Virus record (IMG/VR): IMGVR_UViG_3300023172_000022
Location: 1 to 64,000 of that record
Reading direction: 5' to 3' (one strand)
Source: a virus
Taxonomy: Duplodnaviria > Caudoviricetes
DNA length: 64,000 nt
Positions 1-64,000 of the stretch are shown one piece after another. The number at the start of each line of letters is the position of its first letter. Within the stretch, counting starts at the first letter, position 1. The notes beneath the pieces were generated by a model. The model was not told the DNA's origin. It did no database searches and was given only the letters and a program-made list of their open reading frames with translations. Both the position numbers and the translations under genes were made by a program.

Positions 1-345
1 TAAAAGTTCCAATATTGGCATCATTAGTACTAGGTGTAATGGTAAATACATTGTCTGCCTGTGATACTGTAGCAATACTTCCAAGTCCACTTGTAGAATA
101 ACTCCATGTCAGAGGGAATCCTTCAGGGTCTGTAGAAACCGCTGTGATTACAGTAGGAGTTCCGTCAGTTTCCAGTGAATAAGATCCAGAAACGCCAGTG
201 ATTGCTGTTGGTGAGTCATTCTGTACTGTAGCAATCTTATACCAACCAGTACCAGAATAGATATAAAGATTATTGTTTCCTGTTACAAATGCCTGATCCC
301 CATTAGACATTCCTGTTTTTGCAATTAACGCAGTCAGATCTGCAA
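1..345. repeat. Dispersed direct repeat, copy 1 (about 345 bp; copy 2 at about 7868-8212)
   Basis: Gap-free alignment by eye at roughly 75-80% identity. Many differences are synonymous. Confidence 0.9.
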
Positions 346-478
346 GAACATCTATGGATGCACCAGAAGAAACTTCAGAACTTTCCCAATATCCTTTTGT
401 GGCATTGTAAACATAAGTTACATTACCTTCAGTTATTTCCTGTGCATTTGTCGGATTACTTGGAAAATTGATTGCCAT
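1..478 (-). CDS. Tail-fibre/adhesin protein, 3'-truncated by the window edge (not in ORF track)
   Basis: ATG at 476-478 with an open frame to position 1: MAINFPSNPTNAQEITEGNVTYVYNATKGYW...GTGWYKIATVQNDSPTAITG...DPEGFPLTWSYSTSGLGSIATVSQADNVFTITPSTN. The N-terminus resembles ORF 4083-5816 and the rest resembles ORF 5823-8267. Confidence 0.85.
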   Translation of the reverse strand, partial: MAINFPSNPTNAQEITEGNVTYVYNATKGYWESSEVSSGASIDVLADLTALIAKTGMSNGDQAFVTGNNNLYIYSGTGWYKIATVQNDSPTAITGVSGSYSLETDGTPTVITAVSTDPEGFPLTWSYSTSGLGSIATVSQADNVFTITPSTNDANIGTF

Positions 479-481
479 TTG

Positions 482-841
482 TTATTCCTCTAATATCCAT
501 GAAAGAGTTTCTTCGTTCCATATATATTGTTTTCCGTCCGTAGGATATTCTGTTGGCGCTTCCCATATACACAAATCTTCATTTAGTGTCCAACTATCAA
601 AGGGTTGTGGTGGAATGAAAGCATCTCTGTCAGAATCGTATACAAATCCTTCGCCTGCATAATTTTTTCTAAAATTTCCATTATATGATGTTTGAAGCCA
701 AGTGCCACCTAACAAATTATTACAAAAATTAATTCCTAAACTTTCTTGCTCAATTCCGTTTTCATCTAAGAGTTCATTGTTATGAACAACGATAACTCTT
801 AGTACTACATTATTAAGACCTATTTCAGCAAAATGTGCCAT
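482..841 (-). CDS. Conserved aquatic-phage small protein (MAHFA...QTSYN...FRKNYAG...DAFIPPQP), putative fibre-tip partner or assembly chaperone
   Basis: Motif set typical of genes that follow glycine-rich adhesins in aquatic phages. Coupled to the upstream gene by a TAATG overlap at 841. Confidence 0.7.
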   Translation of the reverse strand: MAHFAEIGLNNVVLRVIVVHNNELLDENGIEQESLGINFCNNLLGGTWLQTSYNGNFRKNYAGEGFVYDSDRDAFIPPQPFDSWTLNEDLCIWEAPTEYPTDGKQYIWNEETLSWILEE

Positions 842-1740
842 TAGAATGTTATACTCCCAGAACCAGTATATGTGTATATATAAAAGTTACCGGCAGTTGT
901 AATCGTGGGGGAGCCAGTTGTTGATGTGTGCGGTTCGATTGTTCTAATAATAACTATACCAGATCCCCCACTTTTACCAGATCCATAACCACCACCGCCA
1001 CCACCACCGCCGGTATTTACTGTGCCTGCTGTGCCATTATTTGCTGCACTTACTGTGTTTGTGCTTCCATTGCCACCACCACCAGTTCCCCCAGTACCGC
1101 CTGCGTTGTATGTTGCGGCGCCTCCTCCACCACCAGCATAATAAGTGGGAGTTCCGTTTATGGCGTATTCTAAACCATCCCCTCCATTGCGGTCAGTAGC
1201 TGCAGAACCCGCACCACCTCCGCCTCCGCCTGGCCTGTCGCCTGCGCTTGACCCCGCAGCGCCATCGTTTCCTTGTCCAGCAATACCAGAACCACCAGCG
1301 CCACCTGCTAAACCATGACCGCCACCGCCGGAGCCTCCATTATTACCAGCTCCGTTGTTCCTCACTCCGCCACCACCCCCGCCGGTAACGGATACTCCAT
1401 CAAATGAACTAGTTCCTCCACTAAAACCTTTTGCATTATCACTAGAATTGCCGGTGCCTCCAGCACCAACAACAATATTATATGTAGTTCCGAGCACAAT
1501 AGACTGATCAGTTAGATAATTTAATCCGCCAGCTCCACCACCGCCGCAACCATTTGCATTCGGTCCCCCACCTCCAGCTGCTCCTCCAGCAACTATAAGA
1601 ACGTCCATTTTAGAGAGTATAGTTGGCCAACTTCCAGACTGTTTTTCCAAATGTTGTTGGGAAAGAGATACCATTCCAGAAAATCCGTCATTTTCTGCAC
1701 TTATCTTTTTTCCTGAGACTCCGAAATTACCACGAGGCAT
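841..1740 (-). CDS. Glycine-rich (polyglycine-sandwich, gp38-like) adhesin protein
   Basis: VLIVAGGAAGGGG, GGGGAGG, YAGGGGG, NTGGGGGG and GGSGIVIIR motifs. C-terminal YTYTGSGSITF. Confidence 0.8.
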   Translation of the reverse strand: MPRGNFGVSGKKISAENDGFSGMVSLSQQHLEKQSGSWPTILSKMDVLIVAGGAAGGGGPNANGCGGGGAGGLNYLTDQSIVLGTTYNIVVGAGGTGNSSDNAKGFSGGTSSFDGVSVTGGGGGGVRNNGAGNNGGSGGGGHGLAGGAGGSGIAGQGNDGAAGSSAGDRPGGGGGGAGSAATDRNGGDGLEYAINGTPTYYAGGGGGAATYNAGGTGGTGGGGNGSTNTVSAANNGTAGTVNTGGGGGGGGYGSGKSGGSGIVIIRTIEPHTSTTGSPTITTAGNFYIYTYTGSGSITF

Positions 1741-2093
1741 TAACTTATTTCCTCATAACTACAAACTGCTTCAAGATCATTTACAACATTTGCAGTAAGT
1801 CTCAATGAATCTCCCTCTTCTAAGTATATTGATTTTGCAATTACATCTAAAGTTGCATCAGCAGGAACAACTACAGTTTTTGCAATATGATATGCGACAC
1901 TAGAACGATAAATATCTACACTTATTTCTGCATTGTCTATTCCATCTACATTACTGACGTAAAGTGCATTTACTTTATATACTTTATTAGAACCAGCTGG
2001 ATTTTCAACAATAGTGGTTGCGGTTGTTCCTACTAATTGAACAGCAGTTTTTCCTGTAATTGTTGTTACATTAACAATGTTTGGTGCTGCCAT
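1740..2093 (-). CDS. Conserved phage fibre-associated adaptor protein (MAAPNIVNV...IYLEEGD...SYEEIS)
   Basis: Recognisable small beta-rich family from aquatic phage fibre clusters. TAATG coupling at 1740. Confidence 0.7.
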   Translation of the reverse strand: MAAPNIVNVTTITGKTAVQLVGTTATTIVENPAGSNKVYKVNALYVSNVDGIDNAEISVDIYRSSVAYHIAKTVVVPADATLDVIAKSIYLEEGDSLRLTANVVNDLEAVCSYEEIS

Positions 2094-2094
2094 T

Positions 2095-2463
2095 TTATGT
2101 TCCTCCGAAAATTATTGACATGGCTATTGATTTACCTGTTCCGGCGTCTTGTCCATCTGCTCCATCTGCTCCATCTGCTCCCGCTGGACCTGACTGAGTA
2201 TTTGGACTCATTTGAACCCATTGTGTAGATGTTCCATCATCATACCAGATAAATGTTTTTCCTACAGAACTATCAAACCACATGTCTCCGTTATTAGGAT
2301 TTGTTGGCGCAGTATCTGAAGTTGTTACAGTCGCTGGAGTAAGAGTTGGACCCGCGGCACTATTAGAGTTCCACACGCCTGCTGATGCATCGTATGTATA
2401 GATGATTGTTCCAATTTGAACTGTCTGTCCGTCAGTAGGACTGTCTGGTAATGAAATAGGCAT
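2095..2463 (-). CDS. Short fibre/linker protein with a collagen-like GAD stretch and C-terminal GKSIAMSIIFG motif
   Basis: N-terminal PDSPTDG..YTY..GVW module, an SDTAPT..GDMWFD module, and GADGADGADG encoded by a 9-bp tandem repeat at about 2153-2180. Confidence 0.7.
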   Translation of the reverse strand: MPISLPDSPTDGQTVQIGTIIYTYDASAGVWNSNSAAGPTLTPATVTTSDTAPTNPNNGDMWFDSSVGKTFIWYDDGTSTQWVQMSPNTQSGPAGADGADGADGQDAGTGKSIAMSIIFGGT

Positions 2464-2670
2464 TTAACTATCCGTCCATGATTGTGGGTCAGTTGGTCCA
2501 GAAGAACCACCTCCACCATAAAGGTTTTGAATAACGACTGGATCAAATGAAATATTCACAGCGCTATTTGGTTTATCTACAGTTTTAATTTGGAAACTAT
2601 GAACAACTGCTGTTCTCACAATATTCGCAACTTTTGTAGAATGAACACCAACTAAAACTGCATCTGACAT
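2464..2670 (-). CDS. Hypothetical protein (68 aa)
   Basis: ATG ORF that fills the gap between co-oriented genes, with GGAGG just upstream. Confidence 0.6.
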   Translation of the reverse strand: MSDAVLVGVHSTKVANIVRTAVVHSFQIKTVDKPNSAVNISFDPVVIQNLYGGGGSSGPTDPQSWTDS

Positions 2671-2673
2671 TTA

Positions 2674-3810
2674 TCACCCTCCGAATGGAACATTTTCTTC
2701 TGGAAACGCATAACAAGCATTCCAAGTACTAGATGTCAGTACCTCATCACCAGATTTATGAACTCTGAAAATTCTATATTGAGTTGCGCCTTCGGTAAGA
2801 ATATCGCCACTCCATCCGATACCATCTGATGTTCGATACCAGTTCATCAATCTTCCTCTTCTTGGATCTCCATAATTATCAATATCATCCGTATGTCCTT
2901 TATATGTCATTGGGACTAATTGATGAACGAAATTGCCATTTGCTTGCGGAATTTGATAAATTCTATTTCTACATTGTGGTTCCAACATTGGCTTGTTTTC
3001 GTGAGTTGCTGCATGATACCCATAGTGTTCATTTCCTTGATCTGATATTTCAGAATTTCTATAAGCACCATACTGGTCTATAAATTGTGGATTTGCAATT
3101 GCATGGTGAGCACCATTGGCGCCCGCGGCCGCAAGTCCATTCGCCTTTTCCATACAATTCGACCACATCCACCATCCCATAATAGTTGGACAATATCTAG
3201 AATTTCCAGAATATGCGTAATTATCAATAGTTGCACTATATTCAAGGTCACAAAAAACATATGTTCCGTAGTCAACTTCAGTATCTAATCCAGTAGTAAT
3301 CAATTGAAACGCAAGGGTTGTATCATTCATTATGATGTGCATTTCTTTCCAATATGCAGGGGCTTGTTGACTTTGGTTGACGGGAACCCGTCCATAATTA
3401 TATGTTGTATTACTATGGTCGCCCCAATAATGGTTGCCATTCGCCCCAGGCACACCATTACCTGCTGCAGAATCGAACATGTTCATTCTCCAACAATATA
3501 GATAATCAACATAAAAGTAAATTCTCCTAAAAGGCGTATAACCTGCTGTTTGACCTTTCGCGTAATGATATTTATCAAGATAAAAACTACCACTACCTTC
3601 GTTTCCTGTCGCGGTGGATGTAGTATTGACTGTATAGATTCCAGTTGTTGGCATCGTTCCGCCAATATAACTTAATCCTTGATTATGTCCACTCGCATTT
3701 AATTGAGATGTAGATGTAATCGTTCCAGCCAAAACCCCCCTAAGATTGTTTATTGCGGCAATTGTTGCTGGGTAACCAGCTGAACCACTAGATACTAGTT
3801 TTGCGTACAT
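2674..3810 (-). CDS. Putative virion structural protein (about 378 aa; start re-called to MYAKLVSS)
   Basis: ATG 3808-3810 overlaps the upstream TAA (TAATG) and follows GAGGAAGAG. The sequence is aromatic/Asn/His-rich with C-terminal LVPM..GRL..YRT..GD. Confidence 0.65.
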   Translation of the reverse strand: MYAKLVSSGSAGYPATIAAINNLRGVLAGTITSTSQLNASGHNQGLSYIGGTMPTTGIYTVNTTSTATGNEGSGSFYLDKYHYAKGQTAGYTPFRRIYFYVDYLYCWRMNMFDSAAGNGVPGANGNHYWGDHSNTTYNYGRVPVNQSQQAPAYWKEMHIIMNDTTLAFQLITTGLDTEVDYGTYVFCDLEYSATIDNYAYSGNSRYCPTIMGWWMWSNCMEKANGLAAAGANGAHHAIANPQFIDQYGAYRNSEISDQGNEHYGYHAATHENKPMLEPQCRNRIYQIPQANGNFVHQLVPMTYKGHTDDIDNYGDPRRGRLMNWYRTSDGIGWSGDILTEGATQYRIFRVHKSGDEVLTSSTWNACYAFPEENVPFGG

Positions 3811-4070
3811 TACTCTTCCTCTCCTGTATATTCTGACCAAACACCATCAACATCTTTGAGTGTATGGGTTTCTCCAATTACAATTTCTTCAATTCCACCA
3901 CCCAAAGAAGTTCCCCAAAGTAAAACATCTTCATCATTACTAATATAATCTTTTTGTATTTGTTCTGTTGATGGGCCGGAAGCTCTATATACTGTAAGAG
4001 TAACAACATCAGAACTAATCGCATACTTTTTTCTATATGATGCAATTAAATTTTCGTCCGTTAGTGCCAT
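3810..4070 (-). CDS. Hypothetical protein (start re-called to MALTDENL)
   Basis: GGAG-aaaaaa-ATG at 4070; fills the operon gap. Confidence 0.6.
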   Translation of the reverse strand: MALTDENLIASYRKKYAISSDVVTLTVYRASGPSTEQIQKDYISNDEDVLLWGTSLGGGIEEIVIGETHTLKDVDGVWSEYTGEEE

Positions 4071-4082
4071 TTTTTTCTCCAA

Positions 4083-5816
4083 TTATGAATATGTAAATGT
4101 TAATCTTAAATTTTCTCCAGCGTCACCAGAACCAATTTGAGTGATATCCACAGTTAAGTAATCATCTGCAATCAAAGATAAACTTGGAGATGTATCTTCT
4201 GACTTTACTGCTCCTGCTGTGATGCTCATTGTTTTAGTTGTGGTTGTTCCACTAGAAACTTTGTTTATTGTTATATTTATATCCGCGCCAGATGATGCTG
4301 TATCTACTCTTGCAATAATTTTATTTACTACTATATTTCTGGGGGCATACCATCTTTTTGTGCCAGTTGTAACTGTAAGAGTTCCTTCTTGTAATAAACT
4401 AACAACTCCAAGTCCAACACCACCACCAGTCAATAACCCAGAACCATCTGAAAGTTCATTAATATCAGTTGGAATTGTTGGTGAGTCTGAAAGATCATTA
4501 TACGAACCACTTGAAGCCACAGTTGACAATGATGGTTGATTTGTCAAATCATTATAATTTCCAGAAAACCCAGTGACATTTTCTTGTGCAATTGTTGCAA
4601 TCTTGTTTATTACTTCAGCGGCACCATCAATGTAATCGTTCATGTGTGTTGGTACAAATTTTGTACCGTTATACATCAAACATGCAGTAGTTGGTATTGC
4701 TGGTTTGTCTTTAATTAAAAATGATGTCTTATGTCCAAACTGTGTATGTTGAAAATAAACTCTAATAGAATTGTCTGCATCATTCAACACATCAACTTCT
4801 AAATCTTTAATAGTAATTACACCTTTCATTGCACTGTGATTTGCACATTGGTAATAGAGCGTATCGGGCGCATCTGCTGGGACTGTAAATGTAAGAGTTC
4901 CAACTTCTGTTCTAGAACCAGTGACTCCATTTGTATATTCTCCAACATAACCACCCTGCGTCCAGTTTATTCCATCATCTGTGGTCAGATAAAATGGATG
5001 GCCCGTAACATTTAAATTGAATGTATATGTGCCTCCACGATATAGAGGTTCTATATCAACCCCATGTACCAAATCGATCTCATATGCGCCATTATCGATT
5101 GTAACATTCATGCTAATTGATGGTGCAACAAGTGTAATGTCTGATGCAGAAAAATCTTTTGGAATTGTCCAAACATGCTTTTGAACTTCAGTATTAGTAT
5201 TAGTTACGGAATTAAATCTACTTTCTGTTGTCGTTGTTATGCCAGGAATTAAATTATCAGTTCCTGCCCCTAAAATTGATTTAAGATATCCAGAGTGTGC
5301 CTGTGTCATATCTCCGTATTGAGTATATGCGAAGTTTACAAAAGTGTATGTCCCTTCTCTATATAAAGGAATTTCTGTTTCTGTGCTTGAATTTGAAATC
5401 GCACCTCTTCCATAAAGAAGTGACTCACCCCAACTCCAAAACCAGTTCATTCCATGTCCAGCTTCGTTTGAGTTTACTATAAGTTCCATTGCTTCTGGCA
5501 ATAGAGTTACATCAAAGTCTGGCGATGCAATTGATGCAGTACTTGTTAATTGTCCATCAGTGATTGATATACTTTCATTTCCAAGATATAGTGTTCCTGT
5601 AGAAAGATATAAATCTCTGAATTTCTTTTCTGCCGACCCTAAGTCATATGTAATATTTGTGTCTGGAATTATATGACCATTTATTGCCCCAATTTCTGTT
5701 GGAATTGCAGATATAGATGCAATCCAAACACCCTTGGTTGCGTTGTAAGTCCAAACCTTTGAACCAACTGTATGTGTATCTCCATCTGTTGGACTATCTG
5801 GAAAATTGATTGCCAT
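4083..5816 (-). CDS. Tail-fibre protein with a cupredoxin-like domain
   Basis: MAINFPDSPT N-module, IIPDTNITYDLGS..KFRDLYL fibre repeat, GHPFYL...APDTLYYQCANHSAM, SG.YNDL..P repeats and a C-terminal beta-sandwich (DYLTVDITQIGS). Confidence 0.8.
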   Translation of the reverse strand: MAINFPDSPTDGDTHTVGSKVWTYNATKGVWIASISAIPTEIGAINGHIIPDTNITYDLGSAEKKFRDLYLSTGTLYLGNESISITDGQLTSTASIASPDFDVTLLPEAMELIVNSNEAGHGMNWFWSWGESLLYGRGAISNSSTETEIPLYREGTYTFVNFAYTQYGDMTQAHSGYLKSILGAGTDNLIPGITTTTESRFNSVTNTNTEVQKHVWTIPKDFSASDITLVAPSISMNVTIDNGAYEIDLVHGVDIEPLYRGGTYTFNLNVTGHPFYLTTDDGINWTQGGYVGEYTNGVTGSRTEVGTLTFTVPADAPDTLYYQCANHSAMKGVITIKDLEVDVLNDADNSIRVYFQHTQFGHKTSFLIKDKPAIPTTACLMYNGTKFVPTHMNDYIDGAAEVINKIATIAQENVTGFSGNYNDLTNQPSLSTVASSGSYNDLSDSPTIPTDINELSDGSGLLTGGGVGLGVVSLLQEGTLTVTTGTKRWYAPRNIVVNKIIARVDTASSGADINITINKVSSGTTTTKTMSITAGAVKSEDTSPSLSLIADDYLTVDITQIGSGDAGENLRLTFTYS

Positions 5817-5822
5817 TTTCTA

Positions 5823-8267
5823 TTATCCTTTTAGTGGTTCTGTTGGTGGTGTAAAGTTTGCGGTGTATCTTGCGAGACCTTTAGTAATTCTTACATCTTG
5901 AATATAACCAGCAAAATAATTAGTACCTGTCGCTTGTTGATATCCAATTGCTACTGGAATTCCATGTGTTAAGTCTCTAGTAAGGGTAGTACTGTTAACC
6001 TGTGTGCCATCTACAAACATTCTAATCGTATTACCAGACCTAGATACAGCGACATGGTGCCAAGTATTGACTTGGATATTTGAGCCACTAGGATCCTGTA
6101 ATAATACACCATCTGCTTGAGTATAAAAGGCCAAACTACCACCAGTACTTCTCCAATACAATTGATAACTACCCGCTTGAGATGCGCTGTAGGTATCTAC
6201 TATCAGATGATTGCTGGATAATGCTGTAGGATATATCCAAGCTTCAATAGTAAAGTCTGTCGGTAAATCATAATCTGTACTGGCAGAAGTTTTTATATAA
6301 TCTCCACTGCCATCAAAATACATTGACTTAGTATCCGTAAACTTAACCTGAGTCGTTGAACCAGTAGTATTACCAATCAACTTTAGGTTAGCGTTTTGAG
6401 ACTTATCTATGATCGAAGCGTCTGTGCCTTGTATGTGTAACACTGATCCAGTTGAAGATAGAGGAGCAGTTGGTGGAGTGAAATTTGCAGTATAAACTAT
6501 ACTATCTGTAATTCTATGATCTGCAATCCATCCTTGACTATAAGAAGTCGTGCCAGCATTCATAGTATCACCACACCCAATGTTAAAAACAGTATTTAAA
6601 CTGCCCGGATGATATGCAGAAGTTCCATTGAAAACATTAACACCATCAACATATATTTTGTATCGTTTTTCGCTCGCATCGTGAGTTAAAGCAAGGTGAT
6701 GCCATTGATATCTTAAATCAACGCTGCCAGTATAAGTCAAATCCCATGTATTGACATCATCCCTACCAATACCCAAGAATACTTTGTAACTACCACCGAT
6801 AGAGAAAACTGCACCATCAGCGGCTTGTCTGTTTCTTGACAATGCAATGGTCATGCCTCCGATTGCATATGCCCAACATTCAACTGTGTAGTCGGCATCT
6901 CTATCCCAAGCAGCTGCTGGAATAATCAATCCATCGTCAGTCCCATCAAAATATACAGACCCGCCATGAACGGCTGTTTCGTATTTGAAATTGTCATATC
7001 TACTAAATGGTTTTATTGATGTATTACCATTTGATGTAATTGTATATGCATTTGGTGAATTATCAACAAGATACGGAAACTGATTTTGATTTGTTAATAG
7101 TGTAGTGTTAGTTACTGCTGTTATATTTTCAGTTGAAGGTGTAAAATCACCATCATATACATATGAACCAGTGACTAATCTTAGGTCTGAAACATAAGCT
7201 TTAGCTCCATTAAAAAGTGTTCTTGTAGTTAGATTGCTTGTTAAATTTACACTATCACTAAAAGTTCCATTTTCATTATATGTACTCAATGTTTGACTGA
7301 CACCATTTACATAAATTTCTATAGTTCCGTTTCTTCTTTGAGCGACTAGATGAGTCCATTCACCCTGTGGAACCCAATAATTATCAACATATTTTCCTAC
7401 AGTATAAGAACCATATACACCATAACCAAAAGTTAAACCATTATACCCATTATAATTAGATACATGAAAAGTCCAAGTGGTGCCACTGCCACTAGATTCA
7501 GTGTTCATAAAAATTTTACCGGCAGTATTAGTCCAATCTTCATCTGGCCAAATCCAAAATTCAAATGTAAAATCACCAGTGCCAAGATGAAGGCCACTAG
7601 GCACAGTGTAATTGTCACCAGTTCCATCGAAATATGTACTATATCCGCCATGACGATAAGGACTAAACGTGCCGGCGTTAGCGTCACCTAATACTGTGAT
7701 CGTATGATTATTTGTTGAAGAATCCGTAATGTTACTGTTACTTGATGTATCAACCGCTGTTGCTAATAAAGTTGTATAATTACTATTTGTAATAATAAAT
7801 TCCAGTTCTATCGATGTATTTGCACTCACTGCACCATTAACACCATCAGTTGCATTAATTGTAAGAGTAAAAGTTCCTCCATTATCATCATTAGTACTGG
7901 GTGTAATTGTGAATACATTATCCGCTTGCGATACTGTAGCAATACTTCCTAAACCAGAAGTAGAATATGTCCACGTAAGAGGAAACCCTTCAGGGTCTGT
8001 AGAAACTGCTGTGATTACAGTAGGTGTACCGTCAGTTGCAAGTTCGTAGGTTCCATTCACTCCAGTGATTGCTGTTGGAGAATCGTTTTGAATTGTCGCA
8101 ATCTTATACCAACCAGTACCAGAATACATAAACAAGTTATTACTTGATAGTACTAAAGCCTGATCTCCATTAGACATCCCTGTGACAGCGATCAACGCAG
8201 TCATATCCGCAACAGTTGTAGTTGTTGCTGCCGCTGGTTGATATCTTATAGTTGCGTAATTCGTCAT
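5823..8267 (-). CDS. Fibre-tip lectin-like protein with an Ig/cadherin-like domain and three LamG/ConA-like domains
   Basis: DPEGFPLTW Ig-like domain, followed by three repeats of YFDG.GD...(D)FT.E.W...W.H.A....YVDG...D.R.T...Y..(N/D)FTP. Confidence 0.85.
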   Translation of the reverse strand: MTNYATIRYQPAAATTTTVADMTALIAVTGMSNGDQALVLSSNNLFMYSGTGWYKIATIQNDSPTAITGVNGTYELATDGTPTVITAVSTDPEGFPLTWTYSTSGLGSIATVSQADNVFTITPSTNDDNGGTFTLTINATDGVNGAVSANTSIELEFIITNSNYTTLLATAVDTSSNSNITDSSTNNHTITVLGDANAGTFSPYRHGGYSTYFDGTGDNYTVPSGLHLGTGDFTFEFWIWPDEDWTNTAGKIFMNTESSGSGTTWTFHVSNYNGYNGLTFGYGVYGSYTVGKYVDNYWVPQGEWTHLVAQRRNGTIEIYVNGVSQTLSTYNENGTFSDSVNLTSNLTTRTLFNGAKAYVSDLRLVTGSYVYDGDFTPSTENITAVTNTTLLTNQNQFPYLVDNSPNAYTITSNGNTSIKPFSRYDNFKYETAVHGGSVYFDGTDDGLIIPAAAWDRDADYTVECWAYAIGGMTIALSRNRQAADGAVFSIGGSYKVFLGIGRDDVNTWDLTYTGSVDLRYQWHHLALTHDASEKRYKIYVDGVNVFNGTSAYHPGSLNTVFNIGCGDTMNAGTTSYSQGWIADHRITDSIVYTANFTPPTAPLSSTGSVLHIQGTDASIIDKSQNANLKLIGNTTGSTTQVKFTDTKSMYFDGSGDYIKTSASTDYDLPTDFTIEAWIYPTALSSNHLIVDTYSASQAGSYQLYWRSTGGSLAFYTQADGVLLQDPSGSNIQVNTWHHVAVSRSGNTIRMFVDGTQVNSTTLTRDLTHGIPVAIGYQQATGTNYFAGYIQDVRITKGLARYTANFTPPTEPLKG
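7868..8212. repeat. Dispersed direct repeat, copy 2 (of 1-345)
   Basis: Shared blocks include gcaatcttataccaaccagtaccagaata and ccttcagggtctgtagaaac. Confidence 0.9.
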
Positions 8268-8270
8268 TTA

Positions 8271-11200
8271 TTATCTCTCCGTTAACAACCAACCTTGAGT
8301 TGAGTTGTAATAAACCAACCCAAAGGCAGCCCTATCCGTATCTATAATTAAGTTGTCTGCAACCCCTTGAATATTACTTCCATTTCTTGCAATAGTAATA
8401 TTATTTGTAGACGCATTTCCTGTAGCATCAATTATTCTAATTTCATCTCCCATAGATGGTGACACTGGAAGAGTCACAGTCACGGCACCACCACTACAAT
8501 CAACAAAGAGTTTATCTCCAACACTTGCTGTGTGGTTTGTTGTTTCCTGCCAAGATGGTGTTGTAGATGAACCAGATTCGCCTGATACATTTACCCATTG
8601 TGTTCCATAATAGACGAGTAAAACCGCATATCTACTATCAAACCACATATCACCTTCTGTTGGTGTGGTTGGTGCAGTATCAGATACAGTTACTGAAGAT
8701 CCGCCGCCTCCACCACCGCCATTTGATGTAGCTCCAATAAGATTTACCCATTGCTCAGATGTTCCGTCATTATATCTAAAATATAGTGTTCCGTCTGTAG
8801 AATCAAACCACATACTGTTTTCAACTGGATTGGTTGGTGCAGTATCAGATGCGGTGATTGGAGATGTTGCTCCAGAAGGATTGGATTGAATCCACTGAGA
8901 AGATGTCCCATCATTAAAATACACATACATTTTTGTGTTTGATGAATTAAACCATAAGTCGCCTTCAGATGGAGAAGTTGGTGCCGTATCTGAAACTGAA
9001 ACTGAGGCTCCACCTCCGCCGCCGGATTGTGCAACCCACGCATAATCAGTGCCATTCCATGAAAGTACCTGATTAGATGTTGCGGTTGATGTATTGAGGT
9101 GAGTATCTACATCTGCGTCTACAAAACCATCTGTAATTCCATATCCTGCTAATGTTGTTGGGGTTCCAGTTATCGAACTCCAAGAAAAATCTTGAGCAAC
9201 AATTTGACTATCATTTGCAAGTTCTATCCAACTACCGCTATGGGCATAATATGCTTTGCCTGTACCATGCACATGTGCAAACATACCATGATATGAAGTA
9301 GCAGAAGGAAGATCTCCAGTTGTAGCATACATGTTAGAGAATAAAACTTTATTAGTTCCTAAATCTAAATCTTGTCCTTCTACATGAGCTCTAACTCTTG
9401 CATCTGTATAGTAAAGATTGGTAGTGCCTTCTGTTAAATTGTCTGTATCTTTTGTTGCAAATCGTATGTCGAAATATGAATTAATTTCATTACCAAGATT
9501 AATAAATCCAAAATTACTATTTCCAGCATCATATAATAAAACATCTCCATTTGCTGGTGTATCAACTGCATCTACATCTGATAAGTCTTGTATACTTGCA
9601 AGATTAATACGAGAGTCTGCATATGTGGTTACTTCAGTTGCAAAATCGACTGGTAGAAATTCACTACCATCATACAGAAGGAAATCTCCAGTCGCAATTC
9701 CAGTTGTATTTACATCATTCAATACTCCAATATTTGCAGCAGCAACTCTAGCGTCCGCCCTAGCGTCCGTATAGTAAAGATTGGTGCCTTCTGAAAGATT
9801 AGTAGTAGATTTTGTTGTCAACCAAGAATCGGCAGTTGTATTAAAATCAGCAGTTGCAAGTTTAGTTCCAATCAAATTGGTAATTGTAGTCGCAAAATTT
9901 GGATCGTCACCAAGTGCTGCGGCAAGTTCATTGAGAGTATCTAATGTTGTTGGTGCTGTATCTACTAGATTTGAAATTGCAGTATCTACATAACTTTCCG
10001 TTGCGAAAGTGTTGTTTGCTCCACCAGCAGTTGGTGTTACTAAAAGAGAACCAGAAGATTCTGTGAGAGTAATTCCACCAAGAATAATACTATTTCCACT
10101 TAGATACAAATCTCTAAATTTATGAGTTGAACTACCCAAGTCATAAGTTACATCTGTATCTGGAATGATACTACCAGAAACATTTGATAGATAATTTTGT
10201 ACAGAGGTATTTAATGATGCAGTAGTTGCTTGATTGTTTGAATCACCAATAAAGATGTTACCGTCATTTAGATTGGGTACAGCGTTTATACGTCCTGCAC
10301 CCATAATAACGCCGCCGCCGTTGGATGCATGAACTTTTGTGATACGGCCCAAGTTTTGTAATAGATTACTTTCACCAACTGGAGGAGTATTTGTGTAACC
10401 ACCACCGACTGCAACATAAATTATGTCTCCTTCGTTGAACGCACTTGTATCAACTCCAGAAATTTTACCCATATGGATAACAAATCCAGTAGCACCTGAT
10501 ACTAAATCTTGTTCTAAAACACCAACCGCTGGCATTGTAGCTGAACTACTTGCATCAGCTGGTGCAATTGTCATTGCATTGCCACTTGTTCCTGTTTGAT
10601 AAACAGGTGTGCCTTTAAGAATAGTTGACCCAGTTTGGTTTGTTACTTCAGTATGAATTGTGTCTAAATTTTCAAACGATAACGTACCGCTACCATCTGT
10701 CATAATAACTTGGCGATTTGTACCATCTGCAACTGGCAGACTATAACCATCTGCACTAATATTAGTAATATTAAATCCACCAGAATTTAAGTTGCCGCCT
10801 AATGTGGGGGTTGTATCTTCTACAACTTCATTTATACTAACAGCCTGAACCCTAGCATCTGTATAGTAATAATTGAATATTCCTTCGTCAATGTCATCCG
10901 TATTTAGTGTTACTTGCCCAGAATAACCATTGACATAAGTTACAAAAACTGTACCGCCAACAACCGCACTATCGACATATGCTTTACTCGCCGCGTCAGT
11001 CCCTGCTGTAGGCAGACTGAGGCCTTTGACAGAAGATGTATGTATCTCTACAAATTTTGCTGTGGCACTACCTATATCGTATGTATCAGTAGTTGTAGGT
11101 AAAATATCAGAAGAAAATATACTAGACCCAGACGCATTATCTACATAATCTTTATTTACAATGTCGGTTGGATTTGTCGGTGTTCCTGTAATAGTACCAG

Positions 11201-11573
11201 TATTAACTATTATATTATTTGCATATATGTCATCAATATTTTTTGATGCAGAACCAATATTAATTCCATTATTGTTTGCTGGAATAATATCTTGTGTGAG
11301 AGAGGACATATCTACACTTGTAGATTGTACTATTGGTTCTTTCATTGATGCAATTGATCTTGCAAGTTGCGACAATTCATCTACGGATGCATTTGAGACC
11401 AATGCATTAACTCTGGTATTCAGAGCTATTTCCATAGATGTATTTTCTGTATGATCGAGAACTTCGGCAGATCTAGCAAGTTTTACTAGTTCATCAGCGT
11501 TTGCAGATGCGGTTTCAGTGATTAATTTAGATATCAACGCCGCTATAGACGTATTTAAATTTGAATCTGCCAA
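8271..11573 (-). CDS. Long modular tail-fibre protein (1100 aa, TTG start)
   Basis: GAGGA-7nt-TTG start. Contains LDTLNELAAALGDDPNFATT, three EG..N.YYTDAR repeats, three SDTAPT..WF modules, YHGMFAHVH and a gp34/gp9-like C-terminal domain (TVTLP.SP..GD.I.IID...NNITIARNG). Confidence 0.85.
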   Translation of the reverse strand: MADSNLNTSIAALISKLITETASANADELVKLARSAEVLDHTENTSMEIALNTRVNALVSNASVDELSQLARSIASMKEPIVQSTSVDMSSLTQDIIPANNNGINIGSASKNIDDIYANNIIVNTGTITGTPTNPTDIVNKDYVDNASGSSIFSSDILPTTTDTYDIGSATAKFVEIHTSSVKGLSLPTAGTDAASKAYVDSAVVGGTVFVTYVNGYSGQVTLNTDDIDEGIFNYYYTDARVQAVSINEVVEDTTPTLGGNLNSGGFNITNISADGYSLPVADGTNRQVIMTDGSGTLSFENLDTIHTEVTNQTGSTILKGTPVYQTGTSGNAMTIAPADASSSATMPAVGVLEQDLVSGATGFVIHMGKISGVDTSAFNEGDIIYVAVGGGYTNTPPVGESNLLQNLGRITKVHASNGGGVIMGAGRINAVPNLNDGNIFIGDSNNQATTASLNTSVQNYLSNVSGSIIPDTDVTYDLGSSTHKFRDLYLSGNSIILGGITLTESSGSLLVTPTAGGANNTFATESYVDTAISNLVDTAPTTLDTLNELAAALGDDPNFATTITNLIGTKLATADFNTTADSWLTTKSTTNLSEGTNLYYTDARADARVAAANIGVLNDVNTTGIATGDFLLYDGSEFLPVDFATEVTTYADSRINLASIQDLSDVDAVDTPANGDVLLYDAGNSNFGFINLGNEINSYFDIRFATKDTDNLTEGTTNLYYTDARVRAHVEGQDLDLGTNKVLFSNMYATTGDLPSATSYHGMFAHVHGTGKAYYAHSGSWIELANDSQIVAQDFSWSSITGTPTTLAGYGITDGFVDADVDTHLNTSTATSNQVLSWNGTDYAWVAQSGGGGGASVSVSDTAPTSPSEGDLWFNSSNTKMYVYFNDGTSSQWIQSNPSGATSPITASDTAPTNPVENSMWFDSTDGTLYFRYNDGTSEQWVNLIGATSNGGGGGGGSSVTVSDTAPTTPTEGDMWFDSRYAVLLVYYGTQWVNVSGESGSSTTPSWQETTNHTASVGDKLFVDCSGGAVTVTLPVSPSMGDEIRIIDATGNASTNNITIARNGSNIQGVADNLIIDTDRAAFGLVYYNSTQGWLLTER

Positions 11574-11597
11574 GTCATTATCCTCAAATCTTTTGAC

Positions 11598-11605
11598 TAT
11601 TTATC
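11598..11605 (-). promoter_or_regulatory. Late promoter variant GATAAATA
   Basis: Intergenic, 25 nt upstream of the 11573 start; one mismatch to the T4 TATAAATA consensus. Confidence 0.5.
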
Positions 11606-11608
11606 TTT

Positions 11609-12583
11609 TTAATTATATAAGGAATTTACAACTTCTATATTTTTGAGTTTGTGCAAATTACTTGTGGCAACCACATACTCATAATTCAAATCATAATTTT
11701 TGTATTGGACAATATCTATAAGAGTTCTAGAAAAAACATAGTCTTTAAAAATAAATTTACTTCCGATAGTTTTAGGAACAACTAATTTGTCTGTTTCGTC
11801 AATAAAGATTATTGAATTTTCTATTTTTGAAATGGCACTTGGAAGCTTTTTATTTGCTTTATAAACTTTTCTTTCTGTATTGGATACAATATTATATTCA
11901 TTATTGTCTATCCAATAAAGAATATTATCTTCATCTATAGTAGACTCGTAACTTACATTATAAAATTGTTTCTTTGACAAATTCAACAATAAACTAAAAG
12001 AAAATATTCCCGTTCTAATACTGTCTACTACCATAATTGAAAATTCATCTGAGGATACCTTTCCAATTTCTAATCTTTTCAATTTATTTCCAGTACTAAG
12101 TTTTAATACTTTATCAAAACCATTTCTTACAATATAAAAAAATTTATCAAACAAATAAAAATAAAATTCATTATCATTTATTTTTATAGATTTTGTAGAA
12201 ATTAAAATATCATCATCAATTTTATATGATTTGATTCTTTCATTTTTATAATCTAAAAGGCCCAAGTTTCCATTGTATATCATGGGAATATAACTTTGAT
12301 AATGATTTGATATATCATTGTTCTTATTTGATTTCATTATAAAATTATCAGATATATTGTCATATAAAGTAAAACTTTTATTCTTATAGTAACAAAATTT
12401 CATACCATCATTACTATAAGAATAGATATAACCGTTATCATATTTAATAGGAAATGTTGTTACATTTTTTTCTAGAAATACTTCATTCTTTAAAAAATAT
12501 TTTTTATAATTTTGGCCAGACTTTGGATCTCGCTCAAAACTAGAATAAACAATATTTCCTGTATCTACATTTAACTCCAACAT
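11609..12583 (-). CDS. AT-rich orphan protein (about 324 aa; start re-called to MLELNVDTG)
   Basis: ATG 12581-12583 overlaps the upstream TAA. Rich in N/K/I/Y/F; no family recognised. Confidence 0.6.
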   Translation of the reverse strand: MLELNVDTGNIVYSSFERDPKSGQNYKKYFLKNEVFLEKNVTTFPIKYDNGYIYSYSNDGMKFCYYKNKSFTLYDNISDNFIMKSNKNNDISNHYQSYIPMIYNGNLGLLDYKNERIKSYKIDDDILISTKSIKINDNEFYFYLFDKFFYIVRNGFDKVLKLSTGNKLKRLEIGKVSSDEFSIMVVDSIRTGIFSFSLLLNLSKKQFYNVSYESTIDEDNILYWIDNNEYNIVSNTERKVYKANKKLPSAISKIENSIIFIDETDKLVVPKTIGSKFIFKDYVFSRTLIDIVQYKNYDLNYEYVVATSNLHKLKNIEVVNSLYN

Positions 12584-13170
12584 TAGAAAGTTCCAAACTC
12601 TTTCCAATCACTACCATTATAATAATATATTGTATTTGTATCGGTGGTTGTTGCAAAATCACCAAACGAACCAGTTGGTAAATTTGATTGAGTAGAAACG
12701 ACTGTTGTTGTAACATTCGAAGGTATTGTAATTTCCCCCTTGTATTTGTTGTCTGTAGAATCGTATACAAGAAAATCATTCGTTGATAAGGTGGCATGAT
12801 CTATGTCTCTAAAATCGGAAAATTCTAATGTATCCCAAGACATATTAGTTCCGTTCGTAGTTAAAAATTTATCAGTTTGACCATCCTGTTCTGGTAATTC
12901 TTTTCCAGTCGTGGTATCTGGTGTTACAATATCCAACATTTTTGCTACTGCGTTAGATAGGTCGGAAACCTCATCAACAGTTGATGCGCTTGCCAATAAT
13001 GTACTGACTCTAGAATTTAGTAAGCTTTCTAGGTTGATATTTTCTGTCTGTTTTATACTTTTAATCATTCTAGCAAATACTAAAAGATCGGCAGTAGTAG
13101 CCGATGGAATATCAGATGTTAATTGATTTATTATGGTTTGTATATTACCATCAAACAAACTATCTGCCAT
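12583..13170 (-). CDS. Short fibre protein, helical-N-domain paralogue family
   Basis: N-terminal MADS...TEN..LE..LN.RV domain shared with 8271-11573, 13172-13735 and 13746-14933. Contains LPEQDGQTDKFLTTNG..W and a terminal YYYNGSDW module. Confidence 0.75.
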   Translation of the reverse strand: MADSLFDGNIQTIINQLTSDIPSATTADLLVFARMIKSIKQTENINLESLLNSRVSTLLASASTVDEVSDLSNAVAKMLDIVTPDTTTGKELPEQDGQTDKFLTTNGTNMSWDTLEFSDFRDIDHATLSTNDFLVYDSTDNKYKGEITIPSNVTTTVVSTQSNLPTGSFGDFATTTDTNTIYYYNGSDWKEFGTF

Positions 13171-13171
13171 T

Positions 13172-13735
13172 TTATGCTCCTATACCCTGCCAGGCACTGC
13201 CATCCCAATAATGTATTTTTGAAGATTCGTTACTATAATATAAGTCTCCAGTTGTATTACCCGTAGTTGGCAAGTCTGCATCAAGAGTTACAGTTTTTAT
13301 TGCCAAATCACTTGGTTTAAATTTTGTTCCGTCATGTAATAAAATTTGATCATTTTGTGGAGACGTATCGTCTATTTCTAATACATTTTTAGTAATCAAA
13401 CCATTCCAATCATCATTAGAACCGTCAGTTGACAAAAATGTTCCATCGGAACCATTTTGTGATGGAATGATTTCCCCTTGCGTAATCGTTATCGATTTAC
13501 TCATCATCAAAGAAACAGTGCGTCCTAATTTAGATAAATCGGATGTGGTGGCATTGACCGCAAGAGTCCCAACCCTAGTGTTAATTGCCTGCTCTAAGGT
13601 TGTATTTTCTTCTTCACCAATATATGTTCCCGTTCTGGAAATTTTATATAATTCATCTACAGATGCATTGGTGACTAAAGACAAAATTCTTGTGAGAATT
13701 GCACTTTGAGATGTTGATAAATTTGCGTCTGTCAT
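13172..13735 (-). CDS. Short fibre protein, helical-N-domain paralogue family
   Basis: Same architecture as 12583-13170 (NASVDEL, EENTTLEQAINTRV, IPSQNG..FLSTDG, HYWDGSAW). Confidence 0.75.
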   Translation of the reverse strand: MTDANLSTSQSAILTRILSLVTNASVDELYKISRTGTYIGEEENTTLEQAINTRVGTLAVNATTSDLSKLGRTVSLMMSKSITITQGEIIPSQNGSDGTFLSTDGSNDDWNGLITKNVLEIDDTSPQNDQILLHDGTKFKPSDLAIKTVTLDADLPTTGNTTGDLYYSNESSKIHYWDGSAWQGIGA

Positions 13736-13745
13736 TTATTATTTC

Positions 13746-14933
13746 CTATTCTATGGGCGGCGATGTAAAGCTTGTGGTATATCTTGCAACATTACTAATT
13801 CTAAAATGTTTTATGTATGCAGAATCGATACCATTATTTTGGGTTTCATGTCCATATAATTTTACTCTACTAATATTGGGTGTTCCTGCATTTGTACTGA
13901 AAGAGGCAACCTGATTGCCATTGTGATATACTTTAGCGTTCATTGAAGATTGATACACAATTGCGTGATGAACCCACTGACCAGTTGCATTTGCTGTCGA
14001 AGCAGTTATATTTGTATTTGTTGTTCCCCCTGCACCAGAAAATTTAATGTTGTCCGTCCTATATTCGACCATACCCGTATCAAACCAATATGCTGGAGTA
14101 CTACCAAGAGTATCAATATATCCCCAGAATTCTACTGTAAAATTTGACCCCATTGAAAATGATGAGAAGTTGTATTCGACACCACCCGAATTGATATTTT
14201 TTAATGCATTCCCTGATATACCAGTACTAGTTGCACTGACTACAGCAGTGTTTCCATTTACTTGATTAGTACCACCATTGCCATAATTTGCAATCTGTTC
14301 GTTTCTATTTGTGTCATATGACGCATACCAGATAGTATTTGCATCTATCCAATTGAAAGGAATTGATGTGGTTATTTCATTCCATGAACTTCCATCCCAA
14401 TAGTGAAAACTATCTTCTGCAATTGCATATGCAATCTTACCTGTAGTGTCTGAGACTGGCAATCCAGCAACATTTGCATAAGTTTCAAATGACTTTGTAG
14501 GAGAAACAACATTAACCAAATCACTATTTACGTCTATCGATAAAGTATCTCCAGCTGTTGGGGATGTTACGTTTACATTATTAATATCATTTAAATTTGC
14601 CTTCACCCAACTTAAAGATAAACCATTTGTTTGTAAAAGTTTATTGATATTACTTGTTTGACTTGGTAAGTCTACTCCATCAACAAAATCTGCCTCTAGC
14701 ATATTTCCTATTGCTCTTGCAATATAATTTTTTTGTGTTGTAGAAAGAGATGCTTGTAATAGTGTATTAAATCTATTTACAAATGCAGTTTCAGCTGTTG
14801 TATCTTCGGTTTTCCCAATCGCTTTAAGACATACACTAATTTCGTATAATTCTTTTGTTCCTGCCGTTGGAATTAATGTAATTGCTCTCGCTAATAGTTG
14901 ATCTATACCTGTATTAAAATTTGAATCTGGCAT
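13746..14933 (-). CDS. Fibre protein with a helical N-domain and C-terminal LamG/ConA-like domain
   Basis: Paralogous N-terminus, then NFTVEFW...WVHHAIV...FRISNVARYTTSFT. Confidence 0.8.
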   Translation of the reverse strand: MPDSNFNTGIDQLLARAITLIPTAGTKELYEISVCLKAIGKTEDTTAETAFVNRFNTLLQASLSTTQKNYIARAIGNMLEADFVDGVDLPSQTSNINKLLQTNGLSLSWVKANLNDINNVNVTSPTAGDTLSIDVNSDLVNVVSPTKSFETYANVAGLPVSDTTGKIAYAIAEDSFHYWDGSSWNEITTSIPFNWIDANTIWYASYDTNRNEQIANYGNGGTNQVNGNTAVVSATSTGISGNALKNINSGGVEYNFSSFSMGSNFTVEFWGYIDTLGSTPAYWFDTGMVEYRTDNIKFSGAGGTTNTNITASTANATGQWVHHAIVYQSSMNAKVYHNGNQVASFSTNAGTPNISRVKLYGHETQNNGIDSAYIKHFRISNVARYTTSFTSPPIE

Positions 14934-14937
14934 TCTA

Positions 14938-15918
14938 TTATCCTATCGTAACCAACAATAATTCAGCTCCCAATTCTTGGCCATTATTGAATTTAATCTG
15001 CGAATCCGTATATATTTCATATTTTGATGGAGAAACCAACATACCATTGCAATAAAGTTGTACCCACTCTCTATTTATAAAGATTTGTACTCCTGCTCTT
15101 GTTTGAAAATCATATATGAGTTTTCCCTGATTATCTACTGTAATATCTTTTGAATAAACGAGTTTTGGTCTATTTTTAAGTGTACTGTAATCATTAGTAT
15201 TTAAGTCTGGTTTATTTTGTATTTGTTTCCATTCTACTGGTAAATTATTTAAATTTGGTTTATTTAAAAGTGTATTGTAATCTATCAAACTAAACTTATC
15301 GTCAATCTTTTTTAAAATACTATCTACAAGAGCAGTTTCGCTTTTTGTTGTTGTAATTTTTATCCATTCATTTCCTGTAGAGTAATAAAGATTTCCTGTG
15401 TCTCTTGCGATTGTTACCATCCCACTATGATTGCCTGGTTCTGGAAACTTTGCAAGATTTGCATATCCAGATCTCCACTTAAAATGATCTTTAACTGTGG
15501 ATGTTTCTGTAGTAACATCAAAAGTATTAATTTCTGGAAATTTAAATACTGTCACCGTGCCATTACAAACTTTATCAAAAGTTAACTCTATTGTAGTTGT
15601 ATCTTGATATGTGACTTTATAATCAGATGATAAATCTTTATCTATATAAACAAAAAAAGTACAAGAACTTGTTTTGAAATTGTGATTGATAATCCATTTT
15701 CTTTTATTTTCGCTTTGAATATGAAAATAGGTATCTCTTTTTTCTGTAAGTTGATACCACGTTTTAATACCATCTAACTCCGTATAAACATATAATGCAC
15801 CCAATACAAGAGCCGTTTCTCCAACCTCTGGATACATAGGAAATTCTTTATAATTTGTTGCAAAAGTTAAGGTGCCCTTAATGCTTACATTAGTTAAGTT
15901 TAAAGTTCTATTTTTCAT
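14938..15918 (-). CDS. Putative fibre-associated virion protein
   Basis: WIINHNF domain also found in 16510-19482 and 19527-19946, a GNLYYSTGNEW module and Y/W..L.NKP repeats. Confidence 0.65.
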   Translation of the reverse strand: MKNRTLNLTNVSIKGTLTFATNYKEFPMYPEVGETALVLGALYVYTELDGIKTWYQLTEKRDTYFHIQSENKRKWIINHNFKTSSCTFFVYIDKDLSSDYKVTYQDTTTIELTFDKVCNGTVTVFKFPEINTFDVTTETSTVKDHFKWRSGYANLAKFPEPGNHSGMVTIARDTGNLYYSTGNEWIKITTTKSETALVDSILKKIDDKFSLIDYNTLLNKPNLNNLPVEWKQIQNKPDLNTNDYSTLKNRPKLVYSKDITVDNQGKLIYDFQTRAGVQIFINREWVQLYCNGMLVSPSKYEIYTDSQIKFNNGQELGAELLLVTIG

Positions 15919-16141
15919 TTTCCTCGTCCATGTATCTTATATCTTGTGCTGTTCCTACAAAAAATACTTTACCTTCTAAAGCTTGATTAATTATATCAAA
16001 CAATTTAAACTGATATCTCAAAAATCCAAGTTTTTCAACATTGGGAGCTTCATCATACAAATCAAAATTTTCAATATTTTTTTCTAATTTTTGTAACCAA
16101 GCGATTAATTGTGTTGCATGAATTGTTCTTCTATTTCCCAT
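15908..16141 (-). CDS. Hypothetical protein (77 aa)
   Basis: ATG ORF overlapping its neighbours by 11 nt on each side. Confidence 0.6.
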   Translation of the reverse strand: MGNRRTIHATQLIAWLQKLEKNIENFDLYDEAPNVEKLGFLRYQFKLFDIINQALEGKVFFVGTAQDIRYMDEENEK

Positions 16142-16337
16142 CTAGCATCAACTCCAATGCAGTATAATATTTTTGAACATTTTTAACTTGTTCAGAGTAT
16201 TTTTTCCTTGCATTCACATCATGAAAATTTGTCAATAAAGCATTTTGTTTTAATATTGCTATTGATTCTATCAAAACACTTTTTATTTCTTTACTACTAT
16301 TTAAAGTAGTTATATCATAATACTTCATCTCAATCAT
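16131..16337 (-). CDS. Hypothetical protein (68 aa)
   Basis: ATG ORF in the operon downstream of the late promoter at 16450. Confidence 0.6.
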   Translation of the reverse strand: MIEMKYYDITTLNSSKEIKSVLIESIAILKQNALLTNFHDVNARKKYSEQVKNVQKYYTALELMLDGK

Positions 16338-16431
16338 TTAATTCCAAAACCTTTGCCATTGATATTTCTGGCAGTTTACAAATGTAATAATAAATAGTCC
16401 AGAAAATTAAATTATAAATAAGTATTTCCAT
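16330..16431 (-). CDS. Small hydrophobic peptide, 33 aa (MEILIYNLIFWTIYYYICKLPEISMAKVLELND); not in ORF track
   Basis: AAGGAG-7nt-ATG. First ORF after the TATAAATA at 16450-16457. Its stop overlaps the start of the next gene. Confidence 0.6.
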   Translation of the reverse strand: MEILIYNLIFWTIYYYICKLPEISMAKVLELND

Positions 16432-16449
16432 AATAAAACTCCTTTCAAC

Positions 16450-16457
16450 TATTTATA
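16450..16457 (-). promoter_or_regulatory. T4-type late promoter TATAAATA
   Basis: Exact consensus, intergenic, immediately downstream of a terminator. Confidence 0.8.
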
Positions 16458-16459
16458 CT

Positions 16460-16484
16460 AAAAAAAAGAGGGCCGTGGCCCTCT
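16460..16484 (-). terminator. Rho-independent terminator
   Basis: AGAGGGCCACGGCCCTC followed by T8 on the minus strand, 25 nt after the stop of 16510-19482. Confidence 0.85.
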
Positions 16485-16509
16485 CCAAAATTTAAAATTT
16501 CATTAAAAA

Positions 16510-19482
16510 TTAAATATTTGTCATAGACATAACTGAAACTCTGATATGTCTAGATTCTGTAAGATATATTGTCAATGTGTTTGCATTTGTTTCTTCGACA
16601 GGAACAACATCATTTGCATAAACACCTTGATCGTCTAAAACCATCACTTGGAAAAGTAAATGGTTTGAATTCAAATTGTGATTAATGGTATGTGTTGTTG
16701 CAGTTGCAGTTGATTGATATGTAAATCTTAAATTATTTACAGATGTTCTAATAGAACTATCTCCAGAAGTTCTTTGTGCAATTTCTGTTGATAGGTCTGA
16801 TTCAACATCAAGTACCAGAGATTCTAAACTATCAAAGTTATCTTTAATTGCAGTGTCTAACAAAATATCCGCATTGGCCAGACTTGTTGCAGTATCAATA
16901 TAATTACTACCAGATGGTTGATTGTATGCGCCAGTGGATAATAATCCAGCCCCCGCTTGTGTGTTGTCCAACTCACCTTGAATACCGCCCGCACCTACGC
17001 TATTGTTTAGTGTTGCAATGTCATCTGCATTTTGTTTTATTTGAATGTCGAGTAAATTATCAGCGTCTTTTAGTGATGTCGCATTACTAATATAATTTGC
17101 TGTTGGAATTGCACTGTACGATCCGGCTGGTGAAAGTCCGGCCCCAACTTCTATTGCATCAACTTCAGTTTGAAGATTAGTAATATCAGTAGTATTTGTT
17201 GAAATATCTGATATAACTGATGCATCAACACGCAAACCAGATGAAGATTTACTGAGTGTGTTTCCATCAATTTTAACAGAAAGTTGTGCAGCTGTATCTG
17301 TAGAATCTGCTGCGCCGTCTAATGTAAGGAACAAACCACTGTCTGATCTTAAATCCAGTCCAACTTCGTCACTTGGTAATTCAACAACACCAGCACCAAA
17401 ATTTAAGAATATCTCATTACCATTTTTCTGAATACCTGCACCAGCAATAATTTGCCCTGCACCTGAGAATTGTTCCCAAACCATTGCTGATGAACCAACG
17501 GTAATACTACCATCTGTTACAAGCACATATCCATTGTCTGCGTTTGCTGTACCTTCTTCAACAAATACAAACACACCAGATGTCATCTCTGCGTTATCGT
17601 CTGCATCACTTGCGCGACTCAGAGAACCATTTCCGGCAGCAGAATATTCATAAATACCATTTTGTGACGCAGTAGTTTGATCTTTCAGAAGTACTCTGTC
17701 ACCATCTGCAAGTGCAATTCCATCAATTGTTGTTACACTAGTCAGGTTTGCAACATTTGCGGTTGATGCAACTCTGACTGATGCCTTAACATCCAAACCA
17801 GTTGCAACGGAATCAACATATTCTTTGTTAGCTGCATCTGTAGGATCAACTGGCGTAGCAACACTAATAATTCTATTTGTGCCCATATCCAGATTGCCAG
17901 ACATGGTGTCGCCAGTTTTAGAAACTTTTCCAGTAATGGCAGTTTCATTTGCATATATTGCAACCGATAATTTATTATCTGCATCTTTCAATGATGTTGC
18001 AGTATTAATATACTGCGCTGTGTTATTTGCACTATAACTGCCGTTCGCGTTTAGGCCAGCCCCAGTCTGTGACGCATCCAATTCACTCTGTACATTACCA
18101 ACTGCTGTATCTAGATCACCTATAGAATCTGCGATTGATGTTGATAAATTTATATAATTCGTGCCATTAAAGGCAACAAATCCACCAGAAGCAGTCAATC
18201 CAACAGAATTTTCAATAACATCAACTTCAAATTGTAAATTAGGAATGGTTGTTCCTGTGATTGTTACAATATCATCAGCATTTGTTTTTACTTGTGTGTC
18301 TAAAAGATCATCTGCATTTTGCAAATCTGTTGCTGAGGAAATATAATTAGCACTACCATTCGCAGTGTAACTACCATCGGCGTTAAGACCAGCCCCAGTT
18401 TGAGTTGTATTAACTTCTGTTTGCAGTGTTGCAATTGTTGTATTAATAGTTGTATCAGCAGAAATTCTATCCGTAATTTCTTGAGCAATATCATCGGCGT
18501 TTGTTTTTGCCTGCGTATCTAACTTATCGTCTGCATCCTTCAGAGATGTAGCGGTGTTGATATAGTTAGCACTACCATTTGCAGTATAAACACCTGTAGA
18601 ACCAAGTCCAGCGCCGTTTTGAGTTGCGTCTAGTTCGCCTTGAACACCATCAATAGCTGCGTCTAAAAGTTCGTCTGCATTTTTGAGAGATGTTGCCCCA
18701 GTAAGATAAGTTGTCGTGCCATTTGCAAGATAACTTCCATCCGACTGCAATCCGGCGCCGGTTTCGATTGCGTCCAACTCCGCCTGTGCTTCAGCTGGGA
18801 AGTCGGATGTGCTCAGAACACCTTTCATCGTTGATGGATGATTTTCACATACATAATATAGTGTGTCTGGTGCATCATGTGGGACTTTAAATATTAATGT
18901 GCCACTTGTTTGTCCTTGTGCATTTGCACCTGTAACTACATTTCCAGCGCCATCGTCGTGACTCAATCCTTCATTATAATAGTTTGCACTAAAATTACTT
19001 GTTACTGCCGCATCTAACAATAAGAAAGGATGTGTAGAAACATTCAATTCAAACTTATATGTAATGCCAGGATGAATATCTATAGATTGATTTGCACTAC
19101 CATCTAAAAGATACGAATTAGAAGCGTCATTAGTTACTGTGATAGTAATTTGTGCATCGTGTGCATCAAGATTGCCAGTTACTGTATCTATTTGATTTTG
19201 TAAATTTGTGTCGGCGGCTTGTCTTGCAGTAGACTCTGCCGTGATAGAAGCGTTTAGTGTGGCTACTTCTGCTTGTAATTCTGCAAGTGAAACAGCTTGT
19301 TGAATCTGGACTGCGCCTTGAGCGTCAAGGGAGGAAAATTTAAATACTTTGTCAGTAGTATTATACCATAATCTGCCAGGTTCTGTGGGTGTTGGATCGG
19401 CTGACAATTGCTCGATACGCATATTTTCAATGTACGAATTATCAGCAAGTTTTAACCCATGAAACTTTACATAGTTCGGCAT
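16510..19482 (-). CDS. Coiled-coil fibre protein (990 aa) with a cupredoxin-like domain and seven ~40-aa repeats
   Basis: Seven EL/VD...GAGL...G.Y....YI..ATSL..AD..LD units, THPFLL...APDTLYYVCENHPSTM, the fibre domain VKASVRVA..TIDG...GDRVLLKDQT...NGIY and a C-terminal HTINHNL domain. Confidence 0.8.
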   Translation of the reverse strand: MPNYVKFHGLKLADNSYIENMRIEQLSADPTPTEPGRLWYNTTDKVFKFSSLDAQGAVQIQQAVSLAELQAEVATLNASITAESTARQAADTNLQNQIDTVTGNLDAHDAQITITVTNDASNSYLLDGSANQSIDIHPGITYKFELNVSTHPFLLLDAAVTSNFSANYYNEGLSHDDGAGNVVTGANAQGQTSGTLIFKVPHDAPDTLYYVCENHPSTMKGVLSTSDFPAEAQAELDAIETGAGLQSDGSYLANGTTTYLTGATSLKNADELLDAAIDGVQGELDATQNGAGLGSTGVYTANGSANYINTATSLKDADDKLDTQAKTNADDIAQEITDRISADTTINTTIATLQTEVNTTQTGAGLNADGSYTANGSANYISSATDLQNADDLLDTQVKTNADDIVTITGTTIPNLQFEVDVIENSVGLTASGGFVAFNGTNYINLSTSIADSIGDLDTAVGNVQSELDASQTGAGLNANGSYSANNTAQYINTATSLKDADNKLSVAIYANETAITGKVSKTGDTMSGNLDMGTNRIISVATPVDPTDAANKEYVDSVATGLDVKASVRVASTANVANLTSVTTIDGIALADGDRVLLKDQTTASQNGIYEYSAAGNGSLSRASDADDNAEMTSGVFVFVEEGTANADNGYVLVTDGSITVGSSAMVWEQFSGAGQIIAGAGIQKNGNEIFLNFGAGVVELPSDEVGLDLRSDSGLFLTLDGAADSTDTAAQLSVKIDGNTLSKSSSGLRVDASVISDISTNTTDITNLQTEVDAIEVGAGLSPAGSYSAIPTANYISNATSLKDADNLLDIQIKQNADDIATLNNSVGAGGIQGELDNTQAGAGLLSTGAYNQPSGSNYIDTATSLANADILLDTAIKDNFDSLESLVLDVESDLSTEIAQRTSGDSSIRTSVNNLRFTYQSTATATTHTINHNLNSNHLLFQVMVLDDQGVYANDVVPVEETNANTLTIYLTESRHIRVSVMSMTNI

Positions 19483-19507
19483 TTGTTTACTCCAAATCTT
19501 TTAGTTC

Positions 19508-19515
19508 TATTTATA
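19508..19515 (-). promoter_or_regulatory. T4-type late promoter TATAAATA
   Basis: Exact consensus, intergenic, 26 nt upstream of the 19482 start. Confidence 0.8.
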
Positions 19516-19526
19516 TTTATCTTCAT

Positions 19527-19946
19527 CTACGCTGATAATAGCACATCATTATTAAAGAAAACTTCTACATGACCAGTGATACTTTCTGATAAATGCACTC
19601 TAAAAGAATCTGCATCAATTGTTTCGACAAACGCATAAAATCTGTCTCCATTTGCATCATACAATTTTTCTGAGTATGATGTTGTGTTTTTATCGTGTTG
19701 TATAATCCATGTTGTGGCTGCTGTATTTATTTCATATCTATATATTCTAACAATAGGCTTGTCAGTCAAATCTGTAAAACTACCAGAGGCGGCAACCGTA
19801 GAAAGTCCTAAATTATTTCTAGCATCATTCGCATTTGTCGCACCAGTTCCACCGTGAACCAAATCAATGGACTCTCCAGTTTGAAACTCTGAAAGTCCAG
19901 TTGTATTATCGTTTTCATCCTTTAATACTCTAATAGGTATAGTCAT
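19527..19946 (-). CDS. Short fibre protein
   Basis: GGTGATNANDARNNLGL fibre motif, N-terminus like 24569-26236, and a C-terminal WIIQH domain. Confidence 0.7.
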   Translation of the reverse strand: MTIPIRVLKDENDNTTGLSEFQTGESIDLVHGGTGATNANDARNNLGLSTVAASGSFTDLTDKPIVRIYRYEINTAATTWIIQHDKNTTSYSEKLYDANGDRFYAFVETIDADSFRVHLSESITGHVEVFFNNDVLLSA

Positions 19947-19962
19947 TTTATATCACCAAAAA

Positions 19963-22900
19963 TTAACTATTAAGTAGTGCAGTAGAAATAAATGTGGTAT
20001 TAACACCAAAACCACCTTGCAAAAATAAAATTCTCATTCCATTTCCGTAAGCATTTGTACTACCCAATCCTCTATAAAGTCTTCTTCTATCATTAGTTCC
20101 TGTTGTAGAAAATCTGTCACTAGAAAGAATAGTATCTTCACCAACTGCTCCAGCATCTACAAATCCAATAAGATCTATTTCCTTACCAGTATAAAGGTAT
20201 CTGTATGAACCTATTCTGGTTGGGAATTGAATTACAAGTTGTCCATCGTCATTTAATGATAATTGCTCCAATGGATTAATAACCGCATGGGAGTCTCTTT
20301 CATTAATACCGGCAAACACATGTCTACCCCAAGGTTTCAATATGTCTTTTTCTCTGACGACAAATCTTCTAAATCGTCCTTGTTCATTTAAATCGAAGGC
20401 CTTAATATCTTCTTCAACAACTTCATCTACAACAAATTCCGAAACATAATTTCCGTCAATATCATAAATTCCATCATATGCAAGAGAATTTGATCTACCA
20501 GTAGTTTCAGTTTTAAAGAACGGTGTCAAATCAGAGTATAATACTGGTGGTTCGCTGGATGCATATATACAATGAACAGGTTGTGTTGGTGATGTAAAAT
20601 CAGGTTCACCAGTGGTTGAATCTACATGCCTTTGAATGCAGAAAAATGCATTTCTACCTTCTTGTGTGTGCGATTCGTGGTCCTTGATATGGAATACCAT
20701 TCCATGATTTGCAATCGTTAATGTATATGTCATTGGATATGAAGCTGCCAGATTTCCAGTTCTACCAGTTCTTCTATAAAATCCTTTTTGTACTCTAACA
20801 TTTGATGTATTATATGGCGTATCATTCAAAAGTTCTGTTGAACTACCCAGTAGATATGAATCTTCATACCTGTATTCACCATCATCTAAAATGCCATTGG
20901 TTACAGTTCCAGTACCAACTGTATAAGTTACACTATATGAATTGCTACTAGTCCAAACGTCTGGGACGCTATTGAAACCATCAACCGTCGAATGATAAAG
21001 TCCAACTCGTCCAGCGTCTGTGTTCATTTTATTTGCCAAGACACCTTTTAACAAATCTCTTTGTGAATATGGATTATTTTTATGAACAGTTGCGCCAAGA
21101 TATCCTTGATACTGCGGTCTCATACCACCCATGAATCCAGGCTCTCTTTTTGTAATTTTTTGAGTTATATCACTATTGGCTGCAACTTCAGTAACATCAC
21201 CATTTGATAATAATTGATATTCTGTTGCGGCATGAACTGTTAAATACTCAAACTGAGAGCCTTTACCAGTCTGCCCCGAACCAACCTGCAAAAAGCCTTC
21301 ATTAATATATGGAGATGTTTCTGTAAGTTCTTCTCCTCTACTAACATCAAGTCTAAGTCGCCAAGGTTGCGAATTATCAACTCCACCCAAGTTGGTTCTT
21401 TCGTCTGTTTCAAATACAAGTGGGCCCATACTTCTATCGGTAATATATTCAAAAGTATCTATTTCTAAATCCGAAGTATGTGTTTCAAATTGTTTATATG
21501 ATGTATTTCCTAGATTGATTCCGTTATGAGTAGAATTTGGATGTAATTGTCTAAGATTAAAATCAAAAGAAACTTCTGGACCAACAGGTCGTGTTAATCT
21601 AGTACTACTATTGTCATCATCCAATACCAAACTATGATAACTCACTGGATAATTACATGAAGTTGCCCTATCCGCACCAACAGATACGCCCATAGATCCC
21701 TTGCGAACTGGATTGGCCAATGTTCCAAGATCTCTTGCAAGTGGGAAAGACATTCTAATTCTTCCAACATTAGAAAGAGCTGCGGCCCGTGTCTCGGTTA
21801 AAGTAAAATTTATAGGTCCATTATTGCCTGTGTCATCAAAGTCTGTTTCTTCTTCAACTTCTAAAGTTACAGAAAATCTAGCTGCGTCTGGAATGTCCCA
21901 AGTATACATTGAATTCATCCATTCGTCGTCGCGGTTTTTACTTTGAGTATACCAAGCAAGAGGACTTACCATTTTTATTGGTGGCGGCGAATTAGGATCT
22001 TGAGAATATTCAAAAGTAGGATCAAATTTAAGTCTTAAAACATTTGCCATTGCCAAAGCGTCCTTTTGATAACTGAGGCGAATTTCCCCGTCCACCCTAT
22101 TTGAGATTGCATCAATTTCCGTATCCGCGCTGGCTGCCCCATTGTATGCAATTTTTGGAGTATTTGCCAAATTAACATAGTTAGGGTCTGTTGTTCCATC
22201 AAGGAACGTTGTTGCTGTATGATTTGTAATTGGCGTGATTGTGTTCAAGGAACCGTTTGCCGCCATAAGATCTTGATTACCATTATAATAATCTATAAGT
22301 TTATTACCAAAAATTGTTCCATCATTGTAAATCCAATAATTTTCTCCGTCTTGATCAGCAGTTCTTGTAGTAATATTTGACGGAGCATTAAACAATCCCC
22401 ATGCTCTGTCATCTCCGTTTGATGATAGATACTTCTGATATTTTGTGTTCCTGATCATATATGCCGATGAATCTTCATTATATTCTATTCTCAATTCAGT
22501 ACCAACAATATCTATATTCATGTATTTTTGAGTATAAGGACAGTCAGATGATTCTAAAAACGCTTCTAGATCTACCAAAAGAGTACTCGCAGTGCTATAT
22601 GGTTTTTTCGCTTCAAAAGAATAAGAAATGTCAATTGTATTTTCCCAAGGAGTGTCAGAATCTTCATCAACAAGCCCTGTTAAATTTATAGTAAATATGT
22701 CACCTTTATTTGCTCCAGTGAATCCACTAACATTGACACTATGAACATAGCCAGGGATAGAATCTGTATAGTGATAATTGTAGAAGTTTAAGTCAGCATT
22801 CGTTACTTGCCAATTATAATAGCCATAGTAATAGCTATAACTTTGTATTGCTCCAATCTGATAATGACAATTTCTTACTGAAACGTCCCTGTTCAGAAAG

Positions 22901-24504
22901 AACATATCAGCGGCTTTATCTTTTGTTATATCATTATCCAAGTTTGGCCATCCATTTCCAGATGGGAATTTATCCCAAGGGCCAAAAGTAACCGAGTACC
23001 CATGAGTTCTGAAGGGATCATAGTGGAACGTTGTGTTACTCGCCCCCATCGTCTGTGTGACAAATCCTGTCGGGTGATTAGTTGCTATCGCATTGGTTGT
23101 TCCATCTTCTGGACTTTCTTTGTACCCCCTTGATGAGTTTTGGACGGCTTCCCTGCGCGAGGCGTGATATTTTAAAGATATTGCAGTATCCAAAGCAGCT
23201 GCAGTCGCTGCCGCTAAATCAGTATAAGTATACGCTCGATTCAAAGAGGGACTGCTGCCGCCGAATAAACTTCCCCTTCTTGCCGTTGATGAAGATTGTC
23301 CCCTACCGTGTTCTATAATAGTATTTACAAAGGAATATGTTAGTCCAGATAAAAGAGTTCTTGCGGTTCTTGTGAAAGTCAGCCCCCAATCAATAGATTG
23401 CGTTGAAGCTTCAAAATTTGTTACTGTTCCTTCTGGTATCCCACCATCTGGACTGAGAGATCTGAAAACACCACTAACTTTACTCAAAACATTACTTTTA
23501 AGTAGATGATTGTGAACCTCTTGAGCAAAATCTTCTATATCTTCAGCGACAGCTATAAAAGAAACACTTTCGCTTAATGTAGTGTTATCTGACAATTTTG
23601 TTCCAGTAAATGTTAGAGTATATTGATCGTCAGGCTGTACTCTGTCTGCCCCAGCTGCAAATTCAATATTGAAAACGCCTTGAAATGTTTCATTCTCTGT
23701 TACATCAGCAGGGAAAAACTGTTCACCTTTATATGTCGTTATCCAAAAATGATGAATAATCGCCCCAGAAGGTTTTCTTTCTTCTTTGTAGTGCCTTAAA
23801 TTACCTTCTGTATCAATACCAGAAGCTCGATCTGGAAATGCAACTACATTTCTTGCTGGGTTTGTTAGTAATCTTTTAATTTTATTAAATTCATTTTCAT
23901 AAACAAGTTGTGACAGTCTAGGCAACCCAATATAACCTTGTTGACTAGTCGCTGTTGTTTGGATTGCAACATTTGGAGGAATTCTCTTTAACCAATTTCC
24001 ATCTGCATCTCTATTATCGGGATGTGGATTCAAATATGAAAATAATTCGGCGTTTGGACCAAGAAATTTTGTCTTTTCCATCGGTGACGCCCATGCGGTG
24101 GAGTTCGACGATTGAGGTAACTGCATAGCTATAAAATCATTCCAAGTAGGACTTGCATAGGTATTGTCTTCTATAACTTTTGGTTTTAACTGGTTTCCGT
24201 CATAGAAATAGTCTGTAATATATGTAACAGGATCACCGGAAGTCCAATCTCCGACGCCAAATGCGCCCTCGTTTGGAGCCGTCGTCGTTGAATCGTAGTA
24301 ATATACAATGAAACTGTCAATATATCTGGTAAGAGCATCATCTGATATAGTAATTTTGACCATATCTGGGCCAACATCTTTAAATCCATTAGAAAGTAAA
24401 TCTGTCGCCAACCTAGATAATAGGGGGGTTTCTTCCTGTCTTTCGGGATCCCAATCATATGCATCTAAATGTAGAATATCTTGTTGTTCTATTGCAACGC
24501 TCAT
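19963..24504 (-). CDS. Large virion protein, four-paralogue family member D (1513 aa)
   Basis: Core motifs WRLRL, ATEYQL, REPG, YPMTY.LT..HG, QRHVD, PVHCIY, RFVVREKDILKPW, DSHAVINP.EQL and GNGMR. Confidence 0.75.
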   Translation of the reverse strand: MSVAIEQQDILHLDAYDWDPERQEETPLLSRLATDLLSNGFKDVGPDMVKITISDDALTRYIDSFIVYYYDSTTTAPNEGAFGVGDWTSGDPVTYITDYFYDGNQLKPKVIEDNTYASPTWNDFIAMQLPQSSNSTAWASPMEKTKFLGPNAELFSYLNPHPDNRDADGNWLKRIPPNVAIQTTATSQQGYIGLPRLSQLVYENEFNKIKRLLTNPARNVVAFPDRASGIDTEGNLRHYKEERKPSGAIIHHFWITTYKGEQFFPADVTENETFQGVFNIEFAAGADRVQPDDQYTLTFTGTKLSDNTTLSESVSFIAVAEDIEDFAQEVHNHLLKSNVLSKVSGVFRSLSPDGGIPEGTVTNFEASTQSIDWGLTFTRTARTLLSGLTYSFVNTIIEHGRGQSSSTARRGSLFGGSSPSLNRAYTYTDLAAATAAALDTAISLKYHASRREAVQNSSRGYKESPEDGTTNAIATNHPTGFVTQTMGASNTTFHYDPFRTHGYSVTFGPWDKFPSGNGWPNLDNDITKDKAADMFFLNRDVSVRNCHYQIGAIQSYSYYYGYYNWQVTNADLNFYNYHYTDSIPGYVHSVNVSGFTGANKGDIFTINLTGLVDEDSDTPWENTIDISYSFEAKKPYSTASTLLVDLEAFLESSDCPYTQKYMNIDIVGTELRIEYNEDSSAYMIRNTKYQKYLSSNGDDRAWGLFNAPSNITTRTADQDGENYWIYNDGTIFGNKLIDYYNGNQDLMAANGSLNTITPITNHTATTFLDGTTDPNYVNLANTPKIAYNGAASADTEIDAISNRVDGEIRLSYQKDALAMANVLRLKFDPTFEYSQDPNSPPPIKMVSPLAWYTQSKNRDDEWMNSMYTWDIPDAARFSVTLEVEEETDFDDTGNNGPINFTLTETRAAALSNVGRIRMSFPLARDLGTLANPVRKGSMGVSVGADRATSCNYPVSYHSLVLDDDNSSTRLTRPVGPEVSFDFNLRQLHPNSTHNGINLGNTSYKQFETHTSDLEIDTFEYITDRSMGPLVFETDERTNLGGVDNSQPWRLRLDVSRGEELTETSPYINEGFLQVGSGQTGKGSQFEYLTVHAATEYQLLSNGDVTEVAANSDITQKITKREPGFMGGMRPQYQGYLGATVHKNNPYSQRDLLKGVLANKMNTDAGRVGLYHSTVDGFNSVPDVWTSSNSYSVTYTVGTGTVTNGILDDGEYRYEDSYLLGSSTELLNDTPYNTSNVRVQKGFYRRTGRTGNLAASYPMTYTLTIANHGMVFHIKDHESHTQEGRNAFFCIQRHVDSTTGEPDFTSPTQPVHCIYASSEPPVLYSDLTPFFKTETTGRSNSLAYDGIYDIDGNYVSEFVVDEVVEEDIKAFDLNEQGRFRRFVVREKDILKPWGRHVFAGINERDSHAVINPLEQLSLNDDGQLVIQFPTRIGSYRYLYTGKEIDLIGFVDAGAVGEDTILSSDRFSTTGTNDRRRLYRGLGSTNAYGNGMRILFLQGGFGVNTTFISTALLNS

Positions 24505-24538
24505 GGCGCAAACTCCTATTTGTTCTATAGTTTCTTAC

Positions 24539-24546
24539 TATTTATA
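24539..24546 (-). promoter_or_regulatory. T4-type late promoter TATAAATA
   Basis: Exact consensus, intergenic, upstream of the 24504 start. Confidence 0.8.
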
Positions 24547-24568
24547 AAAAACAAAAATGTAAAATTAT

Positions 24569-26236
24569 TTAATTTATTTCTAAATTGATATTATCTATTG
24601 TTCCATCTGACATTGTAAAATTTAAATAAGATTCTTGTAAGGTATTTCCTAAAAACAGAGAAACTAATGGTATGTCATCACGTACTCCAGTGTGATTAAC
24701 AAATGGAATAAAATTGTTAAAATCGTCTGCTCCACCAACCGACTGAACAGTTGAAAATGTATATTTATTTGTATTGGTGTCATATACCAAAAATGTTGTA
24801 CCCGAAGTAGGAATATCTGATATATTATGCCCAGTGTAACTAAAATTCTGAAGATTGGTATTTATAGTATTAATTGCTGATTGGTTTGTTAGAATTGTAT
24901 TTCTATTTTCGAGAAGGGTAATGTCTAAATCATATTGTGCAACTTCCAAATCATTTAATATTTCAAAGACATCAGCCAATTGAGAACCAATATTTGTATT
25001 TCCAGCAAGAGCATCTTGTATTTCTTTTAGCGTATCAAAATCTAGACTTACATTATCTAAAAGTATATCGAACCTGTCTTTAATTGCCTTTCTAAAACTT
25101 CCTGTAGTTTGATCATCACCATCTACAATTGCCATCTGAGATTGTAATGTATTAATATCAGATTCCATTGTAGTTATATTGGTATTCAATCCAGACAGAG
25201 CTCCACCAACCAAAGCGTCAAATTCACTTTCTAGAGCATTAAAATCTGCAACATGTGAATTAAAATCATTTACATGATTTGTAAAATCTGTAGATACAAA
25301 GTCACCAAGGGCATCCGCAATTTCTTTAAGGGTATCTCTGTCAGAACTGACACCATCTAATAGAATATCAAATCTGTCTTTTATCGCCTTTCTAAAACTT
25401 CCTGTAGTTTGATCATCACCATCTATAGTATCAATGCGACTAGTTTGTGTGGTTAAATCAGTTTCAACTCTTGCAATTTCAGAGGTTAAATCGGTTTCAA
25501 CTCTTGTAATTTCGGTGTCTAAAATAATATCTGCGTCAAATAAAGAAGTTGCAGAACCAATATAATTAGAGTTGGTATCTGGAGAATAATTTCCATTGAT
25601 TGGTTGAAGTCCAGAACCTAAAACTATAGTATTTCGAAAAGTTTCAAAATCTGTTCTAAAATTTAAGGTGTCTCCTAAAGAATCTGCGATTTCTTTTAAA
25701 GTATCTAACTCTGGTATAACACCATCCAATAATTCATCAAATCTTTGTTTTATTAAATATCTTATCGAATCTGGAGTATTTTCGTCTGCCTCTATTATAT
25801 CTAATCTTGCTTCAATATCTGCTACATCAATAGTAATTGTACCAGCTTTTGTGGAAGGATCATAAGAAAAGTTGACTCTACCTTCAAATATAAATTTTTC
25901 CACACCAACTTCGTTTACTATAACACCGTCTACTGAAGTGCCAGTAGTGATCGAAGAACCAATTTGTTGCCACACATTATTGTGAGAATAGTATAAAAGT
26001 CCCGTCTGAGAATCTTTTGCCAATCTTTTGTCTAAAGGACTAGTATCAAAATCAGAAAGAGTGTCAAACTCAGTATACCTGATTAATTGTAAACTATCTC
26101 TGGCTCCTTGTGCGGTAGAGGCCCCAGTGCCACCTTGTGCAATAGCTACAAAATCTCCGTCAGTAAATTCTGCCAGAATTACTTCGCCGTCACCTTGTAA
26201 TATCGCCTTGATAGGTCTTACTGTATCAAATGCCAC
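24569..26236 (-). CDS. Coiled-coil fibre protein (555 aa, GTG start)
   Basis: GAGGA-6nt-GTG start, GGTGASTAQGAR motif, three RFD.LLD....DTLKEI.D.L repeats, and one ATSL.DAD..LD unit as in 16510-19482. Confidence 0.75.
   Translation of the reverse strand: MAFDTVRPIKAILQGDGEVILAEFTDGDFVAIAQGGTGASTAQGARDSLQLIRYTEFDTLSDFDTSPLDKRLAKDSQTGLLYYSHNNVWQQIGSSITTGTSVDGVIVNEVGVEKFIFEGRVNFSYDPSTKAGTITIDVADIEARLDIIEADENTPDSIRYLIKQRFDELLDGVIPELDTLKEIADSLGDTLNFRTDFETFRNTIVLGSGLQPINGNYSPDTNSNYIGSATSLFDADIILDTEITRVETDLTSEIARVETDLTTQTSRIDTIDGDDQTTGSFRKAIKDRFDILLDGVSSDRDTLKEIADALGDFVSTDFTNHVNDFNSHVADFNALESEFDALVGGALSGLNTNITTMESDINTLQSQMAIVDGDDQTTGSFRKAIKDRFDILLDNVSLDFDTLKEIQDALAGNTNIGSQLADVFEILNDLEVAQYDLDITLLENRNTILTNQSAINTINTNLQNFSYTGHNISDIPTSGTTFLVYDTNTNKYTFSTVQSVGGADDFNNFIPFVNHTGVRDDIPLVSLFLGNTLQESYLNFTMSDGTIDNINLEIN
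25074..25425. repeat. Intragenic direct repeat (about 52 bp, two copies 300 bp apart)
   Basis: gcctttctaaaacttcctgtagtttgatcatcaccatcta at about 25086 and 25386, encoding DGDDQTTGSFRKA. Confidence 0.85.
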
Positions 26237-26258
26237 CGATTATCCTCTCTTTTATTTG

Positions 26259-26266
26259 TATTTATG
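26259..26266 (-). promoter_or_regulatory. Late promoter variant CATAAATA
   Basis: Overlaps the PAAR-gene stop, 23 nt upstream of the 26236 start. Confidence 0.45.
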
Positions 26267-27347
26267 AAACGGCGCCTTCCGAACCTTCACCAATTTGAAC
26301 TACACTACCTCCACTGGATTCTAAATTGATATTAGAAATAAGTGAGTTGTTATTGCTTTGTACGCACGGAACAGGCCGTCTTGCAGCGGACCAACCAGCC
26401 TTTCCGTCTGATGAAGGTCCTCTACTATAATTTCTTATTGTTAAATTATCACTTTGATTCCCGCCGATAATTTCTATTGTGGTATCAGTCTTGTTTCCTG
26501 TCGCAATTCCAACATGTCCCTTTCCAGAATTTTTATAACTTCTCCAAAAAACAATAATGTCACCCCTTTGAATATCATCCCAACCTACTGGAGTGCCATA
26601 TCCTTCATAATTTCTTGCCGTGGCGCTTGCCAGATGTTTATGTCCAGATCTTTTTAGTGTTGCACCAACAAAAACTGCACACCAATGATTATAACCACCA
26701 CTTGGTAAAAATGCATATTGTCCTAAACCAACCTCTTTCCATAACGAAATAATATTTTGATTATTACCCTGTTCTGTCCATCTTCTTGTAGTCATTGCCT
26801 CGTAAGCAACATCAAACGGATTTCTTAATGGCACATCTTCGCAATTTCTAGAAGATAGTTCTTCTACATTCTCATCTTGAATTTCAGCCGTATCCGGCAA
26901 TCCTAAACCACCCTCACTGGGCGGTAATTGTGATATATTACCCCCACCAGAACTTTCTGTATTACTAGGTTGTGAATCTGTAAAGTCTGGATGTGGGATT
27001 GGACTAAATTTAATTTCTGGAAACTTTGGTGGTGTATATTTTTCTGTACTATCTCCGGCGTTTACATTTCCACTTCCAGTTCTTATAAAGGAACCACAAC
27101 TAATTGGGTCCATCTCTCGCGCCACACCTTTTTTATTTACAAAAACTGATCCAGACCCTTTGGAAATATTGCCTGCGTGTGGTGGAACATTGGGACATGC
27201 ATGTGGTTTAAAAATGTCAACCTTTTCTCTTAAAGTTGGTTTTCCATTCGTAATTACATTATTACTACCAGCTGGACAAGTTCTTGGGGGAAAACAACCA
27301 TGTCCTGTGCATGGATCTGTATTTTGTCCTCTACTTACATTTGGCAT
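26262..27347 (-). CDS. PAAR (gp5.4-like) spike-tip protein fused to an NlpC/P60 (TIGR02594-like) peptidoglycan hydrolase
   Basis: N-terminal D.CTGHGCFPP...GS.NV.TNG...H....H...GS.SVFVN...R..DPISCGS....GS.NV.AG is a PAAR domain. C-terminal WCAVFVG..L..SG...S..AR.Y..YG...RGDIIVF.R...GHVG...GGNQSD has catalytic Cys and His intact. Start is ATG 27347 or GTG 27353. Confidence 0.88.
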   Translation of the reverse strand: MPNVSRGQNTDPCTGHGCFPPRTCPAGSNNVITNGKPTLREKVDIFKPHACPNVPPHAGNISKGSGSVFVNKKGVAREMDPISCGSFIRTGSGNVNAGDSTEKYTPPKFPEIKFSPIPHPDFTDSQPSNTESSGGGNISQLPPSEGGLGLPDTAEIQDENVEELSSRNCEDVPLRNPFDVAYEAMTTRRWTEQGNNQNIISLWKEVGLGQYAFLPSGGYNHWCAVFVGATLKRSGHKHLASATARNYEGYGTPVGWDDIQRGDIIVFWRSYKNSGKGHVGIATGNKTDTTIEIIGGNQSDNLTIRNYSRGPSSDGKAGWSAARRPVPCVQSNNNSLISNINLESSGGSVVQIGEGSEGAVS

Positions 27348-30300
27348 AAGCACTATATCCTCTTGTCGTCACCAGTATATCAGTTACTTGTTGATAATAG
27401 GCACTTTCACTATCGGGTCTTATTGCACAATTAAGTAACAATGGTTCTATATTTTCCAACCTTTCCGCTTCTATGGATGATACTGCAACATTACCCAAAC
27501 TCATTTCTAACAATAAAATATCAAATTCTTCTTTAGTCATATTTAGTTGTCCTAAATCATAAAGTTCTTGTAGTTCAACTTTAGAATTTTCCATTTCTGT
27601 TTTGTTTAAATCGTTGTTAAATCTACCATATCCAGCTTCCCTTAATTTTTTAATTTTTTCTGTTCTAGTTAATATCTCGCCTTCCCAATATCCAAGTTGT
27701 GTATCCGGCAAGGTTTGTTCTTCTGGTTTAACTTTATTCGTATGCAACCATAGATCTCTGTCAAAAGAATAATTATTATGAACTTTTAATTCAAAGTTAA
27801 TTTCTTTTTTAAGTCCACCAGTCCCATCTTGTTCAAAATTAAATAATAAGTATTGTCTATCATCTTCTATATTTGTTATATATTTTTGTTCTACAACGAA
27901 ATTTGTATCAGTTATGACCAAATATGAATATGCAGCCAATTGATTGATTTGTTCATTTAGACTGTCTATCTGTTCCTGTAATATTTCTATTAAAACTTGA
28001 TCGGTAGTATTATTCAATTCTTGTTGAATTTCATCTCTTTTATTTGTTGCAACAATTTCTGCCTGAATTGCAGTGAGGTCGTATTCCGATGTTTCAGTAT
28101 ATTGCTCAAAATCAAAGTCAAAATTTCTGTCCACTTCTACCTCAAAAGTCCATACATTTTTTATTACTGGTGATTGATTAGAATTAAAAATAACGGGAAA
28201 TAATTCTGGGCCTGTTGGAGAAGAAGAGATTCTCGCCCTAGAAGTGACTCCTGTTGTGCTGTTATGTTGTTCTACTGTGTCGCCAAAAGAAGGTAAAACT
28301 GCGTCATCTGGTTCTACGATTTGTATTATTCCTCTAGATATAGCACTCGCTAATATTTTATATTTAAATGTTCTAGGAGTTTTCATATCAAAATCTGTCC
28401 AATCCAAATCTATTGGTGGATGATGTCCTTCGTCAGTCACCCAATTTTCTGTCGCATACTTATTTAAAAATATATCCATATCACTGATTTGTCCCGTCAA
28501 TCTACCATCTGTCGTTAATGTCAAACACTCAAGAAGTCTGTTATCACTTAAAAATTCGTAAGACCAAATATATCTACCAGCCTCTATTCCTTTACCATTT
28601 TTTGAACCAGTATTCATATTAAAATTAACAAATTCAAATTCATATAGTGGGTCATCTTCTCCTAAAGTAAGAGTTATTTCATATTTTATTTCTGATGTAC
28701 TCATAGTAGAAGTTTTAATGTATTCCATTGGCACGAAATGATGCCCATAATAAAGTTTTGGTAAATTTACTGCTTCGTGACCATAAGCTTCAGAACCACC
28801 AGACTTTATTCTGCCTATTGATGATTGAATTTTCATTGGTTCAAAATTTGGCAAACTTTTTACATTGTGATAATAGGTTTGTCCTACAAACAAATCAAAA
28901 ACAAAAAATGGAGTTGACTCATATACAACTTGATTACCACTATATTTGCCGGAAGATTTTCCAAAAACTACAAAATCTGAAATTTGTGCAGTTGAAAATC
29001 TCTGTCCAAATTTTGGATATTGCGATTGAACACTTTCGTATTTTGCTTTTTGTATTGGGTATTGAGATTGTATGCCTTCATATGTTGGTTTCTGAACTGG
29101 ATATTGAGATTGTATGCCTTCATATGTTGGTTTCTGAACTGGATATTGAGATTGTATGCCTTCATATGTTGGTTTCTGAACTGGATAATGAGATTCAATA
29201 CCTTTCAAAGATGCTCTGAAAACCTCTTCTACCATTTTAAACTTAAATATATTAATGTCAGTGTATTGTGTTGGTAAATTTACATAACTTTCATCATTAA
29301 CAAAATAAGAGTATGGTTGTGTATAAACGGCAGGAACCATATTTTCATTTTGAGTCATATTATCCAAATCTAAGAAGAAAAGTTTGTGTAAGAATGTTTT
29401 TTCTTCTTCCTCTTTTAGATATGGACTATAATCTACTTCATATTCATTTAGTTTAGAAAATTGTAAATTTTCTTCAAAGGTTTTATCTGTAGGCCCGACA
29501 ATATAATCCATTTTTACATGCAGCGGATTAAATCTATGAATTCCACTTATAGGTACAAAAGTTTTGTCTGGTGGGCCAATAACCATTGGTTGTATGTAAG
29601 TTGTCTTGGTGGATTCTCTTATTTGAATTAAACCACTATCACCTTGTATTATGAGATCTTTCCCAGAATCAAATCCTGAGTCAATTATTTCGTGCAAGTC
29701 TGTTTTTCTCAAATAATCATTATCTGAAGAAATAATTAATAAATCATCTCTTTGTAAGAAACTATCTATTTCTTTTATCAGTGTAGAAGATTCTAATACA
29801 GTATCTAATGTTCCTTGGAATAATGGTTCACTAGATTTTAAATAATCACTAAATTTGTTTCCAATAGAAAAGAGTTGAGATTCTAAAGTATATTCTCCAC
29901 TTTTTTCTATTAAAGACTTTGCTCTTTTTAAAAAATCTTTAGGACTGGTGCTCAATAATACAGATGGAACAATTACATCTTCTATTAATTTTGAATTTAA
30001 TTTTTCATTTATTGTGAATATTGATAAATTTTCTTCAATATAATTGGATGCAGCAACAACAACATCGATAAGGCCATCGGCACCTATAGTTCTTAATTTA
30101 TTTAAGGAATTTATTAATACTTCGGAATCGTTACCATACTTAGTAAGACTTTCGATTATTTGTCTATAATATTGTTTAGCGTCATTATAAGATAATGTAC
30201 CTACATTACTGAAAAACCCCTTGTCTTTTCTGAAAATTTGTTTTTCCAACATAGGCAGGAAAACTTCAAAGAAACTATTATCATCAGAAACTGAATTCAA

Positions 30301-30579
30301 AGAATTTAATAGTTCAGTTGCTAAATACTCTGTTTGGAATGATTTTCCGATTGATAGTATTTCGTAATCATTACTAACTGTTCCGACAAATGTTGAATCT
30401 TCGGGCGTAGATTGGATAGAATAAATTGACTCAATATAAGTTGAATTAGAAACATTATTTTCAAAAAATTGACTATATATTTGCACATCAACTTCAGATT
30501 TTGATGTATATATTATGTTGTCAAAGAAAATGGTCTTAGCTTTTACTCTAATTCCATTACTGCCTATAATCTGAGTCAT
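27331..30579 (-). CDS. Large hypothetical virion protein (1082 aa) with a 14-aa tandem array and an Ig-like C-terminal region (possibly gp5.1-like)
   Basis: GIQSQYPVQKPTYE array and LTLTTDGRLTG...RTFKYKI...LKVHNNYS. Overlaps the PAAR gene start. Confidence 0.6.
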   Translation of the reverse strand: MTQIIGSNGIRVKAKTIFFDNIIYTSKSEVDVQIYSQFFENNVSNSTYIESIYSIQSTPEDSTFVGTVSNDYEILSIGKSFQTEYLATELLNSLNSVSDDNSFFEVFLPMLEKQIFRKDKGFFSNVGTLSYNDAKQYYRQIIESLTKYGNDSEVLINSLNKLRTIGADGLIDVVVAASNYIEENLSIFTINEKLNSKLIEDVIVPSVLLSTSPKDFLKRAKSLIEKSGEYTLESQLFSIGNKFSDYLKSSEPLFQGTLDTVLESSTLIKEIDSFLQRDDLLIISSDNDYLRKTDLHEIIDSGFDSGKDLIIQGDSGLIQIRESTKTTYIQPMVIGPPDKTFVPISGIHRFNPLHVKMDYIVGPTDKTFEENLQFSKLNEYEVDYSPYLKEEEEKTFLHKLFFLDLDNMTQNENMVPAVYTQPYSYFVNDESYVNLPTQYTDINIFKFKMVEEVFRASLKGIESHYPVQKPTYEGIQSQYPVQKPTYEGIQSQYPVQKPTYEGIQSQYPIQKAKYESVQSQYPKFGQRFSTAQISDFVVFGKSSGKYSGNQVVYESTPFFVFDLFVGQTYYHNVKSLPNFEPMKIQSSIGRIKSGGSEAYGHEAVNLPKLYYGHHFVPMEYIKTSTMSTSEIKYEITLTLGEDDPLYEFEFVNFNMNTGSKNGKGIEAGRYIWSYEFLSDNRLLECLTLTTDGRLTGQISDMDIFLNKYATENWVTDEGHHPPIDLDWTDFDMKTPRTFKYKILASAISRGIIQIVEPDDAVLPSFGDTVEQHNSTTGVTSRARISSSPTGPELFPVIFNSNQSPVIKNVWTFEVEVDRNFDFDFEQYTETSEYDLTAIQAEIVATNKRDEIQQELNNTTDQVLIEILQEQIDSLNEQINQLAAYSYLVITDTNFVVEQKYITNIEDDRQYLLFNFEQDGTGGLKKEINFELKVHNNYSFDRDLWLHTNKVKPEEQTLPDTQLGYWEGEILTRTEKIKKLREAGYGRFNNDLNKTEMENSKVELQELYDLGQLNMTKEEFDILLLEMSLGNVAVSSIEAERLENIEPLLLNCAIRPDSESAYYQQVTDILVTTRGYSAYAKCK
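29015..29205. repeat. In-frame 42-bp tandem repeat (about 4.5 units; three periods identical at nucleotide level)
   Basis: Unit ggatattgagattgtatgccttcatatgttggtttctgaact, encoding GIQSQYPVQKPTYE. Confidence 0.95.
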
Positions 30580-30581
30580 TT

Positions 30582-32633
30582 TTACAACTTCATACTTCTG
30601 TTGATGCCATTTCTATCGATAAATGGGCCTATAACGCTATTTAGTCCTGTAATTTCACCCAATATTGTTACTGGTCTTAAATGATAATAAGTTAAAGTTC
30701 CTCCATGTAATCTTATAACCCCCTTAGATATTCCACCACCAACTAAACTATCGTCAGAACCTATTCCTTGTTCACCAAGATTATCCTCTCCAACATTTCC
30801 TATAATAGACTCTTCTTCTCTGTCATCTTGACCGACATTGGGTGTTACTGTGTCATCTGTGGTGTCGTCTTGTCCCACATTAGGAGTTACAGTGTCATCT
30901 GTAGTATCATCTTGGCCTAAGTTTGTTGTAATGGCATCATCTGTGGTGTCGTCTTGTCCCACATTAGGAGTTACAGTGTCATCTGTAGTATCATCTTGGC
31001 CTAAGTTTGTTGTAATGGCATCATCTGTGGTGTCGTCTTGTCCCACATTAGGAGTTACAGTGTCATCTGTAGTATCATCTTGGCCTACTGATGGTGTCGC
31101 CACTTCGTCAGTTGCATCTTCTTCATTAATTGTAGTAGAGATTGTAGAATCTATTAAGTCACTAGAGTCTAAATTTGGTGTTAAGACAACATCTTCTAGT
31201 TCGTCAGTACTAATATTTGGTAATGTAGTTGCAAACTCTCTAACTAGTCTTTCTAAAACTTCGATTGACTCGTCTGTCGTAAGTCTATTTAATTCTTCTA
31301 TAATATCAGGTGTTATAAGATCAAGTTGTTTTAATTCATTTATTAAATCTTCTTCAGTAAGATTTTTTTCTCTCAATTCTTCTACTAAAACTTCAGCAAC
31401 AATTGTTTTTTCTAACAACTCTTCGTCTTGTTTTAAAAACTCTAAAACCTGTTTTTGTAGTTCTTCTCTTAGAGAATCTTCTGTTTTTATTAGTTCTTGA
31501 CCGACAAGTTCCTCTACAAATTCTCCTATATTTGTATCTAATAAAAATTCTCTAACTGTAAGTTCGTTTAAATTTATTTCATTAATATTAGATTTTTCTA
31601 ATTCTTCAAAGAAGAATTGTCCAAAAGTCTGTTCAACTAATGTTAATTCTTCTTTTTCTAAATTGCCCAACTCTACAATGTCGGTTTCTTCTGTGACAAG
31701 TTTTTCTATGATAGAAAGAACTTCCCTATCAATAAATGAATCTAAAACATTTACTGCTGCCTTTTCTAATTCTTCTATAAAAATACTTTGTTTAGTTTCT
31801 ATTATATCTGCTATTTCGTTTATTGCAGTTTCTTTGAATTCAGATACAATATTATCTATAATTTGTTCTGGTAAATCTTTTACAAAATCTCTTAAAACAT
31901 CATCCGATAAGATTGCAGTTTTTATTTCTTCTTCTACTAAAGAAGTTTCTATTATCTCAGCGAGAGCCTCTGTGCTTATAAGTTCTGTAAGTTCTGTGAC
32001 TCTTGTTTGATTATCAAATAAATCTGAAATATCTCTAGTGCTTATAAGATCAGACTCAGATTCTGCAACAACGGCCTTTACCGACTGTGTTATAGACTCT
32101 ATCAAACTTGTTTTTATTTTTGCAGCGACATCAGCTATTGTTTCTGTGCTGGGTAATGTATCTGCAACTTCAGTTTCTGGTGCGGGTTCTTGTGATAATT
32201 GAGAATCTGCGACTTGATCTTCTGGCACTTCAACCTGAACTATGACAACGGGCAAAGTTTCTCTTACCTGTTCGTAACTTTCTGAATCGGATGATAATGT
32301 AGAAGATACTTCTGTGGGCAAACTTGCAGTATTAAATAAAGAAACGTGCCATTCCATTGCAATTGCGCCGGCGACAGTATAGTTATAAACTGAAGTTTGA
32401 TCGATTGTTGGATTTGTTACTTTTAGTTGAATAGTGTCACCATTATTAAATGATGCAGAATTTCCAACATCAATCCCATTTTTAATAATGGTTCCAGTGT
32501 TAAAAGTAACATTAACTGGTTGTGAACTTAAATCTGTAACAGTTACTATTTCTGAAAAGAGCTCACTTGGACTCGTGAGTCCAGAGCTCATTTCAACATA
32601 GTCTGGTATAAAGAAACTGTCTATGAGTGCCAT
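30582..32633 (-). CDS. Very acidic (E/D-rich) hypothetical protein (683 aa) with a 14-aa tandem array
   Basis: Ig-like N-terminus, an E/L/I-rich helical middle, and TPNVGQDDTTDDTV repeats. Confidence 0.65.
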   Translation of the reverse strand: MALIDSFFIPDYVEMSSGLTSPSELFSEIVTVTDLSSQPVNVTFNTGTIIKNGIDVGNSASFNNGDTIQLKVTNPTIDQTSVYNYTVAGAIAMEWHVSLFNTASLPTEVSSTLSSDSESYEQVRETLPVVIVQVEVPEDQVADSQLSQEPAPETEVADTLPSTETIADVAAKIKTSLIESITQSVKAVVAESESDLISTRDISDLFDNQTRVTELTELISTEALAEIIETSLVEEEIKTAILSDDVLRDFVKDLPEQIIDNIVSEFKETAINEIADIIETKQSIFIEELEKAAVNVLDSFIDREVLSIIEKLVTEETDIVELGNLEKEELTLVEQTFGQFFFEELEKSNINEINLNELTVREFLLDTNIGEFVEELVGQELIKTEDSLREELQKQVLEFLKQDEELLEKTIVAEVLVEELREKNLTEEDLINELKQLDLITPDIIEELNRLTTDESIEVLERLVREFATTLPNISTDELEDVVLTPNLDSSDLIDSTISTTINEEDATDEVATPSVGQDDTTDDTVTPNVGQDDTTDDAITTNLGQDDTTDDTVTPNVGQDDTTDDAITTNLGQDDTTDDTVTPNVGQDDTTDDTVTPNVGQDDREEESIIGNVGEDNLGEQGIGSDDSLVGGGISKGVIRLHGGTLTYYHLRPVTILGEITGLNSVIGPFIDRNGINRSMKL
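30780..31225. repeat. In-frame 42-bp tandem array (about 11 degenerate 14-aa units) with a perfect 84-bp higher-order repeat at 30853-31087
   Basis: tcatctgtggtgtcgtcttgtcccacattaggagttacagtgtcatctgtagtatcatcttggcctaagtttgttgtaatggca repeated about 2.8 times. Confidence 0.95.
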
Positions 32634-32649
32634 GCAAACCCCCTCATAT

Positions 32650-32657
32650 TATTTATT
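32650..32657 (-). promoter_or_regulatory. Late promoter variant AATAAATA
   Basis: Directly downstream of the terminator and upstream of the 32633 start; same layout as 16450-16484. Confidence 0.55.
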
Positions 32658-32660
32658 ATT

Positions 32661-32688
32661 AAAAAAGGGAACCGAAGTTCCCTTTTTT
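32661..32688 (-). terminator. Rho-independent terminator with a T4-type cUUCGg tetraloop (possibly bidirectional)
   Basis: AAAAAAGGGAAC-TTCG-GTTCCCTTTTTT on the minus strand, just after the stop at 32703. Confidence 0.92.
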
Positions 32689-32702
32689 ATTTTACGCCTC
32701 TA

Positions 32703-35700
32703 TTAAGAAACGTCTGGGGGAATGAAATCACTGTATTCTGGTCTGATAGAACCACCTCTTACTAAAAGCATAATTCTCATCCCATTACCATATGGTAGCG
32801 TTGAATGCATACCAAGATAGGTTCTTTCAGAAGAAGTTGTTGCAGAATTTGTTCCGGTGTGCCAAGTATATGGAAAACGGAAATTCAATTCTTCAGAACT
32901 ATTGGTTCCTGTGCCGGCTGTGTCTCCAGTTACCGAAGAGCTCTGCACACTATCCAAATCATACTTTGCGTTGTTGGCACCAACATTAACAAAACCTCCC
33001 ATAGTACTTGCATCTGCTGATGTATAACAAATCAAATCCATTTCATCTTCTGGGTAGATATATCTCTGACTTGTCATTGGGGTTGGAAAGAAAGTAACCA
33101 AAGTTTTTCTATCTGTTAGTGCAAGTTGTTCGTATGGATTAATAATAGCAGGACTATCCACTTGTGGAATAATAGCCGACACATGTTTGTCCCAAGGTTT
33201 TAATACATCTTGTTCCCTGATACAGAATCTATAAATCGCTTTAGACTCGTTGTGTGGATTCATCCAAGATGCCGGAATATCTGGGTCCGATGGCAATTCA
33301 ATCAGATATTGAGATGTTGCATTAGGATCAATGGCATAATTCTCATATGCAATAGTTACTACTTGAGAATTTGCAATTTCATCTCTAACGTATAGATGAT
33401 CCGTTTGCAACATATATGCATAAACATTTTGTTCGTTTCCAAAAACGGGTATTTGAGTAAACTGTGGAACACCATCAGAATCTACAATATATTCTTCAGG
33501 AGCAACCGCAGCGTTTATTTCAACATTACTGACATATACACTCAACAAACTCGTATTTTCAAGAGGACCCGTCCCATCACCACTTCTGCCAACTGGATTG
33601 ATATATCTATTTTGATATCCCGCACCTTTCCATCTATAATTAACTAAAACTTTTGGTTTTTGTCTGGCGATGGTGCCGCCAGACGTGTTGAGCGGATCAT
33701 AAGACCAATCTGTATCTGTGTCATTAATTTCGTGAATAACTAATTGTCTTAACGAATTATTAACTGGATTTTCTACAGGATGCAAAAACTTAATGCCAAA
33801 TCTTTTTACTGGATAGGTTTCACCCCTAAATGTATTTGTAAAATTATCAATTGCTTGTACTTCTAATTCCCAATGCACACCCCTTTCCAATTCAACATAG
33901 TCTTGGAATTTATATTCGGAGTGCCATCTTGCCAAATAAATAGATTCAATTTCCAACCCTTGGCCCGCTGGTCCCAATCCCCATTGATATGCAGTATTAA
34001 AATTAACTAGTTCTGTATAATCTACCCCAAGATATGCAATATCGGGTGCTTGGGAGGAGATCGTCGGATCCTTGGTAGTAGCAATAGTAGGAAAATCTGA
34101 CACATGAGCTGCCGTAATATAATCTGTGCCAACGGTAAATCCGGGCGAAGTAAGAGAACCAACCTCCGATAAATTGGTATTTGCAACCAAATAATTGTTA
34201 AAGTTTCCAAAAGTTGTGCCAGTTGTAGTTGCAAATATTCTATCTTTATCTGTTATAATACTTGAAACTACTCTATCGGTAGATTTTAACTGTCTACCAT
34301 CAATATCATAAATATCACCTAATTGATCATATTGTAGGTTAACTTGACCGGTAATTGAATTTACAGTTTTACTCCAATTTTGATACAATGCAATATTGGT
34401 ATTAGAGGCCTCGACAGCTCTTTTACTTGGCGAATAAACGCAGTGTATAGGAGATTTTCCTTCTTCCAATTCTATTTTACCAGATGTATTATTTACATGT
34501 CTTTGTATTACAAACCATGCATAGTCATCATCTTGATCTACAGATGCATGATCCCACATAAACAAACCAAGACCGTGGTCTGTGACAGTAAGTCTATATT
34601 TTACAGGATATGTTGGAGTAATTAGAGGGTCATCTTTGCCTGCACGTCTGAACCAACCAGAGCGAGACTTTCTAAAGCCATCACTACTATCATAAAAAAT
34701 ATCACATAACTCGCCAGGCCGTCTAAAAGTTGGTCCTTTGATACCATCACGACCTTGTGTACTACTTAAAGTTCCATTATCTGAAATTTGATATTTTGTG
34801 CCAGCAAAAACATTAATTTCATCTTTTTGTTCATTATATTCAAACATCAATCTCCATTTTTGTGGAGCTCTACCCTCCAACCAAGCAGAAGATGCAACCA
34901 GATCTGTTGGAACTGTAATTCCTGAAGGTATAATATCTTTTTTTGAAGAAAGAATATCAACACCTTTTTCGGATTCTACAATAAATCTCGATCCAATTCT
35001 ACGAATACAATTCATTACATCAGACTGATTTTGTTGACCATTTTCATCAATTACTGGATAAGAATTTGCGTCTGGACTTGAATATGGATAAATGATATTG
35101 AACGATTGTTGTTCTATTTCTTCTTCTGGAATAGACATTCTCCAACTATTTGCGGCATAACGAACTCCAGAAATCATATCTGGTTCTAAATTATTTTCAT
35201 CTTGTGTAAATGGTGTTAAAATTGTCCCGAATGCAATTGTACCATCGTTAGAAATAGATTCAATACGAACTTCACCTCTGCCATATTCTTGGATGATTCT
35301 TTTCTGCAAATCATCAGACGAGAAAACTGCATCAGTACCTGTTATTTTAACATTCACTGATGAGTTGGTTTGATTTGACGCATACGAAACTACGATTGTT
35401 CCGTTTTTCATTTTTGAATCAGACCAATCATATGTGTAATGATTTGCATAAGGATGTAAAGTTAAATCCATTGCTAATTGTTTTAAAACGCCATCTTCAT
35501 AATTACTATAATACTGTGTTTTGGTAAAATAATCTAATATAAGTCGATCATTTGGATTTGGAATCGAAGCATTATTCAATGTAATTGAACCATATGGCGC
35601 TACTGACGGAACAATTATAATAATGTTATCAGTTCCTGTAGATGGAGTATTATAAAATGTTATGTTTTGGCCATTTACCAAATAGTCATTATTGATTTGT

Positions 35701-36290
35701 AATAAACTACCATCTACATAAATTTCTAAATCTCTAGGATCAGATATAGTCGAAACTACAGTAAATATAGTTGTTCCGAGTTTTCTAACATTTATTGTTG
35801 AACCTACTGATGGAGCTGTATTAAATGTAATTTCATTATTACTAACACCACCAATTGTATAATCTGTGCCATGAGTTTGCAAAGAACCATCAATAGAAAC
35901 TTGGTCGGTTGTTGATGGAGTAAAATTCGTCACCGTAAAATTAGTTATGGTTCCATCACCAGAAAAAGCTTGCGTCAGATCACCAACACCATCAAAAGAC
36001 TCTCTGACAGCAGGAGATGGAGGCGTGTAATAAAACTGCCCTCCATTACTAAAACTATTGTCTCCTTCTAAATTATCTAGTAACAATATCTGACCTGTCT
36101 GATCGATCTTTGCTCGAATTACCAAAGTATTTGTTAATTCCGTATCTACATGTCTAGAAAGTGAATATGATGTTGTAGAACCATCACTTACAAAGTATTC
36201 TCTAAACATGGGTTGTTGCATAGAAATGAGTTCTATTCTAGATATGGAAAACCCACTGCTTTTGTATTTTGAGTCTAAACTATTAGCCAT
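32703..36290 (-). CDS. Large virion protein, four-paralogue family member C (1195 aa)
   Basis: Core motifs QKWRL, RRPGELCD, GWFRR, YRLTVTDHG, DQDDDYAWFVIQRHV, PIHCVYS, REQDVLKPW and GNGMR, plus nested GDG..T.F/DY/ITF..AP domains. Confidence 0.75.
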   Translation of the reverse strand: MANSLDSKYKSSGFSISRIELISMQQPMFREYFVSDGSTTSYSLSRHVDTELTNTLVIRAKIDQTGQILLLDNLEGDNSFSNGGQFYYTPPSPAVRESFDGVGDLTQAFSGDGTITNFTVTNFTPSTTDQVSIDGSLQTHGTDYTIGGVSNNEITFNTAPSVGSTINVRKLGTTIFTVVSTISDPRDLEIYVDGSLLQINNDYLVNGQNITFYNTPSTGTDNIIIIVPSVAPYGSITLNNASIPNPNDRLILDYFTKTQYYSNYEDGVLKQLAMDLTLHPYANHYTYDWSDSKMKNGTIVVSYASNQTNSSVNVKITGTDAVFSSDDLQKRIIQEYGRGEVRIESISNDGTIAFGTILTPFTQDENNLEPDMISGVRYAANSWRMSIPEEEIEQQSFNIIYPYSSPDANSYPVIDENGQQNQSDVMNCIRRIGSRFIVESEKGVDILSSKKDIIPSGITVPTDLVASSAWLEGRAPQKWRLMFEYNEQKDEINVFAGTKYQISDNGTLSSTQGRDGIKGPTFRRPGELCDIFYDSSDGFRKSRSGWFRRAGKDDPLITPTYPVKYRLTVTDHGLGLFMWDHASVDQDDDYAWFVIQRHVNNTSGKIELEEGKSPIHCVYSPSKRAVEASNTNIALYQNWSKTVNSITGQVNLQYDQLGDIYDIDGRQLKSTDRVVSSIITDKDRIFATTTGTTFGNFNNYLVANTNLSEVGSLTSPGFTVGTDYITAAHVSDFPTIATTKDPTISSQAPDIAYLGVDYTELVNFNTAYQWGLGPAGQGLEIESIYLARWHSEYKFQDYVELERGVHWELEVQAIDNFTNTFRGETYPVKRFGIKFLHPVENPVNNSLRQLVIHEINDTDTDWSYDPLNTSGGTIARQKPKVLVNYRWKGAGYQNRYINPVGRSGDGTGPLENTSLLSVYVSNVEINAAVAPEEYIVDSDGVPQFTQIPVFGNEQNVYAYMLQTDHLYVRDEIANSQVVTIAYENYAIDPNATSQYLIELPSDPDIPASWMNPHNESKAIYRFCIREQDVLKPWDKHVSAIIPQVDSPAIINPYEQLALTDRKTLVTFFPTPMTSQRYIYPEDEMDLICYTSADASTMGGFVNVGANNAKYDLDSVQSSSVTGDTAGTGTNSSEELNFRFPYTWHTGTNSATTSSERTYLGMHSTLPYGNGMRIMLLVRGGSIRPEYSDFIPPDVS

Positions 36291-36318
36291 TTAATTTTGC
36301 CTTTATTCGTTTTAGTAT

Positions 36319-36326
36319 TATTTATT
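36319..36326 (-). promoter_or_regulatory. Late promoter variant AATAAATA
   Basis: Overlaps the upstream stop, about 30 nt before the 36290 start. Confidence 0.45.
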
Positions 36327-39300
36327 ACGCAGGCGATGCACCTTCTACAACATCTGTCCATTTAATACTACTTCCAGAAACTTGTAAGAATACTCTCATA
36401 CCATTTCCATTTGGCATAGTACTCATCATACCCTCATATTTTCTCTTGTTTCTTTTCCAGAAATAAGTATCACCAGTTGGTCCAACATGGCCACCCCATT
36501 CAAAGTCATCTCCGGCATCATTTGGACTTGGGTCAATATCAATACCATCAATATTTAAGACATTTCCACTCAAACCATTAGAATCTTGATACTTGTCAAT
36601 CTCAATAGAACCAGACTGAGTTGAGAAATCAGCAGAAGAAATACAAATCAAATCTAATTCACTTCTTGGATAATAGAATCTTTGTGATGTAAGTTGTGTT
36701 GGGAATGAGAATACAAAATCTCTATCCTGTGTAATTGACAACTGTTCTTGCGGATTAATAACCGCATGAGAATCAACTTCGTGCATTGTAGCGGAAACAT
36801 GGTAATCCCAAGGTTTCAACACATCCTGTTCTCTTACAACAAATCTATTAATAGTTTTTTCCTTGTTTTGATTTCTTTCTGGGAAATCTCTATCAGCAGG
36901 ACTAGTAATATAATATGAGTTTCTAGCTGGATCACTATAAACATAGTTAATTAATTTTATAATTAATTCAGAACTATGTCTTGGAGCAGTTCTAAAGAAT
37001 AATGTTTGATTGAAGAAATCGTAAATATATCTTTGTCTGTCATCCCCACTTGAAAAGACTGGGTCTCCAGGCAGTTTACCTGTCAATACACTTGTTGCAG
37101 TAATAGTAGACTTTATTAAATGATTTCTTGCATCATGGTCAGCACTATCTGCCTCAAGAATTGTTCCCTCGTTGCCGTAATATTTTACAGCCAACCATCC
37201 AAGAACTTGATTTGTCGATTGTTGCCTATATGTATTCTGTGGATCTATGTATTTGAAAAACCTATCATACAATTCAACTGATAAATGCACACTATATGTG
37301 TCGTTTGTAGTATCATTTCTATATGTTTGTGTTGCACCAGAACCAGTACTAGGATCGAAATCAATACGATTTTCCAGACCAAGAATAATATTGACAATTT
37401 CTTGTGGAATAATAAGGTGTTCTACTTCTACAGGCGTATCTGGAGCTCCATCTACAGTTCTTAATTCAGTAACAGTTTCTGTAAATGCGGGAAGTCTAAA
37501 ATATCTACCAAGTTCATTAACTCCAGCAGCATCAAGAGACTGAATAAAGCGGCCGCAGGCCTGAGGATCGCCACTTCTTACCCACTCATCATATTGAAGT
37601 ATATATCCTTTAGTGTCTCTTTCAAGTTCCTCACCATCAACAGCAACAACCATTGATTCCATAACTTTTTCCATATTCTGAACATTTTCATTGTAAAGAA
37701 TATCAAGTAATGCATATGATGGGTCACTCCATTCACCAAGTGATGCACCAGTTACTGAGTCATTAATCGCAGTATTATTTGCAGCAGCCGCTTGGAAAGA
37801 TGAAACTCTTTCAATTCTATTTGTAGGGAATACAACATTACCAGAATAATGTGGTGCAAGAGTTGCGTCAACCAACCAAATAGAACCGTCAGCAACTGCG
37901 TTGGAGTTGTTTTGCGCGCTTCCGCCAGGAGGAGTAACTTGTTGTCCGTCCCTTGGCAAAGTCTCAAATCCAACAATTTGAAGATCATTAACCTTTGATC
38001 TATTTTCAACAAGTTGTCCAGAAGCAATCTTAACCGTTATAGTAGTAGTACTAGGGTCAATTGGTTGGCTTTGATTTATTCTTTGACTAATAGGATTTAA
38101 AGAACCTGTGCCGCCAAAAAATGTAATAAATTTTGCTTGTCTGTCTATAATATAATCTTCACCCGCAACCAATGTTAATGTGTTACCTGCGTTTGGGATG
38201 TCTTTATATGTGACCACAATTTCTCTATCACCTAAATCATAATTGTCTGTCCAAAAATCCCAAAGCGGAAATGAGCTAGGATCGGGAAATGCGGGATCAT
38301 GCTGTCCGCCAAAATCTCCAATCACTTCTGGATTGCCATTAACTGGAACTAATTGGGTCAACAATGCAACATTCTGTTTAGATCTTAGAGCGTCAACACT
38401 AGAACTACCTGGCGCTGTTTCCCACGTAGCTAACGACCAGTAATCAGTTGTGTTAGTAGTGGCACCACCAATAATCCCTCTATCCAACTCCTGTTTAACA
38501 CCCTGATTAAGATTTTGAACATTTGTTGCACTCAAAAGACCTGCCGTATAACCATATCCTGTAAAATCTAATGCATTTGTATATCCATTAAATACTGGTG
38601 TTGCACCAGTTGCACTTATATACATTGTTGGACCTTCTGTTTCTAGCATTTGTCCCAATGATGTGTAAATATTTGGAGATTTTGTCAAATCATTTACATC
38701 AGACGAAGAATAATACTGATTTAGGTCAGAAATGTCTACTGGACGTTTGGCAGGAGAATACACGCAATGTACTGGAGACTTTTGTGTAAACTCTGGTTGT
38801 CCTGTTGTTTGATCAACGTGTCTTTGAACAACAAACCATGAGTAATCATCGTCTTGATCTACAGAAGCCTGATCCCAAAGAAACAATCCCATTCCATGAT
38901 CGGTAACTGTTATTCTGTATGACATTGGATAAGTTCTAGAAATATTATCTTCAGTTTTTCCAGATCTTCTAAACCAGTGTGACTTTGCCTTTACCATTTC
39001 ATAACCAATTGTTCTACCAGTATTTGGTTCTAAGTATACATCACACAATTCTCCTGGCTCTCTATAAATTGGAGATTTAATACCATCTCTAGTTTGACCA
39101 GATGATACAGACATATCATCTAACAATTGATATTCAGTTGCCACATTAACTTTAATTGACTGTAGTTTACGATCCCACTCAAATCTAATTCTCCATTTTT
39201 GTGGTCGTCTTTGACTTTGCACCTGATAATATTCTGGAATCAGATTATCATCAGATAATAGATCGACTCCTTTTGTAGACTCCACCAAAAACGAATCCGT

Positions 39301-40980
39301 GATATCTCTAAGTGCTGCCTTAACAGCTGTTGGAGTATTTGAAACTGGTTTTGGATAAATTAAGTTAAATCCCGGCTGGAATTTTTCATTTTCTTCATAG
39401 AAGAGCATAAACGCATCACTATTTTTTACCTTAGTCAACTCCAAAAGTGCTGTATGAGATTCACTAGATGTAAATTGAAGGGTATAGTCTCCAGTAACCG
39501 TTGCAGCAACATCTAATTGTAATGTCGCAGTTGGCCAATAGCCAGGAACATTTGTGCCTGTTCCAGTATTTACATTACCACTAACAACGACTCCATCTGG
39601 GTCCAAAATAACAAATTGATCGTTGTGATTAATTGTGATTGCGCTACCAGTAACATTACTACTTACATCACCCTGCACAAAACCAAATTTAATAACCTCT
39701 CTTCTATCTCTTAAAGTTTCGGAGTAATATGTATTAATCTGATAATGGTTTGGATCGTTCAGATCAGTTGAACTTACATCAATTTCAATATACCCAGTAT
39801 TATCGGTTGTACCAAAGGGATTTGTCGTAGGATCGGATTTTGGTGGTTGATGGCGAATAACAGATACTGCTACGTCATCCAAAGTTGTTGCTTCAGATTT
39901 TAACGCATTTGTTAAATCATAATCTTCACTATCAAGAGCCTCTTGTATTGGTCCATATCCTAGTTTTCCGATCATAGCTCCATAAGGAACATCCAAAGAA
40001 TGTTTCCAAATATACGAAATTTCAACATCAACATCAGAACGATCTAACACCCATCCCCAAGTTTTGGCACTTTCTAAGAAAATTCTAAATCTACTTGTTC
40101 TATTAACTCTGTCAGAAGAAACAGACCACGCAGAATCTGGAATCACTTTACCATCAACAGCGATTCTAAATTCTCCGTCACCTAAGTCATTGAGGGTTAA
40201 TGGAAAATTACCAATATATAAATCTGTTTCGTCTACACCAGTAGCTGGCGTAAATGAATGATTTTTAAATGTAAAACTAAATTCTTTTACACTTCTAAAA
40301 ATTTTAGAACCAATTCTTGCACTTTCCAATTGATCCGTAAATGCATAATCTTGTTCTACACCAAATTTATTATCTAGTCCATATACTGTAGTGTATTGAT
40401 CAATTTCTGCTGGCAATATATTCGCTGCAGGAACAAACGCAGAATGATCTGTTTTAAGTACATAATTTGCCTTTTCGGGAATATTTCTAAAAACTTCTGG
40501 AGTTTCGAATGGATGCACTGTTAAGTCTTTTGCAAGTTGATATAAAAGTCCACCATCAGTTCCTGTCCAATTATCTTCTGATTCTTGATAACCAATAGTT
40601 ACTTTTTCACCAGAAACTGGCGCAGTTTGCGGTAAAAATTCCAAAGCTCCATGTTCGCCTATGTTAGTAATATATCGAACAACACCCAAACCAGCGTCCA
40701 AAGAGCCTTCGGTATAGGTATTTGCTTGCCAATTATTAAATTCTATCAATGGTGATTGTGTAGAATCTGCGAGCAAGTTGTTGCCGGTGTTTCTGTTCAG
40801 AGCGATTCTTATTTCTCCAATTTTAATTTCCCAAACCCAAGTTTTATCTTGAAAATCTGGTTTTGAGCGCAGAACATAAATCGTATTTGAACCAATAGCA
40901 GTATGTGTTTCCACATTCTGTCTATGAGGAATATCTATAATCTCTGTTCTTTGTATGCTATACCCACTTGAGAGCGCCAT
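36325..40980 (-). CDS. Large virion protein, four-paralogue family member B (1551 aa)
   Basis: QKWRI, REPGELCD, YRITVTDHG, DQDDDYSWFVVQRHV, PVHCVYS, REQDVLKPW, DSHAVINPQEQL and GNGMR. Confidence 0.75.
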   Translation of the reverse strand: MALSSGYSIQRTEIIDIPHRQNVETHTAIGSNTIYVLRSKPDFQDKTWVWEIKIGEIRIALNRNTGNNLLADSTQSPLIEFNNWQANTYTEGSLDAGLGVVRYITNIGEHGALEFLPQTAPVSGEKVTIGYQESEDNWTGTDGGLLYQLAKDLTVHPFETPEVFRNIPEKANYVLKTDHSAFVPAANILPAEIDQYTTVYGLDNKFGVEQDYAFTDQLESARIGSKIFRSVKEFSFTFKNHSFTPATGVDETDLYIGNFPLTLNDLGDGEFRIAVDGKVIPDSAWSVSSDRVNRTSRFRIFLESAKTWGWVLDRSDVDVEISYIWKHSLDVPYGAMIGKLGYGPIQEALDSEDYDLTNALKSEATTLDDVAVSVIRHQPPKSDPTTNPFGTTDNTGYIEIDVSSTDLNDPNHYQINTYYSETLRDRREVIKFGFVQGDVSSNVTGSAITINHNDQFVILDPDGVVVSGNVNTGTGTNVPGYWPTATLQLDVAATVTGDYTLQFTSSESHTALLELTKVKNSDAFMLFYEENEKFQPGFNLIYPKPVSNTPTAVKAALRDITDSFLVESTKGVDLLSDDNLIPEYYQVQSQRRPQKWRIRFEWDRKLQSIKVNVATEYQLLDDMSVSSGQTRDGIKSPIYREPGELCDVYLEPNTGRTIGYEMVKAKSHWFRRSGKTEDNISRTYPMSYRITVTDHGMGLFLWDQASVDQDDDYSWFVVQRHVDQTTGQPEFTQKSPVHCVYSPAKRPVDISDLNQYYSSSDVNDLTKSPNIYTSLGQMLETEGPTMYISATGATPVFNGYTNALDFTGYGYTAGLLSATNVQNLNQGVKQELDRGIIGGATTNTTDYWSLATWETAPGSSSVDALRSKQNVALLTQLVPVNGNPEVIGDFGGQHDPAFPDPSSFPLWDFWTDNYDLGDREIVVTYKDIPNAGNTLTLVAGEDYIIDRQAKFITFFGGTGSLNPISQRINQSQPIDPSTTTITVKIASGQLVENRSKVNDLQIVGFETLPRDGQQVTPPGGSAQNNSNAVADGSIWLVDATLAPHYSGNVVFPTNRIERVSSFQAAAANNTAINDSVTGASLGEWSDPSYALLDILYNENVQNMEKVMESMVVAVDGEELERDTKGYILQYDEWVRSGDPQACGRFIQSLDAAGVNELGRYFRLPAFTETVTELRTVDGAPDTPVEVEHLIIPQEIVNIILGLENRIDFDPSTGSGATQTYRNDTTNDTYSVHLSVELYDRFFKYIDPQNTYRQQSTNQVLGWLAVKYYGNEGTILEADSADHDARNHLIKSTITATSVLTGKLPGDPVFSSGDDRQRYIYDFFNQTLFFRTAPRHSSELIIKLINYVYSDPARNSYYITSPADRDFPERNQNKEKTINRFVVREQDVLKPWDYHVSATMHEVDSHAVINPQEQLSITQDRDFVFSFPTQLTSQRFYYPRSELDLICISSADFSTQSGSIEIDKYQDSNGLSGNVLNIDGIDIDPSPNDAGDDFEWGGHVGPTGDTYFWKRNKRKYEGMMSTMPNGNGMRVFLQVSGSSIKWTDVVEGASPA

Positions 40981-41017
40981 TATTTTCTCCTCTAAGCCTT
41001 TTTTAGTTACTTAATTC

Positions 41018-41025
41018 TATTTATA
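41018..41025 (-). promoter_or_regulatory. T4-type late promoter TATAAATA
   Basis: Exact consensus, intergenic, upstream of 40980. Confidence 0.8.
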
Positions 41026-41044
41026 AAAAAACAATACACATTAT

Positions 41045-42985
41045 TTAAATATTAATATCACTATTATAGATATTTTGGGCCTGCACCAAGCACATAACTC
41101 TCATTCCATTTCCATTGGGTAGAGTTGACCTTATACCTTGATATCTTCTATAATCTATGTTTGTACCATCGTATTTGTATGTTTGCATTGGGACATTACT
41201 ACTTTCCGCGACAACTTCAGCAGACGAGAAACAAATCAAGTCCATTTCTTCTTTAGGATACATGTACCTTTGACTGGTAAGTCCTGTAGGAAATGTAATT
41301 ACAAATCTGTTATCGTCCGTAATTGCAAGTTGTTCTTGCGGATTTATAATTGCATTACTATCTGTCTGGTGTTTTGTAGCTCGTTTGTGTGCGTCCCAAG
41401 GTTTCAATATATCCATTTCTCTAATAACAAATCTCCATATTTTTTTCTCTAAAAATTCATCTGCGAGATAGTCTTCTCTATCATAAGGATTTAAAATGTA
41501 TAGTGAATCTGTTAACTCAGAAACATTATAACTATTTCCTTGTGGATCGTATATCGGCCCCAATTCGTTGTCTACTGTTTGTAAGTTTGCAGCAGATTCT
41601 GAAAAATAAACCCCAAAATCTCTAGGCGTTATTCCTTCTCTAGAACATGAATAAATGCAGTGTACAGGAAAACGACTGGCCTCATCAGTTCTTGGCAATC
41701 CAGTTTCGTTATTAACTGTTCTTTGACAACAAATCCATGCATAGTTATCATTTTCATCTACGCCAGCTTCATTGTATAATGCTAAGAAAAATCCTCTTTC
41801 TGTAAGGGTGACTCTGTATGTTATTGGATATGTGCCGGCAACATTTGGATTTGCATCAGACGCAAGTGGAAATCTTTTAAACCAACCGGGCCCTTTTCGT
41901 TTATTTCTAAATCTAACAGAACGGGAATCAGAAGCAGGTTTGGTAACAACAATAACTGCACCATCAGCTGGGGCCACAGTAAAAGTTATATTATTTCCAC
42001 TAACTGTATAATCTACTGCAAGAGTTTTAGTTGTTCCATCTACAACAACCGTATCTGTATTTGCAAATGATGGAATTTGTGTTATTGTAAATAGAGTTGT
42101 TTCCCCATCGCCCACAAATTGTTCTGATTGCGCCGTAGCAACCCAAGTAATATCTTCGTGATTGATATCTACAATTTCCCCAGGCAATCTAGAGACAGCT
42201 GTATTAATTGTTAATCCATTTTCGAGTGTAATTAATCCATCATTATAAGATAAATTATCTGACGTATTACCATCAATAAAAATTTGATTTTTAGTTCCAG
42301 TTTGAATTTTTAACCATGTGTAGGCTGGATTTGGAATACCAATACTATTTTCCCAACCTGTATTTAACAAAACATTAATTTGGTTATATCCTATATGTGC
42401 TGGAAATGCTTGCGCAAACTCTGTGTCATCTATTGTATTTCCAGTGACATATTCTACACCACCAATTTCTCTCAATTTAATATTTAATTGGTATAGTTCG
42501 TAGGCAAATTCTTTGTCTTCAGCATACAACCTTGGTCTTTCGTCGTATTCCATTCTCATTCTATATTTTTGATCTACACCTCTGGTTACTGTTCCTTGAT
42601 TTGGTGACATATAATCAGATGTTTCCAGAATCACCACATGCTGTAATTTTATTCCGGCTCTAGGAGAAGAAGGTGCGTCTACTCCAAAGTTTGCTGTACC
42701 AGAATAATCCAATCCAGCGCTTGGATCCCCAATTTCTGTAAAAAAGTTTCTGGTTATATCGTTACCAGTGACTGCATCTACAAGTTTATTCGATTGCTCA
42801 GGAACACCATCCCACATTTGCCAAGATCTTATCAAATCTTGTCTAAGAGTATCTAACAAGCCAGCATTATCAATTGGGGCCCCACTACTAGAAAACCCGC
42901 CTGGTCCCTCAATTTTAGTAAGACCTACTCTTATAGTTGATGCCCCATAATGTTTAAATGTATTTAAATCTATCGGTGTCGTCAT
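41045..42985 (-). CDS. Virion protein, four-paralogue family member A (646 aa, smallest)
   Basis: QKYRM, RLPGEIVD, GWFKR, YPITYRVT, PVHCIYS, REMDILKPW, DSNAIINPQEQL and GNGMR. Confidence 0.75.
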   Translation of the reverse strand: MTTPIDLNTFKHYGASTIRVGLTKIEGPGGFSSSGAPIDNAGLLDTLRQDLIRSWQMWDGVPEQSNKLVDAVTGNDITRNFFTEIGDPSAGLDYSGTANFGVDAPSSPRAGIKLQHVVILETSDYMSPNQGTVTRGVDQKYRMRMEYDERPRLYAEDKEFAYELYQLNIKLREIGGVEYVTGNTIDDTEFAQAFPAHIGYNQINVLLNTGWENSIGIPNPAYTWLKIQTGTKNQIFIDGNTSDNLSYNDGLITLENGLTINTAVSRLPGEIVDINHEDITWVATAQSEQFVGDGETTLFTITQIPSFANTDTVVVDGTTKTLAVDYTVSGNNITFTVAPADGAVIVVTKPASDSRSVRFRNKRKGPGWFKRFPLASDANPNVAGTYPITYRVTLTERGFFLALYNEAGVDENDNYAWICCQRTVNNETGLPRTDEASRFPVHCIYSCSREGITPRDFGVYFSESAANLQTVDNELGPIYDPQGNSYNVSELTDSLYILNPYDREDYLADEFLEKKIWRFVIREMDILKPWDAHKRATKHQTDSNAIINPQEQLAITDDNRFVITFPTGLTSQRYMYPKEEMDLICFSSAEVVAESSNVPMQTYKYDGTNIDYRRYQGIRSTLPNGNGMRVMCLVQAQNIYNSDINI

Positions 42986-43016
42986 ATTTTTACTCTTTTT
43001 GATTTATAGATAATTA

Positions 43017-43024
43017 TATTTATC
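43017..43024 (-). promoter_or_regulatory. Late promoter variant GATAAATA
   Basis: Intergenic, upstream of 42985. Confidence 0.5.
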
Positions 43025-43030
43025 TCGTTT

Positions 43031-43621
43031 TCAGCCTTCTATTCCATAAAATCCAATTTTAACTGCAATATCATATAAACCAGAACCATTGGGTATAAAT
43101 TCTTCATCATCTGAAAATGCCAATACTGCTATTTGGTGGTCAGATAATTGTGGTATGAAAAAACTAGAAACTATTTCTCCCCCAACTGTCCCATCATCTT
43201 TTTCCAATGCCGCGCCAATCTCTTCGTTTACAAAAAGATTATTAGCCCAAGTTTGCGAATCTTCCATCAAAAAATAACCAATTGTGTAAAATCCATTTGT
43301 TTTAAATTTTAAATCTACATTAATTGTAGTTAAAGCGATTGGACATTCATTTGGATCTATGCCTAAATCTATTAGACTTTGATTTGTCACAAGTGGGCCA
43401 CGAAATGCAACATCTCTAATTGGCGTATAAAGCGCTGGTTGCAATGTTGAATGATAACTCTTTAACATTACATTTGCATTAATGTTTGTCCCATATATAG
43501 TGCCAGCTGATACTGATTGAGTGGCATTTTCAAGACCCTGCAACCTAACAGAATAAACAAAATTATCTTCTTGATTTGAACTTGTCCAAGGACTTGTCAC
43601 TATAGTATCCATTATCTCCAC
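43031..43621 (-). CDS. Hypothetical protein (196 aa)
   Basis: ATG ORF overlapping the upstream stop; no family recognised. Confidence 0.6.
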   Translation of the reverse strand: MEIMDTIVTSPWTSSNQEDNFVYSVRLQGLENATQSVSAGTIYGTNINANVMLKSYHSTLQPALYTPIRDVAFRGPLVTNQSLIDLGIDPNECPIALTTINVDLKFKTNGFYTIGYFLMEDSQTWANNLFVNEEIGAALEKDDGTVGGEIVSSFFIPQLSDHQIAVLAFSDDEEFIPNGSGLYDIAVKIGFYGIEG

Positions 43622-45657
43622 CCACTTCCTCTATGTTTAATTGTATAATATGTCATATCATAAGAAGAATGCTGACGGGAAACACCGTCCGGTCCAGTGA
43701 CATAAAAATCAAACTTATTTTTGTCTCTCCACTCATAATATGCGATCCAAATCGGATAGTATTTATCTTTAGTGAGATAAACATTACCACTTGTGTTACA
43801 TTTGTAACGACGGTTTCCAAGATACCCCGTCACTTTATTACTATCAGTCGATTGTCCAAATCCTTTATCTTTACCACCATGAACTGCGTGTCTACCAAGC
43901 CAAATAGCAGAACCATCATCCGAACATACTGTAAATTTAAAATGTCCAGTTTGTTTCGGAACAAAAAATCCTCTCCATTCATAAGTGTCAAGCAGCAAAC
44001 GAGTGCCACCTCTGTCTATTTGTATTTTCCCAGTTCTGGTTGCCGTATAGGTTCCACCAACACCAAATCCAGAAGGGCCCCCATAGCTAAGTCTTAAATT
44101 TCCTGTGTCGTGATAATACTCCAAAAATCCATTTCCATATGTTGGTAAATCTTGAATATAGTTTCTCAATATATCACCAACTTTTGGTTTATCTCCATCA
44201 TAGTAAAGAGTTTTTCCATTGTCACCAGTTATTTTCCAATCTCTTGTGCCAACCGAGTCAACATCAACTTTTGCAACTCGACTTCTACCATCATATCGAT
44301 CAACTTCAACAATTGAATCGCCTATCATTTCTGGTTCACTAAAAGTTGTTAAATTTCTTGCAATTGAAGTGTCTGTAGTAAAGTGTGGATAAACCTTTTT
44401 CCAAGAACCATTTTCCTTTACCCAAATATCTTTAGGTTCTTTCCAAACATTACTGTCTTTTACAAATATTTCTTTGGGAACCCACCATTTTGCTGTGCCA
44501 TCATCTATTGACATTGGACTATCAATTGGTGACTTTATTGTTTGTGGCTTAATCAATGAAATTATATTTCTGTCGAACGTTGTACCCTTTACTGACAATC
44601 TGTACCATTTATAAGTAGAAGGAGTTTCGAGTTTTGCACTTACATATAAATTACTATCTATATCTAGTCCACCATCGCCATACAAATCATTAAATGTCCC
44701 ATCGGTATTAAAAGTGAAGTGAAATTTTCTTTTCTGTTTTATAGTTTTTTCTATTTCTTTGTAAGTCGTAACATTTGAAATTCCAAATCTATGTTTTTGT
44801 CTTTCTGGACCATTTGGTTTGTTATATCTAAACTGTAAAATATGTTGTCCTGTTAAATGTTTAACTTTAAATTTATAATTAGTCCATACAGTATCAGAAT
44901 CAGAATTTAAAGTAATTTTCAGCAGTTTTTGCGCACCTTCGGCCAATTCGACATTATCATCCAAACCACGAACATCTACTATCAATGTTTCGTCACTGAG
45001 GGGCGTTTTTCCTCCGTTTGAATTATTACCAACAATTGCCCAAAACTCAATATAATCACTATCTGTCAAATCTAATGGTAAAGGAAATATTCCACCACCA
45101 GCCGATGATGCAGACTCACCCCAATTATCTGGAGAAAATGATCTATATCCTGTTATTTTATCAAATTCCGAATTACTTGGTTTTGCAAAATCACCACCAT
45201 CTCCCGATCCATTTCCAAAATTGTGTCTGCGCACATCAAGTTTTTGATTGTATGTTTTTCTTGAATAACTCGAAGGTATCGAACCGGAACCAATTCTTCC
45301 AACCTCATACCAAGGTCCGTTAAAATCTACCGCACCTTCGAGTTTAACTATATCTTCTTTTGCGCCAAATGCCTCTGTCCAATCAACGTCCACTCTAATT
45401 GCTAGGTTATTATCAGAATCTTTGTATGAGTGGTTTGGACCAATAGAAAATGGTGGTGTGTAAACTCTCTGAGGAATATTGACTAAACTTTGTAAGAGAT
45501 TACCTTCTGGCGGATAAACTTCTCGCAGATCTTCATATAATCTAGATTCTTCTCTTGGCAAACCTATAGCCTTTTTTCTATCCCAACGCAAATTTATATT
45601 TGTCGAGATTTCAGTTGAAGTTTGAGAGATTGTATCGTCTTTGATTAGTAATGGCAT
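43612..45657 (-). CDS. Putative carbohydrate-binding virion protein with a C-terminal PA14 domain
   Basis: WRGFFVPKQTG.FKF.V.SDDGS.IWLG...VYLTKDKYYPI.I.Y.E matches PA14, including the SDD calcium motif. An internal W....I.VK....W repeat is also present. Confidence 0.75.
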   Translation of the reverse strand: MPLLIKDDTISQTSTEISTNINLRWDRKKAIGLPREESRLYEDLREVYPPEGNLLQSLVNIPQRVYTPPFSIGPNHSYKDSDNNLAIRVDVDWTEAFGAKEDIVKLEGAVDFNGPWYEVGRIGSGSIPSSYSRKTYNQKLDVRRHNFGNGSGDGGDFAKPSNSEFDKITGYRSFSPDNWGESASSAGGGIFPLPLDLTDSDYIEFWAIVGNNSNGGKTPLSDETLIVDVRGLDDNVELAEGAQKLLKITLNSDSDTVWTNYKFKVKHLTGQHILQFRYNKPNGPERQKHRFGISNVTTYKEIEKTIKQKRKFHFTFNTDGTFNDLYGDGGLDIDSNLYVSAKLETPSTYKWYRLSVKGTTFDRNIISLIKPQTIKSPIDSPMSIDDGTAKWWVPKEIFVKDSNVWKEPKDIWVKENGSWKKVYPHFTTDTSIARNLTTFSEPEMIGDSIVEVDRYDGRSRVAKVDVDSVGTRDWKITGDNGKTLYYDGDKPKVGDILRNYIQDLPTYGNGFLEYYHDTGNLRLSYGGPSGFGVGGTYTATRTGKIQIDRGGTRLLLDTYEWRGFFVPKQTGHFKFTVCSDDGSAIWLGRHAVHGGKDKGFGQSTDSNKVTGYLGNRRYKCNTSGNVYLTKDKYYPIWIAYYEWRDKNKFDFYVTGPDGVSRQHSSYDMTYYTIKHRGSGWR

Positions 45658-45667
45658 TTAAATATCC

Positions 45668-46555
45668 TTATATTCTATACCAAACATCACCATTATTTCC
45701 AACACTGTTGTTAGGATTTGCAGATGAAATATACTGATCGTGAACCGACTGATTACCTAAATTTCTATATGTAATAGATGTAATATGTCCAGCGGAATCT
45801 GTAGTAACTTTCCTAATGACTGTAGTACCCGTCATAGTATCCGAAGATGGATTAGTTCCTTGCAATGCGTGTGACAAAGTAACATCATTACCACTCACAC
45901 TTCTTGTAATTAAAGAATTATCTGATAATACATTAGACGCAGATATTTTACCATCAATTTCTGTTGCTGAACTAGCTATTGCAGAACCAACATATCCTAG
46001 TGCAGTCCTAATTGCAGAGACTTCTGCATCCAATGCTAGAACATCTAACTTAACATTATTGTTATTTGCAATTGTACCATCCGTATCTATATTACCATCT
46101 GCATCAAAACCCAAAGATGTTAGTAATGAACTAATAAGTGAATCTGTCGCATTAGCCTGTACTTGTACTACCGAAGTAGCACTAGTTAGTGTTGAATTTA
46201 CATTATTAAGAGATTGTGTTAGTGTCTGATTGAGAGAATTAACACTACTATCAATCTGACCCGACAAATCACCAGACAATTTAACGTGTAAGGACTCAAT
46301 AGTGTTACTAATACTAGTCCCTCTATAACTAGCATCAATATCAGTTAAATTTCCAACAAGCGTTTCGACATTATCTGTTTTTGTTTTAACTTCGTTCACA
46401 GCACCAACAACATTTTGGGCCGTAGTGTTTAATCCATCGTCGGCACCAATCAAGTTCTGTGTATATAAAAGACTTGCTCTGTTTTGATTTGTTTTAGTTG
46501 CCCATGAATCAAATGTATCAGTTCTTAATACTTCAGATGTTGTTGGATATGTCAT
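45668..46555 (-). CDS. Coiled-coil fibre (fibritin-like) structural protein
   Basis: TDTFDSW..KTN N-terminus, L.TTAQNVVGAVNEV, a heptad region and C-terminal P....GNNGDVWY. Confidence 0.65.
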   Translation of the reverse strand: MTYPTTSEVLRTDTFDSWATKTNQNRASLLYTQNLIGADDGLNTTAQNVVGAVNEVKTKTDNVETLVGNLTDIDASYRGTSISNTIESLHVKLSGDLSGQIDSSVNSLNQTLTQSLNNVNSTLTSATSVVQVQANATDSLISSLLTSLGFDADGNIDTDGTIANNNNVKLDVLALDAEVSAIRTALGYVGSAIASSATEIDGKISASNVLSDNSLITRSVSGNDVTLSHALQGTNPSSDTMTGTTVIRKVTTDSAGHITSITYRNLGNQSVHDQYISSANPNNSVGNNGDVWYRI

Positions 46556-46556
46556 T

Positions 46557-46772
46557 TTAATTTCTCTCTAAAAGTTTAGTTAACATTTGTTTTATTTCAC
46601 TTACATCAGACTTTAGTTTTTCAATTTCTTCTCTCTTGTCTTGTTCCCTTGAAACTCGTTTAAGGTATTTAAGATATGCAGTATCGTCATTATTAATAAT
46701 TGCTTTAGAAAATGAATCTCTTAATAAATTTTTATCTTCTTTTACAATTAATTTTTTATTTTCCATACTCAT
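46557..46772 (-). CDS. Conserved small T4-like marine-phage protein that follows the DUF4815 gene
   Basis: NL.RD..S.AIIN.D..AY..Y...EI..LK.DV.EIK.ML pattern. The true start may be the second Met (46766). Confidence 0.7.
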   Translation of the reverse strand: MSMENKKLIVKEDKNLLRDSFSKAIINNDDTAYLKYLKRVSREQDKREEIEKLKSDVSEIKQMLTKLLERN

Positions 46773-46779
46773 ATTTATA
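46772..46779 (-). promoter_or_regulatory. T4-type late promoter TATAAATA
   Basis: Exact consensus between the 46789 stop and the next gene, overlapping the first ATG. Confidence 0.65.
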
Positions 46780-46788
46780 AACCTTTAT

Positions 46789-49700
46789 TTACTTCGCCAA
46801 TGCAATAATTCTAAGATCTGTGACTTTTGGAACCACAGCTGTGTTATTTGACTTCAATACTATTTTGACACCCAAAGAAACAAATTCTTCTAAATTTTGA
46901 ACATCAAATTCATAATCTATAAAGCTACCATCGGGCGTGGGATTCGAAAATCCTTGTGGTTTAGTGAATTCTACATAAGGCATTTCTCTGTATATATCAC
47001 CTTCGGAAGTTTTTATTTTATAATAGAAATCTATATCTGTATCAACTGGTTTTGAAACCGCAACCCTCATATTAATAGATGTTGCTGGATTTGCAAGTTT
47101 AATTTCTCTTGTGATATATTTCGCAAGTCCCGCGCCGCCCTGTGCGCTAGTTTCAAGATCCTCTTCTGGAGTATTTGAAACTACAAGTGGATTATTAATT
47201 CTATTAGAAATAAGAGTTGCACTCACTCGTTGAAGATCTAACATTGGCGAAAGGTGAGATACATCACTGTTCAGTGTAATTTTATAAACAAGAGATTTCC
47301 TATCTACATTATTACTTTGTCCAGCGAACCAATCTTCGTTAATAGAGTTTGAAACGAGTCTTGGAGTTTTAAAGAATGTATTTTCATTTGGTTCAAAATC
47401 TCTGTACAACAAATCTTTAACGCCAGGAGTATAAATTGTCTGACCAAGTGAGCCACCAGATGTTGTTTTCATTTGATATCTTATACTTGTATTTGGATAA
47501 GTTGTAGTTGTCAGTTGAGGACAAATAATATCATATCTGTAATTTACTAAAACATATGCAGAATCGATATCAGTTCTATATGGGTCTACGACAGCATCAA
47601 ACCTACCACTACTAGAAGCTGTTTCTGACGAACCAGGCAGTGGCCACAAGGTCTTTACAAAATCAGATGGAGCTCTGGAATAAGTTTGAGTACTACCACC
47701 AAATTGTGTTGCCAATACGGCCGGATCAGTAGAAGTTAGATTATTTGTGTGATCTTGTATAGTAGATTGTTTTTGATTGTTTATATCAATTGTAAAAGAG
47801 TCTACATCAAACGCAACAACTTTATGGAAGCCGTTTATTTTACCACCACGAATTCCAGATGTGGCGCCAGTATCAGTTGTACCACCATAAATTGTCGTAG
47901 AAAGAAGTCCATCAATACCAACATAAAAGTTATTTGTATAATTTACTTCATCTACAATACCGTGATTTGGACAATGAATTTTGACTAATGTAGAATCTTT
48001 TGTTGTTTCAATTGACCTTTTACCAAGTTTTACCTTTTGTACAATTTTAGAATTATCATCTTTTGGAGAATTTACAAAATAAACTTCTGATGGTCTAGAA
48101 TTATCAAATTCCTGTCTGTAGAGTGTAAATTTAATATCTTCGTTTTGTTCTGCATTCCATGCTTGGTTATTTGAAGATTTAAACATAACTCCTGCATTTG
48201 GTTGTTTTGAGATAATACCAGAACCATCAAGTGCTTGTTCTCCCAACCGTGACACATGTAATCTATAATCAACCGAGTCGGTGATAACTACAAAACACAC
48301 TTGAGTTCCTTCTTCTACATATACTGGTGAAGGAAATTTAAAATTAGTAGCTACACTACCATCAGCTGATGTAAATATTTTTTGACCAACATATGAAGCT
48401 TCACCGGTCGTTTCATCAATTTCAACCCCCCAAGCTGGTTCTAATACTGCCGCTTCCCCAATAATCATTTGGCCAGGATATCCATTAACAACATTTCTCA
48501 ATTCTACTCTAATTGGAGTAAGATCCTTTGTTGGAATTCTTTGGAAAAACAAATCAATTGATGAAAGATAACATCCCCCAGCTGCTTCTGTCGAATCCAA
48601 CTCAAAAGTTTGTGCAATTGGGTCAAAGAAAAAGAAAAACGTGGCAGCTGCCGCGAGTGCACCTCTGCCATCAGAGCCTCTGCCATCAGAGCCGCTATCA
48701 GTTTCCTGAACTGGAGCCGGTAAAGTTCCATTTCCAGTAATAACTCTTCTGGTATCATTTTCAATAAGAGTTCTATTATCACTTAAAGCTGTATTGGTAA
48801 AATTAGGAACCCTCGTGTTTACAAAAGTTTCTTGTTTAGTGTCGATAAATCCAGAAGCAGCAAACATCGCAGATGCCTCAGTACCAACATCAGTAGAATT
48901 TGGAGTTGGCTGATCAGACAATCTGAATTCTTTTTCTCCGACTCTAAATCTAATGTTATCCGAGGATGGTAAATCGAAGAAACCACGAATAACTCCATTA
49001 CTATTAGTTCTTAATGTTGCACTATCAAATTCTGACAAAAATCTACCAACAGGCATGGAGAGATCGCCTTGGAGTACAGACCCTTCCCCACCTCTAATAG
49101 TTAGTTGCATAGGTTCCCCAGCATTTGGGTCAGTTCCTTGGAAATCAATCCCCTCCAATGGTTCATCAGTTCTAGTAGTAAAGAATCTTAAACTATTTGT
49201 AGAAACATATTCTACTCCATACACAATTCTTTCGGCGCCACTAGTTAATCCAACAAGTCTGGCCACCCCTAATTGTCTATTAATAAAATCAAAAAGCATT
49301 CCGTTTGGTCTAGAATCAGTTACACCCTGTCCTAATATTTCAAGAGCAGTTTGACCTAATGAGTCTACGACAACTTCATCAATTGGTGTGCAGAATTCAG
49401 ACACATCAATACCATCAAATGTTGCATAAAGTTTTGTAGTTTCCTTCATACCAGAGCCAGTAAAGAAAATTCTTTTTTCTCTCATAAAAGGTATAATCTC
49501 AGTACTGATCATTCTATCACCAAAACTATCAGTAACAATAGAAGAATTGAGGTCAACTCGTCTACCCGTTCTTTCCTGATCCGTTAAAATATTAAATGAT
49601 TCAGTAACACTATCTTCCCAAGTAAGTGTGTTCCAATTTTCATCTCTTTCATTTTCTACCCTACTTACTATTTCCTCGCCTACATTTGTTGTTTGCCAAG

Positions 49701-52700
49701 AATTCCAATGTGTGCCCAAAATCCCCATTTCGTTTGCAAGGAATTCAAAGTTATCAAACATATTATCTCTATTAATTTCCAAATCTGGTCTTCTATCAAC
49801 TTCTCTCCAATCATCTGAACTTGGAGATAAAATTAGATTGCCCTTATACATTGCCTCTGCAAATGGATTTGGATTTACATATTTTGACGAAACTGTATTT
49901 TGGGCGACTACACTTTGACCAGCGAAAGGTAGATAAATTTGTCCATTGTGCATTTCATAATTATTAGAAACAACATCTGTCAAAACCATATTGACATTTC
50001 TTTCATCACCCTTTGGTCTCATAAGACGTTTTTTACCATCAACTGCAATAGAGTAATTGGGATCGAAAACATCACCAATGCCATGACCTACAAACGGCTC
50101 AACAATAAATCCATTTTTAAATCTGTCTAAACCATTTTCATCCAAAATAACTAGATCTTTTGTTTCTTTTTCGAGCAAAGAAAGTGTAGTGTAGTATTCT
50201 AATGTGTTAATTCTTTTTTCAAGTTTTCCGATATCTCGCATCGTGTATCGTTTATTTTCAACTTTTTCTATGATAATATCTTTTGGACTTAAAGTGAATG
50301 GTCTGTTTGACAATTTAAATAAAACCATACCTTCACTTGGGTCTTTTGGATATTGCGGACTCATAGAAGAAGCACCATAAATAACTTCAAATTGACCGTT
50401 CTTGGTCAATATTACTTTATCTTTCCTTGGCAGATATTGACGATAATCAGTAATAACTGTCGTTTCATTTATAGGAAAATATACGTTATTTGCTGTTTCT
50501 CCAACTTTCAAAAAAACTTTATCAGGGTTAGTTGTGGCTGTAACAGCGGGTCTAAAATCAAGAACATCTGTTAAAAAATTACCTTCAAATTTTGGAATGC
50601 TTCTATAATCAACATTTCCATATGAGTTTACAGAAGCATAATCTCCTGAACTATGTGAAAAATAATCATAAACAACTACAGGTCTACCAGCACAAATAGT
50701 TTCTCTTGGTTTCAGTCTGGCCTGCCCAAGTTTAAGTACGCCTGGTCTCTGTCCATTATCAAAATCGTAACTATCGGTGATGTCTAAAATTTTTGCCGGT
50801 TGTGAAATGCCGTTTCCAAAATTATATCCATGCGCCTGCGCTGGTGTATTTGGGATAGGAGTTCCTGCCGCAATAGCTATATTGTATTCTTTTGCAAACG
50901 GCGCATCTGGATAAAGAGCAGGATCGAGGTTATACGGATTTGTAACACCAGTTGCCTCGTAGTAACTCCAAGCCTTATAGGCAAACTCAAAGTCTTCCTT
51001 AGTCATATCACTAATATATTTTACCGTTCCAAAAATATCTGTTTGAAAGACCACATTCCAAGGATGGCATGTATCATAAATTGCGTGTAATTTAGAAATA
51101 TCTGAATTTTTTAGTTGTAGATAATCTAAACTATAAGAAACTGAATTGGCATCACTAAACGTGCCGTTAAAAGAATTACCCAAGGTTCCTATGGCGTCAC
51201 CTTCCGCCCCAAACTTATCATCAGTTTCCATAATGGTGGGTGTTATTGTCTCTGGATTTGTCGGTTTAGTTAAATCTGCGCCCGAAGAAGAATCTAACAA
51301 ACTATACGGTAAGTCAACTTGTCCCAACACCAAAGTTTTAGTTTTTTCTTGTGGGACACTAATCACTGTTGGTGCTAGGAGAACAATTTGCGAAATGCCG
51401 AGCGGGATTTGCTCTATAGTTATCTCTCTATTTCCTACAGCACTATTAAAACTAACCTCAATATTTCCAGCAAACTCAGTATCACTTAATTTGGGTTGGT
51501 TGTCTATAATTTCACCATATGTGGGAGTTGCACCACCACTGGTTTTTGTGTAAATTTGGTATCCATCATTAGAATCACTCCAAATTGGGTAAAAAGATTC
51601 ATTCAAATTTGAAGTTACAATAGTTGCCGCCTGATTAGTAACTGAAGCTGTGTATTCTTTCAATAACGTATATGTTGTGTCATTTGTAATTGAACCAGTC
51701 TGTTCATCAACATTTCTCAAAGAACTCACAAATTTACTTCCAGTTTTTACTATGTTAGAACCACCAGTTTCAAATACATTTTGGTGACTATAAATTTGAG
51801 CGGTAAGTGATAATTCTGATCTTACTTCATCCTCAAACGCAATTCTTTCATTCGATGTCAGAATGCTATTAAAACCAGCATTTGTTCCGACTGTATTACC
51901 ATATCCTAGAGTCTTTACCAGAATATTGTTGTCTTCAGATGTATGATATACAATACCCAAAGAAGCTGGTAATGACGAACTTGGTGGACGATCTTTGCTC
52001 TTTATAATTTTTTTATCAATGCCACTAACGACTGCACTTGCATTATATAATTTATATTGACTTAGAACTGACCCAGTGAAATTAGGTTTTAAGTTAGAAG
52101 TATTGCCTGACGATTGTGAAATATACTCTGTGCCCGCGATACCACGAACATCTTCCCAAGAATATCTGTCCTTTTTAAGTCCAGTGTATGCATCTACATA
52201 TTCTGGAGTTCTGAATTCTACATCATACAAATAAACTTTGTAAATTAAATTTGTTCCCTGAGGAAGTGAACCGGGCGATGTGATCGTACCTGATGTAGCA
52301 AACAAAGATTTTTCATAATCATTTTCAAAATCGCCTGCATAATATTCAATAGATTTTATTTTTGCGGTCCCTACAACATCAATTTGATGTATATTCGCAG
52401 TTGTAATTGCATTAGTATCTGGCCATAGTTCTGATGTTGTATCTGAGGTTGTTACAAATCCGTTAGTTGTAGTATTATAGTAGTAAGTATTGCCTTGATA
52501 CCAAGTGGTGTTTACAAGAATTGCTCTATCATTTATTTTTGGCAAAGACATCAAATCACTAACATAAATGTAATTGCCTAAATTTACAGGCAGTCTCACA
52601 TTATTTTCTTGTTTTTCATCAAGTGCTCTTTTATAATTAATATGAGTTTTGCCAATTGTGTTAATTCTATATCCTTGCACATAAGCTTTACCACTGTCAA

Positions 52701-54003
52701 TACCTAAATCCATATTTGCCCTAAGCGCGTCCAAAAGGTTTTGATGTGTTCTGCCAGGATAATATTTAGTTCCAGTTGTATCTAATCCTTGATCTGGATA
52801 TGCAGTTAAATCTGTATTTGTGATTACATGTGCGTAACCTTCTTTTGTGACTGAATTAACCATTCCAGTGTAATCGGCAAAATTATTTCTTGCATATTCT
52901 TTGGCGTCAAGTTCAGTCGCAAATTCATATGATGCCATAGTTTTGACGCCACGATTGCCATTTTCATTAAAAAGATTTTTAACTTCTAATTGAAACGGTT
53001 TTACAGTATAATTTCCAGATTCCTCAAAAGTTCTTCTTGCCAAAGTATCTTCTATTACAGAATATTCAGTAGAGTTTGTAAAACTTTTTAAAACCCCATT
53101 TTTCAATTCAATTAACAAAACAAAATTAGAAGTATCTTTTGAATCGATAGCTCTTTTTACCAAATTCAAACGCATACGATATCTATCTGCGCCGGGCGCC
53201 TGAAAGTTTGTAGTACCTTGTGCATTATCAAGTAAAGAATTGTCCGTACTCGAAGTAATAATATCTTCGATAACTTCCAAACCTACTTTATATGTTGACA
53301 AATTAGTGTATTTATCAAGTGCAATTGTTTGTGCAGCAACTATAGTCATAAATCCTTGAACATAATATATACCATCTTCGATTAGTGCCAAACAACCAAG
53401 ACCAGTAGGTCTTTCTGAAAGTGGCCTTACTTGACATTCATAGGTACTCTTATTTGGTTCAATTACTGTTTTGATAACCTCACCAGGCAAAAATTTACTA
53501 TTGGAACCAATCTCTAAATTAAATGCTGCGAGTGCTTCTGCTTGAGTTGTGTATGTGGTTCCGCCATCTGAAATTGCAGTAAAATTTGTTGATGATACAT
53601 CACTAACTCCAGATTGATATTTCAAATAAAGCGTATCAGGATCATCACTTGATGTGGTGCCTGTTTTACTTTCGGCATGAACAACTAATGCGCGAATTCC
53701 TGTTGTTCCACCAACAACAGTTCTGCCCACAAAGTCCTGTGGGGTGTTGTAACTGTTTGCACTATTAAAATCTATTTTAATAAAATCTGCTGCCAAGTCC
53801 ACTGATGGTGCGCCAGGGACAACCATCGCACCTTCCTTGAAAAAATGATTTGCCATTTTACTGACTTGATTCTGCAAAATGGTCTGTGTCTGAGTCAATT
53901 CTCTTGCTTGCACAGAATGTCCAGGCCTAAACAGAATTCTTAAATAACTTTTTTCTATATCGTAATCGTCATAATATGGAGTTATGTTGAAATTGGTTGC
54001 CAT
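46789..54003 (-). CDS. DUF4815 / VrlC-like large baseplate-associated protein (2404 aa)
   Basis: N.TPYYDDYD....RILFRPG.SVQARELTQ.QTILQNQ, APGADR, LARRT.EESGNY, RYTMRDIGKLEKRI, DRFKNGF, DPIAQTF and C-terminal DLRIIAL. Confidence 0.92.
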   Translation of the reverse strand: MATNFNITPYYDDYDIEKSYLRILFRPGHSVQARELTQTQTILQNQVSKMANHFFKEGAMVVPGAPSVDLAADFIKIDFNSANSYNTPQDFVGRTVVGGTTGIRALVVHAESKTGTTSSDDPDTLYLKYQSGVSDVSSTNFTAISDGGTTYTTQAEALAAFNLEIGSNSKFLPGEVIKTVIEPNKSTYECQVRPLSERPTGLGCLALIEDGIYYVQGFMTIVAAQTIALDKYTNLSTYKVGLEVIEDIITSSTDNSLLDNAQGTTNFQAPGADRYRMRLNLVKRAIDSKDTSNFVLLIELKNGVLKSFTNSTEYSVIEDTLARRTFEESGNYTVKPFQLEVKNLFNENGNRGVKTMASYEFATELDAKEYARNNFADYTGMVNSVTKEGYAHVITNTDLTAYPDQGLDTTGTKYYPGRTHQNLLDALRANMDLGIDSGKAYVQGYRINTIGKTHINYKRALDEKQENNVRLPVNLGNYIYVSDLMSLPKINDRAILVNTTWYQGNTYYYNTTTNGFVTTSDTTSELWPDTNAITTANIHQIDVVGTAKIKSIEYYAGDFENDYEKSLFATSGTITSPGSLPQGTNLIYKVYLYDVEFRTPEYVDAYTGLKKDRYSWEDVRGIAGTEYISQSSGNTSNLKPNFTGSVLSQYKLYNASAVVSGIDKKIIKSKDRPPSSSLPASLGIVYHTSEDNNILVKTLGYGNTVGTNAGFNSILTSNERIAFEDEVRSELSLTAQIYSHQNVFETGGSNIVKTGSKFVSSLRNVDEQTGSITNDTTYTLLKEYTASVTNQAATIVTSNLNESFYPIWSDSNDGYQIYTKTSGGATPTYGEIIDNQPKLSDTEFAGNIEVSFNSAVGNREITIEQIPLGISQIVLLAPTVISVPQEKTKTLVLGQVDLPYSLLDSSSGADLTKPTNPETITPTIMETDDKFGAEGDAIGTLGNSFNGTFSDANSVSYSLDYLQLKNSDISKLHAIYDTCHPWNVVFQTDIFGTVKYISDMTKEDFEFAYKAWSYYEATGVTNPYNLDPALYPDAPFAKEYNIAIAAGTPIPNTPAQAHGYNFGNGISQPAKILDITDSYDFDNGQRPGVLKLGQARLKPRETICAGRPVVVYDYFSHSSGDYASVNSYGNVDYRSIPKFEGNFLTDVLDFRPAVTATTNPDKVFLKVGETANNVYFPINETTVITDYRQYLPRKDKVILTKNGQFEVIYGASSMSPQYPKDPSEGMVLFKLSNRPFTLSPKDIIIEKVENKRYTMRDIGKLEKRINTLEYYTTLSLLEKETKDLVILDENGLDRFKNGFIVEPFVGHGIGDVFDPNYSIAVDGKKRLMRPKGDERNVNMVLTDVVSNNYEMHNGQIYLPFAGQSVVAQNTVSSKYVNPNPFAEAMYKGNLILSPSSDDWREVDRRPDLEINRDNMFDNFEFLANEMGILGTHWNSWQTTNVGEEIVSRVENERDENWNTLTWEDSVTESFNILTDQERTGRRVDLNSSIVTDSFGDRMISTEIIPFMREKRIFFTGSGMKETTKLYATFDGIDVSEFCTPIDEVVVDSLGQTALEILGQGVTDSRPNGMLFDFINRQLGVARLVGLTSGAERIVYGVEYVSTNSLRFFTTRTDEPLEGIDFQGTDPNAGEPMQLTIRGGEGSVLQGDLSMPVGRFLSEFDSATLRTNSNGVIRGFFDLPSSDNIRFRVGEKEFRLSDQPTPNSTDVGTEASAMFAASGFIDTKQETFVNTRVPNFTNTALSDNRTLIENDTRRVITGNGTLPAPVQETDSGSDGRGSDGRGALAAAATFFFFFDPIAQTFELDSTEAAGGCYLSSIDLFFQRIPTKDLTPIRVELRNVVNGYPGQMIIGEAAVLEPAWGVEIDETTGEASYVGQKIFTSADGSVATNFKFPSPVYVEEGTQVCFVVITDSVDYRLHVSRLGEQALDGSGIISKQPNAGVMFKSSNNQAWNAEQNEDIKFTLYRQEFDNSRPSEVYFVNSPKDDNSKIVQKVKLGKRSIETTKDSTLVKIHCPNHGIVDEVNYTNNFYVGIDGLLSTTIYGGTTDTGATSGIRGGKINGFHKVVAFDVDSFTIDINNQKQSTIQDHTNNLTSTDPAVLATQFGGSTQTYSRAPSDFVKTLWPLPGSSETASSSGRFDAVVDPYRTDIDSAYVLVNYRYDIICPQLTTTTYPNTSIRYQMKTTSGGSLGQTIYTPGVKDLLYRDFEPNENTFFKTPRLVSNSINEDWFAGQSNNVDRKSLVYKITLNSDVSHLSPMLDLQRVSATLISNRINNPLVVSNTPEEDLETSAQGGAGLAKYITREIKLANPATSINMRVAVSKPVDTDIDFYYKIKTSEGDIYREMPYVEFTKPQGFSNPTPDGSFIDYEFDVQNLEEFVSLGVKIVLKSNNTAVVPKVTDLRIIALAK

Positions 54004-54039
54004 GTTATTTCTTCTCTTTTAATATTTTTTTTATTCAAA

Positions 54040-55713
54040 TTAGAATTCAAATACAACTTTAATATCTTCGATTTGATCTACTGCCCGTGTGATTGGATGT
54101 CTATTTTCTACATATAAAACTTTTCCAGAACCACCTACAATATTAAATTGAGTATCACCATCGTTATATTCACTATTGGCAGGACCTCTGTATGTAGTTT
54201 GGGATGCAAGTTTGTTTGTATAAACATCCACTGGATCAGCAATAATACTTACCTGTCTAAATGCGGAAGTAGAACCAGTTACAGGGAAAACTGATTTTGT
54301 TACCGAATTTCTTGTGTCTGGTTCATCATATTCCAGTTTGACTGCGACCATTGCATAGTAACCATTCAATTCTTCTACTGGATTATGACCATGACCAACT
54401 TCTGGTGAAATTTGTGGTTCAACTTTCGCAGAAGATACACTAGTTGGGTCGACTGTACCACGAACTTCGGCAGTAGCGTATGTATATCCACTACCAATAT
54501 TAGTAATAATAATTTCAGAAACTTGATCTCCGGTCAAATGTGCATAAGCAGAAAATCCTGTTCCATCGCCGGTTGTAAGAACGACATTTGGCGCTATACT
54601 TACTACGCCAGTGCCATCGCCCTCTCCAGCTGCAAAGGCACTTTCGATAGTTACGGTAGCTGTGTTTGTGTTTGAATCAAAAGACCAACCTGTAATTTTT
54701 CTTTGATTTGCAGTAGCAGCACCATCTTTCAGATAAACTAATGCATAATCTGTGTAATCACTAGCTGCAGCTGCGATATTTGCACCACCAGTTATTCCCA
54801 ATGATATTGTAGTTGTGCCTTCGCCTGGAGTAGTAGAAGATTCTACAATCATTGCATTGTAACCACTACCACCGGCATGGCCGCTATTATCGTTGTCGTC
54901 GACAATATCAATCCACTCAATTGCGCCTGGAGATGCAGCTGCGTTTTGTTGGACTTGCCACTGTACATAGTCGGCAGAAGAAGTATCGGATGGAATTGAA
55001 GTGATATATTTTACTGGAAAATAATCTTTCGTTAGAAATTTTAATGCTTGATCTAATTTAATTGAATACATATATTTCCAAACATATCCATCGGTTGTGT
55101 GAATTAATGCGTTGCTTGTGCCTGTAGGTTTGACCGTAGATGCAGTTGGTTGCACACCTTGTGACGAATTAAGATATCTTTTGTTATTAATAACTTTATA
55201 GACATTATACTGATTGTTTGCTTCCGTCAAAACATATGAATTTGGTATCACTTCTTCACTACTTTTATAATTATACATTGTATATTGTGTATTAGTAGTC
55301 CAATTGATTCTTGGAACTGCTAGGGTAATTGTGTCAGCATTAACTTTTTTCACAGCTGTAAGTGCGTTCTTTGCGGAATTTCTTCCAGAGATAGAATCTT
55401 CTGGAGTTGGCGGCAAATTATCATCCTCCCAAGATGTGTGTTTACCAATTCCCAAGAACAAATTATTAAAAATAGATTTGTTGTAAAATGCCCAGTTAAC
55501 ACCACCATCACTGACAACACCAGTTACGTGAGTTGGTGCATTTGGTCCTGCTGTACCATCCGATACTGCAACATATAAATTTGATGCATTAAGAACTACT
55601 TGTCCTTCAGTATATGCTTCTCCAGTTGACCATAATGCAGTTTGTTCATTTACGGCCTCAATAAACTGTTGAGCATTAAAAATTCTAAGTTTATTGGTAA
55701 TTATTGCTGACAT
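54040..55713 (-). CDS. gp8: Baseplate wedge subunit gp8
   Basis: MSAIIT.K.RI.NA, YNVYK.INN, DGYVWKYMY, ISP..GHG.NP..EL and SGKVLYVENR.PITRA.DQ.EDIKVVFEF. Confidence 0.92.
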   Translation of the reverse strand: MSAIITNKLRIFNAQQFIEAVNEQTALWSTGEAYTEGQVVLNASNLYVAVSDGTAGPNAPTHVTGVVSDGGVNWAFYNKSIFNNLFLGIGKHTSWEDDNLPPTPEDSISGRNSAKNALTAVKKVNADTITLAVPRINWTTNTQYTMYNYKSSEEVIPNSYVLTEANNQYNVYKVINNKRYLNSSQGVQPTASTVKPTGTSNALIHTTDGYVWKYMYSIKLDQALKFLTKDYFPVKYITSIPSDTSSADYVQWQVQQNAAASPGAIEWIDIVDDNDNSGHAGGSGYNAMIVESSTTPGEGTTTISLGITGGANIAAAASDYTDYALVYLKDGAATANQRKITGWSFDSNTNTATVTIESAFAAGEGDGTGVVSIAPNVVLTTGDGTGFSAYAHLTGDQVSEIIITNIGSGYTYATAEVRGTVDPTSVSSAKVEPQISPEVGHGHNPVEELNGYYAMVAVKLEYDEPDTRNSVTKSVFPVTGSTSAFRQVSIIADPVDVYTNKLASQTTYRGPANSEYNDGDTQFNIVGGSGKVLYVENRHPITRAVDQIEDIKVVFEF

Positions 55714-55753
55714 GACGTTACCCTTTGTCGGTTGTGTATTAATTTGTTTCTTT

Positions 55754-55761
55754 TATTTATA
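55754..55761 (-). promoter_or_regulatory. T4-type late promoter TATAAATA
   Basis: Exact consensus, intergenic, upstream of gp8. Confidence 0.8.
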
Positions 55762-55775
55762 ATATTTTTTATCGC

Positions 55776-58700
55776 CTAAATTTGTTCAAGAGAATTTAAC
55801 TCATTCCAAGTAGTAGGAGCACTGGAATATGCCGTTGTAATAGATTCGTGAGCTATGTTGGTTTTAATGTTTGATTTATTTTCAATATTTTCGATTGTTT
55901 CTAAATACAACTCATTATCGATGCTCTGTGGAGTTTGATTGAATTTCATTCTCTCCACAGAATTATAATTCATACCACTATTTAATCTATTGTTAGGGTC
56001 TTTTGGTGTAGTTACTCGCATAATTTTTGGATAAACATTAATCTCAGAATCTAAGTTTATATTTTGACCACGATCGTATGAATCTACAATCTGGCCCCAA
56101 ATCATTTCATAGAATTCGTGCGACTCTAGACTTGAATATGGATTTCTAGATGTTACATAACCATATTCTTCTTCACCATTTGGATTTTGTTGAACTCTCA
56201 CAATACCAGCAAGAGTTTTCTTTTGTGGGTGTAATTCTGCCTCATCTTCACTACTAAATCTATATCTGACTAATTTTTCGAAAGGAATTTCTCTGTCAAA
56301 TCTGAATTTAATTCTATCCAAACTTCTATACTGATTACTCAATGATGGAACTTCTTCACCAATAGAATCTATCATAATTACGAATTTTTCATCTCTTGGA
56401 TCCGCACCATCTCTAATCGCACCAACCCAATATCTATTGACTCTTTCAACATTTCCCCTAAAAACCTTGTCCCATCTAAATTCGACTTTATCGCCAGGGG
56501 TCGCACTCAGAGAACATACACCAAAACTTGTTAAATGTGTAACTTCAAATTCTACATATAAATCATTTTCGTAATGTGTGGTGTCAATCACTTTGAATTT
56601 TGCAAATGGTCTAGTTGTTTCATCTGTAATATCTATATCATAAATTGTGAAGTTTCTCTGTACAGTATTTTCTGTATAAAATTTAGTCAAGTCAAGTCCA
56701 TTTTCATCTCTTACATTTACAAGGACATATTTTATTTCACTCCAATTTGATGCTGTTGGAATTGGATCTCTATTAACATCTAAAAGTTTATATCTACCAT
56801 CTCCAGTATCAACTGTTTGTCCCACAGGCGTGTCGTCACCTACACCAGACATTGGGCCCCCTGTTTGATAATTATCGTATACAAAGGTATATCCATGAGA
56901 AAGAAGATCATTAACATTAATAGGCGTCGAGTCTGAGCCTGTCCATCTACCCAAACCATCCATGTTTTTAACACTAACGTCTGCATTTTTTACAATTTCA
57001 AACAAAAACTGCAAATACAGACTTTGTAGCTTTTTAGGTTCGGGGTTTGATATAAGATTCACCTCACCAAACATCATTAACCCTGATGGGTGCAACAATT
57101 TCTTTACGATATAACGCCACTGATCGATATTTCTGGAAGTTCTCAATACATAAGAATAATCCTGCCACAAGTAACCATCTTGAATTCTGTTTTCGTCAGA
57201 CAAAAATCCTTTGTCGTTAAAAAAGAATCCATCTCTTTTTAGCAAAGGTCCCAAAATTGGAGTAATTTGCGCGTTACCGTCGCCCAAGGTTGATAAATCT
57301 ATAGTGGGCGCAACGGTATATCCAACCCCAAAACCATCAGAAGCAGAATCTGGAGAATTTGTAATTTTAATTTCTGATATAGAACCAATATTACTACCTT
57401 TGGGTTGAAGTATTGCGTTCGTTCCAATAGAATTGTATCCAGATGTAGAATTTGATATCGATGCAAATGGAAATTTTTCATAACCATCACCACCACTATA
57501 GACATCAATCTTTACTATTGGCCCATGTGGATGATTGATAAAATCCATTTTTACAGTCCAATTATCAGGTACAATAAATGGTTCGGCTGCCAATCCATAC
57601 TGCGCGATCTGACTTGAAATTGTTGATGCAAAACTACTGTTGTCTGTCCAATTGTTTACATCAGGTTCTGATGTTAACTTAAATATTACTAATCTGTCAT
57701 TAACTACGTCAAAATAATACTGAGCTGGCCGATTAGTTTCTTTTGTAATATGATATGCACTATAAAAGTTTTGAATTGGATCTAATTCCCAAGATTTAAT
57801 ATATGTAGTACCAGAAGAAGTATATTCTGTATATCTTTCATCAGAAGTTACTCTAAAAGAACTATAATGGCCTAAATTATAATCGTAATAAGAACCAGAC
57901 GGACTTAAAGAACTACCAAGGGTAACTAGATAAGAGTCGAGAGATTCAAACATTGCAGTATATGCATCTTCGCCATTCAATCCATTAAACAAAATATTTG
58001 ACCAAGTGGATGCATCTTGACTATGACATGCGTATCCCCATTGTGATGAACCACTAAACAAACTGGCCCAAGAATAACCATCATCAACCAATTCCGAAAG
58101 ACTGAATGTAAATTCAGTATTTACATCTATGTTACTATTATCAGTTTCTACTGAAGTTGTAAATTGAGAAACCGAGGTAGTAAATGTGTCTCCATTTCTT
58201 ATTGCTCTTAGTCTACTATAAAGTCCTGCCCAACCTCCAGACTGCGCGGGCGCAAGAGAATTACCATTAAACACCACCACTTGATCCGCCTGCAAATAGT
58301 TATAGACAACTTGATATCCCCCCGTATTCAACATACCACCTTGAGCTCTTAGTAGAGATAATGTATGTTCTTTACCATCATCATCAATTACAAACGCAAT
58401 AACTAAACCAATAGTATCATCGTCCGTAGAGGTTGAAGAAATTGTAGCAGAAAAATCGTATTCAGAAAACTTTTCAGATTCTAATGAATAAAAACCAACA
58501 TATGTGCTTGTGTTTGCTGTACAAACAATTGTATCATTAGCGGAATTATAAACAAAAGCCGTTGTTTCGCCCGCATTTGCTGGATAAGTTCCACTAGAAT
58601 TGTGCGAAAATCTATTCCATGTATTAAAAACGGTTTGTCTGGTTGGTGCAGATTGGATAAACCCACCAGCAAGAATTTTTCTTTCACCGTTTATATGCAA

Positions 58701-60683
58701 TTTTATTTCTGTTTCGCTTACATATAATGAAATATGATTCCACTGTCCCTCCCAATCAACTGGCACCGGAGCCGTGTATTCTGTGCCAGAAATCTCTACA
58801 ATAAGATTTCCTGTTTTTGCTGTGCCGGAACCTTCTTCAATAATTCTAATACTATTAGCATTAAATGCAACATCGTTAAGTGCAAAAAGAGTTCCACCAG
58901 TATCTGTGCCGTTGATATCATCTGGATAAATCCAAAAATCTACACTAAAACTATCTAAAGAATCTTTCAAATGGTCTTTATACAAATCTGATAAAAGAAT
59001 ATATCCATTTTCTCCTTTTGCAGATTTAGAACCCCACTTTGGTCCACCAGCCGGATTAATTAAATTTACGCCGTATCTGAAGCTTTCTTGTTCAAATTTC
59101 GAATCCACAAACCCACTACCATTTTCATGTACATTTTCAAAATCTAAAAATATTAAAACGTCATCCCATTTGTGATCTGTGTTAGAAATCGTGACTTTTC
59201 TATCCCTAGAATACGAATCTGAATAATCAATACTAGGATAATCAGACAAACTATAATAAAAAGATGGATTGTCTTCGTCTTGAACCCAAGAAACAGTTTC
59301 TGTTGTAAATTCATTTGGTTCAACAGCACTTATGTAGGCAGATGCGGCAGAACCAGAGCCATATGAACCTATAGAAACCTGTTCTCCTGTGATATAGTTA
59401 CTACCACCAGAAATAATTTCAACAGCTTCGACTGGTCCTTTTGATGTGTTAGATATTTTCGCAGATAATCCAACTCCATCGCCGGGGTCTGAAATATATT
59501 GATTTAAATAGAAATTGTTTGGATAATTTGAACCACCATTATCAATATCAAAACCAACAATACAATCATACAAAGTTTCTGTAATTGTTACACCATTACT
59601 CATGAGTATTTCTATTTCTTCTCTTGATGTAAAAGTGCCAAAAACGTGAGTAACAAAATATTCCCTAACTGGCGAATCTGAAATACTAAATTCCAAAAAT
59701 CTTTCAACTGTTGCACTTGCACCACTAGTCTTTCCCACAATTCTAACTGGATTACTAACAGTTTTGTTACTAGGTATAGTACGAACACTTCTCTCTTCGA
59801 CCCAAGTATTGTCGCTTGGTTTCATAATATTGTCTTTTGGATAATAAAATTCTACATCTTCGTTGAATAAAGATCTAAACAAAAATTGATACGAACTTTC
59901 AGAACCTTTTGATTGATAAAATTCTTTCATCAATTTTAAAAAAAGCTTTTTGTTTGAGTATTTTGTTTTTTTATATTTTTTGTTTATAAATTCTTGAGTG
60001 ACACCAGATTTCTTGCGAAGATGATAGGCAATTTTGATAATTGTTTGTTCGGGCAATGGTTTTAAGGTGCCTGGGTCAACATCGGGACTGGGGTCTACAA
60101 ATTTTATTTCTTTATTGCTATCATCTAATACATAATCTGTACCTTCAGTCAATAAAGTGTAATCGGTCGGAAAGGTATATTCATCAAGCAAATCTGCTAA
60201 TCCAGAAGTGCCGGATTGTGAACTGGCATCGACACTATAAACTTTTATTTCAACCGCACTCGTATCAAAATCTCGAATTTCGTAATATACGGGACTATAA
60301 TATGACAATGGAAAGACCGAATTTACACCACCAGACAAATAATTATCATACTCTATATACTCTAACTTAGAATCCGAATCCCCAGAAAAATTCAAGGCCG
60401 CTCGTAAATCAGTCGTTAGTTCTTCCCTATCTTTGATTCGAGAAAACTGTGGAAAATCCTTTGCAAGAACATTCTGATATTCATCAACAAAAATATCTAA
60501 AGTTTCATCCAAATCACTAAAATTTTCTATTTGATTTCCAATTGCGGCAGGATTTCTGTCACTTTCTAACCATTTATAGTAAAGTTCGATAAAATGAACA
60601 AATTGTTGATAATCTTCGTCCGATTTCAAATAAAACGGAAGTTGATCGACAACACTAGCTGATATTTTTTTGTGTTCTCTCAT
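55776..60683 (-). CDS. gp7: Baseplate wedge protein, gp7-like, with inserted lectin-like domains
   Basis: QLP....F..FIE.YY.WLE, K.FYQSKGS..SY.FLFR.LF, RIQD..WQDYSYVL and VKKLLHPSG..FG. Sits between gp6 and gp8. Confidence 0.82.
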   Translation of the reverse strand: MREHKKISASVVDQLPFYLKSDEDYQQFVHFIELYYKWLESDRNPAAIGNQIENFSDLDETLDIFVDEYQNVLAKDFPQFSRIKDREELTTDLRAALNFSGDSDSKLEYIEYDNYLSGGVNSVFPLSYYSPVYYEIRDFDTSAVEIKVYSVDASSQSGTSGLADLLDEYTFPTDYTLLTEGTDYVLDDSNKEIKFVDPSPDVDPGTLKPLPEQTIIKIAYHLRKKSGVTQEFINKKYKKTKYSNKKLFLKLMKEFYQSKGSESSYQFLFRSLFNEDVEFYYPKDNIMKPSDNTWVEERSVRTIPSNKTVSNPVRIVGKTSGASATVERFLEFSISDSPVREYFVTHVFGTFTSREEIEILMSNGVTITETLYDCIVGFDIDNGGSNYPNNFYLNQYISDPGDGVGLSAKISNTSKGPVEAVEIISGGSNYITGEQVSIGSYGSGSAASAYISAVEPNEFTTETVSWVQDEDNPSFYYSLSDYPSIDYSDSYSRDRKVTISNTDHKWDDVLIFLDFENVHENGSGFVDSKFEQESFRYGVNLINPAGGPKWGSKSAKGENGYILLSDLYKDHLKDSLDSFSVDFWIYPDDINGTDTGGTLFALNDVAFNANSIRIIEEGSGTAKTGNLIVEISGTEYTAPVPVDWEGQWNHISLYVSETEIKLHINGERKILAGGFIQSAPTRQTVFNTWNRFSHNSSGTYPANAGETTAFVYNSANDTIVCTANTSTYVGFYSLESEKFSEYDFSATISSTSTDDDTIGLVIAFVIDDDGKEHTLSLLRAQGGMLNTGGYQVVYNYLQADQVVVFNGNSLAPAQSGGWAGLYSRLRAIRNGDTFTTSVSQFTTSVETDNSNIDVNTEFTFSLSELVDDGYSWASLFSGSSQWGYACHSQDASTWSNILFNGLNGEDAYTAMFESLDSYLVTLGSSLSPSGSYYDYNLGHYSSFRVTSDERYTEYTSSGTTYIKSWELDPIQNFYSAYHITKETNRPAQYYFDVVNDRLVIFKLTSEPDVNNWTDNSSFASTISSQIAQYGLAAEPFIVPDNWTVKMDFINHPHGPIVKIDVYSGGDGYEKFPFASISNSTSGYNSIGTNAILQPKGSNIGSISEIKITNSPDSASDGFGVGYTVAPTIDLSTLGDGNAQITPILGPLLKRDGFFFNDKGFLSDENRIQDGYLWQDYSYVLRTSRNIDQWRYIVKKLLHPSGLMMFGEVNLISNPEPKKLQSLYLQFLFEIVKNADVSVKNMDGLGRWTGSDSTPINVNDLLSHGYTFVYDNYQTGGPMSGVGDDTPVGQTVDTGDGRYKLLDVNRDPIPTASNWSEIKYVLVNVRDENGLDLTKFYTENTVQRNFTIYDIDITDETTRPFAKFKVIDTTHYENDLYVEFEVTHLTSFGVCSLSATPGDKVEFRWDKVFRGNVERVNRYWVGAIRDGADPRDEKFVIMIDSIGEEVPSLSNQYRSLDRIKFRFDREIPFEKLVRYRFSSEDEAELHPQKKTLAGIVRVQQNPNGEEEYGYVTSRNPYSSLESHEFYEMIWGQIVDSYDRGQNINLDSEINVYPKIMRVTTPKDPNNRLNSGMNYNSVERMKFNQTPQSIDNELYLETIENIENKSNIKTNIAHESITTAYSSAPTTWNELNSLEQI

Positions 60684-60691
60684 GACGAGTC

Positions 60692-62572
60692 CTAATTATT
60701 TCTTATGGTTTTTACATTTTGAGTTGTAATATCATAATTATTATTATAATCATCTGTATCTTCTTCAACCGTCACTGTCACATCTTCTTTTAAAATTACA
60801 AGGACTTGATTTCTTCTTGGAAATACATCAAGTCCGGCCGGTACGCATTCGAGTCTAAAAACTTCCAATGAACCCTCGACGGCCTCAATATTTACCGGAT
60901 CAATATTTATTGTGCCAGTTTCGTAATTTACACTACCAGTAATTTTAGTTGAATATATTTTTTTATCATTCACATCAAAGGTGTAAAATTTTAATTTTCC
61001 ATCATAATTTGAAGTTTCTTCTACATAGTAAATTCTAGTATCTCCTACAACTCTAACACCAACAGATTTTATACTACCTTTTTTAATTTTATTGTTGAAA
61101 TTAAAAACATAAAATGCAGATGTATTAAACAAAACTGTCTGTTCATTTATAAGTCCAACGTAAGTTTCATTATTCGTGATCGATTGATCCAGAGTATCTA
61201 TCCAATTTACAAAATTAGAGTATCTAAAATAATCATTGAAATCGTCTAGATATTTTTTACTGAAAGAAACAATACCATTAGAAACAATATTTTTAATATC
61301 CGATTGACTGAGAGATGTAGTTTCATTATCATACTGAACTGTAGTATTAATTTTCAACTTTGTATATTCTGCATCAACTATTTGTGGTTCGATTGAGAGA
61401 ACAGAATAATCTTTTCTAAGTTTTTTTCTAATTTCTTCTTTTGTATACTCAGAAAGAAAAAATCCAGTATCTGGACGAATTGAAATATACACTCTACCAT
61501 AAGTGGGTGGAATATTATCTTCTCCACCCCATATGTTTAATGATTGAGTTGAAGGATAAATTTGTGGGATAATAGTTTTATAGTCATTAACAGTGACGGC
61601 TCTACCTTGTCCGCCAAAAGTTTTTGGTGCGTGAAATTTTATAGATTCAATATCCTCTTCGTCGGCACCACCAGCACTTCTACTAACAACTTCGATACTA
61701 TCAAGTATTTCATAATTACTAATTTTGCCCTTTGCATCAATTTTTACTATTTCATTGCCAGCAGATCCGGAAGTTGTTAAATAATTTATTTCTATCATTT
61801 GTCCAGACTCTATTTGAGCCCCTAAGACACCATCCCCAAAATAAATTTCATAATTACCACCTCTACCTTCTTGAAGGAAAAACGCCTTCTCAAGTTCAGA
61901 TAATTTCATATTATCATTAGATCTTTTAAACTCTTGTTTTTCTGGAAAATCTGGATTATCGTATACAAAAACTGTAATTGTACTAGTATCTACATCACTA
62001 TTTGTCAATAAATACCTTTGATTTGGATCATTTGTATTTACAATATAATTTTCCGTTACATATGTACCTTGAATTAAAACAACATCTTTAACCGAAAAAA
62101 CATTTGTAAAAGTGCCATCAGATCTTGCCAAAGATGAAACTTTCGGCACTATTACATTGTTTTTTGGTCTGAATTTATAAGATATTCCATCTTTTGTTGC
62201 AGTAAATTCGAAATCTTTATTTAACATGAAAGTTTCATATACATTACTAGAAGATTTTGGTACTGTACCTTGAAATTCTAAATTTACAACCATCTCTGCG
62301 GCCTTTTTTGACCTTGGGGTATAATTTAGCATTTTTGCTTTAGATACAACATTATCTCTAATTCTAGCGGTATCCAAAAACATTTCGTTAGAAATGGCAT
62401 TCATATAATATGAATTAATATGAGTGTTAGTTGCAAGAATATCGATAAGAGTATTCAAACCAGACGCTTGAAAATCGTAATCTTTGAATTCTTTTTTGGA
62501 ACTCATATAATTTATAATACTAGTTTTTATTTCTTCAAAGTCTAATTCTGTAATTTCTATTGTCTTTGCCAT
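60692..62572 (-). CDS. gp6: Baseplate wedge subunit gp6
   Basis: ELDFEEIK, DYDF..SGL..LID.LA.NTH, EMFLDTA..R..VVS.AK.L.YTPRS, IYFGDGVLG, RAVT..DY and WGGEDN.PP.YG.V.I. Confidence 0.95.
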   Translation of the reverse strand: MAKTIEITELDFEEIKTSIINYMSSKKEFKDYDFQASGLNTLIDILATNTHINSYYMNAISNEMFLDTARIRDNVVSKAKMLNYTPRSKKAAEMVVNLEFQGTVPKSSSNVYETFMLNKDFEFTATKDGISYKFRPKNNVIVPKVSSLARSDGTFTNVFSVKDVVLIQGTYVTENYIVNTNDPNQRYLLTNSDVDTSTITVFVYDNPDFPEKQEFKRSNDNMKLSELEKAFFLQEGRGGNYEIYFGDGVLGAQIESGQMIEINYLTTSGSAGNEIVKIDAKGKISNYEILDSIEVVSRSAGGADEEDIESIKFHAPKTFGGQGRAVTVNDYKTIIPQIYPSTQSLNIWGGEDNIPPTYGRVYISIRPDTGFFLSEYTKEEIRKKLRKDYSVLSIEPQIVDAEYTKLKINTTVQYDNETTSLSQSDIKNIVSNGIVSFSKKYLDDFNDYFRYSNFVNWIDTLDQSITNNETYVGLINEQTVLFNTSAFYVFNFNNKIKKGSIKSVGVRVVGDTRIYYVEETSNYDGKLKFYTFDVNDKKIYSTKITGSVNYETGTINIDPVNIEAVEGSLEVFRLECVPAGLDVFPRRNQVLVILKEDVTVTVEEDTDDYNNNYDITTQNVKTIRNN

Positions 62573-63003
62573 TATCTTATTCTTTCTATACTAAATTGAG
62601 TAGAAAATACTTCTTCGGATGCTGGTACTTGATATGTTAATACTATAACTAGAGTATTTTCGTCTTTAAGTGGCTTGAAATTTATACTTAATTCTCTTAC
62701 TCTAGGCTCAAAATTTGAAATTGCGTTTTCCATTCTATTTTTTATATTTATTACAGACATATCATCCAATGGTTCAAATATATCTTCCCAAATATTTCCA
62801 CCAAAGCTTGGTTGAAATGGTCTTTCGAAAAAATTTGTTAGAATTAAATTTTTCAAAGATTGGTTCACTGCGGCCGCATCTCTTTTTTTTCTAACATCAT
62901 TTGTAATTGGATTTTTTTTAAATGATAAATCAAAATCAACAAATTGATTTTGTTTACTTTTTAATACTCCAAGTCTGTTTTCTAAATTTACTAATTCTGA
63001 CAT
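62572..63003 (-). CDS. gp25: Baseplate wedge / sheath initiator gp25
   Basis: D.DLSF..NP.T.D....D..AV.QS..NL.LT...ERPF.P.FG and I.NFEPRV. Confidence 0.95.
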   Translation of the reverse strand: MSELVNLENRLGVLKSKQNQFVDFDLSFKKNPITNDVRKKRDAAAVNQSLKNLILTNFFERPFQPSFGGNIWEDIFEPLDDMSVINIKNRMENAISNFEPRVRELSINFKPLKDENTLVIVLTYQVPASEEVFSTQFSIERIR

Positions 63004-63012
63004 TTTTAAAAC

Positions 63013-64000
63013 CTATGGATTTAAATCTATTTTTGGTGCTTTGATTGTGTGGTTGCCACCGGAAGTTATATCTATTTTGCCACCGACACCTGTAGTTGAT
63101 TTTTTACCAACTACTAAATTAAAGTTTCCTTCGACCACTATAGTTAAATTACCACCAACATGTAAATTTTTATTACCCATAACTAAATCAAAACCATCTC
63201 CAACTGTTTTAGAAACCTTTTTCCCGTCTGGATGATATTCTTCAAAAGAACCAGATCTGTGATAAGTATGAATTCTTTCTGCGCCTGGAGTATCGTCAAT
63301 TTCTAATACATGGCCTGTAGGAGTCCTTATCGCTTGATTATATGGATAAACGGCGGCATAAGGAGATTCTGGCTCAGTAAATTTAGAATTACTGACAAGT
63401 TCATTTTTTGTTTCTGAACATTCGGATTGTGGTTCATCCGGCAAACCACATCTTGTGGGCAAATCAGAATCTGCTGTTTGCGTAGGAGTTTGTGAACTAT
63501 TAGTACTATTAACAGTACGATTGCCAGATTGATTATTAGTATTTACACTTTGACTTATTTCATTAGAAATACTATTCATTGATCTTTGATTTCTTTGATC
63601 AATAACATCATCTGGTGATAACGCTGCAGCTGGGGTTCCTGTTGGGTCAGACAAAAACATCGCCCTCTCTTCCTGTCTTCTAGTTGCCAATGCATCAATA
63701 GTTTGTCCACTTGCCTTATTGTATAGTAACATTTTGTTTGCAATGGTTTCATTGTCTCTTGTACCATTATTAGTCAATTGGTCAAGTCCGCCGGGCCCAA
63801 GATTATACGCAAAGGAAGTTAGAGCATCTCTTTGTCTTTCGTTCCAAGTGTAACCGTATTGTTTTTCTTTTTCCAAAACATATCCTCTATATTTTGCTAT
63901 ATTTTGTGATAATCTAGCTTCGGCCTCTTGCTCATCAATCACTTCGCCCGGATAATTTGCCTTTGTACCATAACCAATTGAGTGTTGTTTATGATCCCAA
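63013..64000 (-). CDS. gp5: Baseplate central spike gp5 with a GH24 lysozyme domain (5'-truncated by the window edge)
   Basis: The frame stays open to the edge (WDHKQHSIGYGT...). DALTSFAYNLG and YNKA.G....L..RR.EE..MF mark the lysozyme. YPYN...GH..E.DDTPG.ERI...H.SG.F.E.HPDG plus a V.GN beta-helix ending KIDLN mark the gp5 C-terminus. Confidence 0.92.
   Translation of the reverse strand, partial: WDHKQHSIGYGTKANYPGEVIDEQEAEARLSQNIAKYRGYVLEKEKQYGYTWNERQRDALTSFAYNLGPGGLDQLTNNGTRDNETIANKMLLYNKASGQTIDALATRRQEERAMFLSDPTGTPAAALSPDDVIDQRNQRSMNSISNEISQSVNTNNQSGNRTVNSTNSSQTPTQTADSDLPTRCGLPDEPQSECSETKNELVSNSKFTEPESPYAAVYPYNQAIRTPTGHVLEIDDTPGAERIHTYHRSGSFEEYHPDGKKVSKTVGDGFDLVMGNKNLHVGGNLTIVVEGNFNLVVGKKSTTGVGGKIDITSGGNHTIKAPKIDLNP

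What the first reader, a model, noticed from the sequence alone, without database searches (positions are those of the whole stretch)
26262..27347. Phage PAAR spike tip fused to an NlpC/P60 peptidoglycan hydrolase, a T6SS-style specialised effector on a virus
Seen: a complete PAAR domain (three His plus Cys metal ligands), a linker of about 70 aa rich in P/S/G/E, and a TIGR02594-like domain with intact WC, GHVG and GGNQ motifs. Established: T4 gp5.4 is a stand-alone tip of about 100 aa, whereas PAAR-enzyme fusions are typical of T6SS effector delivery. Inference: the phage delivers an amidase or endopeptidase on its needle tip in addition to the gp5 muramidase, giving two-enzyme wall penetration. 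This is the strongest candidate for a new system in the window.
Basis: partly seen in the sequence, partly recalled or inferred. Interest (0 to 1): 0.8.

Follow-up and report, generated by a model that had tools for sequence, protein, structure and literature searches.

The report
Phage needle-tip cap carrying a wall-cutting enzyme
An uncultivated marine T4-like phage encodes a single protein that joins the sharp cap of its cell-puncturing needle to a cell-wall-cutting enzyme, an arrangement well known in bacterial type VI secretion weapons but so far described in phages only as a bare cap.

Summary
Window 26262..27347 (minus strand) encodes a 361-aa protein made of a PAAR domain (Pfam 35.5 bits, cut-off 27), a 77-aa P/S/G/E-rich linker and a CHAP/NlpC-P60 cysteine peptidase domain (28.8 bits, cut-off 26). 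The Cys223/His278/GGNQ motifs are invariant in 69 relatives.

It is not an assembly artefact. The identical protein lies on 4 contigs, and 11 of the 150 listed 50%-identity cluster representatives have the same full-length architecture. All relatives with a recorded origin are viral or metagenomic.

The host genome is a 76-kb fragment of a marine T4-like myovirus; its gp6 is 35.5% identical to that of Pelagibacter phage HTVC008M.

The new point is context. In sister phages the same linker+CHAP cassette hangs on the C-terminus of the gp5 needle, next to a stand-alone 100-aa PAAR. In another lineage PAAR-CHAP sits exactly in the gp5.4 slot, after a short enzyme-less gp5. A complex model places the PAAR domain on the gp5 needle tip (0.89 against a best control of 0.02), although similar complexes have been solved.

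Most likely this is a virion spike tip that tethers one peptidoglycan endopeptidase, alongside a lysozyme-bearing gp5. It is a new variant of a known kind. Nothing has been tested experimentally.

The parts
26262..27347 (-). PAAR-linker-CHAP gene, 361 codons plus stop
   Evidence: ORF. Pfam PAAR plus CHAP. The identical protein P0002 lies on 4 contigs.
27054..27347 (-). PAAR spike-tip domain, residues 1-98, with putative metal ligands H16, H49, H57 and C84
   Evidence: The complex model places residues 28-35, 65-72 and 92-100 on the gp5 tip.
26823..27053 (-). Linker, residues 99-175, 47% P/S/G/E. From about residue 137 it is homologous to the linker of gp5-CHAP proteins.
   Evidence: Composition. 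tblastn matches of gp5-CHAP loci start at query residues 137-169. Alignments.
26358..26822 (-). CHAP / NlpC-P60 cysteine peptidase domain, residues 176-330. Catalytic-type C223 and H278, plus the GGNQ motif at 295-298.
   Evidence: Pfam. Invariant columns in 69 sequences. AF2 model with pLDDT 87.2. Foldseek top hits are NlpC/P60 peptidoglycan DL-endopeptidases.
26265..26357 (-). C-terminal tail, residues 331-361. Relatives, including gp5-CHAP proteins, end in a G-G-x-V-T/S/V type motif.
   Evidence: Alignments A1 and A3. Role unknown.
27358..27364 (-). Shine-Dalgarno-like AAGAGGA, 10 nt upstream of the ATG. The gene start overlaps the end of the upstream 1082-aa gene (stop at 27331) by 17 nt.
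   Evidence: Sequence read; ORF ends.
63013..64000 (-). C-terminal part of the long gp5 paralog (504 aa; OB domain, Phage_lysozyme, beta-helix), which runs on to base 64527 of the record. The short gp5 paralog (270 aa, 64560-65372) and a gp27-like gene (65372-66637) lie just outside the window.
   Evidence: ORFs (locus L003). Pfam. PHROGs.

Best explanation
The gene encodes the spike-tip protein of a marine T4-like myovirus.

Its N-terminal PAAR cone (one copy per virion, held together by a His3-Cys metal site) sits on the blunt end of the trimeric gp5 beta-helix and sharpens the needle, as T4 gp5.4 does. The chain leaves the base of the cone next to the needle, so the apex stays free. It continues through a flexible linker of about 77 aa into a Cys-His NlpC/P60-CHAP peptidase.

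When the sheath contracts and the needle passes the outer membrane, this single tethered enzyme reaches the periplasm first and cuts peptide stems or cross-links of the peptidoglycan. The most likely bond is gamma-D-Glu-diamino acid, judged from structural neighbours. The lysozyme domains of the long gp5 paralog cut the glycan strands.

The linker+CHAP+tail unit is a mobile cassette. In related phages it is attached to the C-terminus of gp5 instead.

Shown: the domain architecture, conservation of the catalytic residues, the family, the synteny and the cassette exchange. Inferred: presence in the virion, the capping of gp5 in vivo, the bond cleaved, and the timing.
For: - **Domains and motifs:**
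- **Real gene:** the identical protein is on 4 contigs, and 8 of 27 word-search hits are full length. 11 of the 150 listed representatives match from profile position 5 or earlier to position 295 or later. Five of those were re-scanned and all five show PAAR plus CHAP in Pfam. An ESM Atlas cluster of 62 members is all viral.
- **Tail context:** the gene lies in a colinear block of large structural genes shared with sister contig L004. It is on the same strand as gp5, gp25, gp6 and gp8 and overlaps the upstream gene.
- **The gp5.4 slot:** in L009 the order is gp27, short gp5 (258 aa, no enzyme), PAAR-CHAP, gp25, gp6. In L012 and L019 the order is gp5-CHAP, stand-alone PAAR of 100-102 aa, gp25, gp6.
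- **Sole PAAR:** this record and sister records G001 to G004 have PAAR matches only in the PAAR-CHAP frame. G002 has no Phage_lysozyme match.
- **Complex model** (PAAR residues 1-100 with three copies of short gp5 residues 150-270): score 0.89, best of 3 controls 0.02. The mark was reached by 58 of 80 solved complexes and 2 of 110 mismatched pairs. The runs agree in at least 97% of contacts, and the partner's pLDDT is at least 94. The interface is the last ~10 residues of each gp5 chain against three PAAR segments.
- **Enzyme fold:** AF2 pLDDT 87.2. Best PDB matches are Acd24020, MepS and CwlO. Best viral matches include 'baseplate hub subunit and tail lysozyme'.
Against: - There are no experimental data of any kind.
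- The record is only 38% complete, and the sister records 70-73%, so a stand-alone PAAR elsewhere cannot be excluded.
- In this genome the gene lies about 36 kb from the gp5 locus.
- In the L028/L034 lineage a PAAR-CHAP gene sits among nucleotide-metabolism genes, not tail genes.
- The complex pass may reflect memory of solved PAAR-needle complexes (4jiv, 4jiw, 4ku0, 5iv5). It was run only for the short gp5 paralog, so which paralog is capped is open.
- The PAAR half folded poorly on its own (full-length model pLDDT 49.1).
- The NCBIfam cut-offs for T6SS_PAAR_dom and TIGR02594 are not met.
- A folded 17-kDa domain near the tip could hinder penetration, or might be cleaved off. T4 gp5 itself is processed (recalled).
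Confidence: 0.68

Rival explanations
1. The protein caps the needle, but the CHAP domain is removed by processing, or is only an assembly aid, so the mature virion carries a bare PAAR.
For: The linker is long and low in complexity and modelled with low confidence. T4 gp5 is proteolytically processed during assembly (recalled, not from a call).
Against: The Cys/His/GGNQ residues are invariant in 69 sequences, which argues for a working enzyme. The cassette is kept when it moves between gp5 and PAAR. G002 has no other spike enzyme detected.
Confidence: 0.12
2. The enzyme is delivered on the tip but does not serve genome entry. It might weaken the wall for lysis from without, cut envelope tethers, or act against competing phages or cells.
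For: The genome already has a gp5 lysozyme, so a second enzyme could have another role. The substrate bond is not determined.
Against: The closest structures are peptidoglycan endopeptidases. In G002-type phages it would be the only spike enzyme found. The same domain replaces the lysozyme inside gp5 of Vi1-like phages.
Confidence: 0.1
3. It is not a virion protein. It is either a soluble lysin (endolysin-like) that happens to carry a PAAR-like fold, or a T6SS effector gene picked up from a host.
For: PHROG 281 files phage PAARs under 'moron, auxiliary metabolic gene'. Weak endolysin PHROG matches exist. The L028 lineage places the gene outside a tail module.
Against: 0 of 18 relatives found in 185,579 species genomes include the PAAR half. 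The gene sits in the gp5.4 slot in L009. The nearest CHAP relatives are gp5-borne. No T6SS genes were seen in the ORFs scanned.
Confidence: 0.05
4. The fusion is an assembly or gene-calling artefact that joins a PAAR gene to a separate lysin gene.
For: The record is a metagenome-assembled fragment.
Against: There is one uninterrupted frame. The identical protein lies on 4 contigs. The same architecture occurs in 6 firm and 9 probable loci among the 80 kept viral loci and in 11 of 150 listed representatives at 34-55% identity. Synteny is colinear in L004.
Confidence: 0.01

Closest known systems
T4 gp5.4 (PAAR-repeat spike tip; PDB 4ku0, 5iv5)
   Same: PAAR fold with a His3-Cys metal site (passage in PMC12407873; alignment). 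Predicted to sit on the end of the gp5 beta-helix. In lineage L009 the gene occupies the same position, directly after gp5.
   Different: gp5.4 is 97 aa with no further domain (chain length). Here about 260 further residues carry a linker and an enzyme. In this genome the gene lies about 36 kb from gp5.
T6SS specialised PAAR effectors (PAAR with a C-terminal toxin domain)
   Same: One polypeptide joins the tip cone to a C-terminal cargo domain through a linker. The best PDB sequence matches of the PAAR half are T6SS PAARs 4jiw and 4jiv.
   Different: The gene is encoded by a virus in a tail module, not in a T6SS cluster. No cellular genome copy was found (0 of 18). It scores below the NCBIfam T6SS_PAAR_dom cut-off. 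The presumed cargo serves the phage's own entry rather than killing a rival. No immunity gene was looked for or seen.
gp5-CHAP hub proteins of uncultivated marine T4-like phages (P0011-P0013; L011-L023)
   Same: The same linker+CHAP+tail cassette at 42-46% identity, tethered after the needle end. The same clade in the CHAP tree.
   Different: The carrier is the trimeric gp5 (three enzyme copies), and a separate 100-102-aa PAAR follows. Here the carrier is the monomeric PAAR (one copy).
gp5-type 'baseplate hub subunit and tail lysozyme' of Vi1-like phages (e.g. Shigella phage Ag3 orf00084)
   Same: A related CHAP domain, 36% identical over 115 residues, sits on the central spike.
   Different: There the CHAP domain lies in the middle of the 536-aa protein, where T4 has its lysozyme, not at the tip.
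T4 gp5 tail lysozyme, and two-enzyme tail tips such as phi29 gp13 (recalled)
   Same: Virion-borne wall hydrolases that open the peptidoglycan locally during entry. This genome also has a T4-type gp5 with Phage_lysozyme. Two activities on one tail tip have a precedent in phi29 gp13 (recalled; a 'phi29 morphogenesis protein' hit appears at rank 17).
   Different: The enzyme class is a cysteine peptidase rather than a muramidase, and it is attached to the tip cap.

Membership tests
PAAR repeat domain (Pfam PF05488) | Score over Pfam's gathering cut-off | tested here: met
   35.5 bits against 27, residues 26-86.
PAAR repeat domain (Pfam PF05488) | Tetrahedral metal site of three His and one Cys at the cone apex | tested here: met
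   H16, H49, H57 and C84 align with the His/His/His/Cys of 4jiw_D and 4jiv_D. The definition of the site comes from a passage of PMC12407873. Metal binding itself was not tested.
PAAR repeat domain (Pfam PF05488) | Binds the blunt end of a trimeric beta-helical spike | tested here: met
   In silico only. Score 0.89 against a best control of 0.02; the mark was reached by 58 of 80 solved complexes and 2 of 110 mismatched pairs; at least 97% contact agreement; partner pLDDT at least 94. Similar complexes are solved, so this shows likeness, not binding.
T6SS PAAR protein (NCBIfam NF033420, equivalog domain) | Score over the curated cut-off | tested here: not met
   71.4 bits against a cut-off of 124.
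T6SS specialised effector | Encoded in or with a T6SS (VgrG/Hcp/Tss genes) in a cellular genome | tested here: not met
   The neighbours are phage baseplate and structural genes. 0 of 18 relatives in cellular genomes include the PAAR half. That scan used only two CHAP-motif patterns.
T6SS specialised effector | Cognate immunity gene next to the effector | not tested
   No search was made. The downstream gene is a 555-aa fibre-like protein.
CHAP domain (Pfam PF05257) / NlpC-P60 superfamily | Score over the gathering cut-off | tested here: met
   28.8 bits against 26, residues 218-297.
CHAP domain (Pfam PF05257) / NlpC-P60 superfamily | Conserved catalytic Cys and His | tested here: met
   C223 and H278 are invariant in 69 sequences. 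The third polar residue (N297 or Q298) is inferred only.
CHAP domain (Pfam PF05257) / NlpC-P60 superfamily | Papain-like alpha+beta fold | tested here: met
   The model has pLDDT 87.2. Foldseek gives 17 PDB matches at E <= 0.001, all listed ones NlpC/P60-type hydrolases; the best is 7cfl_A at 3.2e-05.
CHAP domain (Pfam PF05257) / NlpC-P60 superfamily | Hydrolysis of peptidoglycan peptide or amide bonds | not testable with these tools
   Needs a muropeptide or zymogram assay.
TIGR02594 family (NCBIfam subfamily) | Score over the curated cut-off | tested here: not met
   52.9 bits against 70.55, covering positions 39-124 of the 132-position profile. Related, but not a member by NCBI's rule.

The most novel reading that the evidence does not exclude
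Marine T4-like phages run the same 'cargo on the spike' logic as type VI secretion systems. A linker+CHAP cassette shuttles between the trimeric needle (gp5, VgrG-like) and the monomeric tip (PAAR). The PAAR-borne form is ancestral in this clade. In lineages such as G002, whose only gp5 lacks any enzyme, the single tip-tethered peptidase is the phage's sole wall-opening tool. In the window's phage, two gp5 paralogs (with and without lysozyme) would give alternative or mixed spikes capped by the same enzyme-bearing tip. This would mean that effector-bearing PAARs are a viral invention, not only a bacterial one.
Probability: 0.3. Interest if true: 0.7.

Novelty: new variant of a known kind. Interest (0 to 1): 0.5.

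Why it matters
Phage PAAR tips are treated as bare sharpening cones. One comparative study states that they are stand-alone, unlike T6SS PAARs (PMC7824862, passage read). A conserved viral family in which the cone carries a wall peptidase, and a cassette that swaps between gp5 and PAAR, narrows the gap between phage tails and T6SS effector delivery. It also suggests how such delivery may have started.

It gives a concrete case for asking how many enzyme copies, and at what position on the needle, a contractile tail needs in order to cross peptidoglycan: one at the tip, three behind it, or three inside gp5.

It also provides a compact natural design for loading a cargo onto a phage or tailocin tip.

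The hosts are uncultivated marine bacteria, so the practical impact is modest until a cultured example is found.

Tried and rejected
- **Near-identity search:** megablast of 24000-31000 against cultured phages found no match. tblastn of the whole protein found 411 records, none covering 80% or more of it. The CHAP part alone found 415 records, also none at 80% or more.
- **Full-length fold:** AF2 with the 8-row alignment gave mean pLDDT 49.1, with the PAAR half unmodelled. I refolded only the CHAP module with 69 rows.
- **Other PAAR proteins:** ten PAAR proteins from the exhaustive search that share only PAAR, or PAAR plus a little linker, carry DUF6402, an NS_2 endonuclease, or nothing recognised. 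They are ordinary T6SS-type proteins and not part of this family.
- **Extended cultured-phage matches:** those in Agrobacterium phage Atu_ph07 and Acidovorax phage ACP17 are short, unannotated frames, not fusions.
- **Late-promoter motif:** TATAAATA gave 10 matches against 9.18 expected, so the count is not enriched. Only the placement of some copies is suggestive.
- **tRNAs:** none in the window.
- **Closed or unavailable:** Shneider et al. 2013 is not held and is cited only through other papers. One literature query failed on a slash in a term and was re-sent in valid form.
- **Not seen:** supplementary files of papers were not consulted. The annotation tables of the pelagimyophage study (PMC7029224) and of the PAAR survey (PMC8651086) could list such fusions without my having seen them.
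- **Not run:** the second gp5 paralog could not be tested in a complex because only one job was allowed. Sequencing-run searches were not used.

Full report
**What is there.** On the minus strand, 26262..27347 is a 361-codon open frame. It starts at an ATG 10 nt after an AAGAGGA, and it overlaps the stop of the upstream 1082-aa gene by 17 nt.

- **PAAR domain.** Pfam finds a PAAR domain at residues 26-86 (35.5 bits, cut-off 27). NCBIfam matches T6SS_PAAR_dom at 71.4 bits, below its cut-off of 124. PHROG 281 (PAAR) matches at E 8.2e-26.
- **Enzyme domain.** Pfam finds a CHAP domain at residues 218-297 (28.8 bits, cut-off 26). TIGR02594 matches at 52.9 bits, below its cut-off of 70.55. PHROG 1259, 'baseplate hub subunit and tail lysozyme', matches residues 178-312.
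- **Metal ligands.** H16, H49, H57 and C84 align with the three His and one Cys of the solved T6SS tips 4jiw and 4jiv. The T4 tip preprint describes this as the metal site of gp5.4 (passages of PMC12407873).
- **Linker.** Residues 99-175 are 47% P/S/G/E.
- **Catalytic motifs.** W222-C223, G277-H278 and G295-G296-N297-Q298 are invariant in an alignment of 69 CHAP modules.

**Not an artefact, and a family.**
- A word-based search of 5.8 billion proteins returned 27 hits. Eight of them are full length (91-100% of the query, 34-100% identity), all from metagenomes. One is an identical protein seen on 4 contigs.
- An exhaustive profile search of 1.84 billion cluster representatives gave 36 hits at E <= 1e-30. 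Among the 150 listed, 11 match from profile position 5 or earlier to position 295 or later.
- Five of those 11 were re-scanned, and all five show both domains in Pfam. Some single-domain scores fall under the cut-off.
- In IMG/VR, 380 stretches encode a relative, and the best 80 were kept. By script and Pfam, 6 loci (L004-L009) are firm PAAR-CHAP genes. Nine more (L026-L034, 326-350 aa) are probable ones: I scanned 3 of these 9 in Pfam, PAAR scored 19.9-29.2 bits, and only L031 was over the cut-off.
- The ESM Atlas has a 62-member all-viral cluster labelled 'hypothetical protein', with CHAP called on 55% and PAAR on 42% of members.
- In one genome for each of 185,579 prokaryote species, 18 relatives were found and none includes the PAAR half. 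That scan used two CHAP-motif patterns, so divergent fusions could be missed.
- Among 50,697 cultured-phage records, none covers 80% or more of the protein.

**The virus.** The record is a 76,301-base linear IMG/VR fragment, 38% complete by CheckV.
- The window carries gp25, gp6 and gp8 homologues and several giant structural genes, all on the minus strand.
- gp6 is closest to that of Pelagibacter phage HTVC008M (35.5% identity), then to T4-like cyanophages.
- Just past the window lie a gp27-like gene, a short gp5 paralog and a long gp5 paralog. The short one is 270 aa, with an OB domain and a beta-helix but no enzyme. The long one is 504 aa, with an OB domain, Phage_lysozyme at E 2.8e-17, and a beta-helix.
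- Sister record G001 (70% complete) has the same pair, 278 and 501 aa. It also has the PAAR-CHAP gene in a colinear block of homologous structural genes.

**The key comparative result.** Proteins P0011-P0013, and the matching ORFs in nine complete loci (L011-L014, L016, L018-L020, L023; 483-503 aa), read as Gp5_OB, beta-helix, linker, then the same CHAP domain at the C-terminus. They are 42-46% identical to the window's CHAP module, and the homology begins inside the linker, at about residue 137.

- In L012 and L019 this gp5-CHAP gene is followed by a stand-alone PAAR of 100-102 aa, then gp25 and gp6.
- In L009 the order is gp27, short enzyme-less gp5 (258 aa), PAAR-CHAP (335 aa), gp25, gp6. 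There the fusion occupies the gp5.4 slot.
- That lineage's 73%-complete record has a single Gp5_OB gene, no Phage_lysozyme match, and no other PAAR.
- In cultured Vi1-like phages a related CHAP domain sits inside gp5, where T4 has its lysozyme.

So the same enzyme is found at three places on the central spike: inside gp5, after the gp5 needle, and after the PAAR cap.

**Tree.** A quick maximum-likelihood tree was built from 69 rows and 156 columns, with SH-aLRT support only and a midpoint root.
- All marine T4-like copies fall in one clade (support 85).
- The window's group of PAAR-borne copies (support 88) and P0014 branch outside a starred clade (95). In that starred clade the L007 PAAR-borne copy is sister to all gp5-borne copies.
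- The L026-L034 PAAR-CHAP genes fall in a different starred clade together with other architectures.
- The PAAR label needs at least 4 changes on the tree.

I read this as at least one swap of carrier within the T4-like clade, plus probably an independent fusion elsewhere. The direction of the swap depends on a root I did not establish.

**Structure and binding.**
- The CHAP module folds with mean pLDDT 87.2 and pTM 0.87.
- Its best solved neighbours are peptidoglycan DL-endopeptidases and autolysins of the NlpC/P60 family. These include 7cfl Acd24020 (E 3.2e-05), MepS and CwlO, with 17 matches at E <= 0.001.
- Its best viral neighbours include a Serratia phage 'baseplate hub subunit and tail lysozyme'.
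- The one complex job paired PAAR residues 1-100 with three copies of short gp5 residues 150-270. The model supports binding but does not show it.
  - The score was 0.89 and the best of 3 controls 0.02. The mark was reached by 58 of 80 solved complexes and 2 of 110 mismatched pairs.
  - The runs agree in at least 97% of contacts, and the partner's pLDDT is at least 94.
  - The interface is the last ~10 residues of each gp5 chain against PAAR residues 28-35, 65-72 and 92-100.
- Because PAAR-needle complexes have been solved (4jiv, 4jiw, 4ku0, 5iv5), this pass shows likeness to them.
- It does suggest that the chain leaves the cone at its base, beside the needle. That would keep the apex free and let the enzyme trail on its linker.
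- The long paralog ends in a very similar tip sequence but was not tested.

**Mechanism proposed.** The PAAR cone caps the gp5 trimer. On sheath contraction the needle crosses the outer membrane. The single linker-tethered Cys-His peptidase reaches the peptidoglycan and cuts peptide stems or cross-links. In this phage the gp5 lysozyme domains cut the glycan as well. Architecture, conservation, synteny and cassette exchange are shown. Virion incorporation, bond specificity and timing are inferred. The main rivals are processing that removes the enzyme before assembly, a role other than entry, and a non-virion role. An assembly artefact is excluded.

**Literature.** Five full-text searches gave no description of a phage PAAR fused to a wall hydrolase.
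- I read passages, not whole papers, of PMC12407873, PMC8651086, PMC7029224, PMC7697616, PMC7824862 and PMC12284385.
- PMC7824862 states that PAAR proteins of jumbo myoviruses are stand-alone and unfused, unlike those of T6SS.
- Supplements were closed, and Shneider et al. 2013 is not held.

**Verdict.** This is a real and conserved virus-only fusion, most likely an enzyme-bearing spike tip. It is a new variant of known kinds (phage tail-associated wall hydrolases; cargo-bearing PAARs), not a new system. Interest is moderate.

Noticed in passing
Record G000 63013-64527 and 64560-65372 (L003:1014-2528 and L003:2561-3373, minus strand). Only 63013-64000 is inside the window.: Two gp5 paralogs lie side by side. 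The 504-aa one has Phage_lysozyme; the 270-aa one has only the OB domain and beta-helix. Both end in a similar ...I(D/E)LNP tip. The same pair occurs in sister record G001 (501 and 278 aa). A T4-type hub holds one gp5 trimer, so alternative or mixed spikes are possible.
   Followed up: partly
window 26265-26357 (-), and the C-termini of gp5-CHAP proteins (alignments A1 and A3): After the CHAP core there are invariant R323, R324 and C328, then a 20-30-aa low-complexity tail. In relatives this tail ends in a G-G-x-V-T/S/V type motif, shared by PAAR-borne and gp5-borne cassettes. Its role is unknown.
   Followed up: no
window 41045-42985, 36325-40980, 32703-36290 and 19963-24504 (all minus strand): Four large ORFs (646-1551 aa) share a C-terminal domain that matches phrog_12249, labelled 'tail sheath', at E 1e-38 to 1e-49. 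They look like a paralogous family of structural or host-recognition proteins rather than sheaths.
   Followed up: no
window about 28970-29200, inside ORF 27331-30579 (-): A tandem peptide repeat of about 14 residues occurs about four times in the 1082-aa protein encoded just upstream of the PAAR-CHAP gene. That protein has no Pfam or PHROG match.
   Followed up: no
L028:9872-10852 and L034:2603-3655 (viral contigs): A more distant PAAR-CHAP lineage (326-350 aa) is encoded between a ribonucleotide reductase small subunit and a 5'-3' deoxyribonucleotidase gene, outside any recognisable tail module. It sits in a separate clade of the CHAP tree.
   Followed up: partly
L089:8229-8528 (Pelagibacter phage HTVC008M, KC465899.1 30815-31114): The 99-aa 'hypothetical protein' AGE60386.1, directly upstream of gp25, matches the PAAR PHROG 281 at E 1.7e-13. 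It is an unannotated spike tip in the closest cultured relative.
   Followed up: partly
window 24539-24546, 19508-19515, 41018-41025 and 55754-55761 (minus strand): Copies of the T4-type late-promoter motif TATAAATA lie 25-45 nt upstream of the starts of large structural genes. 9 of the 10 copies are on the coding strand, although the total count is not above chance. None lies directly upstream of the PAAR-CHAP gene, which would then be co-transcribed from the copy at 41018.
   Followed up: partly
L003:13130-14101 (-), outside the window: A 323-aa protein with many hydrophobic stretches lies next to a 302-aa ORF that I recall as resembling the T4 gp32 single-strand-binding protein. The membrane protein may be a transporter-type auxiliary gene. 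Neither was scanned.
   Followed up: no
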